A DNA stretch of 64,000 nt from Candidatus Acidiferrum sp. (GTDB taxonomy: Bacteria; Verrucomicrobiota; Verrucomicrobiia; Limisphaerales; UBA8199), in assembly GCA_035541055.1 (NCBI GenBank), contig DATKNZ010000220.1, forward strand, positions 3,992-67,991, read 5' to 3'. The translations under genes were made by a program, and so were the position numbers. Under the pieces are notes generated by a model. The model did no database searches. It saw only the letters and a list, made by a program, of their open reading frames with translations, and was not told where the DNA came from. This document shows positions 1-64,000 of this stretch, in pieces. Numbering within the stretch: position 1 is the first letter of the stretch; each line of letters begins with the position of its first letter.

Positions 1-113
1 TTGCCAGCGTCGGCGGGGCATAGAACCGGAAGACGATTCCGGCAGGTCCCGGCTGAGGTGGAGAGCCGGCGGGTACCTTTCTTGAACACCCGCCGACGCG
101 CTCGGGCAAAAAG

Positions 114-1049
114 ATGGAGGCAAAAACAATGAGCACTATGCAGGACCGAGTTCTGTCTACGCGGATCTACTCCAACCTGGGCGTGGAGCTGTGCGCGAAT
201 ACCGTGGTTGATATTGCGGGCGAGCGGCTGACGCCGGATGACACGAAGGCTTACGCGGAGTTCTTCATCGCCCATGCCTTCCCGGTGGTGACGGCGCACG
301 GGACGTCGCTGCACCCGGGGACGGTGGCCAATTCCTTCCGCTCGATGCGGCACCAGGTGTTCAACCGGGCGCACCTGATGAAAGCCTACGATAAGTCCGG
401 CAAAGGCGAGATACCGCGCGACCATATCCTGGGGAGCATCGTGGCGGTGGAGTTTCCGCAAACGCCGGGCGGCGGCTGGCGAGTGGGGAGCCGGCGCGAT
501 CCCCCGGCGATCCGGGCGGCGGCGGTGATCCACAAGCACGCGGAAGGGGTGCCGAAGATCCTGGGCGAGCACCTGAGCGGGCGGCACAAGTGGACGGTGA
601 GCATGGAAGTGGATTATAACCTCCTGCAATCGGGGTTCGTCGTGGGGCAGCGCGACCAGGCCAAGGACGCTGAGGCGAAGCTGATGAACGCCACGACGCC
701 GGTGGAGTTCAACGAGCTGGGAATGGGGTACGTGCCGATGGAGCAGGCCCCGGAATCTCTGCTGGAGACCTACGACTACAACAAGCTGATGATGAAGCGC
801 AACGCGTCCTGGGAGGGCCTGCCGGTGACGATGCTCAAGGGAGGAATCAACGGGCAGGTGCATTTCCGCGGGGTAGGGCTGGTGCGCTACGGGGCGGAGC
901 GGGAAGCGGTGATCGCGCAGATACTGGCGACGGACCCGGCGCTCATGCCGTCGCTCATGGACGCCGAGGAGGAGCTGGCCGAGCTGCGGAGCTATTTTGA
1001 GAGCGTCGTGAAGGGGGCGGTGGGGAGCGTGGAAGCGTTAGAGCGTTGA
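114..1049 (+). CDS. Hypothetical phage protein (311 aa), upstream of head genes
   Basis: ATG ORF with coding-like composition and no motif I can name. Its last codons run into the AGCGTKRR repeat. Confidence 0.55.
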   Translation: MEAKTMSTMQDRVLSTRIYSNLGVELCANTVVDIAGERLTPDDTKAYAEFFIAHAFPVVTAHGTSLHPGTVANSFRSMRHQVFNRAHLMKAYDKSGKGEIPRDHILGSIVAVEFPQTPGGGWRVGSRRDPPAIRAAAVIHKHAEGVPKILGEHLSGRHKWTVSMEVDYNLLQSGFVVGQRDQAKDAEAKLMNATTPVEFNELGMGYVPMEQAPESLLETYDYNKLMMKRNASWEGLPVTMLKGGINGQVHFRGVGLVRYGAEREAVIAQILATDPALMPSLMDAEEELAELRSYFESVVKGAVGSVEALER

Positions 1050-1212
1050 AGCGTTGGAGTCAGACGAATCAGGTGAATCGGTCGGATCGGACGGATAGCC
1101 AATAGCCAATAGCCGAGAAGGCACCGAGAAGATGGGAACATCCAACAACCAACATCCAACATCCAACATCCAACGGGCATAGCCGATAGCCAATAGCCGA
1201 TAGCCAATAGCC
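1026..1212 (+). repeat. Composite repeat cassette C1
   Basis: AGCGTKRR x4 (1026-1059, spans the stop codon), ~9-nt GAAT/GGAT-ending units (1060-1094), ATAGCCR x3 (1095-1114), AACATCC x5 (1137-1174), ATAGCCR x5 (1179-1212). It ends 11 nt before the ATG at 1224. Confidence 0.95.
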
Positions 1213-1223
1213 AACAAGGCACC

Positions 1224-2249
1224 ATGCAAGATACATTCATCAATCATCCCTCACTGAAGCGGTCGGGGTTCAAGACGTTTCCGGACTACCTGTATGTGGT
1301 CACGGCGATATCGAACCCGGTGCGGTACCGGACGCGGTATGAGTTGTATCGCGCGTTCGAGAAGCGGGTGGCGGACGCGGGGGCGATTCTCTACACAGTG
1401 GAGGCGGCGTTTGGGGACAGGCCGTTCGAGGTGACCGAGGCGGGGAGCCCGCGCCATATCCAGCTTCGCACGCTGGATGAGCTGTGGCACAAGGAGAACC
1501 TGCTGAACATCGGGATTGGGCGGCTGCCCCGCGAGGCGAAGTACATTGCGTGGATTGATGCCGACATCCTGTTCACCCGGCCGGACTGGGCGCAAGAGAC
1601 GCTGCACCAGCTCCAGCATTATCATTTCGTGCAGATGTTCTCGAAGGCGGTGGACCTGGGGCCGAATTACGAGCACCTGAACGAGGCGCTGTCATGGACG
1701 GAGAGCGAGCGGCAGGGGTTGCCGTTCAGGGGGACGAAGGAAACGCTGGTGGACGGATCACAGGTGACGGTGCAGGGGAAGCCCTACGTGCGCGGGGCGT
1801 GGCACTCGGGGCTGGCCTGGGCGGCGACCCGGGAGGCACTGGACGCGGTCGGAGGATTGATTGATGTGGCCATTCTCGGCAGCGCAGACAGGAACATGGC
1901 CGCGGGGCTGTTTGGGCACATGGCCGATACGATTGATCCGACGTTCAGCCCGGCCTACAAGGCGGCGCTGCTGGAATGGGAACAGCGGGCGGAGCGACAT
2001 ATCCGGCGCGACGTGGGCCAGGTCTCGGGGACCGTGCTGCATCATTGGCACGGGAAGAAGGTGAACCGGAAGTACACCGACCGGTGGAAGATCCTGGCGA
2101 AGTACCAGTTCGACCCGAACACCGACCTGAAGCGGGATGCGCAGGGGTTGTGGCAGTTTGAGGATGCCCATGACCTGCGAAGCATTGGGCTGCGGGACGC
2201 GGTGCGGAATTATTTCCGGGAGCGGAACGAGGATTCGATAGAGGTTTAG
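1224..2249 (+). CDS. GT-A-fold-like glycosyltransferase (putative)
   Basis: 341 aa with a DxD-type motif in KYIAWIDADILFTRPDW after a hydrophobic strand. Assignment is by motif and pattern only. Confidence 0.45.
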   Translation: MQDTFINHPSLKRSGFKTFPDYLYVVTAISNPVRYRTRYELYRAFEKRVADAGAILYTVEAAFGDRPFEVTEAGSPRHIQLRTLDELWHKENLLNIGIGRLPREAKYIAWIDADILFTRPDWAQETLHQLQHYHFVQMFSKAVDLGPNYEHLNEALSWTESERQGLPFRGTKETLVDGSQVTVQGKPYVRGAWHSGLAWAATREALDAVGGLIDVAILGSADRNMAAGLFGHMADTIDPTFSPAYKAALLEWEQRAERHIRRDVGQVSGTVLHHWHGKKVNRKYTDRWKILAKYQFDPNTDLKRDAQGLWQFEDAHDLRSIGLRDAVRNYFRERNEDSIEV

Positions 2250-2254
2250 CGGGC

Positions 2255-2270
2255 GTGCAGACGTCTGCAC
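2255..2270. repeat. Palindrome copy P1, perfect GTGCAGACGTCTGCAC
   Basis: Intergenic, 5 nt after the stop of 1224..2249, at the left edge of low-GC island A. Confidence 0.95.
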
Positions 2271-2371
2271 GGGAGTAAATGGGCGTGGGATTTCGCGGGG
2301 TTGATCGACAGGGGACGCAGCGCACAAGGCTCTGGCACTCAACGGATTGCGCGTCGGATTTGCATTCCTGC

Positions 2372-2453
2372 TATACGAACCAATGGTCCGTGCTACCCTT
2401 CCGTTCACGTTAACGTTTAGGGGTTGACAGTTTCGCGGCAGGGCCGATAAACT
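2372..2453 (+). promoter_or_regulatory. Promoter/operator module copy 1 (rightward)
   Basis: 10-bp palindrome ACGTTAACGT (2407-2416), TTGACA (2424-2429), 18-nt spacer, TAAACT (2448-2453). The whole block is duplicated in inverted orientation at 32501-32582. Confidence 0.6.
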
Positions 2454-2460
2454 ACGCGCT

Positions 2461-2538
2461 ATGAAGGTCTTGGCGCGTCCCGCCGGGGTCCGTGATTTAC
2501 GAACCGGTGGACTGTATAATCAGGTTAGCCTGAAATGA
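2461..2538 (+). CDS. Possible 25-aa leader ORF (MKVLARPAGVRDLRTGGLYNQVSLK)
   Basis: Starts ~7 nt after the predicted -10, and its stop overlaps the ATG at 2535 (ATGA). The N-terminal MKVLAR.AGVR...TG.L.NQ is shared with the leader ORF of module copy 2. It could equally be a conserved non-coding leader. Confidence 0.3.
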   Translation: MKVLARPAGVRDLRTGGLYNQVSLK

Positions 2539-2972
2539 GCGGCGCCAAGAAATGGCTTTGGGTCAGGATCGGCATCGTTGCCCTCGGTGCGTTGTCAGGC
2601 ATTGAGATGACATCTGCTGACGCCGTGGCCAAGTCTAATATTGATTGGCTCGCCTGCGCGGTTCTGCTCGGCGCTGTCCCGCTCATGCTCCTGGCCGTGA
2701 TCGGCTTCCAAGCTCGTAATCCAAGTTCTGCTCCCACTTGGAGGCGGCCCTCGTGGTGCATCAATCCCTTCCTCCCAAGCGAGCCTCTTCAGTTCTTCCA
2801 TCTCGCCGCGTTTGCTTTCATGGCGGGTGGTTTCGTCGGCGTCGCCACGCTTCCTTTCCGTGGAGTTTCCGCAGCACCACTGGCCGCCTCGCTGCTGTCC
2901 GTTGGTGCTGGCGCCTGGCTCGGCATTCACTTGAGTATGAAGGTATGTCGGAAGAAAATGGAGGCGGGCTAA
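2535..2972 (+). CDS. Small integral membrane protein (about 4 TM segments)
   Basis: 145 aa with hydrophobic segments (WLWVRIGIVALGAL, ACAVLLGAVPLMLLAVIGF, FFHLAAFAFMAGGFVGVA, LLSVGAGAWLGI). First gene of island A. Confidence 0.6.
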   Translation: MSGAKKWLWVRIGIVALGALSGIEMTSADAVAKSNIDWLACAVLLGAVPLMLLAVIGFQARNPSSAPTWRRPSWCINPFLPSEPLQFFHLAAFAFMAGGFVGVATLPFRGVSAAPLAASLLSVGAGAWLGIHLSMKVCRKKMEAG

Positions 2973-3068
2973 CGAGGCGATGCACCGAATGAGCGGCTAT
3001 CACGTCATTTCCAGATTCGGACGCCCAGGGTGGCCTCTCATCGGTGATCTTGATCGTTGGGCCGCTCT

Positions 3069-3503
3069 ATGAGCAATTCACTGCCGACGGCAAAGAGCCA
3101 AACAGAGCCCGGTGAACGGCAGAAGCTTCGTCGCATGGTTGAGCGGCGCGGTCTGTGCGGGCTGGCGAATAACACCAAATGGGATGAATTTATCGAAACT
3201 GTTCGCTCGCGGGAAGGTTGGCGGCCTAAGTTCCGCTACAAGTGCATCGACGGGCCGCCGTCGCAGTGGGATTCCGAGTGGTGCTATCATCTGCCGTTTC
3301 CACTCATGTCCGTTGAGTGGCTTGATGTGGCATTTCTGCAAGAGACGCGCGAACACCGGCTGCCACCAAAAGTCCGCACGGTCGATCACTCATCTTGGAT
3401 CAAGGAGTCATTACAGCGCGCTGGTTTGGAGCACGAGAGCGGAACCAAGATGATTCGGATATTCGGCTACAGCCCTAAGAATTATGATCTATTCGACGCA
3501 TAA
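3069..3503 (+). CDS. Hypothetical protein (island A cargo)
   Basis: First ATG in the ORF 3057..3503. Trp/Cys-containing globular composition, no named motif. Confidence 0.5.
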   Translation: MSNSLPTAKSQTEPGERQKLRRMVERRGLCGLANNTKWDEFIETVRSREGWRPKFRYKCIDGPPSQWDSEWCYHLPFPLMSVEWLDVAFLQETREHRLPPKVRTVDHSSWIKESLQRAGLEHESGTKMIRIFGYSPKNYDLFDA

Positions 3504-3621
3504 ACCCCGGCCCAACCCGGCTGGTGCAGTGGACGCGCCGATAGCGTCTCTGCTTGTTTTCGCAGGCCTTGGGCGGCGCGCCACTGAGCAGCACCGTTGG
3601 GCGATCGGTAGCAAATTGCGT

Positions 3622-4284
3622 ATGAAGGCAGCGTTACTTTCGACTCTGGCCTGTGGGCTTCTTGCCTTGTCGGGCTGTATCCAGCGTTCGAGCGTGGAAC
3701 AGCGAGTTGTTGAATTGCCCCGCGGCTATCCTAATACCAGCTTCGACACAGCGGCACAGCTCGGTAAAGCCCTTATCGCTAATGGGCTCGGCCCGGCCAT
3801 TCGGAAGCAATTCCCCACACTCACCCAGCAGCAGCTTCAGGGACTTTATCTCACGTGGAATACAGGCGTTTTTCAGGGGAAGCAGAGCGTCTACTTCCTG
3901 ACCGGCATTCGGTATACCGGTAGCCTTCCTGAGGCAAAAGCAGTTGCCGATTTCTGTGAATCGCAGGTCAGGAGGGCTGTGATCACAAAGCTCATCACCC
4001 CGACGGGCGTCCACCAAATGGACTTTACCAACGGTGAGTCGGCCTTGGTCATGGAGTATCAAACGGCTGTTCCCATTGCCCAGATGGCAGACCTTCGGAA
4101 GGAGGTCAACTGGGTTTGGGAGGCCTTCAGCGTTGATGTCGAGAATGCGAAGCTCACGAATGGCATAATCCGCGTTACGCATCCTGAGGGCAGCGGCTTG
4201 CTAACCCCAAGCAAAGGCTACGGATTCGTTTTCACAAAACGTGCCGACGGCACATGGCACTGCCTGCAAGATGAAGAGAAATGA
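3622..4284 (+). CDS. Lipoprotein (putative)
   Basis: Internal start MKAALLSTLACGLLALSGC gives a signal peptide plus lipobox (LSGC). The upstream part of ORF 3484..4284 overlaps the previous gene. Confidence 0.6.
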   Translation: MKAALLSTLACGLLALSGCIQRSSVEQRVVELPRGYPNTSFDTAAQLGKALIANGLGPAIRKQFPTLTQQQLQGLYLTWNTGVFQGKQSVYFLTGIRYTGSLPEAKAVADFCESQVRRAVITKLITPTGVHQMDFTNGESALVMEYQTAVPIAQMADLRKEVNWVWEAFSVDVENAKLTNGIIRVTHPEGSGLLTPSKGYGFVFTKRADGTWHCLQDEEK

Positions 4285-4401
4285 GTCACAGCCCAACCAG
4301 AGCATTGAGCCAACCGGAGGCAGCCGGTCTTCGTCTGCATTCCTGGCTCAGTGGTGGCTGCCTCCGGTGGCTCATGCTCGCCGTTCGGCTGGGGTGCCGT
4401 T

Positions 4402-4800
4402 ATGACCATTCAAGATTTTCCGCTAGCCTGGCGATGGACACAGCCCACCCACTCAATGTTACCGCCCGAGGTGCTCGCTGACATTCACCCATTGACGGCT
4501 TGCGAGGCGGCGGAAATCCCCACAGTTCCTGCCGATAACGCGTCCGTGGTCTCCCGCTCCGCTTCTGATTTCGTGGACGTGCGCCGCTGGCTACGCAGCG
4601 TGCAGCCGGATTCTCAGGTCCGCGTTTACGTCAGTTGGAGCAGGGACTTGGCTGTTGAGACGGCCTGGCACATTTTTACGGAGTATTGGGATGATTTCTG
4701 TTATCCTTCCTCCGACGACGTCATGGTTGTGCCGGCCGGCGGCACTTGGCAGTTGATCTATCACCACTATGAGCAGTTCGATTTTGTCAGGGGCTCATAA
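4402..4800 (+). CDS. Hypothetical protein (island A cargo)
   Basis: ATG at 4402 (MTIQDFPLAWRW...). C-terminal FTEYWDDFCYPSSDDVMVV pattern, function unknown. Confidence 0.5.
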   Translation: MTIQDFPLAWRWTQPTHSMLPPEVLADIHPLTACEAAEIPTVPADNASVVSRSASDFVDVRRWLRSVQPDSQVRVYVSWSRDLAVETAWHIFTEYWDDFCYPSSDDVMVVPAGGTWQLIYHHYEQFDFVRGS

Positions 4801-5353
4801 GCCGAATCAATACGCTCCAGGCGACGCCAGAGCGCATCCAGTGAACCAAGCCTCCATTCAAGAGACGCTCACGCCACTTGTTGGACTTCCGCTGCGTTGC
4901 ATCGGCCGTGCAGCAGACCTCCTATGGGTCCACTTCGGGGAGATGCGAGAACTGCCAGACCGCAGAGGCGGCACTCGGACGGTTGGCGAGTGGGCATTGC
5001 ACATCCAGTGTCCGTGGCGCCTTACTCGGCCACCTGCGATACTTGTTGCGCGCGGTGATTGCTATTGCGAGGCCGCCAGCGATGAGCCTTACGATTGGGA
5101 CGCAGCAGGCGAAAGCCGTTTCGACCTCCGTGCCGCGCCTCTCAACCGCGAGTTTGAGAATTGCCCTCCGCGGGTTGAGGCAGTTGTCGTTGATGCAGTC
5201 GGTGGTTTTTCTCTGCGCCTTGCAGGCGGCTACGTCTTCGAGGTATTTCCCGACGACAGCACTGGCAGCGACAGCGAACATTGGCGCCTCTTTCAGCCTG
5301 GCAGGGACGAGAGGCATTTTGTTTTTCCCGAGCATGAGACACAAGCAGGCTAA
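4769..5353 (+). CDS. Hypothetical protein (island A cargo)
   Basis: ATG ORF overlapping the previous stop by 32 nt. IGRAADLLWVHFG...WALHIQCPWRL pattern typical of small beta-rich orphan proteins. Start uncertain. Confidence 0.45.
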   Translation: MSSSILSGAHKPNQYAPGDARAHPVNQASIQETLTPLVGLPLRCIGRAADLLWVHFGEMRELPDRRGGTRTVGEWALHIQCPWRLTRPPAILVARGDCYCEAASDEPYDWDAAGESRFDLRAAPLNREFENCPPRVEAVVVDAVGGFSLRLAGGYVFEVFPDDSTGSDSEHWRLFQPGRDERHFVFPEHETQAG

Positions 5354-5401
5354 CCAGATCACTGGAGCGGGCGGACCACGTTTGTTGGTGATTCGGGAGC
5401 C

Positions 5402-5866
5402 TTGGGCCGCCCGCATCGTTCAGTTCCGGCGTTCGCCGAAGTTGTGATCACCGATACACGCATCGTCCTGCGGACACCTGATCAATTCCTTGAACTCTCA
5501 AATGTCGAGAGATTCGAGGACGGTTCAGGCTACGCATGCCTGCTTAGTGCCGGCAGCATCAGCTCGGGCCGCTTTGTATGCTCAGCACATCCGTTCCATT
5601 TCAATGACCTGGAAGGATTCATCAACAGCCTGCAAGCCGCTTCTGAAGGTGTGCGAGGCAAGGCTCGTCTTGCACATGCTTACGAGAAGGACTTCATCGA
5701 GGTCGAGGTTCGTTCGTGTGGGGATGTAATGATCACGGGCTTTATTAGCGAGTTTGGCCCGCCACGCCTGGAACTACGGTTCGGGTTTGGCTGCGATCAG
5801 ACATATTTGCCCGAGTTATTGAACTCCTTGCGCGGGGTTCTGACGGAACTGGAGAGAAGACCATGA
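5402..5866 (+). CDS. Hypothetical protein (island A cargo)
   Basis: ORF opens with a TTG in the track and has no nearby ATG, so the start is uncertain. Confidence 0.4.
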   Translation: MGRPHRSVPAFAEVVITDTRIVLRTPDQFLELSNVERFEDGSGYACLLSAGSISSGRFVCSAHPFHFNDLEGFINSLQAASEGVRGKARLAHAYEKDFIEVEVRSCGDVMITGFISEFGPPRLELRFGFGCDQTYLPELLNSLRGVLTELERRP

Positions 5867-5875
5867 AAGGCAAGA

Positions 5876-6430
5876 ATGGCGAACATTCCGCCGCAGCGAA
5901 CAGGGGCGGCCATCGCTCACCTTCCCGTTATGAGCCGTAAGGGCCGATCAATTTTGGTTCTCGTCTGCGCGGCCGTCGTCTGCGTGGTGCTGGCGTGGTG
6001 GTTGGCCGTTCGGCACCTGGAAGACCTAAACGCTGCTCAGCACCTCGCCATGGAAGGGCATCCAACAGTGGAGCAGATGCTCCATTTGCTGCAATATTCC
6101 GACACAATAGTTCTAAATAATACGCTGACCCAATTTGAGCGTTCACGGAATCCAGCCGGAAAGGAACGCGCGGCAGAGTTACTTCGTCACCCTGATCGTT
6201 ATGTTTCATACAGCGCATGCCTTTACCTGGGCGCAATTGGCGATGAGCGGAGCATCCCTTATTTGATAAAAGGACTAGACCACCCGGCGTGGCGGTCCCG
6301 ACCGCGAGTGGTGAAGTACTTGAAGAGCTTAACGGGCCAAGATTTCGGTGAGGATAAGGAGGCGTGGATTCGGTGGTGGAACAGCCAGAATCCTGGGTCC
6401 GGATTTGATTTTGCTAACAAGCAGGCATAA
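5876..6430 (+). CDS. Membrane-anchored HEAT/PBS-lyase-like repeat protein
   Basis: N-terminal TM (ILVLVCAAVVCVVLAWWLAV). HEAT-like segments (SACLYLGAIGDERSIPYLIKGLDHPAWRSRPRVVKYL). Confidence 0.5.
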   Translation: MANIPPQRTGAAIAHLPVMSRKGRSILVLVCAAVVCVVLAWWLAVRHLEDLNAAQHLAMEGHPTVEQMLHLLQYSDTIVLNNTLTQFERSRNPAGKERAAELLRHPDRYVSYSACLYLGAIGDERSIPYLIKGLDHPAWRSRPRVVKYLKSLTGQDFGEDKEAWIRWWNSQNPGSGFDFANKQA

Positions 6431-6464
6431 CCGGATCACGACAGGAGGGAACAAAGAGGGGGGA

Positions 6465-6680
6465 AACATCCAACATCCAACATCCAAGGATGAAGACCAG
6501 TTCATTACAGAAGGAAACGAAGGGAACGAAGCGCGGGGCCGACGCGGATGGCGTGCAGACGTCTGCACGAGGCGTCGGAAGGGGGGGAGCGTGGAGCGTG
6601 GAGCGTGAAGAGGCGCAATAGCCAATCGCCGATAGCCGATAGCCAATAGCCGATAGCCGAGGGACGAGGGACGAGGGGGG
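6465..6680 (+). repeat. Composite repeat cassette C2 (contains palindrome P2 at 6553-6568)
   Basis: AACATCC x3 (6465-6487), GGATGAAGACCAGTTC (6488-6503), ACAGAAGGAAACGAAGGGAACGAAG (6507-6531), perfect GTGCAGACGTCTGCAC (6553-6568), GAGCGTG x3 (6587-6607), ATAGCCR/ATCGCCR x6 (6618-6658), GAGGGAC x3 (6659-6680). Confidence 0.95.
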
Positions 6681-6777
6681 AAAAGATTTTTCATTTTGTT
6701 GTTGCGAAGGGGGGCGAAAGATGAGTGATGAAGGGTAATCGCCTCAAAGGAGAGCAGCCGGACCTCATGAACTATCT

Positions 6778-7542
6778 ATGCAAATCAAGTCCGCTGCCGA
6801 CCTGCGAGCCTTCATCAAAGGCTTCTACGATCAGCATGTCACCGCGCTGAACGGCATCCTGGAGAAACTGCCCGAGCCGCTCAAAGGCGAACTCTCGAAA
6901 CTCCGCGACGGCCTCAACACCGCACTGGAGAAATTGCCCCCGCTGGACCAGGCGCCCGCCTCGCAAGATGCGTCCTGGGCGTTCAACTCGTTCGCCGAGG
7001 CGTGGAGCCGGATGGCCGAATACTCGGACGGGCTGCGCCAGCGGCTGGCCAGCATTGCCGGCGAGTTGCAGACGAAGGCGCTGGCGCTGAACAGCCTGGA
7101 GCAGAAGATCACCGCCGGTGAGTATATCTCGAAGGAGAAGGCCGCCGAGGCCGCGAACCTCGCCCGGACGGAAGGCGCGAACAGCATGCTGCCGGAGATC
7201 CTCGCGACGCGCAAAAGCGCGCTGGAACTGGCGGGCCTGCCGGTGCCTCCGGACAATATCCTCCACCTTCCGGGTAAGGACTACGAGACGCGCGTGACGG
7301 CCGCCAAGGATCAGGTGGGCAGGCTCAACGCCAAGGGCCTCAAGCTGGGCGGGAAGGGCAGCGCCTGGGTGACCTCGATGGCGTGGCTCGGGGCGACGGA
7401 GTTCAACGGCCAGATGACGGCCCTGGAGGAAGTGCTGGGCACAACCACGACCGCGCCCGCCAAAACGGGCGACCCGTTGCTGGGGACCGCGCCCACCGAC
7501 AACAACAACAAACCCGCGCAGCCGGCCCTCACGCTGGTGTAG
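6778..7542 (+). CDS. Scaffolding-like protein (putative)
   Basis: 254 aa, helical Ala/Leu/Glu/Lys-rich, low-complexity Thr/Pro/Asn tail. Sits two genes upstream of the capsid candidate. Confidence 0.4.
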   Translation: MQIKSAADLRAFIKGFYDQHVTALNGILEKLPEPLKGELSKLRDGLNTALEKLPPLDQAPASQDASWAFNSFAEAWSRMAEYSDGLRQRLASIAGELQTKALALNSLEQKITAGEYISKEKAAEAANLARTEGANSMLPEILATRKSALELAGLPVPPDNILHLPGKDYETRVTAAKDQVGRLNAKGLKLGGKGSAWVTSMAWLGATEFNGQMTALEEVLGTTTTAPAKTGDPLLGTAPTDNNNKPAQPALTLV

Positions 7543-7611
7543 CGCACAACCCCCACAACAACCAGACGACAACCGTAACCAGTCAATTGTCAAGAGCACA
7601 ACTCACACACT

Positions 7612-8127
7612 ATGAATCCCACAAGTCCATTTGAAGTCACGCGGCGCGACGCCTCGATCAATGCGTCGGCCAATTTCACGCCCGCGCCCGGGTTCGATCC
7701 GGTGCCGCGCGGGTTCGCCCTGGGGGCGCACGCGACCGATTCGACGGCGTTCGACGTGGCCCAGCACAACACGTTCATCGGCCACCTGACGCGCATGATG
7801 CGGGTGGGCGGCATGACGGTCACGGACAGGTTCTTCGGCATGACCAGCGAGACGCCGATCGGCGTGGAATCGCCGTTCATCTCCGGGCAGGAGTGCACGA
7901 TCCAGAAGGCCAAAGAGATTGAGGCGGAAGGTTCCGCTTACCTTGTGACCAGCGGGGTGCGGGCGATCCAGCCGAATACGGCGGTGGGCACGAACCTGTC
8001 GTTCTGCAACGGGTACCTCGGCCTGACGCAGCCGGGCGAGACGCCCAACTACGTGCTGACGGCGATCCTGCCGGCCTCGTTCACGCCGGGGGCGCTGCGT
8101 ATCCGCGCTGAACGTTACGCAGGCTAG
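7612..8127 (+). CDS. Hypothetical virion protein (171 aa)
   Basis: ATG ORF between the scaffold-like and capsid-like genes, preceded by a C/A-rich G-poor leader. Confidence 0.5.
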   Translation: MNPTSPFEVTRRDASINASANFTPAPGFDPVPRGFALGAHATDSTAFDVAQHNTFIGHLTRMMRVGGMTVTDRFFGMTSETPIGVESPFISGQECTIQKAKEIEAEGSAYLVTSGVRAIQPNTAVGTNLSFCNGYLGLTQPGETPNYVLTAILPASFTPGALRIRAERYAG

Positions 8128-8177
8128 GCAAAAACGCATCAACCCATAACCCAATTGAGACTCATAAGACGAATACT

Positions 8178-9428
8178 ATGAAGCCTTCCATTCAAAACAC
8201 GCTGGAGAACCTGCGGTACAAGGTCACGGCGCTAAACAGTCTGACCGCACATCGGGGTTCCCTGCGCGGGCTGGACAAGACCTTCGAGGCGGCGCTCAAC
8301 CAGACGGACGAGCAGCGGCAGAAACTCGGCAAGCTGCTCGAACGCGCCCGCCGGGGCCAGGTCGAGGCGGCCACGGAGTTGAACGCGTTGCGGACGACGA
8401 CGATTGACCTGTATGTGCGGGCGATGTCGAACTTCATCGCGTTCTTCCGCCCGGTGAACCTTGAGCCGAACGAGCAGGCGTGCTTCGTGCACACGTTCCG
8501 CAACCCGGTGGCGGTGCGCTACATGGGGCAGGACGGCGGTGTGAAATCCGTCAAGGCGGTCAAGGCGCAGCGCCCGATCTTCATTGATATGCGGGAGATC
8601 ACGTCGGACGCGGTGGGCTACCAGATCCGGGACCTGAACCTGGGCCCGGACGTGGCGGCCGCCGCGCAGGCGACGGTGGATATCGGCTGGGACATGGCAA
8701 ACAAGGTGGACTTCGAGGCGTACACGATGATGACCTCGGGGGAATCAACGCTCGGCACGGGCTACGAGGGCTACAGCATTTACGGGCCGTTCAACCTTAC
8801 GGGGACGGAGCTCAGCCGCACGTGGATTCCGAACGACCGCATCCTGCCGTCCAACCTGCCGACGACCAACGACCTGGTCCTCAGCGACAATGGCAGCGGC
8901 GAGGGGCAGAGCAACCAGTTCCGGCTGGCGGTGTTCCGCGCCATCCTGAAGTACTGCGAGGCGTGGGGGAACATTTGGGGCACGCCGATCCGCCCGACCG
9001 GGATGATCCTGGTGTCGTCCGCGGACGTGACCGACCTGGCGAGCGAGATCACGCCGACGAGCCTGATCTTCCCGAACGCGGTGGCGGAGGGAATCCTGCA
9101 GAACTACTCGCAGGTGGATTACATGAACGTCCGCTGGACGCTCGTGCCGGACGTGACGCTGCCGAGCGGCGTGTGCTACCCGGTGCTCAACCGTCCGGTG
9201 GGCGAGGTCTATTACAAGCCAGCGTTTGACGAGGAGTTCGTCGAGACGGACCGCAAGCGCAACTGGGAGGAGCGCAGCTCTTTGAAGGTGCTGAACTTCG
9301 CGATCCCCGAGCCGTGGCGGGTGAACGCGCTACGCGTCACCTACGCGGACCTGGACGAGCTCAAGGCGCAGGCCAAAGCCAAGCTGGCGAGCGCCAAGGC
9401 GGCGGCGAAGGCCAAGGGCCGGAAGTAG
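8178..9428 (+). CDS. Major capsid protein candidate (HK97-fold type)
   Basis: 416 aa with a charged helical N-terminal ~100 aa (delta-domain-like). Position is after the scaffold-like ORF, and a 12-bp GC hairpin follows. No homology search done. Confidence 0.5.
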   Translation: MKPSIQNTLENLRYKVTALNSLTAHRGSLRGLDKTFEAALNQTDEQRQKLGKLLERARRGQVEAATELNALRTTTIDLYVRAMSNFIAFFRPVNLEPNEQACFVHTFRNPVAVRYMGQDGGVKSVKAVKAQRPIFIDMREITSDAVGYQIRDLNLGPDVAAAAQATVDIGWDMANKVDFEAYTMMTSGESTLGTGYEGYSIYGPFNLTGTELSRTWIPNDRILPSNLPTTNDLVLSDNGSGEGQSNQFRLAVFRAILKYCEAWGNIWGTPIRPTGMILVSSADVTDLASEITPTSLIFPNAVAEGILQNYSQVDYMNVRWTLVPDVTLPSGVCYPVLNRPVGEVYYKPAFDEEFVETDRKRNWEERSSLKVLNFAIPEPWRVNALRVTYADLDELKAQAKAKLASAKAAAKAKGRK

Positions 9429-9442
9429 GCCACCCCAACCCG

Positions 9443-9472
9443 GGGGGCGGGCGGCTTTCACCGCCCGCCCCC
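9443..9472 (+). terminator. Strong GC hairpin after the capsid gene (terminator or mRNA-stabilising stem)
   Basis: GGGGGCGGGCGG-cttca(6 nt loop)-CCGCCCGCCCCC, a perfect 12-bp stem 15 nt after the stop. No U-tract follows. Confidence 0.5.
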
Positions 9473-9478
9473 TCAAAC

Positions 9479-9506
9479 AATAGCCAATAGCCAATAGACA
9501 ATAGCC
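9479..9506 (+). repeat. ATAGCCR-type heptamer array x4 (C3)
   Basis: aatagcc aatagcc aatagac aatagcc, ending 6 nt before the ATG at 9513. Confidence 0.95.
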
Positions 9507-9512
9507 AAAACT

Positions 9513-10343
9513 ATGATTCGACCCATTGACCTTTCGCCATTGGATTACCCGATGGCGCTCAAGCCGACTCTCGGCTACGAACTGCAACTGTACGTCTCGA
9601 CGCAGCAGAGCGTGGAGCCGGCCCAGTTCCTCGTGGCGGCGGCCAACAGCGGCGTCCTTACGCCGAGCGAGGCGGACCTGGCGACGCTGGCGGCCGCGCC
9701 GATGGAATTGCTGGCCGAGCTGGAGGATGACGTGGACTGCGGCGGCAGCGACATGGTGCTGACGGTGACCGGCACGGACGCGAACAACGCACCGCTGACC
9801 GGGACGGCGACCTTCAAGGTGCCGGCCTACAGCTCGTTCACGGAGCGGGTGTTCCCGAAGGGCTACGCGGTGGAAGTGACCACGGCGAGCGGGAACCCGT
9901 TCGCGACGATCACGTCGGTAACGGTGGCGTGCGCGGCCAATGCGGCGGGGACGAACATCGCGCTGTTCGGCGTTCCGGCGCTGAGCACTTACCGGCTGAT
10001 CGGGTGCAAGACGCAGTTGAACTTCGATCCGAAGGTGCCGTTGCCGCACGCGGTGCAGTGCGGGCGGGACCTGTCGGCCTTCATCAAGCTGGGTGAGATT
10101 CCCGAAGGCACGCTCGATGTGACGGCGAAGATCCCGACGTTCTCGGACGGGCTTTCGCGGGTGAACGGGCGGCGCGTGACGGGCCTCATCAAGGAGGTGA
10201 AGGAGGACAAGCTCGACACGATGCACATCTTCCTGATGGGCCTCATCATGACGGCCAAGGCGACGGTGGGGGAGTCGGTGGACCCGGCGACGCTCAGTGC
10301 GGCGGCGAAGTACGAGGACATCGCGATCATGTTGGCGCAGTGA
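9513..10343 (+). CDS. Hypothetical virion protein (276 aa)
   Basis: ATG ORF in the head/neck region with coding-like composition. Confidence 0.55.
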   Translation: MIRPIDLSPLDYPMALKPTLGYELQLYVSTQQSVEPAQFLVAAANSGVLTPSEADLATLAAAPMELLAELEDDVDCGGSDMVLTVTGTDANNAPLTGTATFKVPAYSSFTERVFPKGYAVEVTTASGNPFATITSVTVACAANAAGTNIALFGVPALSTYRLIGCKTQLNFDPKVPLPHAVQCGRDLSAFIKLGEIPEGTLDVTAKIPTFSDGLSRVNGRRVTGLIKEVKEDKLDTMHIFLMGLIMTAKATVGESVDPATLSAAAKYEDIAIMLAQ

Positions 10344-10356
10344 GGGGGACGGAAGG

Positions 10357-10675
10357 GAGCGTGGAGCGTGGAGCCCCTTTCACAGAAGGAAACGAAGTAA
10401 ACGAAGAGGCAAAGCGTGAAGACGCCAAACGCAACGACGCCGGCGGTGGCCTGGAGCTGCCGCCGGCTTGCCAATTCTCTACAGAAGGAAACGAAGGGAA
10501 CGAAGGGAAGAGAGGGGGAAACATCCAACATCCAACATCCAACATCCAACATCCAACATCCAAGGAGAGAAACAGGGCTCGCGGGGATGAAGACCAGTTC
10601 TGGCGGCATAGCCAATAGCCAATCGCCGATAGCCGAGCCAGAGAACTCAGGGCTCGCGGGGACGCTTGCCCTCCC
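10357..10675 (+). repeat. Composite repeat cassette C4
   Basis: GAGCGTG x2.5 (10357-10374), CACAGAAGGAAACGAAGTAAACGAAG (10381-10406), GC hairpin GCCGGCGG..CCGCCGGC (about 10438-10466), ACAGAAGGAAACGAAGGGAACGAAGGGAAG (10481-10510), AACATCC x6 (10520-10561), truncated GGGCTCGCGGGG + GGATGAAGACCAGTTC (10575-10600), ATAGCCR x4 (10608-10634), GGGCTCGCGGGGACGCTTGCCCTCCC (10650-10675). Confidence 0.95.
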
Positions 10676-10699
10676 GGGGGAGGAAGAGAGACCTAACTG

Positions 10700-11239
10700 A
10701 TGAGCACGCCGATTAACACCTTCTACCCGGGCCTGCGGATTATGCTGGGCGACCTGAACGCGTGCGTGCAGCGATACGCGGACGGGACGCTGCTGGACGG
10801 AGTCCGCACGGCGCTGGCGCTGAACAAGATGCCGGGCTACGCGGTGGACACGGACCTCATCAGCGTGACGCCGGACATTGTGGGGCCGGGGCTGGACCCG
10901 AACAAGTTCGCGCTGCTGAGCTACCACACGGTGAAGCTGTTCGTTGACCCGATGCCCGACCGGTATGCGTTTCGGACGCGGGCGTTCTCGGAGAGCGTGG
11001 GGTCGCGCAACCGGTTTCTGCAAACGCTGGAGCTGGAGATCCACAAGCTGGAGAACGGCTGCATGTTCAGCGCGTGGCAGAATTATTTCGCGTGGCTGTC
11101 GGGCATGGCGGGGCTGCCGCTGGCGGAAGTGCTGACGGACTTCCACGTGCAGGCGCCGCTGTGGAACGCGACGCTGACACGCGAGGGGCTGCACACGATA
11201 CCGGACCAGATGCGGCCGGGGGTGCCGGTGGGGAGGTGA
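10700..11239 (+). CDS. Hypothetical head-tail region protein (179 aa)
   Basis: ATG ORF, position only. Confidence 0.5.
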   Translation: MSTPINTFYPGLRIMLGDLNACVQRYADGTLLDGVRTALALNKMPGYAVDTDLISVTPDIVGPGLDPNKFALLSYHTVKLFVDPMPDRYAFRTRAFSESVGSRNRFLQTLELEIHKLENGCMFSAWQNYFAWLSGMAGLPLAEVLTDFHVQAPLWNATLTREGLHTIPDQMRPGVPVGR

Positions 11240-11363
11240 AGCGTGGAAGCGTTAAAGCGTAGAGGCGGTGAAGCGAACGAAACCGGAAAACGTGCAGACG
11301 TCTGCAAGAGGCGGGTGGAGGGTTGAGGGAAATAGCCAATCGCCAATCGCCGATAGCCGATCC
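11239..11363 (+). repeat. Composite repeat cassette C5 (contains palindrome P3 at 11292-11307)
   Basis: AAGCGTNN octamers x5 (11239-11278) starting at the stop codon, GTGCAGACGTCTGCAA (11292-11307), GTGGAGG GTTGAGG (11315-11329), ATAGCC/ATCGCC x4 (11332-11358). The ATG at 11369 follows. Confidence 0.95.
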
Positions 11364-11368
11364 ATTGC

Positions 11369-12271
11369 ATGAGCGACCTGGTGCCGTTTTTCCTCCATGA
11401 GGCGGTGCTCAGCCTTTACCCGCTCGGCGACGACGATGGGATACTGACGGACGCGGCGGTGTGGCAGGGGGCCCTGGCTAACGGGCTGCGGGCCTCGCTG
11501 GAATACGAGGAGCTGCTGGGGGCGTCGAGCGGGGACAAATACCAGCGGGCGCACCACGTGGACGAGCGGCACGTGCTGGAGATTGAGCGGACGTGGCTGC
11601 TGCGGGGGCCGGTGCTGGCGGACCCGGGCCATGGGCCGGGACTGGACGCGGTGCCGGGGCGCAACCAGCGGTATGCGCTGGAGATGGTCTGGTTCAGCCA
11701 GGGCTACTGGTATCGGCGCTGGTACTGGGGGGTGACGGCGCGGCTGACGGGGTGGGATTCGGTGCGGACGCTGGAGTTCGGCCAGAAGCAAAGCTGGCGG
11801 GCGGAGCGGTTCACGGAGGAAGGCGGGTATGTGCCGCAACCGATTTATGTGCCGCCCGGGGGCGGTGGCGGGAGCAGCAACGGAGGGACGGTGCCGCCGC
11901 CCGTCGTGACGCCGCTACCGGAGGACACGGAGCAGGCGATTGGGTTCTTCCACGAGAACCCGCTCGTCGCGGGCGAGTACCTGCTGGGCCGGTATCGCTG
12001 GCCGGTGGCGGTGACGTGCACGGCAGCGCGGGTGGTGGCGTTCGCTCCGCAGGGGTCGCCGGTGGTGCTGGGGCTGGAGGTCAATGGCGTGCTCACGGGT
12101 GACATCCTCACGCTGCCGGTGGGCACGGCCAATACGGAAGTGACGGTGGACGTGACACTGGCGGTGAGCGTGCCGCCGCTCGCGGATGTGCGGTGGAAGA
12201 TACTGTCGGCGCCCGATGCGGCGGATTCGGCGTGGCAAGTGGCGCTGGGAATGCAGGTGAGGCCCTTGTGA
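11369..12271 (+). CDS. Virion protein with C-terminal LEVNG beta-domain (paralog set)
   Basis: 300 aa with a Gly/Pro linker (PPGGGGGSSNGGTVPPPVV). The C-terminal ~108 aa (nt 11942-12268) is similar to the C-terminus of 14883..15824 and the N-terminus of 12318..13097. Confidence 0.6.
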   Translation: MSDLVPFFLHEAVLSLYPLGDDDGILTDAAVWQGALANGLRASLEYEELLGASSGDKYQRAHHVDERHVLEIERTWLLRGPVLADPGHGPGLDAVPGRNQRYALEMVWFSQGYWYRRWYWGVTARLTGWDSVRTLEFGQKQSWRAERFTEEGGYVPQPIYVPPGGGGGSSNGGTVPPPVVTPLPEDTEQAIGFFHENPLVAGEYLLGRYRWPVAVTCTAARVVAFAPQGSPVVLGLEVNGVLTGDILTLPVGTANTEVTVDVTLAVSVPPLADVRWKILSAPDAADSAWQVALGMQVRPL

Positions 12272-12279
12272 GTAGAAGC

Positions 12280-12311
12280 GAGGATAGAGGATGGAGGATT
12301 GAGGATGGAGG
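12280..12311 (+). repeat. GAGGATD heptamer array x4.5 (C6), SD-like
   Basis: gaggata gaggatg gaggatt gaggatg gagg. It provides GGAGG 8 nt upstream of the ATG at 12318. Confidence 0.9.
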
Positions 12312-12317
12312 AAAGCC

Positions 12318-13097
12318 ATGAAGGCGCTCGTTTTCCAACGCGATGGGGTGCAGGTCGGCGGCTACCTGGCGGGGCTGGGGCGCTATGCGAGCGCGGTACG
12401 GCTGCTGACGGCGGAGCTGACCTGCACGCGCAACGCGCCGGTGGGCGGCGTGCTGCGGCTGGAGCTGGAGGTCAACGGGGCGCTGACGGGGCTGGCGTTC
12501 AATGTGCCGCCGAGCGGGGGCGAGCTGCGGCAATCGCTGCCGCTGGGACTGGCCGTGGCGGCGGGGGCGGTGATCCGCTGGAAGGCAACGTTCACGGGGC
12601 AGACGGCCGAGGCGGCAACGAACGTGAGCATCACGGTGAGCGCGGCGGGCACCGTGCTGCCGCCGCCGACGCTGGCACAGGTGATCTGGACGGACGGGTC
12701 GGCGCGGCTGCCAGTCGCGAACTACAGCAACGGGGCCTACCAATCCCTGACCGACAACAGCCTGGCGGCCGTGGCGGTGGACGGGAGCACGATCTGGCTG
12801 GGCGGGCTGGTGGTGCTGACGGCCACGGGCGACGGCTTGCAGGCGGCAGCCTTTCGGGAGGGGCTGCCGGCGCAGGGGCCACGGCTGGAATTCTGGCTGG
12901 GGACACAGCGGGTGGGGGTGCTGAGCGCCGCCGGGATGCAGGCGCAGGCACTGAGCGAGGGGACGCCCAGCGGGGCGGGGTTTGCTTTTGGTACGGTTGC
13001 CAGCCTGGACGCGACCGGGCTGACGGCCACGCAGTTGATCGAGGGAGATCAGTCATATCAGGTGGATCGGACGGATCTGACTGGGAATCGCGGATAA
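12318..13097 (+). CDS. Virion protein with N-terminal LEVNG beta-domain
   Basis: 259 aa. Residues 1-108 (LRLELEVNGALTGLAFNVPPSGG...IRWKATF) are paralogous to the domains in 11369 and 14883 ORFs. Confidence 0.55.
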   Translation: MKALVFQRDGVQVGGYLAGLGRYASAVRLLTAELTCTRNAPVGGVLRLELEVNGALTGLAFNVPPSGGELRQSLPLGLAVAAGAVIRWKATFTGQTAEAATNVSITVSAAGTVLPPPTLAQVIWTDGSARLPVANYSNGAYQSLTDNSLAAVAVDGSTIWLGGLVVLTATGDGLQAAAFREGLPAQGPRLEFWLGTQRVGVLSAAGMQAQALSEGTPSGAGFAFGTVASLDATGLTATQLIEGDQSYQVDRTDLTGNRG

Positions 13098-13259
13098 GCC
13101 AAGCAGGACCAATACATGACACAAAACTCGAACTATGACGATGAGGCCCCGGCCATTGGGCGGGGGACACGCGGGGGCACCTTGAAGGAGTTCAAGGCGG
13201 CATTGAATGACTACATCCGACGCAAGGGGTGGCGAGGGCGGGCGTGGAATGAGAGACCT

Positions 13260-13330
13260 CACAGAAGGAAGCGAAGGAAACGAAGGGGAAATAGCCAATC
13301 GCCGATAGCCGATAGCCGATAGCCTATAGG
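13260..13330 (+). repeat. Composite repeat cassette C7
   Basis: CACAGAAGGAAGCGAAGGAAACGAAGG (13260-13286), then atagcc aatcgcc gatagcc x3 tatagg (13291-13330). Confidence 0.95.
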
Positions 13331-13354
13331 CGCCCGTAGCCACCTATATACTAT

Positions 13355-13792
13355 ATGTCACCGGACCTCGACTATATCCAGTACCGGCTGGCGCTGGCGC
13401 TGCAAGAGGCGGGCAGCGACGTGACGGTGCGCTGGATTGACACGGCGGGAGGGACGCTGGACGTGACGACCGGGGCGGTGGTGGGCGGCGTGCAGACGCC
13501 TGCAAGCGGCGTGCTGCGAGCGCTCGGGGTCGAGGAGCTGGCGCGGTCGGTGGTGCGCCAGTACGCGGAAATCCAGGCCGGCGACCTGCTGCTGGAGATT
13601 GACGCGGCGGCGCTCATCACGAAGGACGATGGCTCGACGGTGTGCCTCGATGACCTGGACGGGCCGAGCTTCCTTTGGGGCGGACAATGGTACCAGCAGA
13701 AGGAAGTGGGGGAGGGGCTGGCGGCGGCATGGAACGCGGTGGTGGGGAACCAGAGGCTTTACCGGACGCTGCTTTTGCGGAGGGGGAGTTGA
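13355..13792 (+). CDS. Hypothetical head-tail joining region protein (145 aa)
   Basis: ATG ORF with size and position typical of head-closure/adaptor proteins. Contains palindrome P4 in-frame. Confidence 0.5.
   Translation: MSPDLDYIQYRLALALQEAGSDVTVRWIDTAGGTLDVTTGAVVGGVQTPASGVLRALGVEELARSVVRQYAEIQAGDLLLEIDAAALITKDDGSTVCLDDLDGPSFLWGGQWYQQKEVGEGLAAAWNAVVGNQRLYRTLLLRRGS
13490..13505. repeat. Palindrome copy P4 (GTGCAGACGCCTGCAA) inside CDS
   Basis: Read as V-Q-T-P-A in ORF 13355..13792. Confidence 0.85.
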
Positions 13793-13894
13793 GGCGTGGG
13801 AGCGTGGAAGCGTTGGAGCGGGGGAACATCCAACATCCAACATCCAACACCCAACACCCAATGGGGATAGCCAATAGCCAATAGCACATAGCCA
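13793..13894 (+). repeat. Composite repeat cassette C8
   Basis: G-rich GGCGTGGGAGCGTGGAAGCGTTGGAGCG directly after the stop (13793-13820), AACAYCC x5 (13825-13859), ATAGCC-type x4 (13867-13893) running straight into the ATG at 13895. Confidence 0.95.
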
Positions 13895-14767
13895 ATGATA
13901 GGAACGCGGATCAGCACGAACACGGAGGAGGTGAAGGGCCGACTGATGCGGCTGGAGGCCGAGATGCATAAGGCGTTTTTGCGGGCGCTGGAGGTGGACT
14001 ATTGGCGGCCGGTGCTCAAGCGGCGTGCTTACGTCGTGCTGAACCGGGAATGGGCAAAGGAGTCGGACGAGGGGCGGCGGCGGTTCTACCAGACGCTTTC
14101 GCACCAGATCGTGGGGACAGTGGTGGGGATGCTGTTTGATTCGGGGGCCTGGTTCGTGGCGGCGGTCCCGGACGCGGCGGTGGACGCGAGCGCGCTCTGG
14201 CCGGACCTCGCCCGGGCAGCGCAGTTCAACGCGATGACCCAGCCCACAGGCAAACCCGGCCGCCCCACGGACCTGGCACGGGGACTGGCGGGAGCGCCCG
14301 AGCTGCTCTACCCCGAGGAGCACGGCAACCTGGAGCGGGTGCGGCAGACGATCCGGGATTGGTGTGCGCTGGAAAAGCACCTGAAGGCCGACCGGGACTA
14401 TAACGCGGACGGGACCGTCAAGACGCCCGAGCAGATTGCCGAGCGCATCATGGAGATCCTGGGCGTCGGCAAAGAGGTGAAGGCACGCACGGCTGTCATG
14501 GAGCAGGAGGCCAAGGAATTGTTCGCGGCGATCAACGACTGGCTGGCGGGCAATGGGGCGACGTCGCCCGAGATGGCCCGGGCGGTGAATAACGCTGACG
14601 CGGTGCAGGGCGGAAAGCCGCCGCCGCCCCGGCTGGACCCGGACTCGGCGCGGGAATGGCTGGAACGCGTGCTGGGCGATTGGGTGGAGACGACACGCAA
14701 GCTGCTGCCGGGGCGCGTTCAGAAGGAACTGGGCGGGGTGCGGCAGATGATGGCGAAGGGACGGTAA
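13895..14767 (+). CDS. Hypothetical phage protein (290 aa)
   Basis: ATG ORF, helical and charged, function unknown. Confidence 0.55.
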   Translation: MIGTRISTNTEEVKGRLMRLEAEMHKAFLRALEVDYWRPVLKRRAYVVLNREWAKESDEGRRRFYQTLSHQIVGTVVGMLFDSGAWFVAAVPDAAVDASALWPDLARAAQFNAMTQPTGKPGRPTDLARGLAGAPELLYPEEHGNLERVRQTIRDWCALEKHLKADRDYNADGTVKTPEQIAERIMEILGVGKEVKARTAVMEQEAKELFAAINDWLAGNGATSPEMARAVNNADAVQGGKPPPPRLDPDSAREWLERVLGDWVETTRKLLPGRVQKELGGVRQMMAKGR

Positions 14768-14769
14768 CC

Positions 14770-14879
14770 GTGGTGCGTGGTGCGTGGTGCGTGGTGCGTG
14801 TTGCGTGAAGAACCCAGATAGCTAATAGCCGACCCAAATAGCCGATAGCCGATAGCCGATAGCCAAATAGCCAATAGCC
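14770..14879 (+). repeat. Composite repeat cassette C9
   Basis: GTGGTGC x5 (14770-14807) beginning 3 nt after the stop, then about 8 ATAGCY units (14818-14879) ending 3 nt before the ATG at 14883. Confidence 0.95.
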
Positions 14880-14882
14880 GAT

Positions 14883-15824
14883 ATGAACTGCTTAGAGAGT
14901 CCCGCGATCACGGAACAGACGATGGAGTCGGCGACTTACGCGCTGCTGGCGGAATGGCTGGGGCAATGGTTCGACGGGGGCACACACACGCTGGGGACAC
15001 AACCGGCGCGAGTGTGGCCGCTGGTGCAGCCAAGCTTTGGGCAAGGCCCGATCCAGCAGCCGTTGCAGGGCAGCATCGAGATACGCGTGGTGATGCAGCC
15101 GCGGGCGGAGGCGATGTCCACGGTGGATACTTCGATGTATGCGGGGAAGCAGATCTTGGATTATGTGACCCTGAATTTCTGGATTCGGGCGAAGATGACC
15201 GGACGGGGGCAATCGCAGTTGCAGGCGCGGACGGTGGGCGAGCTGCTCAAGGCACTACTCACGCATCCTGATTCGAGGTATTTGCTGGCGCAGAAGGGGG
15301 TCCATCACCTGCAACCGCAAGGGCCGGCGACGCCGATGCCGAGCACGGAATGGGCGGAGCGGCTGATGGTGTGCGCGGCGCAGTTGCATTACCCGGTGTC
15401 GTTCGGGCCGGACGCGCCGCTGCCGCCGGAGCGGCCGGGCTTCACCTACGAGGTGCTGTTCTACGAGGCGGACCCGGTGCTGGCAGGCGATTACCTGCTG
15501 GGCACTTACCGGTGGAGCGCGCCCATGAGGCTGAGCGGGATGCGGGCAGTGGGCTGGGCGTCACAGACGGCGGGCGTGACGCTGGGGCTGGAGGTCAATG
15601 GCGTGCTGACAGGGGACACGGTGACGCTGCCGGTGGGCGAGCCGAACGTGGAGGTGCAGGCGACGGCGGCGGTGAACCTGGAGATTGATCCGGGGGCTAT
15701 CGTGCGGGTGAAGGTGCTCGCCGCGCCGGACGCGGTGGACACGGCCTGGCATGTGAGCCTATCGCTGGCGGTAGCCCCGGCCTGCGCGTGCTTCCGCTTC
15801 CCTCCTCAACCTGGAAATGGATAG
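14883..15824 (+). CDS. Major tail protein candidate with C-terminal LEVNG (Ig-like?) domain
   Basis: 313 aa, the last large virion gene before the chaperone/tape-measure pair (ignoring island B). C-terminal domain at nt 15453-15779 is paralogous to 11942-12268. The last ~14 codons lie in lower-GC island sequence. Confidence 0.4.
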   Translation: MNCLESPAITEQTMESATYALLAEWLGQWFDGGTHTLGTQPARVWPLVQPSFGQGPIQQPLQGSIEIRVVMQPRAEAMSTVDTSMYAGKQILDYVTLNFWIRAKMTGRGQSQLQARTVGELLKALLTHPDSRYLLAQKGVHHLQPQGPATPMPSTEWAERLMVCAAQLHYPVSFGPDAPLPPERPGFTYEVLFYEADPVLAGDYLLGTYRWSAPMRLSGMRAVGWASQTAGVTLGLEVNGVLTGDTVTLPVGEPNVEVQATAAVNLEIDPGAIVRVKVLAAPDAVDTAWHVSLSLAVAPACACFRFPPQPGNG

Positions 15825-15983
15825 TTGGTCTCGGGCTCGGAAACCCGACCTCATCAAACCTTGCCAGCATCAGGTCTTCTTGCTTGCCATCTGAACGACG
15901 TCAGAAATGCTTGATCCCCAGCCAGGTATCCGGCACAATAAGGACGTTAATAAGGCACGGCGTCAATCAACGCACCGAGTTTT

Positions 15984-16913
15984 ATGGACCTCAAAAACCG
16001 AAGACCTCTCTGCGTCTGGGCATCGCTCCATACAATCACCGTCATGGCTACCGTGGTCGCTTTTCTCGCGTCCGCTCGCGCCGACATAATTTACGTCTCC
16101 GACTCTGGCAACAACACGATCAGGGCCTTCAACCCAAACGGCTCCAGTTCCGTGTTCGCTACAAATGGATTGTCTACTCCGGAAGGCATGGCGTTCGACA
16201 GTGGCGGCAACCTCTATGTTGCAAACGATGGCAACAATACTATCACGAAGTTCACGCCCGCGGGCGTCGGGTCGGTCTTCGCTAGTACCGGGTTGATCAA
16301 CCCGATAGGTTTGGCTATTGACAACGCCGGTAATGTTTACGTTTCAAACCAAGGGACATACGACTCCCAAAGACAACGGTACAACTGCTACATCGAGAAG
16401 TACACCCCCAGTGGGGCCGCTTCAGTCTTTGCGGACGCCACGGGCAAGAACCCAGATGGTTTGAGTTGTGACAGCGCTGGCAACATTTATGTTGCGTACA
16501 GGTCGGGCCCTGCAGAAATAATGGAATTCACCCCAGGGGGCACAGGCTCAGTGTTCGCCACCAACGGCGCGAAGGTTCCGGCTTTCCTGACCTTCGACCA
16601 TGCAGGCGACCTCTACGCGTCCTATGCAACAGCGGGAATTGCAGAATTCTCGCCGTCGGGGACGATTCTCGGCACTATCACTAACGGAATGCAGAATTGC
16701 GTTGGCATAGCCTTAGATAGCGTCGGCGACCTCTACGTGGCGAACTTTTTCAGCTCTGGATATATCGAGAGGGTCACGCCAGACGGGGTGGCTTCGGTCT
16801 TCGCGAGTGGTTTGCCGTGGCCCGTCGGCATAGCCCTCATCCCGGAGCCAGCAAGTTGGGCGTTGCTGAGCGTAGGCACAGTGGGACTCCTCTTTGCCCG
16901 CCGCCGAGGGTAG
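15984..16913 (+). CDS. NHL-repeat beta-propeller protein with PEP-CTERM anchor
   Basis: Repeated (Y/I)V(S/A)(D/N)xGNNTIxxF motifs, N-terminal signal-like segment, C-terminal IPEPASWALLSVGTVGLLFARRRG (PEP motif + TM + Arg cluster). Confidence 0.75.
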   Translation: MDLKNRRPLCVWASLHTITVMATVVAFLASARADIIYVSDSGNNTIRAFNPNGSSSVFATNGLSTPEGMAFDSGGNLYVANDGNNTITKFTPAGVGSVFASTGLINPIGLAIDNAGNVYVSNQGTYDSQRQRYNCYIEKYTPSGAASVFADATGKNPDGLSCDSAGNIYVAYRSGPAEIMEFTPGGTGSVFATNGAKVPAFLTFDHAGDLYASYATAGIAEFSPSGTILGTITNGMQNCVGIALDSVGDLYVANFFSSGYIERVTPDGVASVFASGLPWPVGIALIPEPASWALLSVGTVGLLFARRRG

Positions 16914-16961
16914 AACTGTCGCAGGGATGTTGGGCAAAAGGAGCTGTGAAACAGAGACGTC

Positions 16962-17558
16962 ATGAAGTACTCCGCTAGTACCCTGGGCGCATTCCTAGGG
17001 TTGCTGGTGCTGGAGCAGGAGCAGAAGGCTATTTGCTTCAAAGCTGTGAATGACGTTCTCGGGCTGGGCCTCGACGGCCAGGACAGGTTTTGGTTCGGTT
17101 TATCGATCTGGCGGCTGATCATCTGGGAGCTGGTGATGGAACAAGATGCGACATTGACGCCAAGCGAGACGGAGGAAGTGCGCAAAGCGATGCGCGAGGG
17201 GGTGTTCCAATCCTATGCTAACACCAACGTGGATCCACTGCAGCTTCTCTGCGATAGCTCTGAACTTGAGAGTGTGTTGGGTCCGCGGGCCGGCGGTTCA
17301 GGTAGAGACCTCTCTCCAGGAGAGCTGGTGGAGGCCACGTTCTATGTACGCCTAGAACGGGCGCGCAGTGACCTTGCCCGATGCTCGGGCGTCATTCCCG
17401 GGAAGGCACTGATTCTCTTTGGCGAGGCGTTTCTGGAACAGGTGTGCGGGGAAGCCAGGCTGTCGTGTGACAGGGCAACCGCGATTGAGGTGCTCGAAAT
17501 AGTGGTGCGGCAGCATTACGTAGGCGCGCTCGACATGTGGCGAAAGCTGAGGGGTTGA
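16962..17558 (+). CDS. Hypothetical protein (island B cargo)
   Basis: ATG ORF preceded by AAAGGAG, no named motif. Confidence 0.5.
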   Translation: MKYSASTLGAFLGLLVLEQEQKAICFKAVNDVLGLGLDGQDRFWFGLSIWRLIIWELVMEQDATLTPSETEEVRKAMREGVFQSYANTNVDPLQLLCDSSELESVLGPRAGGSGRDLSPGELVEATFYVRLERARSDLARCSGVIPGKALILFGEAFLEQVCGEARLSCDRATAIEVLEIVVRQHYVGALDMWRKLRG

Positions 17559-17592
17559 GGGCTTTGCACGCGGGCGCCCAGTGCAGGACTCA

Positions 17593-18066
17593 TCAGGCGC
17601 TGCGAGGCCGAATCCGACCATTCCGATTGTCTGGTGGCGAAAGGCGGTCGATCAGGAACTCCTCTAACGCAGGCGCCTCGAAGGCCATGCCTGCAGGAAC
17701 GCGCAATGCCGCCACAAACCGGGGCTGCTCGCTCCAGCCAGAGTGAACGACCCTGCAGCCACGGCCTGGCGTTTCCTTGAACCAAGTGGAAAGTCGGCTG
17801 CCGATGTTGGCACCCATGGAGGCTTTGCCGACATAAAGCAGCCGCACCCCCGTACCGAAAATGAAGTAGACGCCTGGATCGGCTCCGCAAGGCCACCCTT
17901 CCGGCCACTTGGAAGTCACCTCTGGTGCCAGTTCCAAATCGGGAAAAAGAGCCTGTAAACCGCTCATTGGTTCCAGCGGCGGGAGGTCGTGTCGGCGGAG
18001 GTGCTGTTTGTAATAGTCCAGTGCAGCGGCGATGTCGGTGAGGCTCTTATGATCGGTTGTTGTCAT
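17593..18066 (-). CDS. GIY-YIG nuclease-domain protein (putative)
   Basis: GVYFIFGTGVRLLYVGKA (GIY..YVG spacing), then SRLSTW Arg, then EEFLIDRLSPPDNRNG (Glu/Asn). Confidence 0.6.
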   Translation of the reverse strand: MTTTDHKSLTDIAAALDYYKQHLRRHDLPPLEPMSGLQALFPDLELAPEVTSKWPEGWPCGADPGVYFIFGTGVRLLYVGKASMGANIGSRLSTWFKETPGRGCRVVHSGWSEQPRFVAALRVPAGMAFEAPALEEFLIDRLSPPDNRNGRIRPRSA

Positions 18067-18178
18067 AGACTCGCTGGTTAACCCTGATTAGCGAAACCAA
18101 TGCTCTGATATCGGAGAGTCGGACGCTCCGAGACCTTCATGAGTTCTTTGTAGCTGTTCGGGCGCCGATGTCAAAGCT

Positions 18179-18221
18179 GAATAGCCGATGTGCAGACGTC
18201 TGCAAGGGCTGGGTTGAGGGG
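18179..18221 (+). repeat. Mini cassette C10 with palindrome P5 (18190-18205)
   Basis: gaatagccgat GTGCAGACGTCTGCAA gggct GGGTTGAGGGG, at the right edge of island B. Confidence 0.9.
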
Positions 18222-18324
18222 TGCTGCAAAAAGTTGGGATTGTCGTTGACCGAGGGGGCGGAATATGCGGCGATGGGGGTGAGGACAGCCGGGCTCTCCA
18301 AGCGCATTGCGCGCACCCTTTAGC

Positions 18325-18939
18325 ATGAAAAGCAAAGTCCCTGTTCCTGCCCCCGCGCCGGGCGTAACGGCTCAGCACAAGGCGCGGAGCGCCGAAGAAA
18401 AGCTGCTGGCGCAAGAGTTGGAGGCGGACCTGGCGGGCAAGAAGAGCAGGGCTCGCGGGGACGCTCGCCCTCCCAGGGCGATGCCGGAGCCGGTAGCCAT
18501 TACGTCGCTGTCCCAACTGGAAACGCTGTCGAACGGGGCGCCGGTGATTGTGGACGTGAAGCTGGCCGGGCAGTTCGTGCGGTTCACGGGGCGACGACTC
18601 AAGCCGGTGGAAGCCAAGGAGATCAAGCTGCTGCTGGACGCGTCGATGCCGCCAATGCTGCCGCCGGAGAAAGAGGGAATGCCAATGCGCTACGATTACC
18701 GGGACCCGGGCTACCTCCGCAAGGTGGAGGAGAACCGGCGCAAGGCCCGGGCGCTGGCGCTGCACACGGCCTACCCGATTTTCCGCGAGGCAATGGCGTC
18801 CGAAGACGGCCCGGTGGACGAGAACCGGATCGTGCAGTTTGTCGAGGGGCGCAATGTGGATGACGACGTGCTCGAAGTGCTGTTTAAGAAGGTGATCGAG
18901 CCGGTTGTGGAGGTGCAGGCGCTGGCCAGTTTTATCTAA
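18325..18939 (+). CDS. Tail assembly chaperone candidate (G-like)
   Basis: Directly upstream of the tape measure. First ATG at 18325. Carries the 26-nt GGGCTCGCGGGGACGCTCGCCCTCCC element in-frame (18449-18474, SRARGDARPPRA). Confidence 0.5.
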   Translation: MKSKVPVPAPAPGVTAQHKARSAEEKLLAQELEADLAGKKSRARGDARPPRAMPEPVAITSLSQLETLSNGAPVIVDVKLAGQFVRFTGRRLKPVEAKEIKLLLDASMPPMLPPEKEGMPMRYDYRDPGYLRKVEENRRKARALALHTAYPIFREAMASEDGPVDENRIVQFVEGRNVDDDVLEVLFKKVIEPVVEVQALASFI

Positions 18940-19244
18940 GGCAGCAGCTTCCCGACCGGCTCCAGAACTATGAGTTCAAGAAGCTGCTGCCGCCCGACAA
19001 GATCCTGCCTGCTCCCGATGAAGGGTATTTCGAGATGGAAACAGCCAAGGCGTTCCATTACCGGTGGCGCGATTGGCTGGAGGAAAGCCCCGTGCTGCGA
19101 GCACAGATGATCGCCCACGAAGCGGTGAAAGGCATGCGCGACACGTACAACCTCGAACAGCGGGAAGCGATGCTGACCAAAGGGGAGGACCGCGCCAAGA
19201 CGCCGGCGCCGTGGGAGACGATTCGGGAGAAGTTTTTCAGGTAG
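18888..19244 (+). CDS. -1 frame extension of the chaperone (GT-like frameshift product, putative)
   Basis: The -1 frame is open from 18888 to 19244 and overlaps the 0-frame end. A T-TTT-A run sits at 18930-18934, 3 nt before the 0-frame stop. Location matches the conserved G/GT arrangement of tailed phages. Confidence 0.45.
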   Translation, partial: EGDRAGCGGAGAGQFYLRQQLPDRLQNYEFKKLLPPDKILPAPDEGYFEMETAKAFHYRWRDWLEESPVLRAQMIAHEAVKGMRDTYNLEQREAMLTKGEDRAKTPAPWETIREKFFR

Positions 19245-19281
19245 GAGGTGTGGGAAGTATGAGACCTATGAGACGGATGCT

Positions 19282-22200
19282 ATGAGCGAGAGCGGCAGCC
19301 CGATTTTGACCGAGAGCATCAAGCTGGACATTCAGACGCCGAAGCAGACGGGTCTGGAAAAGCTGCTGGAGCAGCTCGACCAGGTGGCGATTGCGGCCCG
19401 GCAGGCGAACAAGGCGCTGGCGGGAATGGAGCAGCAGGGCCAGCCGAAGTTCGCCTCGATCAAGGGGCTGACGAAAGACATTCAGGAGTTGCAGAAGGGC
19501 ATCGGAGGCAGGGCGCTCTCGCTGTCGCTGCCGGACTTGTCGAAGGCTTACGGGCTGCACCTGAAGGCGTTCAAGGATTTCCTGGCGGAGCGGGATGACC
19601 TGTTCAATAAGAGCACGTTTCGCAAGGGGGCCTTCAGCGGAGCGCCCTCGGCGGCGGCGGCGATCTTCGCTTTTGACAACCAGAGCATCGCCCGGCGCAA
19701 GAAGCTGCTGGCGGACGCGCTGACGCCCACGGTCAGCTCCGTGCAGGGGATCAAGCTGGGCAAGACGGGCAAGGTAGCGCTGGACGTGGCGGGGGCGCAG
19801 GTGGAGGCGAGGCTGGTGGGGAAGGTGCAACTGGCGGTGCCGGCGGAACAGGTGGTGACGGCGCCGGCGGCGGGCCGAACGGACGCTCGCCCATCGCCGA
19901 GAGCCAAGCCCGCGGCCCGAATAGCCGATAGCCAATCGCCGATAGCCAAAGTCCCGGGGGCGGGCGTGCAGGCGTCTGTAGAGGGACCAATCAAGCTGGT
20001 CATACCGGCAGCGCAAATACAGGCGAGCGTGGAGGGGATGATTACGGCGGCGGCGGCGACGGCCAGCGGCGGGGTGGTGCGCGATGCCAAGACGGGGAAG
20101 TTTGTGAGTACCGGGGGCGGAGCGGGCACGAGTACAAGCACGAGGACGAGGACGAGCACAGGGACGAGCAAGGCGCTGGGAGGGTTGAATGTCGGGCCGC
20201 AGGCGGGGGAGTTTGAGCGGCGGCGGATTGAGGACGCCAGGACGGGGCGCGTGCGCGAGACGGTGGCGCGGCGGGACGCGTCGGGGGCCATCGTGGAGGA
20301 GACCTGGGACAATGCTTACGACGCCTTCAAGGTGGCGCGGACGACGAGCCGGTCGGTGACCGGGATTTCGCCGCTGCAACAGTTCCGCACGATTCGCACG
20401 CTGAACGAGGAGGTTTACCGGCAGATGGTGGGGGCGCTGCCGGCGCATGACAAGGTGGGGCGGGGCTTCGGCACGTCGCTGGCGATGACGCAGCAGGCCA
20501 ATGCGCTGGAGGGAATCTTTACGGCGCATCCCGAGCTGGCCGCCGCCCTCGGTCCGCAGCAGGCGGGGAAACTGCAAGCGATCCTGAGCGCGCAGGCAGC
20601 CACGCTGCGCGCACGGGCGGGCGCGGTGAGCGAGGACGCGACGCAAGCCTACGTGAAGATGCTGGACCAGGCGGAGGAGCGGCGGTCCAAGCGGTCGGTG
20701 AGCACGCAGGAAAAGGCGCTGCGGATGTCCGGCGGGCAGGCCGGGCACGCTATGCACATGGCGGAGGGGGAAGCGAAGATCTACGAGCTGCAGACGCCGG
20801 ACGTTTACCGTTCCGGGGCGACCAAGGCTCACTACTTCGGCCTGAAGGCGCAGGGGGCCGACCAGGCGGCGGCGATTATCCAGTCGGCGCTGGCGGCGAA
20901 TCCGCGGGCCAGTGCCGACCTGCGGCGGGAGATGACCGAGAAGATGGAGGAGCACCTGCTCAACGCGAGGATCTTCCGGGCGGCGGGCGGCGTTGCCCCG
21001 GGAGCGCGGCCGGCCACGGGCGAATACGGGCGGTTCCTGGCGGGGCTGAAGGCGTTCACGCCGATGGGGATGCTGGCCAATACGACGAAGGTCACGGGGT
21101 GGGCGGCGGCGGTGACCGTGCTCTACAAGAGCGTGGAGCTGGCGCGGTATTCGCTGGGGCGGTTCATCGAGGTGGGCGAGGAGACGGCCAGGCTGGACGT
21201 GGTGTTCCGAAAGGTGGGCGGGAGCACGCAGGAGTTGACGGGCGACATTTTGAAGCTGGCTTCGGCCAATGCCCGGGATGCGGCCCAGGCGATGGACAGC
21301 GCGACGGAATGGTCGCGGCTGGGGCTGACACGCAGGCAGGTGGGCGAGGCGACCAAGGCAAGCCTGACGGCGGCCAACGTGGCCCACATGAAGCCCGAGG
21401 AGACGACCAAGCAGCTCTCGACACTCATGCACGTGTTCGAGTTGGACGCGACCGAACTCAACGGGGTGATGGGGATGCTGACGGCGACGAGCCAGCGATA
21501 CAATGTGACGCTCGAGGATTTGTTCAGCGGGCTGGACCGGAGCGCGGCGACGGCCAAGGCGGCCAAGGTGAGCCTGGGCGAGCTGCAAGCCTTGATCGCG
21601 GTGATGGTGGGCCGCACGGGGCAGACGGGCATCATCGTGGGCAACACGCTGAAGAACATCTTCACGCAGTTCAGCAACCCGACGATGCAGCGATACCTGC
21701 GGGTGCGCGGCATCGAGACGATGGCGACCGAAGGGGAGAACATGGGGCAGCTCAAGTCGGGCAGCCAAATCCTGCGAGATGTGTTCGTGCGGTACTCGGG
21801 GATGAAGCCGGCTGAGCAGGCGGACTTGTCCCGCAACCTGGCGGGGCGGTTGCAGGTGGGCCGGTTCCAAAGCCTGATGGAAGGCTACGCCGACGCGCAA
21901 AAGCTGGCGGTGGATTCGCAGCTCAAGCTGAACGCGGCACAGGAAGCCAATACCCGCATACTGGGGACGCTCAAGGCGCAACTGACGGCGCTGCGGGTGG
22001 AATGGGACCGGATGATGATGACGGCCGGGCAGTCGTGGGGGCCGTGGGCGGCAGAGCAGGTGCGCTATGGCAAGAACATCCTGCGGTCGATCAACGCGGG
22101 TGGGGAGGTGGAATCCCCCCGCACTATATACCTGCGGAAACAAGGCCTCGTTCCGTCGTCGGAGCAAGAGGCCGCCGAGCGAGCCGCGGCGCGGCGCTGG

Positions 22201-23973
22201 CTGGAGGGGCAGATCAAAGCCACGGGCCGCGTACCGGGCTTCTGGCAGACGTTCGCGACTGTAGCGCGGACCAACAGCGGCATGAGGGTTTGGGACTCCG
22301 AACGGCTGAAGCTGCTCTACGAGACACCTTACGAGCGGGGCACGGAGGAGTTCCAGAACAAGGTGCAGGAGCTGCACGGGCAGGCAGAGTCGGCCGCGCT
22401 CAAGGCACGGTTGTTCGAGACGGTGGGCACGGCGCTGCCCGGGGCGATGCGGACCAATCCCGAGATGGCGCGCTCGATGGCCCGGGCGGCCGGGTCGGAG
22501 ATGAGCGCGGCGGACGCCCAGCGCCTAAATGAAATGATGACGGCGGGAAACACGGGCGGCGTGCGGGACCTGCTCAACGTGCAGACGTCTGCGGCGAAGC
22601 GGCAATCGGCGGAAGCGGCGGCGGCGGAATTGGCCGAGCGCGACCGGCGGGCGGCCGAGGCGAAGGCGCAACTCGCCAAATACGACGCGGACATCCAGAA
22701 GGCGCAAGGGCCGAACGCGACGGAGAGGGAAAAGGCCGGGCTGGGGCAGCTCATCCAGGCCCGCGAGGAATTGACGCGATCCATGGACGCCAACACGGAA
22801 GCGCGGACGCGGGCGCTGGCGGCCATCGAGGAGGAGCTGGGCAAGACGGAGCAGGCGCTCTGGATCAAGCAGCAATACGTGGACCTGCTCAAACAGCAGG
22901 AGATGCTGATGCAGAACGTGGGGCAGCTCAGCGAGCAAGGAACGCCCGAGTCGATGGGGTCGCGGCTGGATGCGCGGGTGGGGTCGCTGCGGGATGAAGT
23001 GGCGCTATTGGAAGCCCAGCGGGACCGGCTGGAGCAGCACGCCAAAGAGCTGGGCACGCCCGAGGCCGAGCAGGCCAAGGACGCCGTGCAGAAAATGCTG
23101 ACCGAAAAGCAGGGAGAATTGGCGGCGCAGAATTCGCCGCAGTTGCGGCAGCTCGCGGCGATTTACGATGCGCGGACGATTGCGGCGCATCGGGCGCAAA
23201 CGGACGTGGCGGGGTGGGCGGTGGGGCCGACGGAGTCGCACCGGCTGTTCGCACAGGAGGCCCGCATACGGGAAGAACTGGCGGCTGCCCGGGCGCGGCA
23301 GGCCACGGGCGGGCTGAGCGATGCCGAGGCGACCCGGGCCAAGCAGCTCGAAGTGGACCTGACGCGGACGCAGGAGCAGATCCAGACGCGCATTGTGGAC
23401 CTGGCGCGGCAGGAACGGCAGATCCGCATGGACTCGCTGCGGGAGTTCAACAAGGGAATCCTGCTGGCCGGCCCGGGGGAGATGCTCCAGCGGCTGCAAG
23501 TGAGCCAGATGCTCCACCGGCAGGTGACGCCGGGCGAGTTCTTCGCCATGTCGCCCGAGGTGCGCCGGATGTATTTCGAGGCGCGGGGCGGCGACGCGGG
23601 CATGACGAACCGCTGGGAGCAACGCGAGATGGCCCGGACGGGGCATCGGCGCTGGAGCGAGCCGATGGACGAGGCCGTCCACGCGGTGGCCCGCGAACAG
23701 GTGGACCGCTGGGGGGCGGTGCAACGGCGGAACACGCTGGGCAGCCTGACGACGCTGCCCGACATGCCGCTGCCCTCGCTCAAGGAGGCGCGGCAACTGG
23801 CCGACAGCCTGACGCTGATGAACGGCGGGGTGCTGACGGTGACCCAGGCGCTGGCCAATCTCTCCCGCGTGGTGGACGCGCTGAACCATCGGTTTGGAGG
23901 GGGCGAGCCGCGGGCGCAAGGGCGGCGGTTTGATGTGAGCGCGGGGTTTGCGCCGGGGGCGCCGGGGTTCTGA
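19282..23973 (+). CDS. Tail tape measure protein
   Basis: 1563 aa, Ala/Gln/Glu/Arg-rich and helical. Tape-measure core-like segment (LGLTRRQVGEATKASLTAANVAHM...GRTGQTGIIVGNTLKNIFTQF). Follows the chaperone pair. Confidence 0.85.
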   Translation: MSESGSPILTESIKLDIQTPKQTGLEKLLEQLDQVAIAARQANKALAGMEQQGQPKFASIKGLTKDIQELQKGIGGRALSLSLPDLSKAYGLHLKAFKDFLAERDDLFNKSTFRKGAFSGAPSAAAAIFAFDNQSIARRKKLLADALTPTVSSVQGIKLGKTGKVALDVAGAQVEARLVGKVQLAVPAEQVVTAPAAGRTDARPSPRAKPAARIADSQSPIAKVPGAGVQASVEGPIKLVIPAAQIQASVEGMITAAAATASGGVVRDAKTGKFVSTGGGAGTSTSTRTRTSTGTSKALGGLNVGPQAGEFERRRIEDARTGRVRETVARRDASGAIVEETWDNAYDAFKVARTTSRSVTGISPLQQFRTIRTLNEEVYRQMVGALPAHDKVGRGFGTSLAMTQQANALEGIFTAHPELAAALGPQQAGKLQAILSAQAATLRARAGAVSEDATQAYVKMLDQAEERRSKRSVSTQEKALRMSGGQAGHAMHMAEGEAKIYELQTPDVYRSGATKAHYFGLKAQGADQAAAIIQSALAANPRASADLRREMTEKMEEHLLNARIFRAAGGVAPGARPATGEYGRFLAGLKAFTPMGMLANTTKVTGWAAAVTVLYKSVELARYSLGRFIEVGEETARLDVVFRKVGGSTQELTGDILKLASANARDAAQAMDSATEWSRLGLTRRQVGEATKASLTAANVAHMKPEETTKQLSTLMHVFELDATELNGVMGMLTATSQRYNVTLEDLFSGLDRSAATAKAAKVSLGELQALIAVMVGRTGQTGIIVGNTLKNIFTQFSNPTMQRYLRVRGIETMATEGENMGQLKSGSQILRDVFVRYSGMKPAEQADLSRNLAGRLQVGRFQSLMEGYADAQKLAVDSQLKLNAAQEANTRILGTLKAQLTALRVEWDRMMMTAGQSWGPWAAEQVRYGKNILRSINAGGEVESPRTIYLRKQGLVPSSEQEAAERAAARRWLEGQIKATGRVPGFWQTFATVARTNSGMRVWDSERLKLLYETPYERGTEEFQNKVQELHGQAESAALKARLFETVGTALPGAMRTNPEMARSMARAAGSEMSAADAQRLNEMMTAGNTGGVRDLLNVQTSAAKRQSAEAAAAELAERDRRAAEAKAQLAKYDADIQKAQGPNATEREKAGLGQLIQAREELTRSMDANTEARTRALAAIEEELGKTEQALWIKQQYVDLLKQQEMLMQNVGQLSEQGTPESMGSRLDARVGSLRDEVALLEAQRDRLEQHAKELGTPEAEQAKDAVQKMLTEKQGELAAQNSPQLRQLAAIYDARTIAAHRAQTDVAGWAVGPTESHRLFAQEARIREELAAARARQATGGLSDAEATRAKQLEVDLTRTQEQIQTRIVDLARQERQIRMDSLREFNKGILLAGPGEMLQRLQVSQMLHRQVTPGEFFAMSPEVRRMYFEARGGDAGMTNRWEQREMARTGHRRWSEPMDEAVHAVAREQVDRWGAVQRRNTLGSLTTLPDMPLPSLKEARQLADSLTLMNGGVLTVTQALANLSRVVDALNHRFGGGEPRAQGRRFDVSAGFAPGAPGF
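19881..19981 (+). repeat. Cassette-like block embedded in-frame in the tape measure ORF (with palindrome P6 at 19966-19981)
   Basis: GGACGCTCGCCC (19881-19892), ATAGCCR/ATCGCC x4 (19921-19947), GTGCAGGCGTCTGTAG. Translated as TDARPSPRAKPAARIADSQSPIAKVPGAGVQASVE. Confidence 0.9.
22579..22594. repeat. Palindrome copy P7 (GTGCAGACGTCTGCGG) inside tape measure
   Basis: Read as V-Q-T-S-A. Confidence 0.85.
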
Positions 23974-24001
23974 AATAGCCAATAGCCAATAGCCAATAGC
24001 C
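23974..24001 (+). repeat. AATAGCC x4 array (C12) starting at the tape measure stop codon
   Basis: tgA AATAGCC AATAGCC AATAGCC AATAGCC. A weak palindrome relative ACAGGACGTCTGTAAG lies at 24049-24064. Confidence 0.95.
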
Positions 24002-24077
24002 GAAAACGACCAGAGACAGCGTTGCGACGTGTGCAACAGCAAACCACTACAGGACGTCTGTAAGACCTATACGACCT

Positions 24078-24344
24078 ATGGAACAAATCAGTCCTAAGGA
24101 GTTCATGGAGCAGGTGGAGCTGGGCGCCACAGTGCTGCCGGAAGAAAGCCCGCACTATATCGGGGTACAAGTGGGCCGATACCAGTACCTGTGTGAGGTG
24201 GAGGCGCTTAGCGCGAAACAGGGAGCGCGACTGGAGAAGCTATACCGGGCGGGGCGGGTGCGATTGGGGTATCCGGGGGAGTTTTATGTGGCACCGGCGT
24301 GCTTTCGGGAGCAGCGGTTGCGGTGCCGGGTGGTGGTGCCGTGA
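24078..24344 (+). CDS. Hypothetical phage protein (88 aa)
   Basis: ATG ORF between the tape measure and the tail-tip gene. Confidence 0.5.
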   Translation: MEQISPKEFMEQVELGATVLPEESPHYIGVQVGRYQYLCEVEALSAKQGARLEKLYRAGRVRLGYPGEFYVAPACFREQRLRCRVVVP

Positions 24345-24347
24345 GAT

Positions 24348-24470
24348 CACAGAAGGGAACGAAGACTGATAAAGAGAAGTCAGGGTTGGCGGGGACGCTC
24401 GCCCTCCCGGGAGAGAAGGAAACGAAGGCAATAGCCAATAGCCGAGAGCCAATAGCCGAGAGCCGGTAGC
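24348..24470 (+). repeat. Composite repeat cassette C13
   Basis: CACAGAAGGGAACGAAG (24348-24364), GGGTTGGCGGGGACGCTCGCCCTCCC (24383-24408), GAGAAGGAAACGAAGG (24412-24427), aatagcc aatagcc gagagcc aatagcc gagagcc ggtagc (24430-24470). Confidence 0.95.
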
Positions 24471-24475
24471 AAAAC

Positions 24476-27337
24476 ATGAAGATGCAGCTTGTGTATGACG
24501 GGGTGGACCTGGCAGGGCTTGCGAGCCAGTTCCGGGTGCTGGGGGTGTCCACGGTGCGCGAGCCGGTGGAAGCGCCGCAACGGGAGCGGGTGACAGTGCG
24601 GGTGCGGCTGGACTTCTTCGAGCAATCCTACGCGGACAACCGGACGCTGATCGAGCAAGTGCGGGCGGCGCTGACGACCCAGCAGGTGCAAATGGTCTGG
24701 ACCGACGAAACGGGGCAGACGCGGCTGCAACGGACGGTGACGGTGGGCAACGATGACGAGGACGAAGGGGCGGCCCAGCGCGGGGGCACGTACTGGCAGG
24801 GGCTGTCGCTCTCGTTCTGGTACTACAACCACGATATCGCGGCCAACTGCCTGGGCGGGAGCGTGGCGGGCGAGGACCTGGGGGCGGTGGAGAAGTGGAC
24901 CGAGACGGTGCAGGTGCAGCGGTTCGACGAGTTGAAAGACCCGCGGCGGCGGGTGACGGTGCAGATCAGCGCGAGCGGGCGCTGGCAGGCCGATACGTCG
25001 CAGGCCCTCGACACGCGGCGGCAGGCGCTGCTGGAGCAGGCCCAAGCGTTGCAGGGGGCGCTGGTGGCCGAGGCACACGTGGAGCTGGTGTTCGCGGGGC
25101 TGGAGCGGACGGTGCGCATCACGGACGCGAAGGTGGAGATTGACCAGCCGCATAACGCGATTGCGTGGTCACTAAACTGCTACTACACGGCTTACCCGAA
25201 TGAACTGAGCTACCGGCTGTGCGATTTCCGCGTGGCGCTGCGCGAGGCCAAGGTGGAAGCAGTTCGGTACTGGTCGTTGACGGGGAAGATCGAGGCGGAC
25301 TCGGAGGCCTCCGCCCGGGCCAAGCTGGCGCTGCTCAAAGGGGCACTGCTGCCCCGCGGCTATATGCCCTGGAACGAGAGCACCGACGCGCGGACGGTGT
25401 CCAGCGAAACGGGGGACGAGACAGACGGGCAGGCGTTCGTGGAGTTGAACTTCACGCTCGAGTACCGGGAGCAGGGGGCCATGGCGGCGACGTTCCAGCG
25501 GACGGGCGCCGGGGCGGCGAAGCTGGACTTCGGGACGGTGGACGGGTTTGCCGATCGGTACCAGACGACGCTGTTCGATGACTTGCGGTCGGCGCGGCGG
25601 CGGACGGCGGGCAACGTGAGCATGAAGGGGAAGTGGTTCGCGCCCGAGTCGCCGAGCGACACGGACCGGACGGCGGCGCTGCTGGCGACCAAGGCGAGCT
25701 TTGACGCGCAGCTCCAGAAGGGCGTGGTGGGGACGCTGCAATATGGGGCGGCCTTCGGCCCGACCGTGGTGCGTGTGCTGGACTTCAACTGCGACGTGAA
25801 CCGGGCGCGGTGGTGCGTGGAGTGGAGCCTCTCGGCGGGGTTCACGCGGTTTCCGAACGAGGCGGATTACGCGCTGTGCGAGTTCACGTGCGCGACGAAC
25901 GAGCAGAAGGAAACGGGGGTGGTGACCTTCACGATGAGCGGGCGGATCGGCGCGCCGACGCCCGAGGCGGCGCAGGCGAAGCTGGCGCGGCTGCAGGCGC
26001 AACTGGTGCCGGGCGGTTTCGTGCAGACGCATGCAGAGTCCTCCGACCAGCGGGTGCAGGCGGAGAGCGACACGAACGCGGGGCAGAACCCGGCGGCCGA
26101 TACGGGCGACGGGCTGACCTACATCGAGCTGCGCTTCTCCAGCGCGTGGCGCAAGACGAGCGGGGACGTGGTGACGTGGTCCTTGCGGCAGGTGGACGCG
26201 GACGACGTGCGGACGTGCATGATCAACACGACGTTCAGCGGGATGGTGCAGGCGAAGGGGCCGGACGCGGCGACGGCCTTCGGCACGGCCCTGGCACAGG
26301 CGGCGACGCTGGGAGCGGGGAAGTATCCGTTCTTCCTCCGCAGCAACATCACGCAGAGCCAGGTGCTATTCCTGACGAGCGGGGGCGTGGTGTTTGTGAC
26401 CCTGGAGTTCAGCTACGAGTACCAGCGCAAGGGGACGCGGATCTACCTGGAGGTGACGAGCGAGCTGAACGTGGACACGTTCGGCAACACGACCGAGACG
26501 GTGAGCGGGTTTGTGACCGCGCCCACGCTGGCCGTGGCGGGGCAGGCTTACGCGGGCATCCGGGGCGGGGCGAGCTACGCCACGGCCGTAGTGATGAGCG
26601 AGCGGACGCCGACCGTGTCCCGGCAATCGTTGCAAAGCGCGCCCGGGGTGGAGAGCGCGGGGGTGGACGAGCGGTATGCTTTCTCGTTCCAGGTGCTGCG
26701 GCCCTATGGGCAGCTCTCGATGGAATACACGCTGGGGGTGGAGAGCAACCTGCAAACGCTGGAGAAGCATTCGACGGTGAAGGGCGTGGTGCGGGCGGGC
26801 AACCAGGCGGCGGCGCAAGCTTACCTCAACTCGTTCCTGAGCGGGCTGGCCCTGGGCAAGCTGCTGGACAACAACGCGGAGCCGGAATTCCGGCGCGGGC
26901 CTAAGCCTAACGGCGCGGTGGCGGAGATCTTCACGGGGCTGCGGTTCAGCTACGCCTACGTGGACCTGCTGACGGGGACAGGGCTCGGCATTCTCGAATG
27001 CGAGATCACCGAGGACGTGCTGTACAGCGGGGACCGGCTGGTGGTGAAGGCCATACCGGACGGGCCATCACTGGTGCAGCGGTGCGGCAAGCGCGAGGGG
27101 CGGCGGACGGTATCTGCGCGGGCGGTGGCCACGACGCAGACGGCCGGCACGACCTGGGTGGGCCAGAAGCGGACGGAACTGATGGAAGGGGACTACGAGG
27201 AGCCGGTGCGGGTGACGACGGTTTACAAGTTCCTGCCGCAGACGGTGGGTGTGGCGCAGGGGGCGGGGGCGAACGTGAAACTGTTCGAGGTGACCATGCA
27301 GGCGAGCGAAGTGCTGCCGGATTATGACTATGAGTGA
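24476..27337 (+). CDS. Large tail-tip/distal tail structural protein with internal tandem modules
   Basis: 953 aa, first large ORF after the tape measure. About 8 divergent ~110-aa modules, each containing a G-x-[IVW]-x-A...A-x-A-[KY]-L...L segment. Confidence 0.55.
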   Translation: MKMQLVYDGVDLAGLASQFRVLGVSTVREPVEAPQRERVTVRVRLDFFEQSYADNRTLIEQVRAALTTQQVQMVWTDETGQTRLQRTVTVGNDDEDEGAAQRGGTYWQGLSLSFWYYNHDIAANCLGGSVAGEDLGAVEKWTETVQVQRFDELKDPRRRVTVQISASGRWQADTSQALDTRRQALLEQAQALQGALVAEAHVELVFAGLERTVRITDAKVEIDQPHNAIAWSLNCYYTAYPNELSYRLCDFRVALREAKVEAVRYWSLTGKIEADSEASARAKLALLKGALLPRGYMPWNESTDARTVSSETGDETDGQAFVELNFTLEYREQGAMAATFQRTGAGAAKLDFGTVDGFADRYQTTLFDDLRSARRRTAGNVSMKGKWFAPESPSDTDRTAALLATKASFDAQLQKGVVGTLQYGAAFGPTVVRVLDFNCDVNRARWCVEWSLSAGFTRFPNEADYALCEFTCATNEQKETGVVTFTMSGRIGAPTPEAAQAKLARLQAQLVPGGFVQTHAESSDQRVQAESDTNAGQNPAADTGDGLTYIELRFSSAWRKTSGDVVTWSLRQVDADDVRTCMINTTFSGMVQAKGPDAATAFGTALAQAATLGAGKYPFFLRSNITQSQVLFLTSGGVVFVTLEFSYEYQRKGTRIYLEVTSELNVDTFGNTTETVSGFVTAPTLAVAGQAYAGIRGGASYATAVVMSERTPTVSRQSLQSAPGVESAGVDERYAFSFQVLRPYGQLSMEYTLGVESNLQTLEKHSTVKGVVRAGNQAAAQAYLNSFLSGLALGKLLDNNAEPEFRRGPKPNGAVAEIFTGLRFSYAYVDLLTGTGLGILECEITEDVLYSGDRLVVKAIPDGPSLVQRCGKREGRRTVSARAVATTQTAGTTWVGQKRTELMEGDYEEPVRVTTVYKFLPQTVGVAQGAGANVKLFEVTMQASEVLPDYDYE
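26021..26036. repeat. Degenerate palindrome relative P8 (GTGCAGACGCATGCAG)
   Basis: Inside ORF 24476..27337, read as V-Q-T-H-A. The right half is imperfect. Confidence 0.5.
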
Positions 27338-27347
27338 GGCAAGCACG

Positions 27348-27412
27348 GATAGCCAATAGCCAATTGCCGATAGCCAACAGGAGATGGGGCTCGCGGGGAC
27401 GCTCGCCCTCCC
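27348..27412 (+). repeat. Cassette C14a
   Basis: gatagcc aatagcc aattgcc gatagcc (27348-27375), then GGGCTCGCGGGGACGCTCGCCCTCCC (27387-27412). Confidence 0.95.
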
Positions 27413-27512
27413 GGGGGTGGGGACAATGTGAGGTGAGCATTCAGCAATATTTAGCTTGCCGGTGAATCGGCTGCGGGTAGAGTCCGCATCCTGTTTGTGC
27501 AACCGACAATTT

Positions 27513-27815
27513 ATGATGAAAGCTCTCCCCGAACTGAAGGCCCGTGCAGACGCCTGCAGGCCGGCGGTGAATAGCCAATCGCCGATAGCCCATAGCCGAA
27601 CGAATCCGCGGGATTTTGTTTTTCTGGATGCGCGGAGCCGGCTCTACCGGGTGCGGGAGGTGGAGGGAGCTTCCTGGCTTTACTACTGGCAAGGGGGCGG
27701 GTGGGTGAGCTTGCGGAAGCTGATGCCCGAGACGGCTCGCGGATACGCACTGCTGGCGCTACCCGCAGACGAGGCGGGGCGCTACGCCGGCGGGGTGCCT
27801 TTTCTTCCCGAATGA
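27513..27815 (+). CDS. Hypothetical protein (100 aa from first ATG); start uncertain
   Basis: ATGATG at 27513. The N-terminal 30 codons read through palindrome P9 and an ATAGCC array (ADACRPAVNSQSPIAHS). Confidence 0.35.
   Translation: MMKALPELKARADACRPAVNSQSPIAHSRTNPRDFVFLDARSRLYRVREVEGASWLYYWQGGGWVSLRKLMPETARGYALLALPADEAGRYAGGVPFLPE
27544..27597 (+). repeat. Cassette C14b: palindrome P9 (27544-27559) + ATAGCC-type x4 (27570-27597)
   Basis: GTGCAGACGCCTGCAG, then aatagcc aatcgcc gatagcc catagcc. Confidence 0.9.
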
Positions 27816-27826
27816 GGGCGGCATTG

Positions 27827-27852
27827 CACGGAAGGAAACGAAGCGAACGAAG
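27827..27852 (+). repeat. Purine-rich CACGGAAGGAAACGAAGCGAACGAAG leader array (C15)
   Basis: 9-nt GAAGSRAAC-type units ending 6 nt before the ATG at 27859. SD-like AGGA content. Confidence 0.85.
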
Positions 27853-27858
27853 AAAACT

Positions 27859-29994
27859 ATGAGCAAGATGAAACTGCTGGCGCTGTGCGATGCGCCGACT
27901 TTGACGTCGGGGTTTGCCCGGGTGGCGGCGAACCTGTTGCGGCGATGGTCGGCGGAGGCGGAAATCGATGTGTGGGGAGTGGGGTTTGTGGGGTGGGGTT
28001 ATGAGCGGGCGCCCTATGTGAAGCGGATGCTGCCGGCGGGGCCGGACTGGGCGACGCCGCAGAAGCTGCAATTGTTCCTGGCGCAGCTCAAGACGGGCGG
28101 CTACACGCATTTGTGGATGATGCAGGACACGTTCCTGCTGTCGCAGGAGGGTTTCCCGGCAGGGCTGCGGGGCGTGTGCCAGAGCAAGGGGATTCACTCG
28201 ACGCTGTATTTCCCGGTGGACGCGCGCCTGGACCCGGAGTGGACGGACATTATCGCGGCGGTGGATTGCGCCATCGCCTACACGGCTTACGGGGCGAGCC
28301 AGGCCAGCCGGGCCGGAAAGCAGCGTGGGCACGAGATCCATTGCGAGGTGCTGCCGCACGGGGTGGACACGAATGTTTACCGGCCGCTGGGCGACCGGGC
28401 GGAGTTGCGGAAGAAGCTCTGGACGCAGGAATGGGTGGGGCCGGATGACTTCCTCATCATCAACGTGAACGCGAACCAGCGGCGCAAGGACGTGACGCGG
28501 TCGCTGGAGGTGCTGCGGGCGCTCAGGCAACACGACGTGCCGGCCAAGCTATTGATGCACATGCCGGAAAGCTCGGCCGCGGGGCTGAGCCTGATGACGG
28601 TGGGCGAGCAGCTCGGGCTGGAGCCGGTGAAGGACTGGGGGCATAGCGAGCCTTATTTCCGGCGCGACAACGCGCTGCTGGGGGAGGAGGACCTGGCGCG
28701 GTTTTACAACGTGGCCGACCTCTACCTGACGACGAGCCTGGGGGAGGGGTGGGGACTGGGCATAACGGAGGCGCTGGCGTGCGGCTGCCCGGCGGCGGTG
28801 CCGCTGCATACCGCCTGCGGGGAATTGGTGGAGGAGCTGGGGGCGATGGTGAACGGGGGGATCGGCGGGACGCGGCTGCTGGGCCTGCCCATCGAGAAGC
28901 ACGGGGTGGTGTGCGACATGGATAATTCGCGGGTGCGCTACCGGGTGGAAGTGGAGGAAGCGGCCCGGCTGATCGCGAACTACTACGGCGGGTATGAGTG
29001 GAAGGAGCGCCCCGAGTTTCCGCAGATGGCGGAGCAATGGCTTTCGTGGGACCGGATCGCGGCGAAGATGCTGCGGCTGATGAAACGCCGGGAGGGGGCC
29101 CAGCCGTTGCCGGCGCTCTACCTCGAGTACGGGGGCGGGCTGGGGGACGTGCTGGACCAGTGCTTTTACCGGGGGAGCTACAACTACCTGGCGCGGCTCA
29201 AGCCGGGGCAGCGGGCCAAGGTGGCGATTATCTCGCACAACCCATTTGTGCCGGAGCTATTCCAATGGCACCCGAAGCGCGGCCAGATCGAGGTGGTGAA
29301 TTGCGGCTACTGGCACGGACAGGAGGCCAACATCCAGGGGCGACGCCGGTATAAGCTGCCGCCGGAGGGGGCGCTGAACCGGCTGCCGGACGCGCCCGCG
29401 CCCGACGATGTGCGGTTCTATCCGTCTCCCGAGGATGAAAAAGTGCTGAGCGAAATTTTCCCCGACGCGCAGCCGGAAACGCGGCGGGTGATCGTGCTGG
29501 CGCTGACGGCGGGGCTGCCGGACCGGACGATTCCGCTCGAGCTGGCGGCGCCGCTGGCCGACCAGCTCACGCTGGCGGGCTACCGGCTGGTGTTGACGGG
29601 GCGGACGTACGAGCGCCACGGGCGGCAGGAGGTGCGGTTTACGGCCGCGCCGGTGCCCGGGGTGATTGACGCGGTAGATCGCCTGAGCGTGCCGGGGGTG
29701 TGCGCGCTCGTGCAGGCGTCTGCAGGGCTGGTGACGGCGCACAGCGCGCTGAACCTGCTGGCGTGGCACCTGCGCAAGCCGCAAGTGCTGCTCTACCCGC
29801 GCTCCGCCTGGGAGCGGCATATCCGCAAGCCGGACCAGTGGGCGTTCGGCATCGGGTATCCGGAGACGGTGCATGGGTGTTTCGAGGACCTGACGGAGGG
29901 GCGGGTGCGCGAGTTGGGGCACCGATTCCTTGATCTTTTGGGCGGCACTCACAACGAGGTCGCCGCCCGGGCGGGCGCTACCGGTGGGCAGTAG
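27859..29994 (+). CDS. Two-domain glycosyltransferase (GT-B GT4-like N-terminal half fused to GT9/heptosyltransferase-like C-terminal half)
   Basis: N-half: LTTSLGEGWGLGITEALACGCPAAV (E-x7-E region). C-half: VIVLALTAGLPDRTIP...LAGYRLVLTGRTYE...SVPGVCALVQASAGLVTAHSALNLLAWHLRKPQVLLY, a GT9-like pattern. Confidence 0.7.
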   Translation: MSKMKLLALCDAPTLTSGFARVAANLLRRWSAEAEIDVWGVGFVGWGYERAPYVKRMLPAGPDWATPQKLQLFLAQLKTGGYTHLWMMQDTFLLSQEGFPAGLRGVCQSKGIHSTLYFPVDARLDPEWTDIIAAVDCAIAYTAYGASQASRAGKQRGHEIHCEVLPHGVDTNVYRPLGDRAELRKKLWTQEWVGPDDFLIINVNANQRRKDVTRSLEVLRALRQHDVPAKLLMHMPESSAAGLSLMTVGEQLGLEPVKDWGHSEPYFRRDNALLGEEDLARFYNVADLYLTTSLGEGWGLGITEALACGCPAAVPLHTACGELVEELGAMVNGGIGGTRLLGLPIEKHGVVCDMDNSRVRYRVEVEEAARLIANYYGGYEWKERPEFPQMAEQWLSWDRIAAKMLRLMKRREGAQPLPALYLEYGGGLGDVLDQCFYRGSYNYLARLKPGQRAKVAIISHNPFVPELFQWHPKRGQIEVVNCGYWHGQEANIQGRRRYKLPPEGALNRLPDAPAPDDVRFYPSPEDEKVLSEIFPDAQPETRRVIVLALTAGLPDRTIPLELAAPLADQLTLAGYRLVLTGRTYERHGRQEVRFTAAPVPGVIDAVDRLSVPGVCALVQASAGLVTAHSALNLLAWHLRKPQVLLYPRSAWERHIRKPDQWAFGIGYPETVHGCFEDLTEGRVRELGHRFLDLLGGTHNEVAARAGATGGQ
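29710..29725. repeat. Palindrome copy P10 (GTGCAGGCGTCTGCAG) inside the glycosyltransferase
   Basis: Read as V-Q-A-S-A. Confidence 0.85.
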
Positions 29995-30009
29995 CGCTCC
30001 GCCTTTTTT
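29971..30009 (+). terminator. Rho-independent terminator at the end of the glycosyltransferase gene
   Basis: GCGGGCGCTAC-(9 nt loop)-GTAGCGCTCCGC (11-bp stem, 1-nt bulge; the stop codon TAG lies in the 3' arm), followed by C + TTTTTT (30004-30009). Confidence 0.7.
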
Positions 30010-30011
30010 AT

Positions 30012-30040
30012 CACACCAAGGAAACGAAGGAAACGAAGTG
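30012..30040 (+). repeat. Purine-rich CACACCAAGGAAACGAAGGAAACGAAGTG leader array (C16)
   Basis: GAAGGAAAC-type units 10 nt upstream of the ATG at 30051. Confidence 0.85.
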
Positions 30041-30050
30041 AAAAGGATTC

Positions 30051-30305
30051 ATGACTAATCTCCTGTATGCGTTTGCGCTGATGCTGTGCTGGAACTACCC
30101 GGCGCAGGACAGCAACATCGTTTTCAATGTGCGGTCGGTGAGCACCAACCGGGTGTGCTGCCCCAGTTGCGCGTGGCCGGTTGTGGCGACCACGAGGAAC
30201 CAGTTCTACGGCTTCAACGTAGACCCGCAGGCGACGATGACGCTGTTCAGCGTGACGGCGTCCAATACGTTGACGGGGGAGGAAAGCGGGTTTGCGACGC
30301 GGTGA
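30051..30305 (+). CDS. Hypothetical small protein (84 aa)
   Basis: ATG ORF with a hydrophobic N-terminus (LLYAFALMLCW) and a beta-rich remainder. Confidence 0.45.
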   Translation: MTNLLYAFALMLCWNYPAQDSNIVFNVRSVSTNRVCCPSCAWPVVATTRNQFYGFNVDPQATMTLFSVTASNTLTGEESGFATR

Positions 30306-30347
30306 TTTACGACAAGGAAGGGACAAGGGACCTTGTTCGGCGCCAGT

Positions 30348-30887
30348 TTATGTCTGGCCTCGCATCCATCTGTAAAAATTACCTGTCGCTCGGCCAGCCA
30401 GTTGGCCCAATGCAAGGCCACATATGAACTGAAAGAAGACCGCCCCGCTGCTGGACAAGCCCTGGAACGACCCACGAATCGGGGGGAAAAAGATAAATGC
30501 TCCGAGCGCCACATCCGCGAAAAGTATCTTCGTCGAGCTGCGCCTCGGCTCAAAGCAGTGGCCGGCTGCGTCTGACCCTGAAAAGAGCACCGGAAGCTTC
30601 TCAGTCCAATGCACGTCAGTCCGGGAAAAGAACTCAGGGTCTGTCCTCCTCAAGTCATGCTGCCTCGCCCATCTGTCAAACTCACGATAGGACAGAACAG
30701 CCATCGGCGAAAAAGGAACGTCCCGTGGATTCACGGGCACGCGAGTGGACTTGCCCATCTTGAAAGCGAACGCGCCGAGAACCAGTGCCGTGAGGAGAAA
30801 GACGGGATATGCAAGGCCGATGAGCAACGTGGCCCCAAGTCCGAAAAGGAAGAACACGCAGAACTTTATGAGTGCGAATTTAGGCAT
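30348..30887 (-). CDS. Membrane protein (island C cargo)
   Basis: 179 aa. N-terminal two TM (FALIKFCVFFLFGLGATLLIGLAYPVFLLTALVLGAFAF) and a C-terminal hydrophobic region. Confidence 0.55.
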   Translation of the reverse strand: MPKFALIKFCVFFLFGLGATLLIGLAYPVFLLTALVLGAFAFKMGKSTRVPVNPRDVPFSPMAVLSYREFDRWARQHDLRRTDPEFFSRTDVHWTEKLPVLFSGSDAAGHCFEPRRSSTKILFADVALGAFIFFPPIRGSFQGLSSSGAVFFQFICGLALGQLAGRATGNFYRWMRGQT

Positions 30888-31026
30888 ACGCGCAGTGTCG
30901 CCGAACGTCGCGCCTCACCCACCGCCGCCGGGGAGGCAGGTGGAGCGCAAACAGGATATCGAAACCGGGCAAGGACACTAAGCGTAGAGCGCGGGCGGCG
31001 GTTAGGTGCAGGCGCATTGTTCGGCA

Positions 31027-31401
31027 TCATGTCTCCTCCGGAAGTTGGCTCATGACCTGCCCGTAATGAGCGTGGATGCCATCCGGACCAAGCTCAGCCA
31101 TGTCCCTCGCATACAACGGCAGCAGCTTGAAGAACTCATCAAAGGCGAGGCGCTCGTCTCCTCCAACATGCTCGCGAATCAGTGTAAAGCCGCCCTTCGG
31201 GCCATCAAGGACGCGATAGTGAGCGGCGATCCAGCGGGTGAAATGGGTGAAAGGGAGGGTTTTGTCGCCGCCCTCCACGCCAAACCGGTAGCCCATGATA
31301 AACGCCTCGACCACATCGAGGGAGCGTTGGTCACCTCCGCGGCCGAAATACATGCAGGGGCGCTTCTGCATGTGCTCGAGAATCTGGACCAGTTTATTCA
31401 T
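31027..31401 (-). CDS. Hypothetical protein (124 aa, island C cargo)
   Basis: ATG ORF, KRPCMYFGRGG motif near the N-terminus, function unknown. Confidence 0.5.
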   Translation of the reverse strand: MNKLVQILEHMQKRPCMYFGRGGDQRSLDVVEAFIMGYRFGVEGGDKTLPFTHFTRWIAAHYRVLDGPKGGFTLIREHVGGDERLAFDEFFKLLPLYARDMAELGPDGIHAHYGQVMSQLPEET

Positions 31402-31491
31402 GCGGGGCGAGATGCCGAACGCTGCGCTTGAGCCGCGCGGCGACCGGCGTAGGAATAAGCAGAAAGCGCCAGCCGCGTCGGCTCCAGGCGC

Positions 31492-32175
31492 TTAGGTGGG
31501 CCGTGTGCCATCGCGTCTCTTGATTTCTTCCTTCTTCGTTTCCGGCAACCCGTCGTACAGCTGATCCACCAGCTTGGGCTGAGTAATCATCGCATCGGCG
31601 ATCATATTGATGAGGGTGGCCAACTGCACTGCCGTCTGAGGTTGATCTTGAAGATCAAGCGTGCCGGGGTGGACAGATGCATTCCCGATAACCCGCACTA
31701 TATCTAAACTCTTCTGGACCTTAGGATTCAGACCCTTTCTAACGAGCGAAGCGATGTCCGAGTTGAGATTTTGGCCGCTCTCTCCGAGGTGGATACACAG
31801 CTTCTGTATGCATAAACGGAAAAGCGCCGCGGCACCACGGGGCGAACGCTGAACAATGGACCTAGCCTCTTCAAAATCGGCTATAATTTCGGCGGGCAAG
31901 TCTGGGTTGGGTAAAGGTGCTAACGAGCTGTCAGGGTAGACCATCGTGTTGCAATTCCAAATCGTTAAGTCACCACAATGAGTGCATTGCGAAACCCGCC
32001 ATTCCGGCATATGCAATCGACCGGTGCCTATGCCTAGCGCCTCGTACCAAATGTGGTTTGCATATGCTCGACAGTGAGGGCAGTGAAATGCGCTCTCATT
32101 TAACGATGGTGGCGTGTAGGGCGGCATAGCGTTGCCTGCAGCCGAATAGTCCGGCCGGTGGGCAAGTGTGTTCAT
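31492..32175 (-). CDS. DUF4145-like protein with N-terminal CxxC...CxxC zinc ribbon
   Basis: FHCPHCRAY...QCTHCGD, then FEEARSIVQRSPRGAAALFRLCIQKL...SDIASLVRKGL...LDIVRVIGNASVHPG, the pattern I associate with DUF4145. The ATG at 32175 overlaps the upstream stop (ATGA). Confidence 0.55.
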   Translation of the reverse strand: MNTLAHRPDYSAAGNAMPPYTPPSLNESAFHCPHCRAYANHIWYEALGIGTGRLHMPEWRVSQCTHCGDLTIWNCNTMVYPDSSLAPLPNPDLPAEIIADFEEARSIVQRSPRGAAALFRLCIQKLCIHLGESGQNLNSDIASLVRKGLNPKVQKSLDIVRVIGNASVHPGTLDLQDQPQTAVQLATLINMIADAMITQPKLVDQLYDGLPETKKEEIKRRDGTRPT

Positions 32176-32393
32176 GCGGTCTCGCCACACTTTCTGCACC
32201 TCTTCTCGACGTCGTGGTCTGGCACGTTCACCCAAGTGGAGCACTTTCGACCGACGGCATTCCGAAACTCTCGGTACAGTTCTGTGCGATCGACCTCAAC
32301 ATCTGGCAAAACCCGCGACACTGCGTCCTCGAGGGCGCGCTTCATGTCGGAGTCAAGGTGCTCAACTATGCTTTCAATTTTCACGCGTGTCAT
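32172..32393 (-). CDS. Small protein (73 aa), translationally coupled to the DUF4145-like gene
   Basis: ATG ORF, first gene downstream of module copy 2. C-terminal KRCRKCGE. Confidence 0.5.
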   Translation of the reverse strand: MTRVKIESIVEHLDSDMKRALEDAVSRVLPDVEVDRTELYREFRNAVGRKCSTWVNVPDHDVEKRCRKCGETA

Positions 32394-32493
32394 TTAGGTC
32401 TCCTATGTTTGGGTATGGTGTTGGCCCGCGTTGATTATGCAGCAGACCGGTTGATATCACACGGACCCCCGCAAGACGCGCCAAAACCTTCAT
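32374..32493 (-). CDS. Possible 39-aa leader ORF (MKVLARLAGVRVISTGLLHNQ...)
   Basis: Same position relative to the promoter as the 2461..2538 ORF, with a shared N-terminal peptide. It may instead be a conserved non-coding leader. Confidence 0.25.
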   Translation of the reverse strand: MKVLARLAGVRVISTGLLHNQRGPTPYPNIGDLNDTREN

Positions 32494-32500
32494 GGGAGTG

Positions 32501-32582
32501 AGGGTATCTGTTCTGCTGCGAAAATGTCAACCTGGAAACGTTAACGTGAACGGAGGGGTACAACGGACCATTGGATCGTATA
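32501..32582 (-). promoter_or_regulatory. Promoter/operator module copy 2 (leftward)
   Basis: On the - strand: ACGTTAACGT (32538-32547), TTGACA (32525-32530), 18-nt spacer, TACCCT (32501-32506). Spacings are identical to copy 1. Confidence 0.55.
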
Positions 32583-32679
32583 TCACGGAGGCAAGTTCGA
32601 AACGTAATCCCTTGAGGGCGACATGGATAGCGCAACCGAATGGCGCAACCGAATGGCCCCGGACCGAGAGCCGAATAGC

Positions 32680-32693
32680 GTGCAGACGTCTGG
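32680..32693. repeat. Palindrome copy P11 (GTGCAGACGTCTGG)
   Basis: Intergenic, at the outer edge of module copy 2. The right end is truncated. Confidence 0.8.
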
Positions 32694-32707
32694 ATGGGGC
32701 TGGGTGT

Positions 32708-32908
32708 TCAAGAGAAATCGTAATGCCTTGGCGCTGGGGCCGGGTCACGGGCGACGGACCAGACCAAGGCGATGACCCAGCCGAGGAAGGTCCAGCCGAG
32801 GAAAAGGTTCAGGACGATGATGGCCAGGGCGTTCTGCTTGCCCCGCAAGACGGCAATGGCGGCAGGGACGAAATAGAGGATAAAGGCGATAAGGAAGAGC
32901 AGTTCCAT
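32708..32908 (-). CDS. Superinfection immunity protein family (Imm-like) membrane protein
   Basis: 66 aa. LYFVPAAIAVLRGKQNALAIIVLNLFLGWTFLGWVIALVWSV matches the YF.P..IA..R......I...N...GWT..GW..AL.W pattern of that family. Confidence 0.75.
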   Translation of the reverse strand: MELLFLIAFILYFVPAAIAVLRGKQNALAIIVLNLFLGWTFLGWVIALVWSVARDPAPAPRHYDFS

Positions 32909-33088
32909 AACTTAAGGGGCTGTGGATTTGTCAGGCGGCGGCTGGCAGAGAAAGACGGTCATGATACGGTCGAAAAAGCCGGCGCGCCACGGCAGAAAAG
33001 CAATGACGCGCCAGCCGTATGACGACAGGAAGCAAGCAAGCAACCTGCCGTGCGGCAAATATAGGAGCAGGGCCGGGAGGGGCCAAGG

Positions 33089-33292
33089 CTAATTGTCCGA
33101 CCAGTCACCGCCAAGCCGGCTGTGCCAATCGGCGGGCGGGGCCGGGCGAGTCACACGCGAGACATTGGGGGTGAAACCGGGGACGGCCGGGGGCGGCTGC
33201 GGGACGTAGGCGAGGCGGCGCTGGAACTGCCGGTAGGCGGCGAGCCGGGCCAGGTACTGGGCGTGCCAATAGGGGAGGGGGATGTTGCTCAT
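33089..33292 (-). CDS. Small hypothetical protein coupled to the helicase stop
   Basis: ATG at 33292 overlaps the helicase TGA (ATGA). MSNIPLPYWHAQYLARL... Confidence 0.4.
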   Translation of the reverse strand: MSNIPLPYWHAQYLARLAAYRQFQRRLAYVPQPPPAVPGFTPNVSRVTRPAPPADWHSRLGGDWSDN

Positions 33293-35925
33293 AGGCTGGA
33301 CCATACATCGGAGTTGGTGACGGTGGCGAAGCGGGCGCGGGCGCGCAGCTTCCAGAGGGGCGGGGCGGGGTCGGGCGGATCGGGTGGGGGTGCAGGCGTC
33401 TGCAGGGCTTCGACGGTGAAGGCGGCCAGGGGGTCGTGGCGGTCGGGCGCGGATGAGATAGCCGATCGCCGATAGCCTATAGCCGAGGGAAGGGCAGAAC
33501 CGCGCAGGTTGGAGGGGAGCATGGCGGGCGGGCGGATGGTGATGAACTCGGGGGCCAGCCGGACGGGCCGGGCGACGGCGGCGGGCAGGTCAATCCACTG
33601 GCGCCAAGCGTGATGCAGGCGCTGGCGCAGGGCGGGCCATTGGGACCGGAGCGCGTCCTCATCAATGGTGGCCTCCCGGGCGTTGAACTCGCGGCGGGCG
33701 ACGTGGAGCAACTCGGCGAGGTTGACTTCCTCGGTGCGCTCGCCGATGAGGCGGCCATCCAGCACGAGCTCGGAGGCGTCGGCTTTCTCCTGCACGAGCG
33801 ACTCCAGGCGCAGGTCGATGGTGCCGGGACAGACGACGACATAGACGTTGACGGGCTTGACCGAGTTCATGCGGTGGACGCGGTCGAGGGCCTGCTTGAA
33901 CTTGTCATAGGCCCAGGAGTAGGCCATCAGGATGACATTATTGGCAAGGTGGAAGCTGTGGCCTTCGGCCATGCACTCGACGCCGGCCAGCATGACGGGG
34001 ATGGAGGCGTCATTGCGGCGGCCCTGCTTGAAGATGGCGGCCTGGTCGCCGCGGGACTTCTGGCTGACGCGGCCATCGAGCAGGACGTGGCGGACGTCGG
34101 CCTCGGAGAGCCAATGGGAGAAGTTGTCCAGCGGGTCGTTGAAGGCGCTGAACACGACGGCCTGCTCGCGGCGCTCAAGGATTTCGGCGATGAGGGTGAG
34201 GACGGTGGCGGCCTTGGGGACGTAGGGGTTGGTGGAGCGAGGCGGCAGCGGGACGGAGCCGCGGCCGCGGCAGACAGGGCAGGGGGAGGGGTTGAGGGTT
34301 GAGGGTTGAGAGTTGAGGGAACGGCAGGGGCACGTCTCCTCGGGTTCGCCGGGTTGGGGTTTCAAGTGGTCGCTGGAGGGGTCGGCGGCGGCGATGCGCA
34401 GGGCCTGCAACTGAGCGCCCACGGCGAGCTTGCCATTGACGTCGCGGTATTCGGCATCGAGGTGGTACTGGTAGACCTTCTTTTGGAGGGTGCCCATCTG
34501 GCAGCGGATGACCTTGCGGACTTTGGGGACAATGTCCTCGCCGGCGTCCTGCTTGCGGCGGCGGAGAATGATGGGGCCGAAGAGTTTCCAGAGGCGGTGG
34601 ACGTTGCAGACTTCGGCGGTGTATTTCCTGAAGCGGCTGCCGGTGGCCTTTTTGCCGTCGGCTTTGGCCTGCTCCTCCTTGCTGAGGTTGCGCTCGGTGA
34701 CCATGAAGGTGGAGGCGAAGCGCTCGCGCTCGGAGCTTTCATCGCGGTAAGGGAAGATGGGGGTGGCTTCGGCCTTGCCGCCGACGGCCCACCAGGCCAG
34801 CCGGAAGGCATCGGGCAGGCGATTTTTGACCGGGGTGGCGGTGAGCACCAGGCGGAAGCGCGGGTTGAGCGAACGGACGCCGCGCCCGACGATGGTGGTC
34901 TCGCCCTTCATCTTTACGCCCTCGTCCACAACGACGCAGTCGAAGGCGCTCCAGCAGAGATCGGCCAGGGACGGGGAATAGAGGCACTTCACATACCGCT
35001 TGGGGCGGGTGTCGGTCTCGGGTTTGGCGGGGTCGTAGCCCGGGGGCGGCTCGCCGATGGGGTAGGCTTTGAGCTCGCCCATGCCGGCGCTGTACTCGAG
35101 GATTTTGTCGGCGCAGAAGGCCCGCACGATCCAATCCTGCTGGCGACGGGAGAGGTCGGCGAAGCGGGTGTCCGGTGTGCGGCCGCAGAGGTTGACGAGG
35201 ACGGCGTGCGCGGCCAAGAGACGCTTGCGCTGGGCGGCGGCGGCTTTTTCGTCCCAGTGCCGCAGGGAATCGAGCCGCTGCTGGAGTGTGGCATCCAGCT
35301 CCTGGATGGTAGTGCGCGGCGAAGCGTGGAGGGCGTCAAATTCATCGGCCCACCTGACGGCGCGCCAGGCGAAGAAGGTGCAGACGTCTGCACACGGGGG
35401 CATCGGCGTGCCGCTGGGTTCGACGGGTGCGCGGTGGACGCCGATGGGCATGGCCAGCCAATCGAGCAGCGCGCATGGTTCCCAGTCCTCGGGGTCGGGC
35501 ACCGGGGCGACGCCATTGGTGGTGAGCTGGGTGTAACTGGTGATGTAGAAGCCAGGTGGGACGATGGGGCGGCCGGTCTCGTCGGTGTGGGTGAGGCGGG
35601 AGCCGGGCAGGCGGGTGAGCTGCTCGAAGGTCTGCTGGCTATCGAGCGGCTGGACGACGACGCCGAAGTGGGTGAAGGCCTCCTCGCGGATTTGCTGGTG
35701 GAGGTCGCCGGGGGCCACGATGAGCACGGGGAGGCGGGGGCGGAGGCGGGCGGAGGGTTGAGGATTGAGGGTTGAGGGTTGAGGGGGGCGGTCGAAGCCC
35801 ACCTTGAGCAGGGGCCATACGAACATGGCCCAGGTTTTTCCCAGGCCGGTGTCCCAGCCGAGGATGAGGCCGTCCTTGAGGGCGGCACGGGCGAGGTCTT
35901 GTCGTTGGAACGTTTTGAGTTTCAT
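33289..35925 (-). CDS. SNF2-family helicase
   Basis: DTGLGKT (motif I), VVVDEGVKMK (II), LVLTATPVKN (III), C-terminal helicase domain (VVFSAFNDPLD, VMLAGVECMAEGHSF, ALDRVHRMNS). Contains three in-frame repeat blocks. Confidence 0.85.
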   Translation of the reverse strand: MKLKTFQRQDLARAALKDGLILGWDTGLGKTWAMFVWPLLKVGFDRPPQPSTLNPQPSARLRPRLPVLIVAPGDLHQQIREEAFTHFGVVVQPLDSQQTFEQLTRLPGSRLTHTDETGRPIVPPGFYITSYTQLTTNGVAPVPDPEDWEPCALLDWLAMPIGVHRAPVEPSGTPMPPCADVCTFFAWRAVRWADEFDALHASPRTTIQELDATLQQRLDSLRHWDEKAAAAQRKRLLAAHAVLVNLCGRTPDTRFADLSRRQQDWIVRAFCADKILEYSAGMGELKAYPIGEPPPGYDPAKPETDTRPKRYVKCLYSPSLADLCWSAFDCVVVDEGVKMKGETTIVGRGVRSLNPRFRLVLTATPVKNRLPDAFRLAWWAVGGKAEATPIFPYRDESSERERFASTFMVTERNLSKEEQAKADGKKATGSRFRKYTAEVCNVHRLWKLFGPIILRRRKQDAGEDIVPKVRKVIRCQMGTLQKKVYQYHLDAEYRDVNGKLAVGAQLQALRIAAADPSSDHLKPQPGEPEETCPCRSLNSQPSTLNPSPCPVCRGRGSVPLPPRSTNPYVPKAATVLTLIAEILERREQAVVFSAFNDPLDNFSHWLSEADVRHVLLDGRVSQKSRGDQAAIFKQGRRNDASIPVMLAGVECMAEGHSFHLANNVILMAYSWAYDKFKQALDRVHRMNSVKPVNVYVVVCPGTIDLRLESLVQEKADASELVLDGRLIGERTEEVNLAELLHVARREFNAREATIDEDALRSQWPALRQRLHHAWRQWIDLPAAVARPVRLAPEFITIRPPAMLPSNLRGSALPSAIGYRRSAISSAPDRHDPLAAFTVEALQTPAPPPDPPDPAPPLWKLRARARFATVTNSDVWSSL
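33390..33484 (+). repeat. Palindrome P12 (33390-33405) and ATAGCC-type x4 array (33458-33484) inside the helicase 3' tail
   Basis: GTGCAGGCGTCTGCAG, then atagcc gatcgcc gatagcc tatagcc on the + strand. Read on the - strand as ALQTPAP and SAIGYRRSAIS. Confidence 0.9.
34291..34318 (+). repeat. GTTGAGG x4 array inside the helicase ORF
   Basis: gttgagg gttgagg gttgaga gttgagg. Read on the - strand as SLNSQPSTLNPSP, between CPC and CPVC. Confidence 0.9.
35378..35393. repeat. Palindrome copy P13, perfect GTGCAGACGTCTGCAC, inside the helicase
   Basis: Read as C-A-D-V-C-T. This is the only coding copy in a different frame. Confidence 0.9.
35757..35784 (+). repeat. GTTGAGG x4 array inside the helicase ORF (N-terminal region)
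   Basis: gttgagg attgagg gttgagg gttgagg. Read on the - strand as PQPSTLNPQPS. Confidence 0.9.
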
Positions 35926-36178
35926 GATGTGGGGCTGATGGATTTATGCAGGTTTAATAAAGGTTGCAGTTGCGGTGTGCGGTGAGCCGGTTACACTGAC
36001 CGCTGTTCTTTATATAGGCCATGAGCCGAACGGCCCGTGGCTGAGTCTTTGCAGTGCGAGGACTCGGATTTCTGTCTAAAACGGCCAAAGAATTTTCAGG
36101 AAATCCGCCTCGGCGCGCGAGCGATCGCGCGTCCTGGTGTGCTTTCCTGAAGGGCACTTGGCCGTGCCCGGACAGAGA

Positions 36179-36203
36179 GTGCGTCAGTGACGCGCCTTTT
36201 TTT
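36179..36203 (+). terminator. Orphan intrinsic-terminator-like hairpin + T7
   Basis: GTGCGT-cagtg-ACGCGC (6 pairs including one G:U), then C + TTTTTTT (36197-36203). No annotated + strand gene lies upstream. Confidence 0.35.
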
Positions 36204-36389
36204 CCCAGCCAACAGGTGTTGGTGGGGTGTCGTTAATGAGAAATAAAAGGCAGAAAGGTCCTGACGGACTACATCAATGGCGCCGGGCGAACCGCTCGCA
36301 CGCGCGGCGCAGGAAGCTCTGGAGGCAAGTGCCCTCTCCCATTTCGTTCTGCCGATCTGTTTGCCGCCAACGGCAAACAATTGAGAGCA

Positions 36390-37037
36390 ATGAAGAAACA
36401 GATCAGACAAGACATTCAATACATCCTACGGAATTCGTTCGAGTTTTTGGGCCTGACGCATCCAGCCGACGCGGACTGGCAGTCCGAGATCGCGCGGGCA
36501 GTGCAAGCGGCCAGTTGTGACAGCATCGGCACGAGGGCCTGTCCGCGAACGCGGGGTTCCCTGGCGCATTCGCTGGCCGAGATCGGGGCCGGCGCATACG
36601 CGTGGGACATGGGACTGAGCCCGCAGGCGGTGTGGGACGAGCGATTCGGCCAACTGCATGGGCTGCGGGAACTGGTGCCGTTCGACCGGTGGCTTTTGGC
36701 GCTGCACCCCGAGGACCGGCCGATGATCCGGCAGCACCTGGAGGCGCTGCACAAAGATCCGACGGCTGGAGACGTGTGGGACGTGCAATACCGTGTGGTG
36801 GGCGCCGACGGAAGCGTGCGCTGGCTGGTGTCCGTGGGACGCATCCAGCGGGACAAAGCGGGCGTGCCAATGCGGATGACCGGCATCGTGACGGATGTAA
36901 GCCATCGCCGCGGGCTGGAACCGCGGGTGACGATGGTCAGGCAATCGCCAGCGCGGCCTCCAACTCGTCCAGGCGGACAAGGGTCGCGCGATAAGCAGCC
37001 GGGTCCACGGCGGCGACGTCGGGCACCTCGGGGATAA
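36390..37037 (+). CDS. Stand-alone PAS-domain protein
   Basis: AYAWDMGLSPQAVWDERFGQLHG...LHPEDRPMIRQHLEAL...WDVQYRVVGADGSVRWLVSVGRIQRDKAGVPMRMTGIVTDVS is a PAS-fold pattern. The 3' end overlaps the convergent methylase gene by ~100 nt. Confidence 0.6.
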   Translation: MKKQIRQDIQYILRNSFEFLGLTHPADADWQSEIARAVQAASCDSIGTRACPRTRGSLAHSLAEIGAGAYAWDMGLSPQAVWDERFGQLHGLRELVPFDRWLLALHPEDRPMIRQHLEALHKDPTAGDVWDVQYRVVGADGSVRWLVSVGRIQRDKAGVPMRMTGIVTDVSHRRGLEPRVTMVRQSPARPPTRPGGQGSRDKQPGPRRRRRAPRG

Positions 37038-38571
37038 CGAAGCAGCGGACCAGGTCGGCGAGCGTGAAGTCCACGGCGCCGCGGTTATCGGCGGCGCGCT
37101 TGGCATTGGCGACGGTGGTTTCCTTGTCATCGCGCAGCCATTGGTCCATGAAGCTCCATTCCGGGGCGTCCTTATCCGGCCCCTCGGCGATAAGGAAGAC
37201 CAGTTCCTGGCCGGAGTATTCCAATTCCTCGAGGTCGCCGGTGAAGGAATTGGGCTTCTGGACCTGGCGGGTGAAGCTGATGGTCTCGGAGCGCAGAGGG
37301 TAGCGCTGGCCTTTGCGGAAGATGACCTTGTGCTGGTAAGCCAGGTCGGCCTTGCATTCGATGGTGTCCTCCTCATCCAGGTAGCCCAGGCGCTGGATCT
37401 CGGGCAGCGGGTAGAGCGGAGCGCGGGCCGCGTGATACTGGCGGATGGCTTCGCGCACGGCGGCCAGCAGATCGGGCTGGACGCGCCAGCCGGATCGCTC
37501 GGCGACTTCGAGCAGTTCATCGCGGGTGTTGCGCTGGATGACCAGGTCCATCGGGGTCTTGCCATTGAGGGCGAACAGGCGCTGGACCTGGTGCTTGTTG
37601 ATCCTGCTGCTGTGCTTTTCGAACAAGGAGAGGGCGGTGTGGATGGTGTTGTCGGAGGCCAGCCAGAGGTTCCAGGGCACTTTGACCTTGTTGCCAGCGG
37701 CTTCGCCCGCCTTTTCCTTAGCAGCGCTCCAGCACTCGACGCCGGCATGGTGGGCGAGCCACGCGTTGCGCAGTTCGACGCCCTGGCGCCAGGAGCGGTC
37801 GGGCAGCTCGGGCCAGTGCCACGTGTGCGGGCCGGCGGTATGCTCGCGGGCGAAGTAGAGCACCTCGGTCTGGAAGGAGTCGTCCTCCTGCCAGTTGCAG
37901 CCCTTGCGGGCGGTCATGGGGTTGCCGGGGATGATGAGCCGCGCCCATACGTGGGCGGCCACGGCGCCGTGCGGGGCGTCCTCGGCAAAGATCAGGCGCT
38001 CCAGGGTGTCGTGGTTGGCGATTAGGAGGCCCTCGCCATAGGGGGTGCAGAGGTCGAGCGCAATGAGCAGCATGGCGAGGGTGGAATCAATGCACTCGCG
38101 GGGGATGCCGCCGCCCTGCTCGATGCCCTTGAAGGCCGCCCGCACGGCGGGGAACTCGCTCTGGAGCAGGGCGGCCAGACGCGCCCGGTAGAAGAACAGG
38201 CGCCAGGGTGGATTGAGCACCCAGCAATCGGCTTTGAACCCGACCTCCCGGAGCCAGGCGTGGAGTTGGCAGGCGTCGGCGGTGATGCGGTTGAGCGGGG
38301 AGGTGCCGCCCTCGACGCGCTGGCCGTGGCAGGGGTCAATGTCCGCGCCGAGCAGCGTGACGGGCTTGCCCTCCTGTGCAGACGCCTGCAAGAGGTGGCC
38401 GGCCCCGCAATTTAAGTCTACGATGATCGGACGGACGGGGGCCAGCGGGCGGGCTAGCGTGCGGCCCAGGTCGGACGGGGTGAAGAATTGGCTCTGGCCC
38501 TTGTCGGCGGCGTTGGCGGAGGACTCGAAGAAGGGCTGGAGGATTTCGGGGGCGATTTGGGTGCGTTGCAT
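36937..38571 (-). CDS. N6-adenine DNA methyltransferase
   Basis: QFFTP, VDLNCGAGHLL (AdoMet motif I), VLNPPW (motif IV NPPW). 544 aa. Confidence 0.75.
   Translation of the reverse strand: MQRTQIAPEILQPFFESSANAADKGQSQFFTPSDLGRTLARPLAPVRPIIVDLNCGAGHLLQASAQEGKPVTLLGADIDPCHGQRVEGGTSPLNRITADACQLHAWLREVGFKADCWVLNPPWRLFFYRARLAALLQSEFPAVRAAFKGIEQGGGIPRECIDSTLAMLLIALDLCTPYGEGLLIANHDTLERLIFAEDAPHGAVAAHVWARLIIPGNPMTARKGCNWQEDDSFQTEVLYFAREHTAGPHTWHWPELPDRSWRQGVELRNAWLAHHAGVECWSAAKEKAGEAAGNKVKVPWNLWLASDNTIHTALSLFEKHSSRINKHQVQRLFALNGKTPMDLVIQRNTRDELLEVAERSGWRVQPDLLAAVREAIRQYHAARAPLYPLPEIQRLGYLDEEDTIECKADLAYQHKVIFRKGQRYPLRSETISFTRQVQKPNSFTGDLEELEYSGQELVFLIAEGPDKDAPEWSFMDQWLRDDKETTVANAKRAADNRGAVDFTLADLVRCFVIPEVPDVAAVDPAAYRATLVRLDELEAALAIA
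38376..38391. repeat. Palindrome copy P14 (GTGCAGACGCCTGCAA) inside the methylase
   Basis: Read on the - strand as L-Q-A-S-A, immediately after motif I. Confidence 0.85.
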
Positions 38572-38643
38572 AGATGAATGTGAGATGTGTAATAAGCAAT
38601 TTCTGTGTTGTATTGCGGGAAAGAGTGGTTAGAATCGGGGCGT

Positions 38644-38925
38644 ATGTTTGAGTTGAGCCCGGCTCCGGCCGATACGGGAAGCCCGGGGATGCCAGCCACG
38701 GATCTGGCGGGCGGGATGCTTTTGACGAAGTGGATGCGCCAAGTGGGGCTGTCCCGTCCCACGGTATGGCGCTACCGAAAGGCGGGGCGGATCAAGACGA
38801 TCTCGCGTTACGGTCGCATCTACATTACGGCTGAGGCGGCGCGGGAGTTTTTTCAGCCGGACGATCATCCGGTTTCCCGGCCTCCCGGGCGACCTTCTGC
38901 TGCACGAGGGCGAGCAGTTCGCTGA
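38644..38925 (+). CDS. Excisionase/AlpA-like HTH DNA-binding protein
   Basis: LLTKWMRQVGLSRPTVWRYRKAGRIKTISRYGRIYI helix-turn-helix pattern. Adjacent and convergent to the integrase. Start among several Met codons is uncertain. Confidence 0.55.
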   Translation: MFELSPAPADTGSPGMPATDLAGGMLLTKWMRQVGLSRPTVWRYRKAGRIKTISRYGRIYITAEAAREFFQPDDHPVSRPPGRPSAARGRAVR

Positions 38926-40162
38926 CGCTCAATTGTTCGGCCGTCTTGTTTTGGCTGGCCGGTATCGGCGTGGCGGGTGGGGCCTCGGTGGGGCGGGCAC
39001 CGAAGCTGAATTGGGCGGCCATCTTCTTGGCGTGCCCCGGGGCCAGGTGGCCATACACTTTGCCAATCAGCACCCCACCGTCAGCATGTCCTACCCAGCG
39101 GGCAATTGTCATATAATCAATGCCCTCCATGACGGCGTAGCTGATGAAGTGATGGCGGCAATCGTGCGGCGAGAACCGGGGGAACCCCACTTTCTGGCGT
39201 ACCACATGAAGGGTGTTTTGCAGCCCAAGGACGTGCCCGTCCTTGGCGATGCCTCGCGGCGAAGGGAAGATCCATTCCGCATCTGGCAGACGCCGTGAAG
39301 CCATGTCCAACAGGTGCGCTTCGAGCCGGGGGTTGAAGTCCACGATCACATGCTTCTTGTATTTGGTGTCGAGGTGAAGCTGCTTGTTCTTCCAGTCCAC
39401 GTGCGCCCACTTGGCCTTGACCGCCGCGCCTTTGCGCGCACCGGAGAAGCACATGAATTTGAGCCAGTCCACGCAGAGTTGGCCCGTCGAGTAAACCGGC
39501 GTGTCGTTTTCCCGGCGCAGCAACTCGGCGTAGACCCGCTCGAAGTCCTCAGTGGAGACTAGGCTGCGAACCTGCGGCTTGTAGGGCAGCGCCTCATAGT
39601 TCTTGGTCACCGGGTCGCCAATAATCCAGCCGTCCTTCTTCTGCGCATGGGTCAGCATGTTGTGCAGGCTCATCACGTCGAGGTTAACGGTGCGGGTGCT
39701 GATGGGCTTGTCGCCGCGCTTTTCGGCCTTGCGAGCTTTGACGAAGTCGGTAATCTGCTTCACCGTAATGTGATTGATGCGCGTATGCCCGATGGCCTTC
39801 ACCCAGCGTTCAAGGTTGCGCTCCTCGTTCTTAATGGTCTTGGGGTCCTTGGCCTCGGTGTCACGGCACCATTGGATATAATCCGTGGCGTAGTCGCGCA
39901 CGCGGGGAGCCTGGCCTGCGGCGGGCAGGACGCCCTCGCGTTTATCCTGGCGCATCTGGACGGCGGCGTCTGCAGCCTGCTTGGCGTCGCGTATGGGTTG
40001 GTTCTGTTTGTCCAGCAGGCAGATGCGCCGCACGCCCTTGAGGGGAAGGCGCAGGGCGACGTAATAGCGGCCGTTGCGAACGTAGAGGCCCTCGATCTCG
40101 CGCCCGCGAGAGTCTTTGACTACGGTGAATTTCCAGCGATTATTGGTGTTGTCGGTTTTCAC
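38825..40162 (-). CDS. Tyrosine recombinase / phage integrase
   Basis: C-terminal catalytic pattern (ARKGAAVKAKWAHVDW, HDCRHHFISYAV, GHADGGVLIGKVYGHL). GTG start at 40162 was chosen because the longer track ORF (to 40348) runs antisense through the tRNA gene. Confidence 0.85.
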   Translation of the reverse strand: MKTDNTNNRWKFTVVKDSRGREIEGLYVRNGRYYVALRLPLKGVRRICLLDKQNQPIRDAKQAADAAVQMRQDKREGVLPAAGQAPRVRDYATDYIQWCRDTEAKDPKTIKNEERNLERWVKAIGHTRINHITVKQITDFVKARKAEKRGDKPISTRTVNLDVMSLHNMLTHAQKKDGWIIGDPVTKNYEALPYKPQVRSLVSTEDFERVYAELLRRENDTPVYSTGQLCVDWLKFMCFSGARKGAAVKAKWAHVDWKNKQLHLDTKYKKHVIVDFNPRLEAHLLDMASRRLPDAEWIFPSPRGIAKDGHVLGLQNTLHVVRQKVGFPRFSPHDCRHHFISYAVMEGIDYMTIARWVGHADGGVLIGKVYGHLAPGHAKKMAAQFSFGARPTEAPPATPIPASQNKTAEQLSVSELLALVQQKVAREAGKPDDRPAEKTPAPPQP

Positions 40163-40168
40163 AGCGTT

Positions 40169-40200
40169 TGTGCAACGGATGTTGCACAGAATGTTGCACA
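40169..40200. promoter_or_regulatory. Triple TGTTGCACA-type site between integrase start and tRNA
   Basis: TGTGCAAC-ggat-GTTGCACA (perfect 8-bp inverted repeat, 40169-40188) plus a third direct copy TGTTGCACA (40192-40200). Starts 7 nt upstream of the int GTG. Confidence 0.5.
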
Positions 40201-40233
40201 ATGTAAATTGAGAACTGAACAAAACCCTTGGTG

Positions 40234-40320
40234 GCCGATGTGGCGGAACTGGCAGACGCGCTAGACTCAAAATCTGGTATCCGTAAGGATGTGTGGGTTC
40301 GACCCCCTCCATCGGCACCA
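40234..40320 (+). tRNA. tRNA-Leu (anticodon CAA), type II with long variable arm, CCA encoded
   Basis: Acceptor GCCGATG/CATCGGC, D arm GCG-GAACTGGCAGA-CGC, anticodon stem CTAGA/TCTGG with loop CTCAAAA, variable arm ATCC-gta-AGGAT, T loop GGTTCGACC. My hand fold leaves one T:T mismatch in the T stem. Confidence 0.85.
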
Positions 40321-40426
40321 TCCAAGATCCAGCCACGAACGATAGCAATGGCTGCCACCGGTTCGCCGCGGGGCGAGCCGCTTGGGAGGCCGAGCGTCGT
40401 CCTGGGCCCTGACTTTCCCGTCTTCT

Positions 40427-41833
40427 TCAGGCGAAGAGGTCGAGGACGGGCTGGCCGACGCCATCCCGGGTGACATAGAAGGGCCGCCTTTCGATTTCAT
40501 AGCTTAGCCGCGGGGAAATGCCGACCGCGCGATAGATCGTGGCGTGCAGGTCTTCGATCACCACGCGCTTTTCAATGGTCTTGCATGGCCGCTCATCGGC
40601 GGTTCTACCATGGACGTAGCCGCGTTTCATCCCGCCGCCGAACAGCAGCACGCTGCCTGCGTCCGTGAAGTGGCGGTGCATCCCGTATTGCTTCATGTCA
40701 TTGATCACCTCCGGGACAACGACTTGGTCCTTTACCTTCTTGTCTGGCTTCCCCTCAACCAGCATGTCGCGGCTGAACTCGCTTGCGAGCACGACTAGGG
40801 TCCGGTTCAGCAGGCCGCGCTCTTCGAGGTCGAGGACGAGCTGGGCAACGGGCGCGTCTATCGTCTTCTTGAGGTCCACCATTCGGGTGTGACCGTTCTC
40901 GTGTGTGTCCCAATACTGGAACGGGATGTACTCGGTGGTCACTTCGATAAACCTTGCTCCGGCTTCGGTCAGGCGCCGAGCCAGCAGGCAGCCTAAGCCG
41001 AACTGCCCGGTGTCGTACCTCTGATAACTGGCGTGAGGTTCGAGCGATAAGTCGAAGGCCTTCGCCGCGGGAGAACTCAGCAGGCGGTGCGCGTTGTCGA
41101 GCGAACGCAGGAGGGATTCTCGCTGGTAATCGCTGCCGTGCCTGCCGACCGGGCTGCTCGCCAGGAGCTTGCGGTAGAAGGTCTCGCGCCGCTCGAAGCG
41201 CGCGGGACTCATGCCTGCCGGTGGCCGGACACTCTTGAGCGCAGTCTCGGGATTCGCGATGAGGAACGGCCCGTACTCGCTGCCGAGAAAACCCGCGGTA
41301 TGGAACGCCTTTAACTCCTCGCCCTCGCCAAGGTCGAATCGTTGCCCGATATCTATGAAAGCCGGCATGGCGGCGTCCCGCGGCCCCAGCGTCCGGGCGA
41401 TAACCGCACCGATGTGGGGCGCAGCGACGGTTTGCGGCGGTGCGTAACCCGTGTGCCACTGGTATTGGTGGCGTGAATGCAGGATGAAACCCAGGTCCCC
41501 CGCCGTACACGAACGGATCAGCGTGGCGCGGTCCATCACCCCCGCAACGCTTTCCAGCCCTGCGGTTAGCTTGATGTTGTCCACCGCCGTATCAATCTGC
41601 GGGAACGTGCTCAACACCTGTTCCGGCTTCAAACCAGGTGCGAATGCGGTATAACGCTTCGGGTCAAAAGTGTCTGTGCTGGCCATCCCGCCCGCCATCC
41701 AGAGAAGGATGACCGTGTCGGCCGTTGGCTTGATCTTCTCTTCCGGCTCCGCGCAAAGCTGGCGCGGGAGTCCCGCAGCCAGGGCGGAGAGAGTGGCGGC
41801 GCCGGCGGTCTTGATGAAATCACGGCGTGTCAT
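40427..41833 (-). CDS. DUF1501 (sulfatase-like) protein with Tat signal
   Basis: MTRRDFIKTAGAATLSALAA, WDTHENGH motif, and pairing with a PSCyt/DUF1553 gene upstream. Confidence 0.8.
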   Translation of the reverse strand: MTRRDFIKTAGAATLSALAAGLPRQLCAEPEEKIKPTADTVILLWMAGGMASTDTFDPKRYTAFAPGLKPEQVLSTFPQIDTAVDNIKLTAGLESVAGVMDRATLIRSCTAGDLGFILHSRHQYQWHTGYAPPQTVAAPHIGAVIARTLGPRDAAMPAFIDIGQRFDLGEGEELKAFHTAGFLGSEYGPFLIANPETALKSVRPPAGMSPARFERRETFYRKLLASSPVGRHGSDYQRESLLRSLDNAHRLLSSPAAKAFDLSLEPHASYQRYDTGQFGLGCLLARRLTEAGARFIEVTTEYIPFQYWDTHENGHTRMVDLKKTIDAPVAQLVLDLEERGLLNRTLVVLASEFSRDMLVEGKPDKKVKDQVVVPEVINDMKQYGMHRHFTDAGSVLLFGGGMKRGYVHGRTADERPCKTIEKRVVIEDLHATIYRAVGISPRLSYEIERRPFYVTRDGVGQPVLDLFA

Positions 41834-41949
41834 GGCTCGTTGATGGTAGCAGCCCACATGAGGCCCCCATCGGGTTCGGGCATTGGCTTTTCCATCTTCG
41901 ATCAGAGTCTTCCTGTGTCGGCTTGGACAGGGTTTGGGCGCACGCGGCG

Positions 41950-44499
41950 TCAGTAAATGAGCTGGAACTCGGGCAGCATTACCACTGTCCAGAGCAGGTC
42001 TTCGACCCCTGCTGGTTGAGGGGGATGACCTGCCAGATCCCGCGCGAGCCTCGATTCGGGGCGGGTGGGTTTGCGACCCAGCGCCTTCTCGTACAGGACG
42101 GAGACCAAATCAACATTAGCGGAGCCGCCACCAAGGAGGTTTTCAGCTCCGCGCCTCAATACGTCTGTCAGCGTCTCGCCGTTGGTCAGCTCAAGCGCTT
42201 GCAGGGTCGTGGCTGTGGTTGACCTGGTCGTGACGACTTGTTCGCGGTTGGGCCGGGCCAACGAAGCCTGGAGCGGGTCGGCTGCGACCAGGGCCGCGCG
42301 GACGCTGCCGGGGTAGGCGGCGGCGAGCTTGTCCCCAAGATAAGTTTTGGACACTCGCCATGGGATCATCTCTATGTCACCCAGCACCACGGCTGCCGTC
42401 CAGTTAGAGCGAACGAAAGTATCGGATTCCCAGTCCGCCTTTGCGCCCGAGCAGATCCAGGCGCTGTCCGAGACGAAGTCGTATTGGGAACCGCTATTCG
42501 GGCCGCGCAGGCGCGCATAGAAGAGGAGCCCGGCTGGATTATAGGTGTCCGCTGGCGGTTCGCCAGCGTCGGGCACGCGGTCGTCAGGCAAGTGGTTGAT
42601 GGCATCCACGGCGAACAGGTTGTCCCCAGGTTTGAGGAAAGGCCGCAAGTCGAATAGAAACGCCTCTTTCCAACTGGCCCCCGAACCTACCTTTGCGCCG
42701 TTCAGGTACAGCGTGAAGCTGTTGTCGCACATGACCACCGCCGCGGCATCGGTAGGGACCTTGGCGAGGCGGATCGTCCGGCGGAAATAGACGTGGCCTG
42801 GCCTGGCCTTCTCAGCGGCATTCGCGTCATTCCAAATCCATTTGACTGCCACTGCGGGATCGAACCTCTTCCTCGCAGACGGGCTCGTCGGGACGTCGGC
42901 GGCCGCCGCGGAATAACCGATCCCTGTCAGCGAGGTCAGCGCGTCGCGGAATTGCTCCGCCGACAGCCGCCGCACCACTGGGCCGCGGAAGACATAATCC
43001 TGCTGGTGCTGCTCATCAAGGTTGACCGCCGGAAGTTGATAGGCGCGCGAGGTCAATATCTGCCGCACCAGGTGCTTCACGTCGTAATCGTGTCCTGCGA
43101 AGTCCTCGGCGAGCCAGTCCAACAGGTCGCGATTCCAGGCCGGTTTTTCCATGTCGTCTACCGGCTCAACGAGTCCGCGGCCCATAAAGCGCTGCCAGAG
43201 GCGGTTGATCAGCGTGCGCGTGAGCCGCGCGTCCTGGCGCTGGGTGATAATCTCCGCCAGCCGTTTCAGGCGGGCAGCCTTATCGGCGTGCGGGTCAATC
43301 GCGCCCAGCTCAGAGTAGAGGAACTTCAGCACGGCCTGCTTGCCGGTGGGTTTGTCGCAACGGACCATTTCGAGCGGGCCGTCGGCATAGATGCCCGCCA
43401 GCCCATAGGCGTCGGCCAGGGTGAGATCATTGATGAAACTGTCATGGCAGGAAGCGCACTTGAGGTTCACCCCCATGAACACCTGGCAGATGTTCTGGGC
43501 CGTCTGCATCTGGGGCGTTTGGCTGGCATTGACGACACCGCGCCAGACGATCCCCCGGCTAAAGCCCTCCGAGTCAGGCGTCGGGTTTACCAACTCCGCC
43601 ACGAACTGGTTGTAAGGCATGTTCGTGAGCAGGGCCGAATAGAGCCAGTGCGTGATCTGCTTCCGTCCCCCATCGATGTAGCCCGTGCCCTTATAGTCGT
43701 TGCGCAGCAGGTCATTCCAGAAGCTGAGCCAATGCACGGCGTAGTTTTGATTGTCGGATAGCAGCCGCTGCACCAGCCGGTCTCTCTTGCCGGCGTGCCC
43801 GTCGCGGACGAATGTCTTCAGGTCAGGAGGCGGAGGAAGCAAGCCGATCACATCGAGGTATACCCGCCGCGCATACAGGCGGTCGTTCACGGGGACCGGC
43901 GGTTTGATCTCATGCGCCGCAAAATAAGCATCCAGGAAACGGTCTATCGGATTCGCGGCCCCGGTCCCGGCGGGCATCGGCGGCAGGCGCGGCAGGAGGT
44001 TCGCCGGCTGCGCCCGGCCAAACGTGATGCCTGCGTCCCACTGCGCACCCTGGTCTATCCACGCGCGAAGCAGACCGATCTGCTCCGCCGTTAGACGCGA
44101 CCCCTTTCTCGGCATAACGTTGTCTGGGTCAACGCCCTGAACCAGGGCGATCAGCAGGCTCTCAGCGCTCTTGCCCGGCACGAGCGCAGCCCCGCTGTCG
44201 CCCCCTTGAAGCATTGTTTCCCGTGTATCCAGGCGAAAGCCGCCCTTGTCCCTTCCGCGTCCGTGACACGTGATGCAGCTCGACTCGAAGATCGGCTTAA
44301 CCTCCTTCGAGAAGCTGACGGTGTGACTGGCCGGGGGCGGCAACTCCTTAACTTGCTCGGGCGTGATCGGGCTTTGGGCAGCACTGCAGAAGGGGCTGCA
44401 GAGGACGAGGGCCACACAAGCCACACGTCGAGAGCCACCGGCAGCGAAGAACAGGCCGCGCAGGCTCAAGCGAGAAACGCCGTGGCGCGGCTCTGCCAT
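41950..44499 (-). CDS. PSCyt1/DUF1549/DUF1553 family protein
   Basis: CITCHGRGRDKGGFRLD (planctomycete cytochrome-C-like), LKCASCHDSF (DUF1549-like), 849 aa. Typical partner of DUF1501. Confidence 0.8.
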   Translation of the reverse strand: MAEPRHGVSRLSLRGLFFAAGGSRRVACVALVLCSPFCSAAQSPITPEQVKELPPPASHTVSFSKEVKPIFESSCITCHGRGRDKGGFRLDTRETMLQGGDSGAALVPGKSAESLLIALVQGVDPDNVMPRKGSRLTAEQIGLLRAWIDQGAQWDAGITFGRAQPANLLPRLPPMPAGTGAANPIDRFLDAYFAAHEIKPPVPVNDRLYARRVYLDVIGLLPPPPDLKTFVRDGHAGKRDRLVQRLLSDNQNYAVHWLSFWNDLLRNDYKGTGYIDGGRKQITHWLYSALLTNMPYNQFVAELVNPTPDSEGFSRGIVWRGVVNASQTPQMQTAQNICQVFMGVNLKCASCHDSFINDLTLADAYGLAGIYADGPLEMVRCDKPTGKQAVLKFLYSELGAIDPHADKAARLKRLAEIITQRQDARLTRTLINRLWQRFMGRGLVEPVDDMEKPAWNRDLLDWLAEDFAGHDYDVKHLVRQILTSRAYQLPAVNLDEQHQQDYVFRGPVVRRLSAEQFRDALTSLTGIGYSAAAADVPTSPSARKRFDPAVAVKWIWNDANAAEKARPGHVYFRRTIRLAKVPTDAAAVVMCDNSFTLYLNGAKVGSGASWKEAFLFDLRPFLKPGDNLFAVDAINHLPDDRVPDAGEPPADTYNPAGLLFYARLRGPNSGSQYDFVSDSAWICSGAKADWESDTFVRSNWTAAVVLGDIEMIPWRVSKTYLGDKLAAAYPGSVRAALVAADPLQASLARPNREQVVTTRSTTATTLQALELTNGETLTDVLRRGAENLLGGGSANVDLVSVLYEKALGRKPTRPESRLARDLAGHPPQPAGVEDLLWTVVMLPEFQLIY

Positions 44500-44503
44500 A
44501 GGC

Positions 44504-45550
44504 TCAGGCCAGCCGGCGCAGCTTGGTCACGCGGCCAACTTCGACCCATTCGACTACAAAGATGTTGCCATCATGATCGTAGTAAGCGCTATGTGGAGCG
44601 ACGAACTTGCCCGGCGTGAACGCCGAGCGCGGCTTGGTGCGCAGATCCCGGTAATGCCCACCGTCGCCCAGGTGCACGATGAGCTTGTTATTCCGGTCCA
44701 GGATGGTGACGCGCGATTCTAGGTCCGGCACGACCAGGTCGCCGTCCTTTTGGTGGAAGTGGCACGGGGCACGCATCTCATTGGTCACAAAGCAAATGTG
44801 CCTCCCATCCAGCGTGAAGTACTGGAGCCGCCGATTGCTGCGGTCCGCCACCACCAGCACGGGCGCAGAGCCGCGGGTGTCCACCATCAGCCCATGCGAA
44901 CACCGGGTCTGGCCCCGTTCGTTGCCGGGACCGCCAAACGAACGGATGTACTTGGCCTCCGAGTCGTATTGATGGAGCCAGCTCTTGCCGTAGCCATCGG
45001 CGATATAGAAGTCACCGTTCGGGGCGGTGGCGACATTCGTGGGATGGTACTCCTCGGCGCTGTTGTAAAGGCCCGACTCCAGCGGCACGGTTAGCGTGAA
45101 TAGCTCTTTGCCCTCCAACGTGGTCTTCTTCATGAGATGACGCTGGGGATCGGCCAGGTAGAGGAACTCCTCTTTCCCTTCGCGATTGATGTGGAGCCCG
45201 TGCGCGCCGCCTTTGAACTCGGCGCCCCACGAGCGGACAAAGGCCCCGTTCTCGTCGAAGACGACAATCGCGTCCGCGCATTGGCTGCCGGCGCCGACGG
45301 TGTGCTTGATGTAAATGCGGCCCTGCGCATCCTGGCAAACTCCGTGCGTGTTGCCGTAGATGATATTGGCGGGCAGTTCGCCCCAGTCATGGATGCACTC
45401 GTAGGTGTGGGCGCCAGAACCGATGATGGGATTGCGCGTCCCCGCCTTGTCCTGAGCGCGCAGCAAGGCTGGACTCGAAGCGGCGAGGGCCGCCAGCGCT
45501 GCGGTCTTTAGAAACCCGCGCCGGTTCAGGGCAGGTGAGGAGGCCTTCAT
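44504..45550 (-). CDS. NHL/six-bladed beta-propeller protein with Tat signal
   Basis: MKASSPALNRRGFLKTAALAALAASSPALLRA start at 45550. Repeated xxYIADxxNxRLxxF-type blades. Confidence 0.65.
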   Translation of the reverse strand: MKASSPALNRRGFLKTAALAALAASSPALLRAQDKAGTRNPIIGSGAHTYECIHDWGELPANIIYGNTHGVCQDAQGRIYIKHTVGAGSQCADAIVVFDENGAFVRSWGAEFKGGAHGLHINREGKEEFLYLADPQRHLMKKTTLEGKELFTLTVPLESGLYNSAEEYHPTNVATAPNGDFYIADGYGKSWLHQYDSEAKYIRSFGGPGNERGQTRCSHGLMVDTRGSAPVLVVADRSNRRLQYFTLDGRHICFVTNEMRAPCHFHQKDGDLVVPDLESRVTILDRNNKLIVHLGDGGHYRDLRTKPRSAFTPGKFVAPHSAYYDHDGNIFVVEWVEVGRVTKLRRLA

Positions 45551-45808
45551 GGGAGCGAGGCTGGGGGTGTGCCTCCGCTCGGCGGCATCCGGGCGAAATG
45601 CGCCAGCATTAGTGTTCGGCATATCAACCATTCGCATGAGCTGGCTGCCGGCGCAACCGAACTCCGCCGCTTTCGCCCGGGGCGGGGCAACATCCCCATA
45701 GCGAGTGCCGCAGCGCGGGCCGAGGTTGGAGAGATTGGAGACACGTTGAGAGATGGTCCGGCCAGGAGGGCCGTGCGCCCGTGACGTGTCCCAGCGAAGG
45801 AGCACGGC

Positions 45809-46873
45809 ATGAGTTCACACCGACCGGAAGTGGTTGTCGTCACCGGCGCCTCGGCGGGGGTAGGGCGCGCCACGGTTCGAGCTTTCGCGCGCCGCGGCGC
45901 TCACATTGGCCTGCTGGCGCGGGGCACCAAAGGGCTCGAAGGCGCCCGGGCCGACGCCGAGCGATTGGGGGGAAAGGGCCTGGTGTTGCCGACCGATGTG
46001 GCCCAGGCGGATCAGATCGAAGCCGCCGCGCAGAAGGTGGAGGAGACCTTCGGCCCGATTGATGTCTGGGTCAACGATGCCATGACCTCGGTCTTCTCGC
46101 CGTTAAAGGAAATGACGCCGGACGAGTTCCACCGAGTCACGGAGGTCACTTACCTGGGAGCGGTCTATGGCACCATGGCCGCGCTCAAACGAATGCTGCC
46201 TCGGGACCACGGCACCATTGTCCAAGTGGGCTCCGCGCTGGTTTACCGCAGCATCCCTTTGCAGTCGGCCTACTGCGGCGCCAAGGCCGCCATCCGAGGC
46301 TTTACCGATTCGTTGCGCTCCGAGCTGATTCACGACGGGAGCAAGGTGCATGTCACCATAGTGGACCTGCCGGCTGTCAATACGCCGCAATTCAATTGGG
46401 TGAAGAGCCGGCTGCCGCAGAAGGCCCAGCCCGTTCCACCGATCTACCAGCCCGAGGTGCCTGCCGAGGCCATCTACTGGGCAGCACATCACCGTCGGCG
46501 CGAGCTGTACGTGGGGTTCTCAACAGTCAAAGCGGTGGAGGGGAACAAAGTGATCCACGGGCTCCTGGACCGTTACCTGGCTCGAAAGGCCTATTCGGGC
46601 CAGCAGACGGGTGAACCCCAGGAGCCGGGCCGGCCCGACAATCTCTGGAAGCCGTTGGACGGCGAGGACGGTGAGGACCACGGAGCGCACGGTTCCTTTG
46701 ACTCGCGCTCGCGCTCATTCAGCCCCGAGGTTTGGGCGTCCAAGCACCGGGAGTGGCTGGGGATATTGGCGGCGGGCGTGGCCGGCGTGGGCCTGGGATT
46801 CGCGATCAGCAAGGGCAAGGGAAGGCGAGCGTCCCCACGAGCCCAAATATGCTTGAGCAAAGGAGAAAGTTAG
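45809..46873 (+). CDS. Short-chain dehydrogenase/reductase (SDR) with C-terminal TM tail
   Basis: VVVVTGASAGVGRA (TGxxxGxG) and YCGAKAAIRGF (YxxxK). The last ~18 codons are encoded by the left arm and loop of a REP-like element. Confidence 0.8.
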   Translation: MSSHRPEVVVVTGASAGVGRATVRAFARRGAHIGLLARGTKGLEGARADAERLGGKGLVLPTDVAQADQIEAAAQKVEETFGPIDVWVNDAMTSVFSPLKEMTPDEFHRVTEVTYLGAVYGTMAALKRMLPRDHGTIVQVGSALVYRSIPLQSAYCGAKAAIRGFTDSLRSELIHDGSKVHVTIVDLPAVNTPQFNWVKSRLPQKAQPVPPIYQPEVPAEAIYWAAHHRRRELYVGFSTVKAVEGNKVIHGLLDRYLARKAYSGQQTGEPQEPGRPDNLWKPLDGEDGEDHGAHGSFDSRSRSFSPEVWASKHREWLGILAAGVAGVGLGFAISKGKGRRASPRAQICLSKGES

Positions 46874-46898
46874 GGCTCGCGGGGACGCTCGCCCTCCC
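46819..46898. repeat. REP-like inverted pair: 26-nt arms, 28-nt loop
   Basis: GGGAAGGCGAGCGTCCCCACGAGCCC (46819-46844), 28 nt, GGGCTCGCGGGGACGCTCGCCCTCCC (46873-46898). The SDR stop TAG (46871-46873) overlaps the first G of the right arm. Confidence 0.9.
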
Positions 46899-46917
46899 GA
46901 GAGAAAGTGAACGCATC

Positions 46918-49900
46918 ATGTTAGCAGAAACGATGGTCAAGGAGCAGCGCCGAGTCAGCACGGCGAAGCCGGAACAGAAACCGGACATCAATGTCACGTG
47001 CCTTCAAGGGGTGCTGAAACGCAAGCTCAAGGGCGAGGTGCGCTTCGATGTGGGCAGCCGCGCCCTTTACGCCACCGACGGCTCAAATTACCGGCAGGTG
47101 CCCATCGGCGTCGTGGTCCCCCGCGATGCGGAAGATGTGCAGGAAACAATGGCGGCGTGCCACAAGTTCGACTCCCCCGTGCTATGCCGCGGCGGCGGCA
47201 CGAGCCTGGCGGGCCAGTGCTGCAACGTCGCCGTCGTCATGGATTTCACCAAATACATGAACCGCGTGCTGGAGATTGATCCTCAAAGGAGATTGGCGCG
47301 GGTGCAGCCCGGCTGCGTGCTGGACGACTTGCGCAACCAGGCCGAGAGAAAGCACGGCCTCACCTTCGGCCCGGACCCGGCGACGCACTCGCATTGTGCC
47401 ATCGGCGGCATGCTGGGCAACAATTCCTGCGGAATCCACTCACTGCTTTCGGGCAAGCATGGCCTTGGCTTGCGCACTTCCGACAATACGCACGCGTTGG
47501 AGATCCTCACCTACGACGGCGACCGTATGCACGTTGGCGAGACTCCACCCGCGGATCTTGAGCGCCTCATCCAGAGCCGCAGCGCCCAGGGCAGGATCTA
47601 CGCCAAGCTCCGCGACCTGCGCGACACGTACGCCGAGCAACTGCGTGGTCATTTCCCGAAGCTCCCGCGCCGCGTTTCTGGCTACAACGTGGACGAGCTG
47701 CTGCCCGAGCATAACTTCAACGTCGCGCGCTCGCTGGTCGGTTCCGAGGGCACGCTCGTCGCCATACTGGAGGCGACTCTCTGCCTGGTGCCCAAGCCCA
47801 AGGCCAACTCGCTGCTGGTGCTGGGCTACCCGGACGTCTATTCCGCCGCGGACCACCTGATGGAGATTCTGGAGTTCCAACCCATCGGTCTGGAGGGCAT
47901 AGACCACCTGCTCATCGAATGGATGATCAAGAAGAACGTGCGGACCGGTAACCTGAAGCTGCTGCCCGAAGGCAAGGGTTATCTCTTCGTGCAGTTCGGC
48001 GGCGATTCCAAAGCGGACTCCGATGCCCAGGCCCGCAGTTGCATGGAACGGCTGAAATCTGTGCAAAGGCCGCCCGGCATGAGGCTTTACGACGAGCCCG
48101 AGGAGGAGGAAAAACTCTGGAAGGTGCGTGAAAGCGGCCTTAGCTCCACAGCATGGGTCCCGCGCGAGCCGGACAACTGGCCTGGCTTCGAGGATTCAGC
48201 CGTGCCGGTGCCCAACGTCGGCCCTTATTTGCGCGACCTCCGGAAGCTGATGGACAAATACCAATACAAAACGTCCCTCTATGGCCACCTCGGCCAGGGC
48301 TGCATTCACTGCCGCATCCCGTTTGACCTTTACACCGCCGAGGGAGTGAGCGCCTGGAAGAGTTTCATGGAGGAGGCTTCTGACCTCGTCGTCCATTACG
48401 GCGGATCTATCTCCGGAGAGCACGGCGATGGGCAGGCGCGCGCCCCCTACATTCACAAGATGTTCGGCCCCGAACTCATGCAAGCCTTCCGCGAGTTCAA
48501 GCGCATCTGGGACCCGCACTGGAAGATGAACCCGGGCAAGGCGATAGACGCCTACCCGGTGGACGCGAACCTGCGCATTGGCGCCGATTACAACCCGCCG
48601 AATCCCAGGACCCATTTCGCCTACGCATCGGACCACGGCACGTTCGCCCGGGCGGCCCTGCGCTGCGTGGGAGTAGGCGATTGCCGCAGGAAAGGCGGCC
48701 AGACCATGTGCCCGAGCTACCAGGTGACGCTCGAGGAGGAGCATTGCACGCGCGGCCGCGCCCGGCTGCTGTGGGAAATGATGAACGGCCGGGAGATCAA
48801 GGACGGCTGGAAGAGCGAAGCGGTGAAGCACTCGCTCGATCTCTGCCTTTCCTGCAAGGGCTGCAAGAGCGATTGCCCGGTCAACGTCGACATGGCCACC
48901 TACAAAGCGGAGTTCCTCTCGCACTACTATGAAGGCCGGCTGCGCCCACGGCACGCCTATGCCTTCGGGCTGATTCATACCTGGTCGCGCCTGGCCAGCG
49001 TGGCGCCGACCCTTGTCAACTTCGTCACCCAGACGCCGCTCCTGCGCACGGTGGCCAAATGGGGCGCCGGCATGGCGCCGTATCGGCGGGTGCCGCGCTT
49101 CGCCCCGCAGACGTTCAAGGAGTGGTTCCAGGCACGGCCCCCGCACAACCAGGGGGCGCCGCCGGTCCTGTTGTTCGCCGACACCTTCAACAACTACTTC
49201 CACACCGACGTCGCGAGGGCCGCGGTCGAAGTCCTCGAGCACGCCGGGTTCCGGGTCGTGGTGCCGAGACAGGACATGTGTTGCGGTCGGCCACTGTATG
49301 ACTACGGCATGCTGACGAAGGCCAAGTCCTGGCTGGCGGACATCCTGTGCAAGCTGCGCCCGGCGATCCAGGCCGGAACGCCCATGGTCGTGCTCGAGCC
49401 CAGTTGCTGCGCCGTGTTCCGGGATGAGCTGACGAACCTGTATCCGAACAACCTGGATGCGAAACGGCTCAGCGAGCGGACCTACACCTTCTCCGAGTTC
49501 CTGCGCCGCTGCGCGCCGGATTATTCGGTGCCGCGATTGCGCCGCCGCGCCCTCGTTCACGGCCACTGCCACCACAAGGCCGTGATGGGCTTTCAGGCCG
49601 AGCAGGAATTGCTCAAGGCGATCGGCCTCGATTTCCAAATGCCCGATTCGGGTTGCTGCGGCATGGCGGGCTCCTTTGGATTCGAGAACGGCCCCCAATA
49701 CGATGTCTCGGTGAAATGCGGCGAGCGCGTGCTGCTGCCCGAGGTGCGCAAGGCCTCCGAGGAGGACCTGATCATCGCCGACGGCTTTAGCTGCAAGACG
49801 CAGATAGAGCAGCGGACCGACCGCCGGGCCCTGCACGTAGCCCAGGTCCTGCAAATGGCCTTGAGGGAGGGCGAATGGGGTCCGCAGGGAGGACGTCCCG

Positions 49901-50022
49901 AAGCCCGGTTCGAGCGCGAGCGCGGAGCGGAGTTCCGCGCGGCCAACATCCGGACCGCGGCGATGGTGGGTGGCGTCGCTGCCGCCGGCCTGCTGGCTTG
50001 GGCGCTGCTGCGCAGGCGCTGA
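46918..50022 (+). CDS. FAD-linked oxidase fused to Fe-S / CCG-domain protein
   Basis: FAD-binding PCMH-type N-terminus (PIGVVVPRDAEDVQETMAACHKFDSPVLCRGGGTSLAGQ), CLSCKGCKSDCP 4Fe-4S motif, cysteine-rich C-terminal repeats. Start at ATG 46918 (MLAETMVKE). Confidence 0.8.
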   Translation: MLAETMVKEQRRVSTAKPEQKPDINVTCLQGVLKRKLKGEVRFDVGSRALYATDGSNYRQVPIGVVVPRDAEDVQETMAACHKFDSPVLCRGGGTSLAGQCCNVAVVMDFTKYMNRVLEIDPQRRLARVQPGCVLDDLRNQAERKHGLTFGPDPATHSHCAIGGMLGNNSCGIHSLLSGKHGLGLRTSDNTHALEILTYDGDRMHVGETPPADLERLIQSRSAQGRIYAKLRDLRDTYAEQLRGHFPKLPRRVSGYNVDELLPEHNFNVARSLVGSEGTLVAILEATLCLVPKPKANSLLVLGYPDVYSAADHLMEILEFQPIGLEGIDHLLIEWMIKKNVRTGNLKLLPEGKGYLFVQFGGDSKADSDAQARSCMERLKSVQRPPGMRLYDEPEEEEKLWKVRESGLSSTAWVPREPDNWPGFEDSAVPVPNVGPYLRDLRKLMDKYQYKTSLYGHLGQGCIHCRIPFDLYTAEGVSAWKSFMEEASDLVVHYGGSISGEHGDGQARAPYIHKMFGPELMQAFREFKRIWDPHWKMNPGKAIDAYPVDANLRIGADYNPPNPRTHFAYASDHGTFARAALRCVGVGDCRRKGGQTMCPSYQVTLEEEHCTRGRARLLWEMMNGREIKDGWKSEAVKHSLDLCLSCKGCKSDCPVNVDMATYKAEFLSHYYEGRLRPRHAYAFGLIHTWSRLASVAPTLVNFVTQTPLLRTVAKWGAGMAPYRRVPRFAPQTFKEWFQARPPHNQGAPPVLLFADTFNNYFHTDVARAAVEVLEHAGFRVVVPRQDMCCGRPLYDYGMLTKAKSWLADILCKLRPAIQAGTPMVVLEPSCCAVFRDELTNLYPNNLDAKRLSERTYTFSEFLRRCAPDYSVPRLRRRALVHGHCHHKAVMGFQAEQELLKAIGLDFQMPDSGCCGMAGSFGFENGPQYDVSVKCGERVLLPEVRKASEEDLIIADGFSCKTQIEQRTDRRALHVAQVLQMALREGEWGPQGGRPEARFERERGAEFRAANIRTAAMVGGVAAAGLLAWALLRRR

Positions 50023-50140
50023 TCCGGAGCCCGCCCGTCGGGCGCAGCAACGCAGGAGGGCGACAGCGCTTCGCTTATAGGTGGGCTCTGCGGGTGACGG
50101 ACATCGCTTCGCCCGAGGATGGACGCTCTCCGCCGCCGCC

Positions 50141-50425
50141 TTACTTCTTGGCCTTCGCGGCCTTCACTTCGACTTCGGCGGCCACCATGCGGTAATAGAT
50201 GGTCACTTTGCCGCCCACCTTGAGGTCGCCCGTGACCTTGGTGTCGGCGGTGCGAGCGATCTCCCACTTGTCGGCGCCCTTCTGCACCGTGATCGAGGTG
50301 GGAGTGAGCTCCAGCACCGGTCCGGTGACCTGGTAGGTCTTTACGTCCGCGGCTTGCGAGACGGCAGCGCCCAGCAAGATCGCCCCGCACAAGGCTGCCG
50401 TGAGGATGTTCTTCATGGATTTCAT
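50141..50425 (-). CDS. Small exported protein
   Basis: 94 aa with signal peptide MKSMKNILTAALCGAILLGAAVSQA. Confidence 0.6.
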   Translation of the reverse strand: MKSMKNILTAALCGAILLGAAVSQAADVKTYQVTGPVLELTPTSITVQKGADKWEIARTADTKVTGDLKVGGKVTIYYRMVAAEVEVKAAKAKK

Positions 50426-50654
50426 ATTCGTGCTATTGGTTTACCCGACTTAAGGCGAAGGTAGCCGGCCCGGTCGAAGAAATCAAGGCTGGAGGCTGCG
50501 CTGTTCAGGCCCAATTCATGAAGGGTGGTAGCGTTCCACCGCGTCCCCGGTATCTCGGAAAGATGGGGAGGTGGTGGAACGCGTCCCTACCGGCTTGGGA
50601 GCGCCTGGGGTAAACACTGCATAGCCGTGCGGGCGACGGTCCATACGTTTAGCT

Positions 50655-50915
50655 ATGATAACGGCAGCGGGTCAGTCGAAGCCACATTTCAGCATCCCCT
50701 CGATCATCGCGATTGCGGCGGCCATCGGCAGCTTCTTCGTGGGGGCTGCGGGAGGCTTTGCCCTCGCGCTGATTGCGATCTTCTTCGGCATCATCGGTCT
50801 GGTGCTAGCGCTCTCGCCGAGCGTGCGCGGCGGTTTCGTCAGTGTCCTGTCCCTTTTCCTGGCCAGCATTGGCATCCTGGTGGCCATCGCCAAAGCCATT
50901 GCGTGGGCTGTGTGA
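50655..50915 (+). CDS. Small membrane protein (86 aa, 3 TM)
   Basis: Gly/Ala/Ile-rich hydrophobic segments throughout. Confidence 0.55.
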   Translation: MITAAGQSKPHFSIPSIIAIAAAIGSFFVGAAGGFALALIAIFFGIIGLVLALSPSVRGGFVSVLSLFLASIGILVAIAKAIAWAV

Positions 50916-51045
50916 GTCTCGACTCTTAAGTCTAAGGTCTTGAGCCTCCACAAAGACACGGATGCCACGGATTTCCACAAACCACGTCCCGAGCGGTGGT
51001 GGTAGTGCGTGGAATCCGTGCCTAAGTCTTGAGCCCCGCTGAAGA
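50914..51045. repeat. RAGTCTY heptamer array at a stop codon plus CACGGAT-type imperfect hairpin
   Basis: gagtctc gactctt aagtcta aggtctt gagcctc (50914-50948) starts inside the stop codon of 50655..50915. Then ACGGATGCCACGGATTTCCAC ... GTGGAATCCGTGCC and TAAGTCTTGAGCC. Confidence 0.85.
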
Positions 51046-51084
51046 GAGGTCCTCTGGCCAAAGACTACACCGTGCCCTTTCCGT

Positions 51085-51130
51085 CCCCACGCCGGGGCCT
51101 CACGCTAGCATCGGCGGATGCTAGCGCGTG
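51085..51130. repeat. Hairpin family 2 copy (CCCCACGCC...TAGCATC-GGCG-GATGCTA)
   Basis: GCTAGCATC-ggcg-GATGCTAGC, a 9-bp perfect stem (51104-51125) with flanking CAC/GTG. Related to 60730-60767. Confidence 0.8.
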
Positions 51131-51325
51131 GGCACGGGGAGGGGCCGGGGAGGGCATGGCGCATTCATGCCGGGAACCGGATTTCCTGCGTCTCGTCCCC
51201 GTTTTCCGGCAAAGGCAACCGGGTGCCTGAACGCGGACGGTGTCCTCTGCGATAGCGCCGAGCGCCGGGCCGTCCTCTCCCGGTTCCTCGTTGCCTCCTG
51301 GCCCTGTAAAATAGTATTCAGCCTC

Positions 51326-52612
51326 ATGGGACAGATCTCATGGCGTCAGGGCATCACGCGCTATCAGTGGCTCGTTCTCATGGTGGCGTGGCTCGGCTGG
51401 GTGTTCGACTCGATGGACTCCACCATTTACGCCCTGGTGCTCCATCCCGCGCTGCAGGAGTTGTTGGGCGGGCACGCGGGCCAGGCCGTTTCGCCGGAAG
51501 CGATTGGGCGATACGGCGGGATCATCTTCTCGATCTTCCTGATCGGCTGGGCCGTGGGCGGCGTGCTGTTCGGGGTGCTGGCCGACCGCTTTGGGCGCAC
51601 GAGGACGCTCATCTTCACCATTCTCATCTACGCCCTGTTCACCGGCCTGGCGTCGTTATCGGCTGACTGGTGGCACCTGGCGATCTACCGCTTCCTGACC
51701 GCGCTGGGGATCGGCGGCGAATGGGCAGCCGGGGCCGCCCTGGTAGCCGAGGTCTGGCCAGAGGAGAAACGCGCGAGGGCGGCGGGCATTCTGCAGTCCG
51801 CGTGGGCGGCGGGGTTTCTTATTGCCGCGGTGGTCAATATGCTGATGTGCCGCTGGGGCTGGCGGCCGCTTTTTGCGGTGGGGATCGTGCCCGCTATCAT
51901 CGCGCTGGTCGTGCGGATTTATGTGAAGGAACCGGAGCGCTGGCTGGCGGCCAAGCAGCGCCAGCGGCAGCCGGGCGCCGCCCAGTCGCAGAAGCTGGCA
52001 GAGCTTTTCCGGCCTGACCTGCGCCGCGCGACCCTGGTCGGCTCCGGCCTGGCCTTCGTTGCCGTTTTCGGTCTATGGGGCGCGACTAACTGGACGCCGA
52101 CCCTGGTGCATGCGCTTCCTGAGTTTAAGAACTGCCCGGCTGCTGTCACGGAGAAGTGTGTCAGTTGGGCGACCATTCTGCTCAATGCCGGGGCGCTCTT
52201 CGGCTACCTGAGCTTCGGCCCGCTGGCGGACCGATGGGGTCGGCGTGCGGCCTTTGCGCTGATGTGCGCGGGCAGCCTGGTTATGCTGCCGGTGACGTTC
52301 CTGACGCCGCGGGCTTATTCGCACGTTCTGATCTTGTTGCCGCTCCTGGGCTTCTTCAATAATGGCATCTTCAGCGGCTTCCCCATTTACCTCCCTGAAC
52401 TGTATCCCACCCGCATTCGCGCGACCGGCGCCGGCTTCTGCTTTAATGTCGGTCGTGTGCTCGCCTCTGCCGGGCCCCGCTTGACCGGGCTCCTGGTGGG
52501 GGCTCTAGGTGGCTTTGGGCCTGCCGTCAGCGCTGTTGCGCTGATTTACCTGGTTGGGCTAGTGATTCTGCCCTTTGCGCCGGAAACGCGGGGCAAGCCG
52601 CTGCCGGAGTAG
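51326..52612 (+). CDS. MFS transporter
   Basis: About 12 hydrophobic segments and GVLADRFGRTRTL (MFS loop 2-3 motif). Start at ATG 51326 (MGQISWRQG). Confidence 0.8.
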   Translation: MGQISWRQGITRYQWLVLMVAWLGWVFDSMDSTIYALVLHPALQELLGGHAGQAVSPEAIGRYGGIIFSIFLIGWAVGGVLFGVLADRFGRTRTLIFTILIYALFTGLASLSADWWHLAIYRFLTALGIGGEWAAGAALVAEVWPEEKRARAAGILQSAWAAGFLIAAVVNMLMCRWGWRPLFAVGIVPAIIALVVRIYVKEPERWLAAKQRQRQPGAAQSQKLAELFRPDLRRATLVGSGLAFVAVFGLWGATNWTPTLVHALPEFKNCPAAVTEKCVSWATILLNAGALFGYLSFGPLADRWGRRAAFALMCAGSLVMLPVTFLTPRAYSHVLILLPLLGFFNNGIFSGFPIYLPELYPTRIRATGAGFCFNVGRVLASAGPRLTGLLVGALGGFGPAVSAVALIYLVGLVILPFAPETRGKPLPE

Positions 52613-52713
52613 AAGCCATTACGATCCGCCGTAACAGGTGGCGCAGCCGGTGGGGTGCGGTATCCACTGGGTTTGGGGCCGACTCCTGATTGTGCCGGGG
52701 TTTGGCTGGCCGT

Positions 52714-55611
52714 ATGGAGTGCAGCGTGCAACTGCATTCCACATTCGCGGGGATCAACTTGCCTCGACGCGCGGGCTTGCGCGCGCGCGCCTTGCTCGGG
52801 CTGATATTGCTGGCGAGCGCCCCGTGCCCGGCGGCCACGAACGCGCTCGGTTCGCTGCACATTCCAGTGCCAGGGGACTACATGCTGAACGTGCTGACCC
52901 CCACAACACTGGAGCTGGTGCGCATAAACACCAAGCAACCCGACCCGGCGCAGGTGGATAGCTGGAACTGGGTGGACAGCCAGTTCAACTTCACGCCGCC
53001 GAATACGTCCAGCGTGAAGGTGACCGTCAACGGGGCGCCTGACAGCGTGGTTGGAGTAGGATTCAAGCGCCGTCCGATTTTCGCGCCTCAGGCAGAATGG
53101 GACCTGCGCATCGGCAATTATTTTTACCTGCAATTAAGCAGCCCCATCGCCGATAACCAGACGGTGCAGGTCGTCAACGACGGCAGCGTGTGGCCCACGA
53201 ACATGGTGTTTTCCGCCGTGACCGATCCGCAACGTCTCAGCCCGGCGATCCATGTGAACGAGGAGGGCTACGTGCCCGAGTTTCCCAAGAAGGCCATTGT
53301 CGGCTATTACGCCGGGAACCTGGGCGAACTGACTATTCCGGCCAGCACGTTCTCTTTGGTAAACGCCCAGAGCGGCGCGACAGTCTTCAACGGCACTCTG
53401 ACTCACCGGCCCGACGCCGGCTACTTCGGCTACAGCCCCACGCCGTATCAGCAGGTCTATGAGGCCGATTTCACGGCTTTCACGACGCCGGGACAGTATG
53501 TGCTGGCGGTGCCGGGGATGGGGGCGTCGCTGCCGTTCCGCATTGATGAAGGCATCGCGATGGATTTTGCCCGCACGTATGCGCTGGGCCTGCTCGAACA
53601 GCGCAGCGGCTACAATGTGGCGCTGCCTTTCACGAGGTTCACTCACGCCGCCGATCACACGGCGCCCGCTTTCGTGCCCACGAACGAGTCCGCCCCGTTC
53701 CTGTTCACGTGGCAGACCATTTCGAACTACGCCATCGAGGTCAGCCCGGAGAATCCGCCCCAAACCGCTCCGCTGCTCACCAACCCCGCCGCGCAGCTCT
53801 ATCCTTTCGTGAACCAGGGACCGGTGGACGTGTCGGGGGGGCACTTCGAGGCGGGCGATTACAGCAAGCCCACGTGGAACAGCGCGCAGGTGATCCACAC
53901 TCTTCTTTTCGGCGTGGACGCTGTGCCGGGCGTGGCGGCGCTGGATAACCTCGGCTTGCCCGAAAGCGGCGACGGCATCAGCGACGTCCTGCAGGAGGCG
54001 AAGTGGGAGGCGGATTTCCTGGCCAAGATGCAGGACACCGATGGCGGGTTCTTTTACATGGTGTATCCCCAGTTCCGCGAATACGAAACCGACGTGCTGC
54101 CCGAGAATGGCGACCCGCAGGTGCTCTGGCCCAAGAACACCGCCTCGACCGCCGCCGCCGTGGCAGCGCTGGCGCAGTGCGCCTCCTCTCCCCATTTCAG
54201 GGCGGCTTATCCGCAGGCGGCGAGCGGCTATTGGGCCAAGGCCCTCCTCGGCTGGCAGTTCCTGACCAACGCCATCGCCGTCCACGGCCTGGCCGGCGCC
54301 TACCAGCTCATCATGCACTTTGACGATGAATTCACCCATATGGACGAGCTGTCGTGGGCGGCCTGCGAGATGTTCCTGGCGACGGGCGATCCGCAGTACC
54401 AGACCCAGTTGGAGGCCTGGTTCCCTGATCCGACCGACCCGTCCACGGCGAAGTGGGGCTGGTGGTGGATGTACGACTGCTACGGCAATGCGATCCGCGA
54501 CTATGCGACCGCCGTGAAGAGCGGGCGCTTGCAGGCCGGGCAGCTCGATGCCACCTACCTCGCCAAGTGCATCACCACCATCACCAACTGCGGCAACGCC
54601 AACCTCCAGTGGTCGCAGGATAACGCTTACGGCACCAGCTTCCCTGACGAGACGAAGCCGACCCGCACCGCCGGGTGGTATTTCTCCCCCGAGCAGGCGT
54701 TCGACATCGTGGTAGCGCAGCTCTTCAACCCCAACCCCGCTTACGTGGATGCGATTGTGCGCAATGTGAACTTCGAGGGCGGCTGCAACCCGGTGAACGT
54801 GACCTGCCTGACCGGCCTCGGCTGGAAGCGGCAGCGCGAGGTCGTGGACCAGTACTCGGAGAATGACCGCCGCGTGCTGCCCAAGGACGGCGTTCCTATC
54901 AGCAACCTGCAGGAAGGATTCGTGTGGACGTTCACTTACGGATACGAAATGACGCCGCTTTGCTTCAGCGACGACGGGGCGCAGGCCGCGGCCTACCCGA
55001 TTTATGACCGCTGGTGCGATTTCTTCAACGTGACCACCGAGGCCTCAACGACGGATACCGCGCGCAGTTTTGTTACCGCGGCGTGGCTCGCCGCGCAGAC
55101 TGCGCTGGCAGGGCAGGCGTGGCGTTACACGAATGCGACGATTATTGCTCCAACCGGGACGCGGCTGACTGGCCAGCCGCTAATGGTGACGCTGCAAGTG
55201 GCGGATACGAATCTGGCCGCAGCCCGCATCGTCTGGGAAGCGGCGGGGCAGGAGCCGGCGTTCGGCGGCGAGAGCTACACCTTCGCGCCGGGGCCGACCA
55301 ACGGCGCCTACTGGATCGAGGCCGAAGTGCAGTGGCCGGATGGCCGCCGGGCGTTCGCCACCAACTCAGTGACCGTCAGCACCAGCGGCCGGCCGGAGCT
55401 GAGCAACCCGCAGCGCGCAGGCAATGGCAACTTCAGCTTCGTCCTGGCAGGCACCCCGTCGGCGACTTGCGTGATCCAGGTCTCAACCGACCTGAAGACC
55501 TGGGCGCCGATTGCCACGAACACTCTCTCCGGCAGCGGCGTGCTGGTCATCAATGACCCGCTGAGCGGCTCGTACACGTGGCGCTACTACCGGGCCGTGA
55601 CGCAGCAATAG
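52714..55611 (+). CDS. Glycoside hydrolase family 9-like protein (N-terminal Ig-like CelD_N-type domain)
   Basis: Ig-like pattern (IHVNEEGYVPEFPKKAIVGYY...FSLVNAQSGATVFNGTL...DFTAFTTPGQYVLAVPGMGASLPFRI), GGHFEAGDYSKP and LQEAKWEADFLAKMQDTDGGFFYMVY resembling GH9 signatures, and a signal-like N-terminus. Confidence 0.65.
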   Translation: MECSVQLHSTFAGINLPRRAGLRARALLGLILLASAPCPAATNALGSLHIPVPGDYMLNVLTPTTLELVRINTKQPDPAQVDSWNWVDSQFNFTPPNTSSVKVTVNGAPDSVVGVGFKRRPIFAPQAEWDLRIGNYFYLQLSSPIADNQTVQVVNDGSVWPTNMVFSAVTDPQRLSPAIHVNEEGYVPEFPKKAIVGYYAGNLGELTIPASTFSLVNAQSGATVFNGTLTHRPDAGYFGYSPTPYQQVYEADFTAFTTPGQYVLAVPGMGASLPFRIDEGIAMDFARTYALGLLEQRSGYNVALPFTRFTHAADHTAPAFVPTNESAPFLFTWQTISNYAIEVSPENPPQTAPLLTNPAAQLYPFVNQGPVDVSGGHFEAGDYSKPTWNSAQVIHTLLFGVDAVPGVAALDNLGLPESGDGISDVLQEAKWEADFLAKMQDTDGGFFYMVYPQFREYETDVLPENGDPQVLWPKNTASTAAAVAALAQCASSPHFRAAYPQAASGYWAKALLGWQFLTNAIAVHGLAGAYQLIMHFDDEFTHMDELSWAACEMFLATGDPQYQTQLEAWFPDPTDPSTAKWGWWWMYDCYGNAIRDYATAVKSGRLQAGQLDATYLAKCITTITNCGNANLQWSQDNAYGTSFPDETKPTRTAGWYFSPEQAFDIVVAQLFNPNPAYVDAIVRNVNFEGGCNPVNVTCLTGLGWKRQREVVDQYSENDRRVLPKDGVPISNLQEGFVWTFTYGYEMTPLCFSDDGAQAAAYPIYDRWCDFFNVTTEASTTDTARSFVTAAWLAAQTALAGQAWRYTNATIIAPTGTRLTGQPLMVTLQVADTNLAAARIVWEAAGQEPAFGGESYTFAPGPTNGAYWIEAEVQWPDGRRAFATNSVTVSTSGRPELSNPQRAGNGNFSFVLAGTPSATCVIQVSTDLKTWAPIATNTLSGSGVLVINDPLSGSYTWRYYRAVTQQ

Positions 55612-55690
55612 GGAGGGCGAGCGTCCTCGCGAGCCCAAACTTCTCTGGGACCATGAGGAAATCAGGGCTCGCGAGGACGCTCGCCCTCCC
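55611..55690. repeat. REP-like inverted pair: 26-nt arms, 28-nt loop
   Basis: GGGAGGGCGAGCGTCCTCGCGAGCCC (55611-55636, first G is the last base of the GH9 stop TAG), 28 nt, GGGCTCGCGAGGACGCTCGCCCTCCC (55665-55690). Confidence 0.9.
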
Positions 55691-55841
55691 GCAATCGGTT
55701 CACTGGCTTTGGGCAACACGCCTGTAACGAGGCTGCGCCACTCCTGGCAACGCCGCCCAGCGCTTTTACCGCGTTTCCGGTGAATTGACGGCCGAGCCCT
55801 GTTGGCCGACACTGCGTGACTGCGTGGCTAACCGCCCTGTC

Positions 55842-56156
55842 ATGACTCGAACCAAGCCGATCCCCGGCCATTGCCAGCACTGCGGCGGGCCGCTGGAATT
55901 CCCCGCTGAGAGCATCGGCCTGATGGCCCCGTGCCCGCATTGTCACCAGCAGACGGAACTCATGCTGGCCACCCCGCCGCAGGAGCCGCTGATTCCACGC
56001 CGGGTATTCGTATGGACGCTCCTTACGATAGTGCTGATGTTGGCTGGGGTAGCTGCCGGCTTGATCGAGCTAAAGAAGCTTGAGCGGAAAGCTGACGACG
56101 CGCGGCGCAAGCGCGCCATCCCCGTCCAGCTGACGACCAACGAGCCGGGCCGTTGA
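55842..56156 (+). CDS. Zinc-ribbon membrane protein
   Basis: CQHCGGPLEF...CPHCHQ, then TM VFVWTLLTIVLMLAGVAAGLI. ATG at 55842. Confidence 0.55.
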   Translation: MTRTKPIPGHCQHCGGPLEFPAESIGLMAPCPHCHQQTELMLATPPQEPLIPRRVFVWTLLTIVLMLAGVAAGLIELKKLERKADDARRKRAIPVQLTTNEPGR

Positions 56157-56215
56157 GTCTTGAGTCGCCGCGAACCAGACGACTCAAGACTTTAGACTCT
56201 AGACTCAAGACTCAT
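56155..56215. terminator. Bidirectional hairpin built from GACTCWA/GAGTCTT heptamers between convergent genes
   Basis: GAGTCTTGAGTC (56155-56166), 14-nt loop, GACTCAAGACT (56181-56191; 11 of 12 pairs), then gacttta gactcta gactcaa gactcat. Spans both stop codons (56154-56156 and 56212-56214). Confidence 0.55.
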
Positions 56216-56967
56216 CCGAGCGCCGCCTGCTGCGCGGCCAGCAACTGGCCCACGCCGGTTTTGCCGAGCGCCAGCATCTCGGACAACTGACTTCCGCTGA
56301 ACGTGGCCTCTTCGCCCGTGCCTTGCAGCTCGATGAATTCGCCCGCGGCATTCATCACGAGATTCAAGTCCACTTCGGCCGCGGCGTCCTCCTTGTAGCA
56401 CAGGTCCAGCAACGCCCGCTTCTCGACAATGCCGACGCTTACCGCAGCCACGGCGTGGCGCAGGGGACTCTCGGTCAGCTTACCGTCGGCGATCAGTTTG
56501 CGCATGGCCAGCGCCAGCGCGACATACGCCCCCGTGATCGCTGCCGTGCGCGTGCCGCCGTCGGCCTGCAAAACGTCGCAATCCACCCAGACGGTGCGTG
56601 AGCCCAACTTCTCGAGGTCAATGGCGGCGCGCATGGCCCGCCCGATCAGCCGCTGGATCTCCTGCGAGCGCCCGTCAATCCGGCCCTTGGTTATATCGCG
56701 CGGCTTCCGCTGCAAGGTCGAATAGGGAAGCATCGAGTACTCGGCGGTGATCCAACCGCCGGTGACATTCTGCTCCTTCATCCAGCGCGGCACCATTTCT
56801 TCGAGCGTCACACCGCAAATCACCCGGGTATTGCCCCACTCGATGAGCGTCGAACCCGTGGCGTACGGCGCAACATGGTTCCGGAAACTCAGCGGGCGCA
56901 GTTGCTCGGGTGTCCGCCCGTCCGCGCGGAGGGCAGGGGAGACGGTGGTTGGCGGTGCCTGGGTCAT
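56212..56967 (-). CDS. rph: Ribonuclease PH
   Basis: RADGRTPEQLRP, GSTLIEWGNTRVICGV, DGRSQEIQRLIGRA, LQADGGTRTAAITGAYVAL. Confidence 0.9.
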   Translation of the reverse strand: MTQAPPTTVSPALRADGRTPEQLRPLSFRNHVAPYATGSTLIEWGNTRVICGVTLEEMVPRWMKEQNVTGGWITAEYSMLPYSTLQRKPRDITKGRIDGRSQEIQRLIGRAMRAAIDLEKLGSRTVWVDCDVLQADGGTRTAAITGAYVALALAMRKLIADGKLTESPLRHAVAAVSVGIVEKRALLDLCYKEDAAAEVDLNLVMNAAGEFIELQGTGEEATFSGSQLSEMLALGKTGVGQLLAAQQAALG

Positions 56968-57479
56968 AGCCTTGGTCCTTCAGCCCTCCATGGACGTGAC
57001 CCCATGAAGCTCGGCTGATTCTCTTTCAGTGGCCGGAAGTTCCCCTCCTCGCAGCACGCCACGAAGGTCTCAGTGACCGATTTCAGCTCCTCCCAGCGCG
57101 CTCGGATTTGCTCCGACTCCTTGGCTGTGATCTGGTTGTCGGCGGCGGCAGCGGCGACGACGGCCAGCAAATCGGCGAACTCCTGCACGATCTCGTTCGT
57201 TGCGGGGATCAGATACGAAGGGTGAGGGCGGTTGGTTTTGGGGTTGAGGATGAAGAAGCCGCCCGCACGCTGGCAAATCCACTGGACTAAGCGACGGTCG
57301 CTGGTGCAGCTCAGCAGGGCGTCAATGCGGTCGAGCGGATTCGTGCTGCCGCTGCCGGCGGTTTCATCGGCCGGCTCGGCCCACTTGTAGATCATGGATA
57401 ACGAGAGGCCCAGCTTGGCCGCAACCTGCTTGGGGCTGCACTTTTGAAACACTTCCCGCAAGAGCTCGTGCGATTGCAT
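56964..57479 (-). CDS. HTH-type regulatory protein (CII/CP76-like?), coupled to rph
   Basis: KQVAAKLGLSLSMIYKWAEP HTH-like segment. The stop overlaps the rph ATG (ATGA). Confidence 0.4.
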   Translation of the reverse strand: MQSHELLREVFQKCSPKQVAAKLGLSLSMIYKWAEPADETAGSGSTNPLDRIDALLSCTSDRRLVQWICQRAGGFFILNPKTNRPHPSYLIPATNEIVQEFADLLAVVAAAAADNQITAKESEQIRARWEELKSVTETFVACCEEGNFRPLKENQPSFMGSRPWRAEGPRL

Positions 57480-57592
57480 AGCCTAAGCTTCAGCAGGCAT
57501 GATGCCTTTTGCAAGACGGAATGCCACCCCGGGAGCCCGCCGTCCCGCTTGCACAAGCCCCAAATCCAATTCCGAAGGGCTCGGGCTCCGGC

Positions 57593-58918
57593 TCAGACGA
57601 TCTGCAGCGGCGCGAACTTGCGCCCGAGGATCGGCTCGCTCTTCGTCTTGAGCCAACTCTCCAGCACCGCGGCATATACGGAGCGGAAGTCCACGCTGAA
57701 CTTCAGGTCCCCCTGAAACAAATCGGACGGCGCCAGGCTGGGATACTGGCCCAGCAAGCCCGACTTTACCTTCTCGCCAATAACGAACATCGGTGCGGCT
57801 GCCCCGTGGTCTGTGCCGCCGTTGGCGTTCTCGGCCACGCGCCGACCGAACTCGCTAAAGGTCATCAACAGCACGCGGGGCAGGTTGCCTTGTGCCCGCA
57901 TATCCTCGACGAAGGCGCTCACCGAATCGCCCAGGTCCTTGAGCAAGCGCTCCTGGGTGTTGATCTGGTTGGTGTGCGTATCGTAGCCGCCCTGAGACAC
58001 GTAAAAGATGCGCGTCGGCAGGCTGCCCCCGATGAGCTTGGCCACCAGCTTCAGCGAATTGCCCAGTTGCGATCCGGGATGAGTCGCCGCATTCTGCACG
58101 CTGCCGGCGATGCTGCGGATCTTGTCCGAGCTGACCTGCGCGTCGAGCGCCGTGCGTTCCAGGAAGTCTAACGCCGACCCGGTATGCCGAACCGGGCCGC
58201 TCAGCGCGCCAATTGTCGCTCCGGAGTTGGCGTCCTCCTCCGGTTGGTTCAGCTTGCGGAAGGACTCCTCCATATTGCCTGACTGGCCCGGCCTCGAAGA
58301 CCCGCCGGCCATGAATCGGTAGTTCTGCGGGTTGTCCAGGCTGACCCCGGTAGGCTGCCTGGCCGTGAAGGCCTGCGGCATCTGGTGGCCAATGCACACG
58401 CCGACGGTCGGGTCGGAGCCCGAGCAGGCATTGTCGAAATAGCGCCCCAGCCACCCGTATCGCTCGAAACGGGTCGAATCGCTGGCCGTCTGCCAGATCT
58501 CCGTCGAGCGGAAGTGCGACCGGTTTGGGTTCGGGTAACCCGCACCCTGCACGATGGCCAGCCGGCCCGAGTCATACAGTTCCTTGAAGCCCGTCAGAGC
58601 CGGGTGGAGCCCGACCTCCCCATTGAGCTTCAGCACCTTCGCCTCCGCCAACCCGATCCGCGGTCTCGCGCGGTGGTAGTGATCGTCCGCATAGGGCACG
58701 ACCGTATTGATTCCGTCATTGCCGCCCGCCATCTGCAGTACGACAAGGATGGTGCCATCGCGCCCGGTGGTGGTTTGCGTCGCCTGGTCCGCCGCCTCGG
58801 CTTGCAACGCCGAGAACGTGTTCGCCAGGAATGTCGGCACGGTCCAGGAAAGGGCCCCGCCCAAAACCGTGTGGCGCAGAAACTCGCGCCGCGTCTGCAA
58901 GGTTATCTCGTCTCGCAT
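57593..58918 (-). CDS. DUF1501 protein with Tat signal
   Basis: TRREFLRHTVLGGALSW, GGYDTHTNQ. Pairs with the DUF1800 gene upstream. Confidence 0.8.
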   Translation of the reverse strand: MRDEITLQTRREFLRHTVLGGALSWTVPTFLANTFSALQAEAADQATQTTTGRDGTILVVLQMAGGNDGINTVVPYADDHYHRARPRIGLAEAKVLKLNGEVGLHPALTGFKELYDSGRLAIVQGAGYPNPNRSHFRSTEIWQTASDSTRFERYGWLGRYFDNACSGSDPTVGVCIGHQMPQAFTARQPTGVSLDNPQNYRFMAGGSSRPGQSGNMEESFRKLNQPEEDANSGATIGALSGPVRHTGSALDFLERTALDAQVSSDKIRSIAGSVQNAATHPGSQLGNSLKLVAKLIGGSLPTRIFYVSQGGYDTHTNQINTQERLLKDLGDSVSAFVEDMRAQGNLPRVLLMTFSEFGRRVAENANGGTDHGAAAPMFVIGEKVKSGLLGQYPSLAPSDLFQGDLKFSVDFRSVYAAVLESWLKTKSEPILGRKFAPLQIV

Positions 58919-58946
58919 AGAATCTCCTCTCAGTTCGACCAGCCTC

Positions 58947-60422
58947 TCACGTCAATTGGTACTCCGGCGTGCTCATCGCCAGCCGGATGGCATTGAGAAT
59001 AGCGCTATCAGTGAGCTCAGGCTGCCCGCCCAGGTAATCGCGCAACACTTTCTCCTGCTCGGGCTTGAACTGGGCCTGGAGCAGGCGACGTTCGAGCGCC
59101 GGCAGCAGCGCATCCACACTCTCGCGCTGCTTCTCGGTGAAAAGCTTCCCGGCGTCCACGGCCCCGATGCGCAGTTGAGCCATGCGCCGCACGAACTGCC
59201 TGTTCGCGTTCGGCCGGTTGGCCAAAGCCCCTCCGGCCACGGGCGCCACGTCCCCTTGCAGCAACGTCGCCGCCTCGTTGTAGCGCGCCAGCAGGGTATT
59301 TGTCGTAATCCAGCTCAGGCCGCCGTCCCACCCCTTGACGTTGGGCGGCGCGAACAGGTCCTGGCCCAGGTTGCGGGTCAACCCGGTGCAGACCAGCGGC
59401 GGCGGCAAAGGCCTCTCCAGCATCCGCACACTGCCAACCAGCCACTGAACGGGGCTTTTCACCTGGTTGCGGATAATCGAAGGGGCATAGAACTCCTGGC
59501 TCAGGAACATCGTCCGGAGCAGGGTCTTGAACTGATTGCCCGCCTCGCGGAAGGTCGCGGCCAGCGCATCCGTCAGCTCGGGGGAAGGCGGCGTACCGGC
59601 GAAGAAGTTCCACAGTTTGGCTGAGATGAATCGCGCCGCCTGCGGCCTGGCCACCAGCAATTCCAAAAAGTCCTGCCCGTCGAAGTAGCCTGTTTGACCA
59701 AAGATGGTCTTCTCGCCTCGATCGTGCCACATGGGCCGCTCCGTGAAATCTTCGTCCAGGCGGTCGTAGGACCAGCCGGTGAGCGCGCGCGCGGCTTCCG
59801 TGACGTCCTTCTCCGTGTAATGCCCCTCGCCCAGCGTGAACAGCTCCATGACCTCGCGCGCAAAGTTCTCGTTCGGGTGCTCCTTCCGGCTCTGCGCCTG
59901 GTCCAGCCAGATCAGCATGGCGGGATCCTTGGCGACGGCGACCAGCAGCTCGAGCCAGTTGCCCGTCCCCAGGCGCCGGAACAGGTCATTCTGCCGCCAC
60001 ATCAGGTAGGCGTCGCGAACCTTCTCGGCGCTGGTGGCGAAATGCCCGTGCCAGAAGAGCGTCATCTTCTCCTGCAGCGGTCGCGGCCCGCACGCCATGC
60101 GCTGCAGCCACCAGGCTCGCAGCTCCACGATCTGCTCCCGCTGGTTCTTCTGCATCTCCTGCACCAGCTTGCGCCGCTCCTCCGGGCTCGCGTTGCGGGC
60201 CGCTCGCAGCCGCTCGGCGCGCTCCGGGTCGGGCTGCGCCCATGCGGGGTTCGTTGTGTTGTCGGGAATCCGCTCGTAATCCACCAGCCACGACACCGCC
60301 TGCGCCGGGCTCATCACCGCCAGCCGCCCGATCTCCATCGGCACGCCCCCAAACCCCGCCCGGTTCAGCAGGTGCGCCGCCGTGGTGAAGTCCCACCTGT
60401 CCGCCGGCATTCTGCTAAGCAT
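58947..60422 (-). CDS. DUF1800 protein
   Basis: AAHLLNRAGFGG and FWHGHFATS motifs, 491 aa. Confidence 0.75.
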   Translation of the reverse strand: MLSRMPADRWDFTTAAHLLNRAGFGGVPMEIGRLAVMSPAQAVSWLVDYERIPDNTTNPAWAQPDPERAERLRAARNASPEERRKLVQEMQKNQREQIVELRAWWLQRMACGPRPLQEKMTLFWHGHFATSAEKVRDAYLMWRQNDLFRRLGTGNWLELLVAVAKDPAMLIWLDQAQSRKEHPNENFAREVMELFTLGEGHYTEKDVTEAARALTGWSYDRLDEDFTERPMWHDRGEKTIFGQTGYFDGQDFLELLVARPQAARFISAKLWNFFAGTPPSPELTDALAATFREAGNQFKTLLRTMFLSQEFYAPSIIRNQVKSPVQWLVGSVRMLERPLPPPLVCTGLTRNLGQDLFAPPNVKGWDGGLSWITTNTLLARYNEAATLLQGDVAPVAGGALANRPNANRQFVRRMAQLRIGAVDAGKLFTEKQRESVDALLPALERRLLQAQFKPEQEKVLRDYLGGQPELTDSAILNAIRLAMSTPEYQLT

Positions 60423-60729
60423 ACGTTATGATAGACGTAAGTTAACGTGACACGGTTTCAGCTAAAATAAAGCCGCCGCGTGCCCGGGCGGCGCGTCCAC
60501 TGCGGGACCTGGCACCGGCAGGGCTTACCTCCACGGGACCGGGCGGATTCAAGCCTCCTCCCCATGAACCCTTGGCCCGATACCCGCCCCCTCACCCTTT
60601 CCCTCTACCCCTCGGAGGGGGAGAGGATTGCCGCAGGCCGGGTGTGGGGTTCAGCGGTGCAAAGCGCGAGCCCTGGGGCTGGGGGAATTCTCTCCCCATC
60701 CTCTCCGTATCCACGCCGTCCCCACGCCG

Positions 60730-60767
60730 TAGCATCAGCGGATGCTACGGCGTGGGGACCGCGTGCC
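60730..60767. repeat. Hairpin family 2 copy, perfect 17-bp stem
   Basis: CCCCACGCCGTAGCATC-agcg-GATGCTACGGCGTGGGG, 26 nt upstream of the shc ATG. Confidence 0.9.
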
Positions 60768-60792
60768 TACGGGGAGATTACGGGGTTCGGCG

Positions 60793-62901
60793 ATGCATTC
60801 GGAGAACCATCCCGAGGCTCCCGGCCCAGTCAACGAGACCTTTACAATTAGGCCCCCGGGCCGCAGATTATGGCGCGTGGATGCAGTTTCGTTCCGAGAT
60901 CGTGGGCTGGACGAGCCACCCCGTCAGCAACACTTCGGGTTCCGCCCACAGGCCGAGCTGGAGACCGCCATTGCGCGGTCGCAATCCTATTTGTTAAGCC
61001 AGCAGAAGCCGGAAGGTTACTGGATCGGCGAGCTGATGGTGGATGCCACGCTGGTGGCGGATATGATCGTGTTCCGGCATTGGGACGGCAAGGTGGACCC
61101 GCAGTGGCAGCGCAAGGCAGTCAATCATATCTTCTCGATGCAGTTGCCGGACGGGGGATGGAACATCTACTACGGTGGTCCGGCCGAAGTCAACGCGACC
61201 ATCAAATGTTACCTGGCTTTGAAGCTCGCGGGTGTGCCGGCGACGGATCGGCGCATGCTGCGCGCGCGCGAGGTGGCCAGGGGGTTGGGCGGGGTGCCGC
61301 GCCTGAACACCTTCTCCAAGCTGTTCCTGGCACTGCTCGGCCTGTTCCCCTGGGAATACGTGCCCACCATTCCTTGCGACGTCATCCTGCTGGGCAAGTG
61401 GTTCTACGTGAACATCAACGAGATGAGTTCGTGGAGCCGCTCCATGCTCGTCCCGCTTTCGATCATCAACCATTTCAAGCCCACGCGGTCGCCGAAACGC
61501 AGCGTCAATCTCAACGAGCTTTATCCGCAGGGCATGTACGAGCGCGACCTCGCCCTGGCGCCGGACCCTGAGCGCCTTACCTGGAGGAACTTCTTCCTCT
61601 GGGTGGACCGCGTAAATAAGTTTGCGGAGTGGTTCGCCGAACACGGCGTGCATCCCTTCCGCAAGCGGGCGCTCAAAAGATCAGAGGAATGGATGCTGGA
61701 GCGGTTCGAGGGCTCAGACGGATTGGCGGCCATCTTCCCAGGCATTCTCAACTCGCTCATCGCCCTGAAGGCGCTGGGCTACCCGGACGACCACTTCCAG
61801 GTGCGCCGAATCGAGCAGCAGCTCCAAAAGCACGCGCACGAAACGGAACACTCCTGGCACATCGAGCCCTGCCTCTCCCCGGTTTGGGACACCGCGATCG
61901 TGGCCGTCTGCCTGGCGGAATCCGGCCTGCCTGCCGACCACCCGGCGCTCAAGTCGGCGGCGGAATGGCTCATGTCCAAGGAAATCCGCTTCCGCGGCGA
62001 CTGGCAGTACAAGAACCCGGCGAAGGTCGAGCCCAGCGGTTGGGTCTTCGAGTTCGAAAACAAATGGAACCCAGACGTTGACGACACGGCGATGGTGCTG
62101 CTGGCCTTGCGCAAAGTGCCGACCGATGACCGGCAGCGGCGCGACGAGTGCTTCCAGCGTGGCCTGGCGTGGATGATGACCTTCCAATGCAAGGACGGCG
62201 GCTGGGCGGCATTCGACAAGGACTGCACCAAAGGCGTGCTGGAGAAGGTTCCCTTTGCCGACCATAACGCAATGCTGGACCCGGAATGCGCGGATATCAC
62301 CGCGCGCATCCTCGAATTGCTGGGCCATGAGGGCTGGAGCCTGGAGCATCCTCAGGTGCAAAAGGCGCTGCGATTTTTGCGCGAGCACCAGGAGGAAGAC
62401 GGGTCCTGGTATGGCCGCTGGGGAGTCAACTATGTGTACGGCACTTGGCAGGTCGTTCGCGGCCTGCGGGCAATCGGCGTGGACATGACCCAGGAATGGC
62501 TCATCAAGGCGCGGGACTGGCTGGAGAGCGTGCAGCACGAGGACGGGGGCTGGGGTGAACGCTGCAACACCTACGACGACCCGGTATTCAAAGGGCAGGG
62601 GCCCAGCACGGCGTCGCAGACTGCCTGGGCGGTCATGGGCTTGTGCGCCTTCGAAGATCCCGACCGGCCCAGCCTCTTGCGGGGAGTCGAGTACCTCATT
62701 CGCGCACAGAATCCCGACGGCTCCTGGTCCGAGGATGAGACGACCGGCACCGGCTTTCCCAGGGTGTTCTATCTCAAATACGACATGTACCGGAACAGTT
62801 GGCCGCTGCTGGCGTTGGCGACGTACCGCCAGGTCCTCACCCGGGCTGCCTCCGGCCGCGAGACAGAAGCAGCCGTACCCATGGGCATTCCGCGAGCCTG
62901 A
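60793..62901 (+). CDS. shc: Squalene-hopene cyclase
   Basis: DxDD motif (WNPDVDDTAMVLLAL) and multiple QW repeats (QKPEGYW, QLPDGGW, QCKDGGW, QEEDGSW, QHEDGGW, QNPDGSW). ATG at 60793. Confidence 0.9.
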   Translation: MHSENHPEAPGPVNETFTIRPPGRRLWRVDAVSFRDRGLDEPPRQQHFGFRPQAELETAIARSQSYLLSQQKPEGYWIGELMVDATLVADMIVFRHWDGKVDPQWQRKAVNHIFSMQLPDGGWNIYYGGPAEVNATIKCYLALKLAGVPATDRRMLRAREVARGLGGVPRLNTFSKLFLALLGLFPWEYVPTIPCDVILLGKWFYVNINEMSSWSRSMLVPLSIINHFKPTRSPKRSVNLNELYPQGMYERDLALAPDPERLTWRNFFLWVDRVNKFAEWFAEHGVHPFRKRALKRSEEWMLERFEGSDGLAAIFPGILNSLIALKALGYPDDHFQVRRIEQQLQKHAHETEHSWHIEPCLSPVWDTAIVAVCLAESGLPADHPALKSAAEWLMSKEIRFRGDWQYKNPAKVEPSGWVFEFENKWNPDVDDTAMVLLALRKVPTDDRQRRDECFQRGLAWMMTFQCKDGGWAAFDKDCTKGVLEKVPFADHNAMLDPECADITARILELLGHEGWSLEHPQVQKALRFLREHQEEDGSWYGRWGVNYVYGTWQVVRGLRAIGVDMTQEWLIKARDWLESVQHEDGGWGERCNTYDDPVFKGQGPSTASQTAWAVMGLCAFEDPDRPSLLRGVEYLIRAQNPDGSWSEDETTGTGFPRVFYLKYDMYRNSWPLLALATYRQVLTRAASGRETEAAVPMGIPRA

Positions 62902-64000
62902 TGCCCGACGCGCCGGCGCAAGCGGTCCCTCGCGCGAAGTTATGGCGGCGCGTGGCTCTCTACGTGGGGCTGATCCTGCTTTGCCTGGCGGTCGTCGTGC
63001 TTGCCCTGCGGCCTCACAAGGAGGCCGACGTCTTCAAGGGCAAGCCCATGCGGCAATGGGCGGCTCAACTGCTGGCACCCGGGTCCGACACACGTGCACA
63101 AGCCTCTGCCGTGTTCAGGGAAATGGGCAGTTCGGCGGTGCCCGGGCTGATCAGTCTGCTGGAGTCCCGGGACCCCATTTGGCGCCGGGTGTTGTGGGGA
63201 TGGACGCTGCGGCTCCCGCCCCGCTTGAGGCCGGGCCTGGTTCGTCATTCGCCAGTGCCCCAGGAGTCGGCCGCACACCAGGCCGCGGCGATGGCGCTGA
63301 GCTTGCTCGGCACCAACGCTGCCCCCGCAGTCCCGGCGCTCGGTCACGCATTGGTGAGCGGCGAGCGAGAAAACCGCTGGTATGCTGCCGATGCCCTCGG
63401 CGCCATAGGCAAGGAGGCACTCCCAGCGCTGACCAACGCACTGACGAATAGCGAGCCCGAGGTACGCGCGGCGGCCCTCCTTGGCCTGAGCAAGCTCGGC
63501 CCGGCGGCTGAATCCGCTGTCCCGCAGTTGATCGAGCGGCTGGGGGACAACAAACCGGAGGTCCGCGACAGAGCCGTGCAGGCTTTGGCATCCATCGGCC
63601 CACCGGCAGTCCCTGCGCTGGTCCGGGCCATCGAGCAGGAGCGCGGCGGCGTCCGGCAAGGCGCAGCACGCGCGGCGGGCTCAATGTTCGCCAGGCGGCG
63701 CGTCCTTGAACCGGCGCTGCTCGAGATGCTGCAGGACGATGACCCCGCTTCGAGGCAGCAGGCCATCATGTCCCTGGCCGCCCTGCGCGGTTCCGAGGAG
63801 CCGGTTATCCTGGGGTTGGCCGCCGCGCTCAAGGACCCTGCGCCCGAGGTGCGCGTCGCCGCCGCTAAAGGGTTGGGCGAAATGTCCTGGAAGGCCCAGC
63901 CCGCAGTGCCGGCGCTAACCGAGGCCTTGAAGGATGAGTCTCCCGCCGTCCGCTCGAATGTGGCGGTGACGCTCGGTAGAATCCGGGAATCCGAAGCCCG
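62901..64000 (+). CDS. HEAT-repeat protein with N-terminal TM helix (3' partial, runs off window)
   Basis: This frame is not in the ORF track because no stop is reached. ATG at 62901 overlaps the shc TGA (TGATG). WRRVALYVGLILLCLAVVVLAL, then repeated xPxVRxxAxxALGxIG units (EPEVRAAALLGLSKLG, KPEVRDRAVQALASIG, APEVRVAAAKGLGEM, SPAVRSNVAVTLGRI). Confidence 0.7.
   Translation, partial: MPDAPAQAVPRAKLWRRVALYVGLILLCLAVVVLALRPHKEADVFKGKPMRQWAAQLLAPGSDTRAQASAVFREMGSSAVPGLISLLESRDPIWRRVLWGWTLRLPPRLRPGLVRHSPVPQESAAHQAAAMALSLLGTNAAPAVPALGHALVSGERENRWYAADALGAIGKEALPALTNALTNSEPEVRAAALLGLSKLGPAAESAVPQLIERLGDNKPEVRDRAVQALASIGPPAVPALVRAIEQERGGVRQGAARAAGSMFARRRVLEPALLEMLQDDDPASRQQAIMSLAALRGSEEPVILGLAAALKDPAPEVRVAAAKGLGEMSWKAQPAVPALTEALKDESPAVRSNVAVTLGRIRESEA

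Follow-up and report, generated by a model that had tools for sequence, protein, structure and literature searches.

Tandem ATAGCCR heptanucleotide arrays fill gene junctions in the late operon of a prophage

Background

Heptamers were the most over-represented unit length in the 2007 survey of Mrazek and colleagues, as far as that survey is quoted in two later papers (PMC4679880, PMC4692102). Intergenic heptamers have been described with the unit GGGAATC in Xanthomonas and GGGGAYT in Nostoc (Rehm 2015, PMC4692102), and TAACTGA repeats are found in marine Beggiatoaceae, some Cyanobacteria and Bacteroidetes (MacGregor 2015, PMC4679880). TAACTGA is scattered across phyla, and the proteins suggested to bind it are S1, cold-shock proteins and CsrA (PMC4679880). 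The same paper already carries the two ideas that an initial annotation put forward for the locus described here, namely that tandem heptamers form frame-independent stop barriers and that they are leaders ending on the next start codon. The ATAGCCR arrays of this locus are in the same class as the cyanobacterial STRR, the heptamers of Xanthomonas and Nostoc and the TAACTGA repeats of Beggiatoaceae.

Results

The window, that is, the whole stretch of 64,000 nucleotides analysed (contig DATKNZ010000220.1), contains 60 copies of ATAGCC on the + strand and 10 on the − strand, with approximately 11.6 per strand expected from base composition. Enumeration with a minimum of three units, tolerating one mismatch per unit, gave 15 head-to-tail ATAGCCR arrays of three to six units, more than expected by chance, all of them on the + strand and located within 1095–33485. 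TRF recovered the arrays where the initial annotation had placed them, and also listed periods 14 and 21; their existence, tandem nature and strand specificity are thereby confirmed. The arrays are confined to the first 34 kb of the window. Thirteen of the 15 are intergenic, the other two (starting at 19921 and 33458) lying within coding sequence, and a few units are reused at many loci of this one genome. No copy-number polymorphism was seen across three assemblies of this phage (the window, L021 and L022), whose array sequences do not differ.

The region is a prophage integrated at tRNA-Leu, and the arrays fill the junctions of its late operon, occurring at almost every junction of one long co-directional transcription unit. 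These junctions are pieced together from about eight families of tandem repeats whose order is fixed, with G-rich arrays 3' of the stop codon and A/C-rich arrays 5' of the start codon. Besides ATAGCCR there are about seven families of 7–9-nt units, AACATCC, GGAGCGT/GAAGCGT, GAAGGAAAC, CGTGGTG, GAGGATG, CGAGGGA and GGGTTGA; AACATCC, the GGAGCGT type and GAAGGAAAC (mostly mid-gap) are each present at several to six loci. The cassettes also hold a phage-specific 16-bp palindrome and a host-type GC hairpin, and composite modules recur at 89–91% identity across distant junctions (families D3 and D8). Nowhere in the window does a G-rich or structured array directly adjoin a start codon. Pairing between the G-rich and the C-rich arrays was considered and ruled out, the folds being no more stable than those of shuffled sequence.

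The junction at 13793–13894 illustrates this order. A 102-nt gap separates two + strand genes without family match, one of 145 aa (13355..13792) and one of 290 aa (13895..14767), the start of the latter being also an independent gene call. Directly 3' of the upstream stop codon begins a G-rich array of about four GGAGCGT/GGAAGCGT-type units (13794..13825, + strand, family D4). The middle element is a G-free array of about 5.3 AACATCC/AACACCC units (13825..13861, + strand), and the last is an ATAGCCR array of four units, three exact and one ATAGCAC (13867..13894, + strand), which places TAG in all three frames and whose final base adjoins the ATG at 13895. The corresponding position in the sister phage L145, next to its homologue of the 13355..13792 gene, is a 4-nt gene overlap.

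In eight of the 11 intergenic regions, the final ATAGCCR array lies in the fifth of the free space nearest to the start (binomial p of about 2e-4; the junctions counted are not independent, all being parts of one operon with duplicated cassettes in common). In eight of the 11 gaps the start-adjacent array lies 0–22 nt from the start codon, and there ATAGCCR is the 3'-most element. The six array-to-start distances on which the leader proposal was built all hold: 0 nt at 13895, as above; 10 nt at ATG 1224 (array 1179..1213, five units); 5 nt at ATG 9513 (9480..9507, four units); 9 nt at ATG 11369 (11332..11359, four ATAGCC/ATCGCC units); 3 nt at ATG 14883 (14825..14879); and 10 nt at ATG 24476 (24431..24465, five ATAGCC/AGAGCC units). 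Together with the AACATCC array before it, the array at 1179 makes up a 75-nt composite sharing 89% identity with 13822–13896 (family D3). A strong hairpin (9442–9473), 3' of the capsid-like gene, precedes the array at 9480, and a CGTGGTG array of 5.6 units (14769–14807) precedes the arrays of 14825..14879. The latter stretch consists of a single unit (14825–14831) followed by 14838–14865 and 14867–14879. A six-unit array (13291..13332) ends 22 nt 5' of ATG 13355, and one of four ATAGCCR/ATCGCC units (10608..10635) lies 64 nt from the start at 10700.

The 13 intergenic arrays include five that are not near a start. These are a three-unit array in mid-gap (1095..1115, 108 nt to the next start), a six-unit array (6618..6659, 118 nt to the next start) within a 347-nt mosaic of AACATCC, GAAGGAAAC, palindrome, GGAGCGT and CGAGGGA, four exact ATAGCCA units (23975..24002, 102 nt to the next start), four ATAGCCR units (27349..27376), and four ATAGCC/ATCGCC units in mid-gap (27571..27598). 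Two of the five begin just past a stop codon, at a distance of 1 nt from the tape-measure stop (23975) and 11 nt from the stop codon at 27337 (27349). Like all the others, these arrays are on the + strand. For the six starts of the leader proposal, independent gene calls on the public contig agree, except for 9552 in place of 9513; homologues align with the 9513 form from residue 1.

No Shine-Dalgarno sequence intervenes between array and start, as had been noted initially: a GGAG, GAGG or AGGA 4-mer at −18 to −5 is present in only two of 18 phage leaders. A forward array a few nucleotides 5' of a start without Shine-Dalgarno sequence, the TAACTGA-type configuration, is thus found at eight of the 11 window junctions, and at only about 13% of the arrays in other genomes. 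However, Shine-Dalgarno-poor, A-rich and G-poor leaders are general to host genes and to the whole phage family, repeat-free relatives included, and for this reason the arrays do not constitute a special leader type. Of the three purine-rich arrays proposed as a second leader type, only 12280–12312 has GGAGGA at Shine-Dalgarno distance. The ATAGCCR arrays come out as single-stranded in predicted centroid folds (z −0.2 to +2.4). Composition, absence of a Shine-Dalgarno sequence, start proximity and predicted lack of pairing are, within the window, compatible with the suggested unstructured, S1-type initiation region; the leaders of relatives have a similar composition without any repeats.

The arithmetic by which a 7-nt unit carries its TAG into each of the three frames is correct, and every array that the initial annotation gave as an example stops all three. 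Enumeration of stop codons per frame, the check it had called for, was run on all 15 arrays: eight (1095, 1179, 6618, 9480, 13291, 13867, 14838 and 23975) close three frames, and the remaining seven, with their ATCGCC, AGAGCC or ATTGCC variants, close only one or two. Three-frame closure depends on the ATAGCC stop codons in six of the 11 intergenic regions. The complementary strand, described as free of stops, is open in nearly every frame and encodes SAIGY/LLAIGYW-type peptides; the exception is one flanking stop in one frame of the 14812–14883 stretch. The arrays consequently give rise to long spurious antisense ORFs, which hamper gene callers. Reassignment of TAG is ruled out, because TAG terminates seven of the 18 phage genes. 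Among 100 ATAGCCR arrays of other genomes, none lies within a sense ORF and 15 lie within antisense ORFs; the TAACTGA-type pattern, in which the forward orientation brings stops and ORFs hold only the reverse, is thus present. The stop-barrier property explains where arrays can survive. As a selected trait, frame closure is unsupported; it would be a by-product.

The two arrays within coding sequence occupy linker positions. The sole sense-strand case is in the tape-measure ORF (19921..19948, + strand, ATAGCC/ATCGCC), where the variant unit leaves the frame open with the in-frame reading ARIADSQSPIAK, a degenerate palindrome following next to it. The surrounding stretch, approximately residues 192–218, is without counterpart in the tape-measure protein of the related phage L147. 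The other array (33458..33485, + strand, ATAGCC/ATCGCC) is antisense in the C-terminal tail of an SNF2 helicase gene (33289–35925, minus strand), in which it is translated as SAIGYRRSAIS. From its co-orientation with the other arrays inside a minus-strand gene we draw no inference about polarity at the DNA level, because the stop-codon filter explains the co-orientation equally well.

Comparison with related phages showed that L145 shares 13 syntenic genes with the window (43–80% amino-acid identity) and has zero heptamer arrays. At four of six junctions compared, window junctions with arrays of 46–356 nt correspond to L145 junctions of −4 to 21 nt; the other two are a 72-nt gap holding only a hairpin and a junction with an extra small gene. 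From these L145 junctions without arrays it would follow that the arrays are dispensable for expression. Homologous junctions carry other units in L025, L146, L198–L200 and L023 and none in L145 and L147, so that unit, copy number and presence all vary among close relatives. L025 and L146 share units with the window, and L025 also shows the order of G-rich followed by A/C-rich arrays.

The ATAGCCR unit is not special: 20 viral contigs in IMG/VR matched it, and two control heptamers of the same composition matched 8 and 26. Although more than 117 genomes of many phyla were matched, a privileged, horizontally spread unit is ruled out by similar control counts and by the lack of proteins shared between the matching contigs and the window phage. 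As two arbitrary control units are about as common, the cross-phylum recurrence of one unit is no evidence of homology or transfer. The single metagenome scan yielded only five loci. Period 7 as such dominates the tandem repeats of the window and of at least 140 loci from many phyla (437 rows, versus 54 for period 8 and 84 for period 9). An orientation preference toward the downstream gene is absent in other genomes: for 100 ATAGCCR arrays there, 31 downstream neighbours run in the direction of the array and 26 against it. This test used a GC3-based ORF picker validated on the window, which was substituted for a crude test of ORF starts after arrays; the latter was uninformative, random GC-rich positions scoring as well.

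Searches for associated functions were largely negative. Pfam and PHROG scans of at least 20 phage proteins matched only a tape-measure domain, a glycosyltransferase and an NHL/PEP-CTERM island protein, and with nearly all phage proteins lacking a family match in these scans no candidate repeat-binding protein was identifiable. The capsid-like protein had no relative in IMG/VR (pattern scan) or in the cultured-phage collection, and the Rfam search returned tRNA only. Promoter and terminator scans gave no enrichment at arrays, with one promoter-like site against 1.4 expected in the 6–16-kb interval.

Discussion

We put the probability at roughly one half that the ATAGCCR arrays, which belong to the known class of intergenic heptanucleotide repeats, act only as passive, unstructured, stop-rich spacers. 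Judged from sequence comparison, a passive role ahead of starts is probable because the sister virus has the same genes without arrays. Units would be gained and lost by replication slippage, and whole cassettes would be copied from junction to junction by recombination. Selection may act only as a filter: because its TAG falls in all three frames, the stop-bearing ATAGCCR unit could be retained only where it is not read in the sense direction, either outside coding sequence or on the antisense side of a gene, and next to a start only G-poor, A/C-rich, unstructured arrays would be tolerated. Host and phage family appear to initiate without Shine-Dalgarno sequences from A-rich, G-poor leaders. 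Start-adjacent arrays would then serve passively, as spacer and as unstructured ribosome-loading leader uncoupling neighbouring genes, and would be neither a dedicated nor a necessary signal. What speaks against this explanation is that the fixed order, with the same few units at 15 junctions, is more orderly than pure slippage predicts, and that the three assemblies show no copy-number polymorphism.

Such orderliness could reflect recognition by a factor. The arrays would in that case be active translational elements. On the mRNA, S1, a cold-shock protein or a dedicated RNA-binding protein would recognise them as specific binding or standby sites, and initiation at starts without Shine-Dalgarno sequence would thereby be enhanced or regulated, with unit number tuning output; this was the first reading offered in the initial annotation, and it is MacGregor's proposal for TAACTGA. 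We consider it unlikely. The start-proximal, predicted unstructured arrays at eight of the 11 regions, with no Shine-Dalgarno sequence, and the reuse of the same units at many junctions, also in L025 and L146, speak for an active element; approximately 11–13 arrays of unrelated genomes end at most 26 nt from an ATG, and with the overlap coupling of L145 lost, downstream genes must initiate afresh behind the arrays. However, in L145 and further relatives these genes would be expressed with no arrays at all, relatives differ in the unit that a junction carries, five of the 13 intergenic window arrays are far from a start or just after a stop, arrays elsewhere lack an orientation preference, and no candidate binder emerged among phage proteins that nearly all lack family matches. 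Should the arrays prove to work as leaders, TAACTGA would be joined by a second, independent example of heptamer repeats that load ribosomes.

Neutral or selfish expansion with no role in expression, start position simply following from the internal order of a block-duplicated cassette, agrees with the duplication of cassettes, the patchy presence among close relatives, the arrays within coding sequence and the ordinariness of the unit. It leaves unexplained why the G-rich then A/C-rich order is conserved, in L025 too, and why no G-rich or structured array adjoins a start. This order and this exclusion suggest at least purifying selection on start-adjacent sequence, and we regard pure neutrality as decidedly unlikely.

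It is a still more speculative thought, and a quite improbable one, that the ordered cassettes, with G-rich 7–8-mers behind stop codons and AACATCC and ATAGCCR arrays running up to start codons, form a phage-specific post-transcriptional 'junction code' read by a host or phage factor such as S1, a cold-shock protein, Rho or another binder. Were it true, re-initiation and polarity control at the arrays would replace the overlap coupling of the sister phage, and unit number would set the stoichiometry of virion proteins in a host without use of Shine-Dalgarno sequences.

A function at the DNA level is very improbable. Heptad repeats can be transcription-factor sites, as in the ctxAB promoter of the CTX phage, where TTTTGAT heptads are bound by ToxR, and regulator binding sites or recombination hot spots that mark module boundaries would suit the position at gene boundaries and the units common to the window, L025 and L146. 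Three units make 21 bp, about two helical turns, in keeping with the TRF periods of 14 and 21, and arrays of other genomes are often inverted pairs 50–100 bp apart. Nevertheless, the arrays do not lie in the promoter of a regulated unit; they are at almost every junction of one operon without enrichment of promoter-like sites, and no exchange breakpoints were evident. A constraint at the RNA or coding level is indicated by their strict strand asymmetry and by their absence from sense ORFs.

Rho entry at a rut site takes about 60–80 nt of C-rich, G-poor, unstructured RNA. The second reading of the initial annotation, that the arrays are rut-like sites loading Rho when the downstream gene is untranslated and so enforcing polarity in the late operon, is likewise very improbable. 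AACATCC plus ATAGCCR tracts of 70–87 nt do reach a C/G ratio of 2.6–3.1 at two junctions, 13825–13894 and 1137–1223, and are predicted unpaired. By themselves, however, ATAGCCR arrays would be poor rut sites, as they are 21–42 nt long and modestly G-poor (C/G 1.1–1.9), each unit containing a G; the AACATCC arrays, being free of G, are the better match. A 60–80-nt tract with C exceeding G is absent from most junctions, and relatives lack arrays.

If the arrays are only tolerated spacers, as we favour, the operon offers a natural experiment in which the same late genes are joined either by overlaps or by repeat junctions of 50–350 nt, and which shows how freely simple repeats remodel operons in hosts that initiate without Shine-Dalgarno sequences. 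Assemblies break at the arrays, which makes short-read assembly and gene calling difficult there.

Comparison with known systems

The 13-nt start-associated sequence (SAS) of Cluster K mycobacteriophages is a single conserved motif with Shine-Dalgarno-like content directly upstream of many starts within a phage genome. Unlike the window repeats, which are tandem, without Shine-Dalgarno sequence and not conserved in position, SAS is not tandem and is conserved among relatives. CA- or A-rich unstructured enhancers and S1-dependent initiation without Shine-Dalgarno sequence are also known; they are alike in the G-poor, A/C-rich, predicted single-stranded sequence before the start, and the host here rarely uses Shine-Dalgarno sequences. 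The repeat structure is not required, because the leaders of relatives have similar composition without repeats.

The bacterial heptamer class resembles the window more closely: its arrays are intergenic, a few genome-specific units occupy many loci, length and sequence vary among close relatives, and the repeats are proposed to originate by polymerase slippage. Among the window families, GGGTTGA is reminiscent of the G-rich heptamers that are prone to form quadruplexes. In Xanthomonas and Nostoc the repeats are nearer to the ORF on their 5' side (mean 28 nt in xanthomonads) and are found on either strand, whereas ATAGCCR is start-proximal, strictly co-oriented with the operon and located in a prophage.

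The nearest counterpart is TAACTGA (PMC4679880). Its unit sequence is different, and the ATAGCCR arrays are concentrated in one prophage, whereas TAACTGA is spread over the chromosome. ATAGCCR is one of about eight families in ordered cassettes, unlike TAACTGA, and while MacGregor argued that TAACTGA is special, the cross-phylum recurrence of ATAGCCR is no greater than that of two control heptamers. Both, however, consist of 7-nt tandem units in two to six copies, mostly intergenic; in both, forward arrays lie a few nucleotides from starts without Shine-Dalgarno sequence and put stops in all frames, ORFs hold the reverse orientation only, and no RNA structure is predicted.

Junction mosaics in the prophage late operon

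The prophage occupies roughly the first 40 kb of the window, and its late operon, which includes a tape-measure protein (PF10145), is co-directional on the + strand. A minus-strand module holds an SNF2 helicase and a phage integrase (38825-40162) adjoining tRNA-Leu(CAA) (40234-40320); the prophage ends on the right with this pair, the tRNA gene being the likely attachment site. Nearly all phage proteins were without family matches, and no relative was found among cultured phages. Host genes beside the prophage belong to the PSCyt1/PSCyt2/PSD1 and DUF1501 types that typify Planctomycetes and Verrucomicrobia (regions given as 8178-9428 and 41950-44499), whereas the source MAG bears the NCBI label 'Candidatus Acidoferrum sp.' (Acidobacteriota); this taxonomic label may be unreliable.

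About eight families of short tandem repeats, together with a 16-bp palindrome and a GC-rich hairpin element, make up the mosaic junctions of the late operon. G-rich arrays tend to lead, frequently after or overlapping a stop codon, and the AACATCC and ATAGCCR arrays, which are A/C-rich, close the series. The 102-nt gap at 13793-13894, with a 145-aa gene's stop codon on one side and a 290-aa gene's ATG on the other, consists almost throughout of three + strand arrays: a G-rich GGAGCGT/GGAAGCGT-type array (about four units), an AACATCC array (about five units), and an ATAGCCR array (four units) that ends on the start codon. Composites are repeated whole, 1134-1208 and 13822-13896 being 89% identical, inter-array sequence included. 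Within the prophage, three islands of lower GC and low skew (about 2250-6430, 15825-18300 and 30000-32500) contain no period-7-9 arrays and were probably inserted later (morons); an NHL-repeat protein with a PEP-CTERM anchor is encoded in one of them (16044-16913). In the 24 kb of host DNA there is a single heptamer array, besides a few short repeats of period 9. Late genes 11369-12271 and 14883-15824, which share 72% nucleotide identity over 11944-12142 and 15458-15656 and match one common gene of the related phage L147, are probably structural-operon paralogues.

The palindrome, GTGCAGACGTCTGCAC, occurs with up to three mismatches in 14 prophage copies against 0.46 expected (2255, 6553, 11292, 13490, 18190, 19966, 22579, 26021, 27544, 29710, 32680, 33390, 35378 and 38376), and no such copy lies in the host DNA of the window. 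It is found in every long relative (L145, L146, L025 and L026), often straight after stop codons, and its position within the 145-aa gene is conserved (window 13490, L145 11045, L025 15061); it resembles a recognition site peculiar to this family of phages. The 29-nt hairpin element, GGGCTCGCGGGGACGCTCGCCCTCCCGGG, is common to prophage junctions (10650, 18449, 24383 and 27387) and host intergenic DNA (46873 and 55665), was in no related phage compared, and is probably a host REP-like element that colonised the prophage.

Stop codons, start codons and coding sequence

ATAGCC occurs 60 times on the + strand of the window and ten times on the - strand, with about 11.6 expected, and all 15 ATAGCCR arrays of at least three units (1095 to 33485) lie on the + strand. 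The initial annotation described these arrays as frame-independent stop barriers, and arithmetically they are: TAG, an ordinary stop codon in this phage, falls in all three frames in 8 of the 15, including every array listed there, and the other seven carry ATCGCC, AGAGCC or ATTGCC variants and close fewer frames. Its account of the long antisense ORFs also holds, because almost all frames of the opposite strand are open, giving SAIGY/LLAIGYW peptides. The arrays do end close to the next ATG, at 0-10 nt from the six start codons it named; these starts match independent gene calls on the public contig with one exception (9552 versus 9513), where alignments with homologues begin at the first residue of the 9513 form. 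At 8/11 junctions the final ATAGCCR array falls within the fifth of the gap space nearest the start (p ~2e-4, the junctions not being independent).

Arrays are also translated. Within the tape-measure ORF (19282-23973, especially 19855-19980) an ATAGCC/ATCGCC array and a degenerate palindrome are read in frame, and the surrounding residues (about 192-218) lack an equivalent in the homologue from L147. The translated stretch resembles an intergenic cassette, and a flanking VxxxGxVxLxIPAxQ segment is duplicated. The SNF2-family helicase gene (33289-35925, - strand) contains three + strand heptamer arrays in linker regions, all between or outside Pfam domains: translation of GAGGGTT and GGGTTGA arrays gives two PQPSTLNPQPS-type segments (residues near 47-57 and 535-545), and that of an ATAGCC array gives SAIGYRRSAIS (near 813-822). 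The overlying + strand ORFs 33610-34302 and 34306-35775 are spurious.

Arrays in related phages and other genomes

The sister phage L145 has 13 genes syntenic with the window (43-80% amino-acid identity) and no heptamer arrays. In four out of six junction comparisons the L145 spacer measures -4 to 21 nt, against 46-356 nt in the window, and the 102-nt gap corresponds to a 4-nt overlap. The related phages L025 and L146 (capsid 76% identical) have mosaics of like style, but the units at homologous junctions differ in part; one ATG in L025 is adjoined by an AACATCC array, not ATAGCCR. Array remnants, other units or none occur in L023, L026, L147 and L198-L200. The arrays are lineage-specific, with fast turnover.

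Three ATAGCCR units in tandem were found in 20 contigs of IMG/VR and, across many phyla, in more than 117 genomes; two composition-matched control heptamers gave 8 and 26 IMG/VR contigs, and AACATCC (three units) gave 16. Relatives of the window-phage proteins were not found on the IMG/VR contigs matching these units, and tandem repeats across all loci fetched comprise 437 of period 7, 54 of period 8 and 84 of period 9. The general phenomenon is therefore the known excess of heptameric simple repeats, in which ATAGCCR has no special status. In Gemmatimonadota, Chloroflexota and other phyla (L014, L020, L034, L042, L078, L087, L090, L093, L122, L130, L132 and L136), heptamer arrays are often paired in inverted orientation, (ATAGCCG)n with (CGGCTAT)n, in both orders and 50-100 bp apart; such pairs could fold into long hairpins or flag neighbouring genes that converge or diverge.

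For 100 ATAGCCR arrays in other GC-rich genomes, ORFs were chosen by a GC3-based picker whose output matches the gene calls of the window. None lay inside sense ORFs and 15 lay inside antisense ORFs; the nearest downstream gene was co-directional for 31 and opposite for 26, and about 11-13 had an ATG within 26 nt of the array end. Stop-codon content therefore filters where arrays survive, but arrays are not, in general, oriented towards gene starts.

Leader and rut readings

Shine-Dalgarno sequences are mostly absent from host and phage genes alike. In all seven members of the family, with or without repeats, the 25 nt before start codons are A-enriched (0.23-0.42; coding sequence about 0.2) and G-depleted (0.14-0.28; coding sequence 0.31-0.39), and the arrays are unpaired in predicted folds (z -0.2 to +2.4); the start-adjacent arrays therefore fit a composition that this system uses anyway. 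Of the proposed S1-type leader there survives a plausible passive, unstructured one, start-adjacent and without Shine-Dalgarno sequence, in a system whose starts are A-rich and G-poor without repeats too. As a rut-like Rho entry site, also suggested, ATAGCCR alone is a weak candidate (C/G 1.1-1.9 over 21-42 nt); joined to G-free AACATCC it reaches 70-87 nt with C/G 2.6-3.1 at two junctions. The arrays are probably not a dedicated or required signal.

The sole strongly structured element in the predicted folds is a 13-bp GC hairpin (region z = -3.1) directly 3' of the capsid-like gene (9442-9473). It is kept in position without arrays in L145 (about 7520-7550) and L147 (about 2045-2070), and may be an attenuator or RNA stabiliser setting capsid-protein excess. 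A conserved promoter-like motif, TTGAC(G)G-N-CGCCAAAGATGCGTGAA(G/C)GG, lies 5' of the first structural-block gene in relatives (L026 796-857 and about 19410-19450; L145 about 4860-4900); a degenerate copy (6690-6735) precedes window gene 6778.

Comparison with known heptamer repeats

The ATAGCCR arrays belong to a known class of intergenic heptamer repeats. An intergenic heptamer excess and a slippage hypothesis are documented by Rehm et al. (PMC4692102) and, according to the summaries in PMC4679880 and PMC4692102, by Mrazek and colleagues in their 2007 survey. Here, slippage together with cassette duplication would have generated the arrays, and coding and initiation constraints would have filtered the products. 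TAACTGA repeats adjoin start codons lacking a Shine-Dalgarno sequence on their upstream side, carry stop codons in forward orientation with reverse copies in ORFs, and show no RNA structure, the proteins put forward as binders being S1, cold-shock proteins or CsrA (MacGregor, PMC4679880). The ATAGCCR arrays are alike in being start-adjacent without Shine-Dalgarno sequences, in their forward stops, in the antisense copies within ORFs and in their predicted lack of structure. Unusual here are their concentration in a prophage backbone, the several repeat families in ordered cassettes, and the existence of a sister genome without arrays.

Follow-up and report, generated by a model that had tools for sequence, protein, structure and literature searches.

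Heptamer repeat modules in a prophage tape-measure and helicase gene were probably copied into variable protein linkers

Modules in prophage coding sequence resemble intergenic repeats

The window analysed here is a stretch of 64,000 nucleotides from a genome assembly of Candidatus Acidiferrum sp. that includes a prophage. Segments within its tail tape-measure gene and its SNF2 helicase gene are specific to the lineage, occupy variable regions of low confidence and have the codon usage of non-coding DNA, and these embedded segments resemble intergenic modules of the same genome in both unit number and flanks. From these sequence comparisons we consider it likely, with a probability of roughly 0.7, that modules already formed elsewhere were copied into protein linkers able to tolerate them, with stop codons acting as a filter. 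ATAGCCR arrays gave 54 matches against 0.86 expected, on the + strand in every case. Two other assemblies match the region base for base with 100% identity, which rules out an assembly artefact.

The tape-measure gene contains a repeat-derived linker

The features of the tape-measure gene are:

19282..23973, + strand: tail tape-measure gene, 1563 aa, a single uninterrupted ORF
19855..19950, + strand: lineage-specific repeat-derived linker VTAPAAGRTDARPSPRAKPAARIADSQSPIAK, residues 192-223 of the tape measure
19881..19892, + strand: core GGACGCTCGCCC of a degenerate copy of the 26-nt element, a 12-mer that was counted across the genome
19893..19948, + strand: period-7 tract of eight units, the final four (19921-19947) being canonical ATAGCCR/ATCGCCR
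19963..19981, + strand: palindrome-like site GTGCAGGCGTCTGTAGAGG encoding VQASVEG, ancestral and not inserted

The ORF matches PF10145 at residues 657-855 (83.6 bits, cut-off 33.2) as well as tape-measure families of PHROG, and a chaperone gene with its overlapping downstream frame lies upstream. Full-length homologues align starting at residue 1. The original prediction placed a block at 19881-19981 inside this ORF, and this is correct: GC3, which is high, and codon log-odds identify one coding frame both 5' and 3' of the block, within the 1563-aa ORF. A split gene with the block as spacer is ruled out: the coding frame is the same to either side of the block, and 12 full-length homologues extend across it.

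The linker block itself is missing in 12 homologues and interrupts a canonical tape-measure motif (IPAAQV|QASVxG). Its composition is that of non-coding DNA, with a codon log-odds of -0.31 and a GC3 of 0.69 for positions 19855-19950, against +0.50 and 0.88 for the entire gene. The tape-measure linker of a related phage (L001) has a codon log-odds of +0.82, and comparison of the two linkers at the DNA level detected no homology (local score 17, shuffle mean 15.6). Two of the homologous proteins are 1549 aa (P0003) and 1534 aa (P0002) long; additional homologues came from a search of representative proteins, and a search for further relatives in IMG/VR and JGI metagenome contigs found none. The insert of about 32-38 aa amounts to about 2% of the 1563 aa and sits in a hypervariable N-terminal linker. 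By the rule derived from lambda gpH, each residue inserted in frame into a tape measure should add about 1.5 angstrom to the length of the tail. The same expectation, here a prediction from the sequence alone, applies to the prophage: the insert might lengthen the tail slightly.

Over 32 nt, the tract has the same sequence as an intergenic array at a distance of 20 kb (C220:3914-3945), and the order of the block, an element relic followed by an array, also has intergenic examples. Resemblance ends at the array: its flanks match the flanks of no other array, and when a longer donor or common flanks were sought around the ATAGCC arrays, none was found for the tape-measure copy outside the array. 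No target-site duplication was found either. When folded as RNA, the block does worse than its shuffled versions (z = +1.54).

The four units at 19921-19947, the in-frame TCG codon at 19936-19938 and the translation given for the block were all verified. The ATCGCC variant had been pointed out as the one unit whose TAG would fall in the tape-measure frame. It is not an adaptation to the ORF: ATAGCC-R-ATCGCC-R-ATAGCC is common as a ready-made variant and occurs 32 times in the genome.

The palindrome next to the array is ancestral

The block had been described as indistinguishable from an intergenic cassette. The element relic and the four-unit array do resemble intergenic modules; the description fails for the palindrome, which was counted as a member of the inserted mobile cassette and instead is ancestral coding sequence in related tape measures. 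In addition, the array precedes the palindrome in the tape-measure gene, while the order in intergenic modules is the opposite. VQASVEG is a motif common to the whole tape-measure family, and the tape-measure genes of six related phages share the palindrome DNA down to its rare codons TCT and GTA; family-wide conservation of the peptide together with two retained rare codons clearly points to an ancestral site constrained at the DNA level. This palindrome is probably a more interesting lead than the heptamer modules.

Three arrays lie in loops of an SNF2 helicase

The minus-strand features are:

33289..35925, - strand: SNF2-family helicase gene, 878 aa (PF00176, PF00271)
33385..33405, - strand: helicase-tail copy of the prophage palindrome, encoding LQTPAPP and missing from the paralogue
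33457..33501, - strand: 15-aa insertion GSALPSAIGYRRSAI, four antisense-read ATAGCC units plus flanking module pieces
34282..34323, - strand: RSLNSQPSTLNPSP between CPC and CPVC, about four TCAACCC units
35749..35787, - strand: PPQPSTLNPQPSA, loop after the Walker A motif, about four TCAACCC units

The helicase arrays were claimed at three sites, the second exactly between CPC and CPVC, and all were found there (33457-33486, 34289-34319 and 35753-35785). A scan of genome contigs yielded just a distant Terracidiphilus helicase. A paralogue with 69% identity is encoded on contig C484. It lacks all three arrays, at the DNA level too, and so do eight other homologues; no proto-repeat was found in the paralogue at any of the array sites. 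The polarity of the helicase insertions is read from this one close paralogue and from distant homologues, and they appear to be gains on that basis.

Across 10 homologues, the three sites are indel-prone loops, and the codon log-odds of the arrays range from -0.21 to -0.72. An AlphaFold2 model, built on a 10-sequence alignment and of moderate quality (mean pLDDT 65.7, pTM 0.42), predicts coil at all three sites with pLDDT values of 28-54. The lowest values in both measures belong to GSALPSAIGYRRSAI in the helicase tail (codon log-odds -0.72, pLDDT about 28), which also includes the adjoining module pieces GGATGAG and AGGGAAG. RSLNSQPSTLNPSP stands in place of SNAGAVHIGL of the paralogue, with a net gain of 4 aa and a pLDDT below 50. 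PPQPSTLNPQPSA substitutes for an unrelated paralogue loop of equal length, at a position that is variable among the 10 homologues and where pLDDT falls to 54. At the latter two sites there is replacement with little net change in length, and simple insertion does not account for it.

Taken over both genes, alignment to homologues confirmed that the blocks are lineage-specific: they are absent from the 12 tape-measure homologues, from the helicase paralogue and from the eight other helicase homologues.

The chaperone gene and a small ORF are less certain hosts

Two further sites of the + strand had been named as hosts:

18447..18478, + strand: full copy of the 26-nt element near the chaperone start, inside the ORF or upstream of it depending on the start codon
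27543..27597, + strand: palindrome and four-unit ATAGCC array, 5' part of a doubtful ORF (27513..27815), judged by codon log-odds

The full element copy at 18447-18478 is present as predicted, and whether the chaperone gene carries it hinges on the choice of start: with ATG 18325 it lies within the ORF, with ATG 18481 upstream. There is coding signal (+0.3 to +0.9) at 18361-18430, upstream of the element, and it is plausible that the element is embedded in chaperone coding sequence. The chaperone N-terminus is variable among homologues; in a second phage, L002, it contains a CGAACAT array when compared with L001.

The small ORF 27513..27815, in contrast to the prediction, is not a convincing coding host of its array. 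Below about 27600, and hence over the palindrome and the array, its codon log-odds are negative, and they turn positive only at 27606-27750; gene callers disagree and propose three different starts. Homologues of this ORF were looked for and none was found.

The genome has a large population of period-7 arrays

The host genome contains 1,206 merged period-7 arrays, nearly all of them intergenic; in the tandem-repeat (TRF) output, period 7 has 1,248 rows, period 6 has 267 and period 8 has 176. Genes with PSCyt, PSD1 and DUF1501 domains among the neighbours agree with a verrucomicrobial affiliation of this genome. The 118 ATAGCC-family arrays are spread over about 62 contigs. Sizes are quantised: 87 of these 118 arrays have four units, 145 of 174 AACATCC arrays have five, and the embedded arrays likewise have four. 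Some arrays have a 21-nt super-period (7 codons). About 52 of the 1,176 arrays tested (4%) lie in open frames with coding flanks. The GGACGCTCGCCC 12-mer has 93 genomic copies where about 5 would be expected, and 88 of the 93 belong to the full 26-nt element GGGCTCGCGRGGACGCTCGCCCTCCC.

The arrays are direct repeats, neither palindromic nor hairpin-forming, and the 26-nt element folds no better as RNA than its shuffles. An Rfam search matched only a tRNA (40234-40317) and none of the modules. Five genes for Y1 (RAYT-like) transposases matched in the genome, and no link between these and the arrays was seen. Among 201 genomes of the order, 14 contain ATAGCCR triplets, and these belong to different families; none was found in four genomes of the same family.

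Stop codons can explain the uniform orientation

All modules in the prophage have the same genomic orientation, as the original prediction had stated, and no special mechanism is required for this. GGGTTGA contains TGA and ATAGCC contains TAG, and a minus-strand gene stays open only in the orientation observed; stop codons are therefore sufficient. Every embedded GGGTTGA-family array is read as TCAACCC, and these arrays and the ATAGCC array of the helicase are all in the stop-free orientation. The arrays of the tape measure and of contig C384 have the stop-prone orientation with an in-frame TCG unit. All three sense-embedded ATAGCC arrays contain the same 20-mer in the same frame, which is translated to SQSPIA. 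The proposal that the modules spread at the DNA level and are tolerated where frame and stop content allow fits these data, as it fits the non-coding codon composition and the intergenic-like unit number and flanks.

How the modules may have entered coding sequence

We suggest that pieces of ready-made modules were copied into the coding DNA of the tRNA-integrated prophage, likely by ectopic template switching or by a repair process similar to gene conversion. The landing sites would have been linkers that were already variable and unstructured, namely the N-terminal linker of the tape measure and three loops of the SNF2 helicase, with the N-terminal extension of the tail chaperone as a probable further site. 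Copies would persist only where the frame stays open: the minus-strand helicase would have retained the stop-free antisense orientation, and the plus-strand tape measure the common ATCGCC variant in the sole open frame. The predicted translation products are linkers of low complexity with a high content of P, S, T, Q, A and R, and they are probably near-neutral, with little or no functional effect.

Alternatively, slipped-strand expansion could have built the arrays on the spot, from proto-repeats present by chance in linkers that were already variable and with no copying from elsewhere. Over-representation of heptamer simple sequence repeats is known in many bacteria (PMC4692102, PMC4679880), the host loops are indel-prone and no extended donor was found. 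We consider this origin unlikely: copy numbers are quantised at four or five and not spread out, and the same few heptamer words turn up about 1,200 times; the embedded copies carry the 26-nt element and adjoining parts of other modules, and the paralogue has no proto-repeat at any of the sites.

Equally doubtful is the idea that the modules form a new class of mobile element, very small in size and able to create protein linkers. Fixed units of four or five repeats (about 28-35 nt) would then be moved by an unrecognised copy-and-paste process, entering prophages and occasionally ORFs, and the patchy distribution among genomes would reflect horizontal carriage, possibly via phages such as this one.

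There is a still smaller chance that the embedded modules are functional plus-strand cis-elements, such as binding sites or RNA signals, retained within genes on that account and with incidental translation. The clear DNA-level constraint on the adjoining palindrome-like site would agree with this, as would the single orientation of all prophage modules and the quantised array sizes, which suggest a size requirement; however, the related phage L001 shares these genes but lacks arrays, the homologous positions are array-free in all relatives, neither RNA structure (z = +1.5 for the tape-measure block) nor Rfam matches were found, and stop codons account for the shared orientation.

Contingency loci, in which gain or loss of one unit would shift the frame and switch the tape measure or helicase on or off while three units would tune length, are very improbable despite a unit length that is not a multiple of three, the position of the tracts inside ORFs of a temperate phage and the 21-nt super-period of some arrays. 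Each tract has just four units, and these are imperfect: the seventh base alternates and an ATCGCC variant occurs. Array sizes are quantised throughout the genome, and switching off either protein would be lethal to the phage. Three assemblies, among them one from another run, agree completely and without any indel over 20.2 kb and 3.6 kb, even if assemblers drop minor variants.

Comparison with known systems

In-frame insertion of repeat DNA into proteins is of a kind that is already known, with Rickettsia palindromic elements, intragenic REPs and TAACTGA heptamers as the nearest analogues. Rickettsia palindromic elements (RPE) are said, in work of Ogata et al. from 2000, to be inserted in frame in protein genes, and Di Nocera et al. 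in 2013 reportedly described such in-frame insertions for intragenic REPs and MITEs. Shared with RPE and intragenic REPs are the dispersed, mainly intergenic family with some in-frame, lineage-specific copies in ORFs, the surface or disordered placement, which is putative here, and the translation as extra peptide, which is a prediction here. The modules described here differ in being direct tandem heptamers instead of hairpin-forming palindromes, and their hosts are structural and replication genes of a prophage.

A prophage example is neuO, the O-acetyltransferase gene of the E. coli K1 prophage CUS-3, which contains a heptanucleotide VNTR (AAGACTC). Like the arrays of this study, it is a translated heptanucleotide tandem repeat within a prophage ORF (with translation predicted in our case), but neuO tracts are long, perfect and hypervariable and act as an on/off switch of translation, whereas the tracts here have four imperfect units that are identical between assemblies.

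Similar repeats are the TAACTGA heptamer direct repeats of Beggiatoaceae and cyanobacteria (PMC4679880) and the GGGAATC repeats of Xanthomonas and Nostoc (PMC4692102). These, too, are mainly intergenic heptamers, often directly upstream of start codons, that occur in sets of few units with a preference for four and have a patchy phylogenetic distribution; their forward orientation is stop-rich and the minority in ORFs is mostly in the stop-free orientation (PMC4679880, PMC4692102). In contrast, the units here are others, many families coexist (ATAGCCR, AACATCC, TCAACCC and others), the repeats occur in a prophage, and one embedded array, that of the tape measure, has the stop-prone orientation and stays open thanks to an ATCGCC unit.

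The analysis separates two things that the original prediction had merged: the heptamer modules, which are mobile, and a prophage-specific palindrome, which is conserved and retained at the DNA level within coding sequence. For annotation, it cautions against taking such blocks for gene boundaries or for errors of assembly. The modules indicate that the simple-repeat vocabulary of a host can enter essential structural and replication genes of a phage and, as predicted here, be translated, which would be one concrete route from non-coding DNA to protein linker sequence.

A heptamer-bearing block in the tape-measure gene

The window is C220:3992-67991. The genome (6.8 Mb, 534 contigs, 63.6% G+C) carries a prophage that extends from before the start of the window to about 40.3 kb, where its right end is marked by an integrase and a tRNA; beyond lie host genes of DUF1501/PSCyt/PSD1 type. 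ATAGCCR arrays account for 54 matches versus 0.86 expected, all 54 on the plus strand, and the intergenic spacers of the prophage hold many other 7- and 9-nt arrays (Tandem Repeats Finder).

Features at the tape-measure gene and the prophage right end
19282..23973, plus strand: tape-measure ORF (PF10145 at residues 657-855; matches to PHROG tape-measure families)
19881-19892: core 12-mer GGACGCTCGCCC of a dispersed element, in the tape-measure block
38825..40348, minus strand: tyrosine integrase
40234-40317: tRNA

The original prediction placed a cassette-like block at 19881-19981 inside the tape-measure ORF, and the stated coordinates, translation and TCG codon in frame were confirmed. Because an ENA contig of 87.7 kb and a Logan contig from a different run are 100% identical to the window (across 20,249 and 3,560 nt, respectively), an assembly artefact was ruled out as the source of the block. 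GC3 in the tape-measure frame is 0.87-1.0 upstream of the block, 0.63-0.70 within it and 0.8-0.97 downstream, and codon log-odds follow the same course.

The alignment starts at residue 1 for both full-length homologues, P0002 (1534 aa) and P0003 (1549 aa), and a library-wide search added ten further N-terminal homologues, most of whose alignments break at query residues ~196-232. Across the 13 aligned sequences the family motif has the canonical form G-x-[IV]-x-L-x-IPAAQVQASVxG; in the window protein a unique insert of 38 columns interrupts it, giving VPAEQV, VTAPAAGRTDARPSPRAKPAARIADSQSPIAK and then VPGAGVQASVEG. A linker occupies this position also in P0003, encoded at the related phage locus L001; the DNA of the two linkers is unrelated (local score 17 versus a shuffle mean of 15.6, equalled in 147 of 500 shuffles). 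The L001 linker resembles ordinary coding sequence (log-odds +0.82, GC3 0.86), and the window linker at 19855-19950 has a log-odds of -0.31 and a GC3 of 0.69 (gene mean +0.50 and 0.88). On these comparisons, the block of the window is taken to be the derived state.

Downstream of GGACGCTCGCCC the block has eight period-7 units, the last four being ATAGCCG, ATAGCCA, ATCGCCG and ATAGCCA. Over a stretch of 32 nt the block matches an intergenic array of the same contig (C220:3914-3945) exactly, and the order of element, then array, is found intergenically too; judged by sequence, the content of the block is cassette-like. GGACGCTCGCCC occurs 93 times in the genome versus about 5 expected, 88 times within GGGCTCGCGRGGACGCTCGCCCTCCC, an element of about 26-30 nt with at least 88 dispersed copies in both orientations (in the window at 10649-10676, 18447-18478, 24385-24410 and 27385-27412). 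It is often preceded by AAGTYW and has neither a significant fold nor an Rfam match.

All three sense-embedded ATAGCC arrays (in the tape measure, on contig C384 and in a small ORF) carry the 20-mer ATAGCCAATCGCCGATAGCC in the frame giving SQSPIA. The genome has 32 copies of this variant, and 9% of units are ATCGCC. Since the variant is common in intergenic arrays, the tape-measure TCG unit is a ready-made variant that passes the stop-codon filter, not one repaired inside the ORF.

A conserved palindrome beside the insert

The palindrome had been counted as part of the insert, which did not hold: GTGCAGGCGTCTGTAGAGG encodes VQASVEG, the conserved half of the family motif, and the same DNA is present in five related phage loci (L001, L002, L024, L025 and L026). 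At this site Ser is TCT and Val is GTA in all six tape-measure genes, in which TCT makes up 2.9% of Ser codons and GTA 6.8% of Val codons (joint probability about 6e-17, assuming independent genes); among five of these genes, the codon is identical in only 18% of amino-acid-identical columns. The site is a variant of the 14-bp palindrome TGCAGACGTCTGCA, counted 14 times on C220, 16 times on C504, twice on C241 and about once each on 36 other contigs, and also found at homologous intragenic positions in L001.

Sites of TGCAGACGTCTGCA in the window
2258, 6556, 11295, 13493, 18193, 19969, 22582, 27547, 29713, 32683, 33393, 35381, 38379

TGCAGACGTCTGCA is confined to prophage DNA, with sites both inside and between genes, and is kept at homologous positions across L001, L002, L024 and L026. 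Conserved DNA with rare codons, homologous sites and prophage enrichment argue that the tape-measure palindrome is ancestral, under a DNA- or RNA-level constraint and separate from the heptamer modules; TGCAGACGTCTGCA probably serves as a dispersed stoperator- or KorB-like site that a regulator binds. To call the block indistinguishable from an intergenic cassette was thus an overstatement, because the palindrome precedes the arrays in intergenic cassettes and follows them in the tape measure.

Modules at the helicase, chaperone and small ORF

The helicase is an 878-aa SNF2 protein (PF00176 and PF00271). Its paralogue on contig C484 shares 69% identity with it and has none of the three helicase arrays at protein or DNA level.

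Helicase arrays and the paralogue
Residues 47-59: PPQPSTLNPQPSA; unrelated loop in the paralogue, length unchanged
Residues 535-548: RSLNSQPSTLNPSP, between CPC and CPVC; SNAGAVHIGL in the paralogue, +4 aa
Residues 809-823: GSALPSAIGYRRSAI; nothing in the paralogue, +15 aa

All three sites are indel-prone loops among ten homologues (same order and a Terracidiphilus MAG), and the AlphaFold2 model (mean pLDDT 65.7) has low-confidence coil there (54, below 50 and about 28). Codon log-odds of the segments are -0.44, -0.21 and -0.72 (gene +0.52). The 15-aa insert consists of four ATAGCC units flanked by the neighbouring-module pieces GGATGAG and AGGGAAG.

The chaperone was said to carry the 26-nt element. 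A full copy (18447-18478) does lie just upstream of the ATG at 18481, the conserved core beginning with ITSLSQLE; whether it is embedded depends on the start codon. Embedding is plausible because there is coding signal (+0.3 to +0.9) at 18361-18430, upstream of that ATG, because homologues have N-terminal extensions of different length and because L002, relative to L001, has a CGAACAT array at the equivalent place. These units lie inside the chaperone N-terminus (L002 5405-5449), and ATTGCCR units lie immediately upstream of the L002 tape-measure start (6248-6272); L001 is without heptamer arrays, thus arrays are gained and lost fast among sister phages. From the chaperone stop (18939) to the start of the tape measure, GC3 is high in another frame (18888-19244), which fits the usual frameshifted chaperone extension of G/GT type. 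In L026 (4894-9568) the tape-measure homologue is called as consecutive ORFs of 346, 454, 450 and 319 aa, and the gene may be broken or frameshifted.

An in-frame cassette in the small ORF 27513..27815 was not borne out: codon log-odds stay below zero over the palindrome and the array and rise above it only at 27606-27750, a search for homologues found none, and each of three gene callers placed the start differently.

Array size, orientation and origin

Tandem repeats of period 7 dominate the genome (1,248 rows, versus 267 for period 6 and 176 for period 8) and draw on a small vocabulary of units. Four units are present in 87 of 118 ATAGCC arrays, five in 145 of 174 AACATCC arrays, and mostly four in AAATCCG arrays. 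Such quantised sizes are unlike those of freely slipping microsatellites and argue for a size constraint or fixed-module copying; together with the composite flanks, they make it unlikely that the arrays grew in place through slippage. Conservation extends beyond many of the chromosomal ATAGCC arrays, in the order AGAGCC..., GGGA, the array and ATCCGGCC...GGGGCAGAGAAYC.

An open frame with coding flanks is found for about 52 of 1,176 testable arrays (4%), some of them themselves repeated elements. In several unrelated ORFs, on C17, C90, C357, C504 and, twice, C220, TCAACCC arrays are read in sense as QPSTLNPQPS-type linkers. On C220, every ATAGCC or GGGTTGA array has the same genomic orientation. 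Since GGGTTGA contains TGA and ATAGCC contains TAG, a minus-strand gene stays open only in the observed orientation; it follows that a stop filter would explain the uniformity, making an orientation-preserving mechanism unnecessary, yet possible.

We favour, at a probability of about 0.68, a reading in which ready-made module pieces would be copied into linkers that were variable beforehand; only open copies would pass the stop-codon filter, and these would be translated into near-neutral low-complexity linkers. That the arrays are functional cis-elements is improbable given their absence in relatives, and phase variation by the embedded tracts is more improbable still, with only four imperfect units and identical assemblies. 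The genome has Y1-transposase genes, and nothing connects these with the heptamer arrays.

Within the order, ATAGCCR arrays were found in 14 of 201 genomes, of different families (among them G097, G083, G054 and G111); four genomes from the family of the window had none. G097 also has the closest helicase homologues (50% identity), and this co-occurrence hints at phage-linked spread.

If the lambda gpH rule applies by analogy, the tape-measure insert would affect tail length. That repeats can insert in frame is established for Rickettsia RPEs and intragenic REPs. Where TAACTGA heptamers fall within ORFs, most have the stop-free orientation (PMC4679880), and heptamers are over-represented, with four units preferred (PMC4692102). 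Given these precedents, the present case is one more example of in-frame repeat insertion, here in the tape-measure and helicase genes of a prophage.
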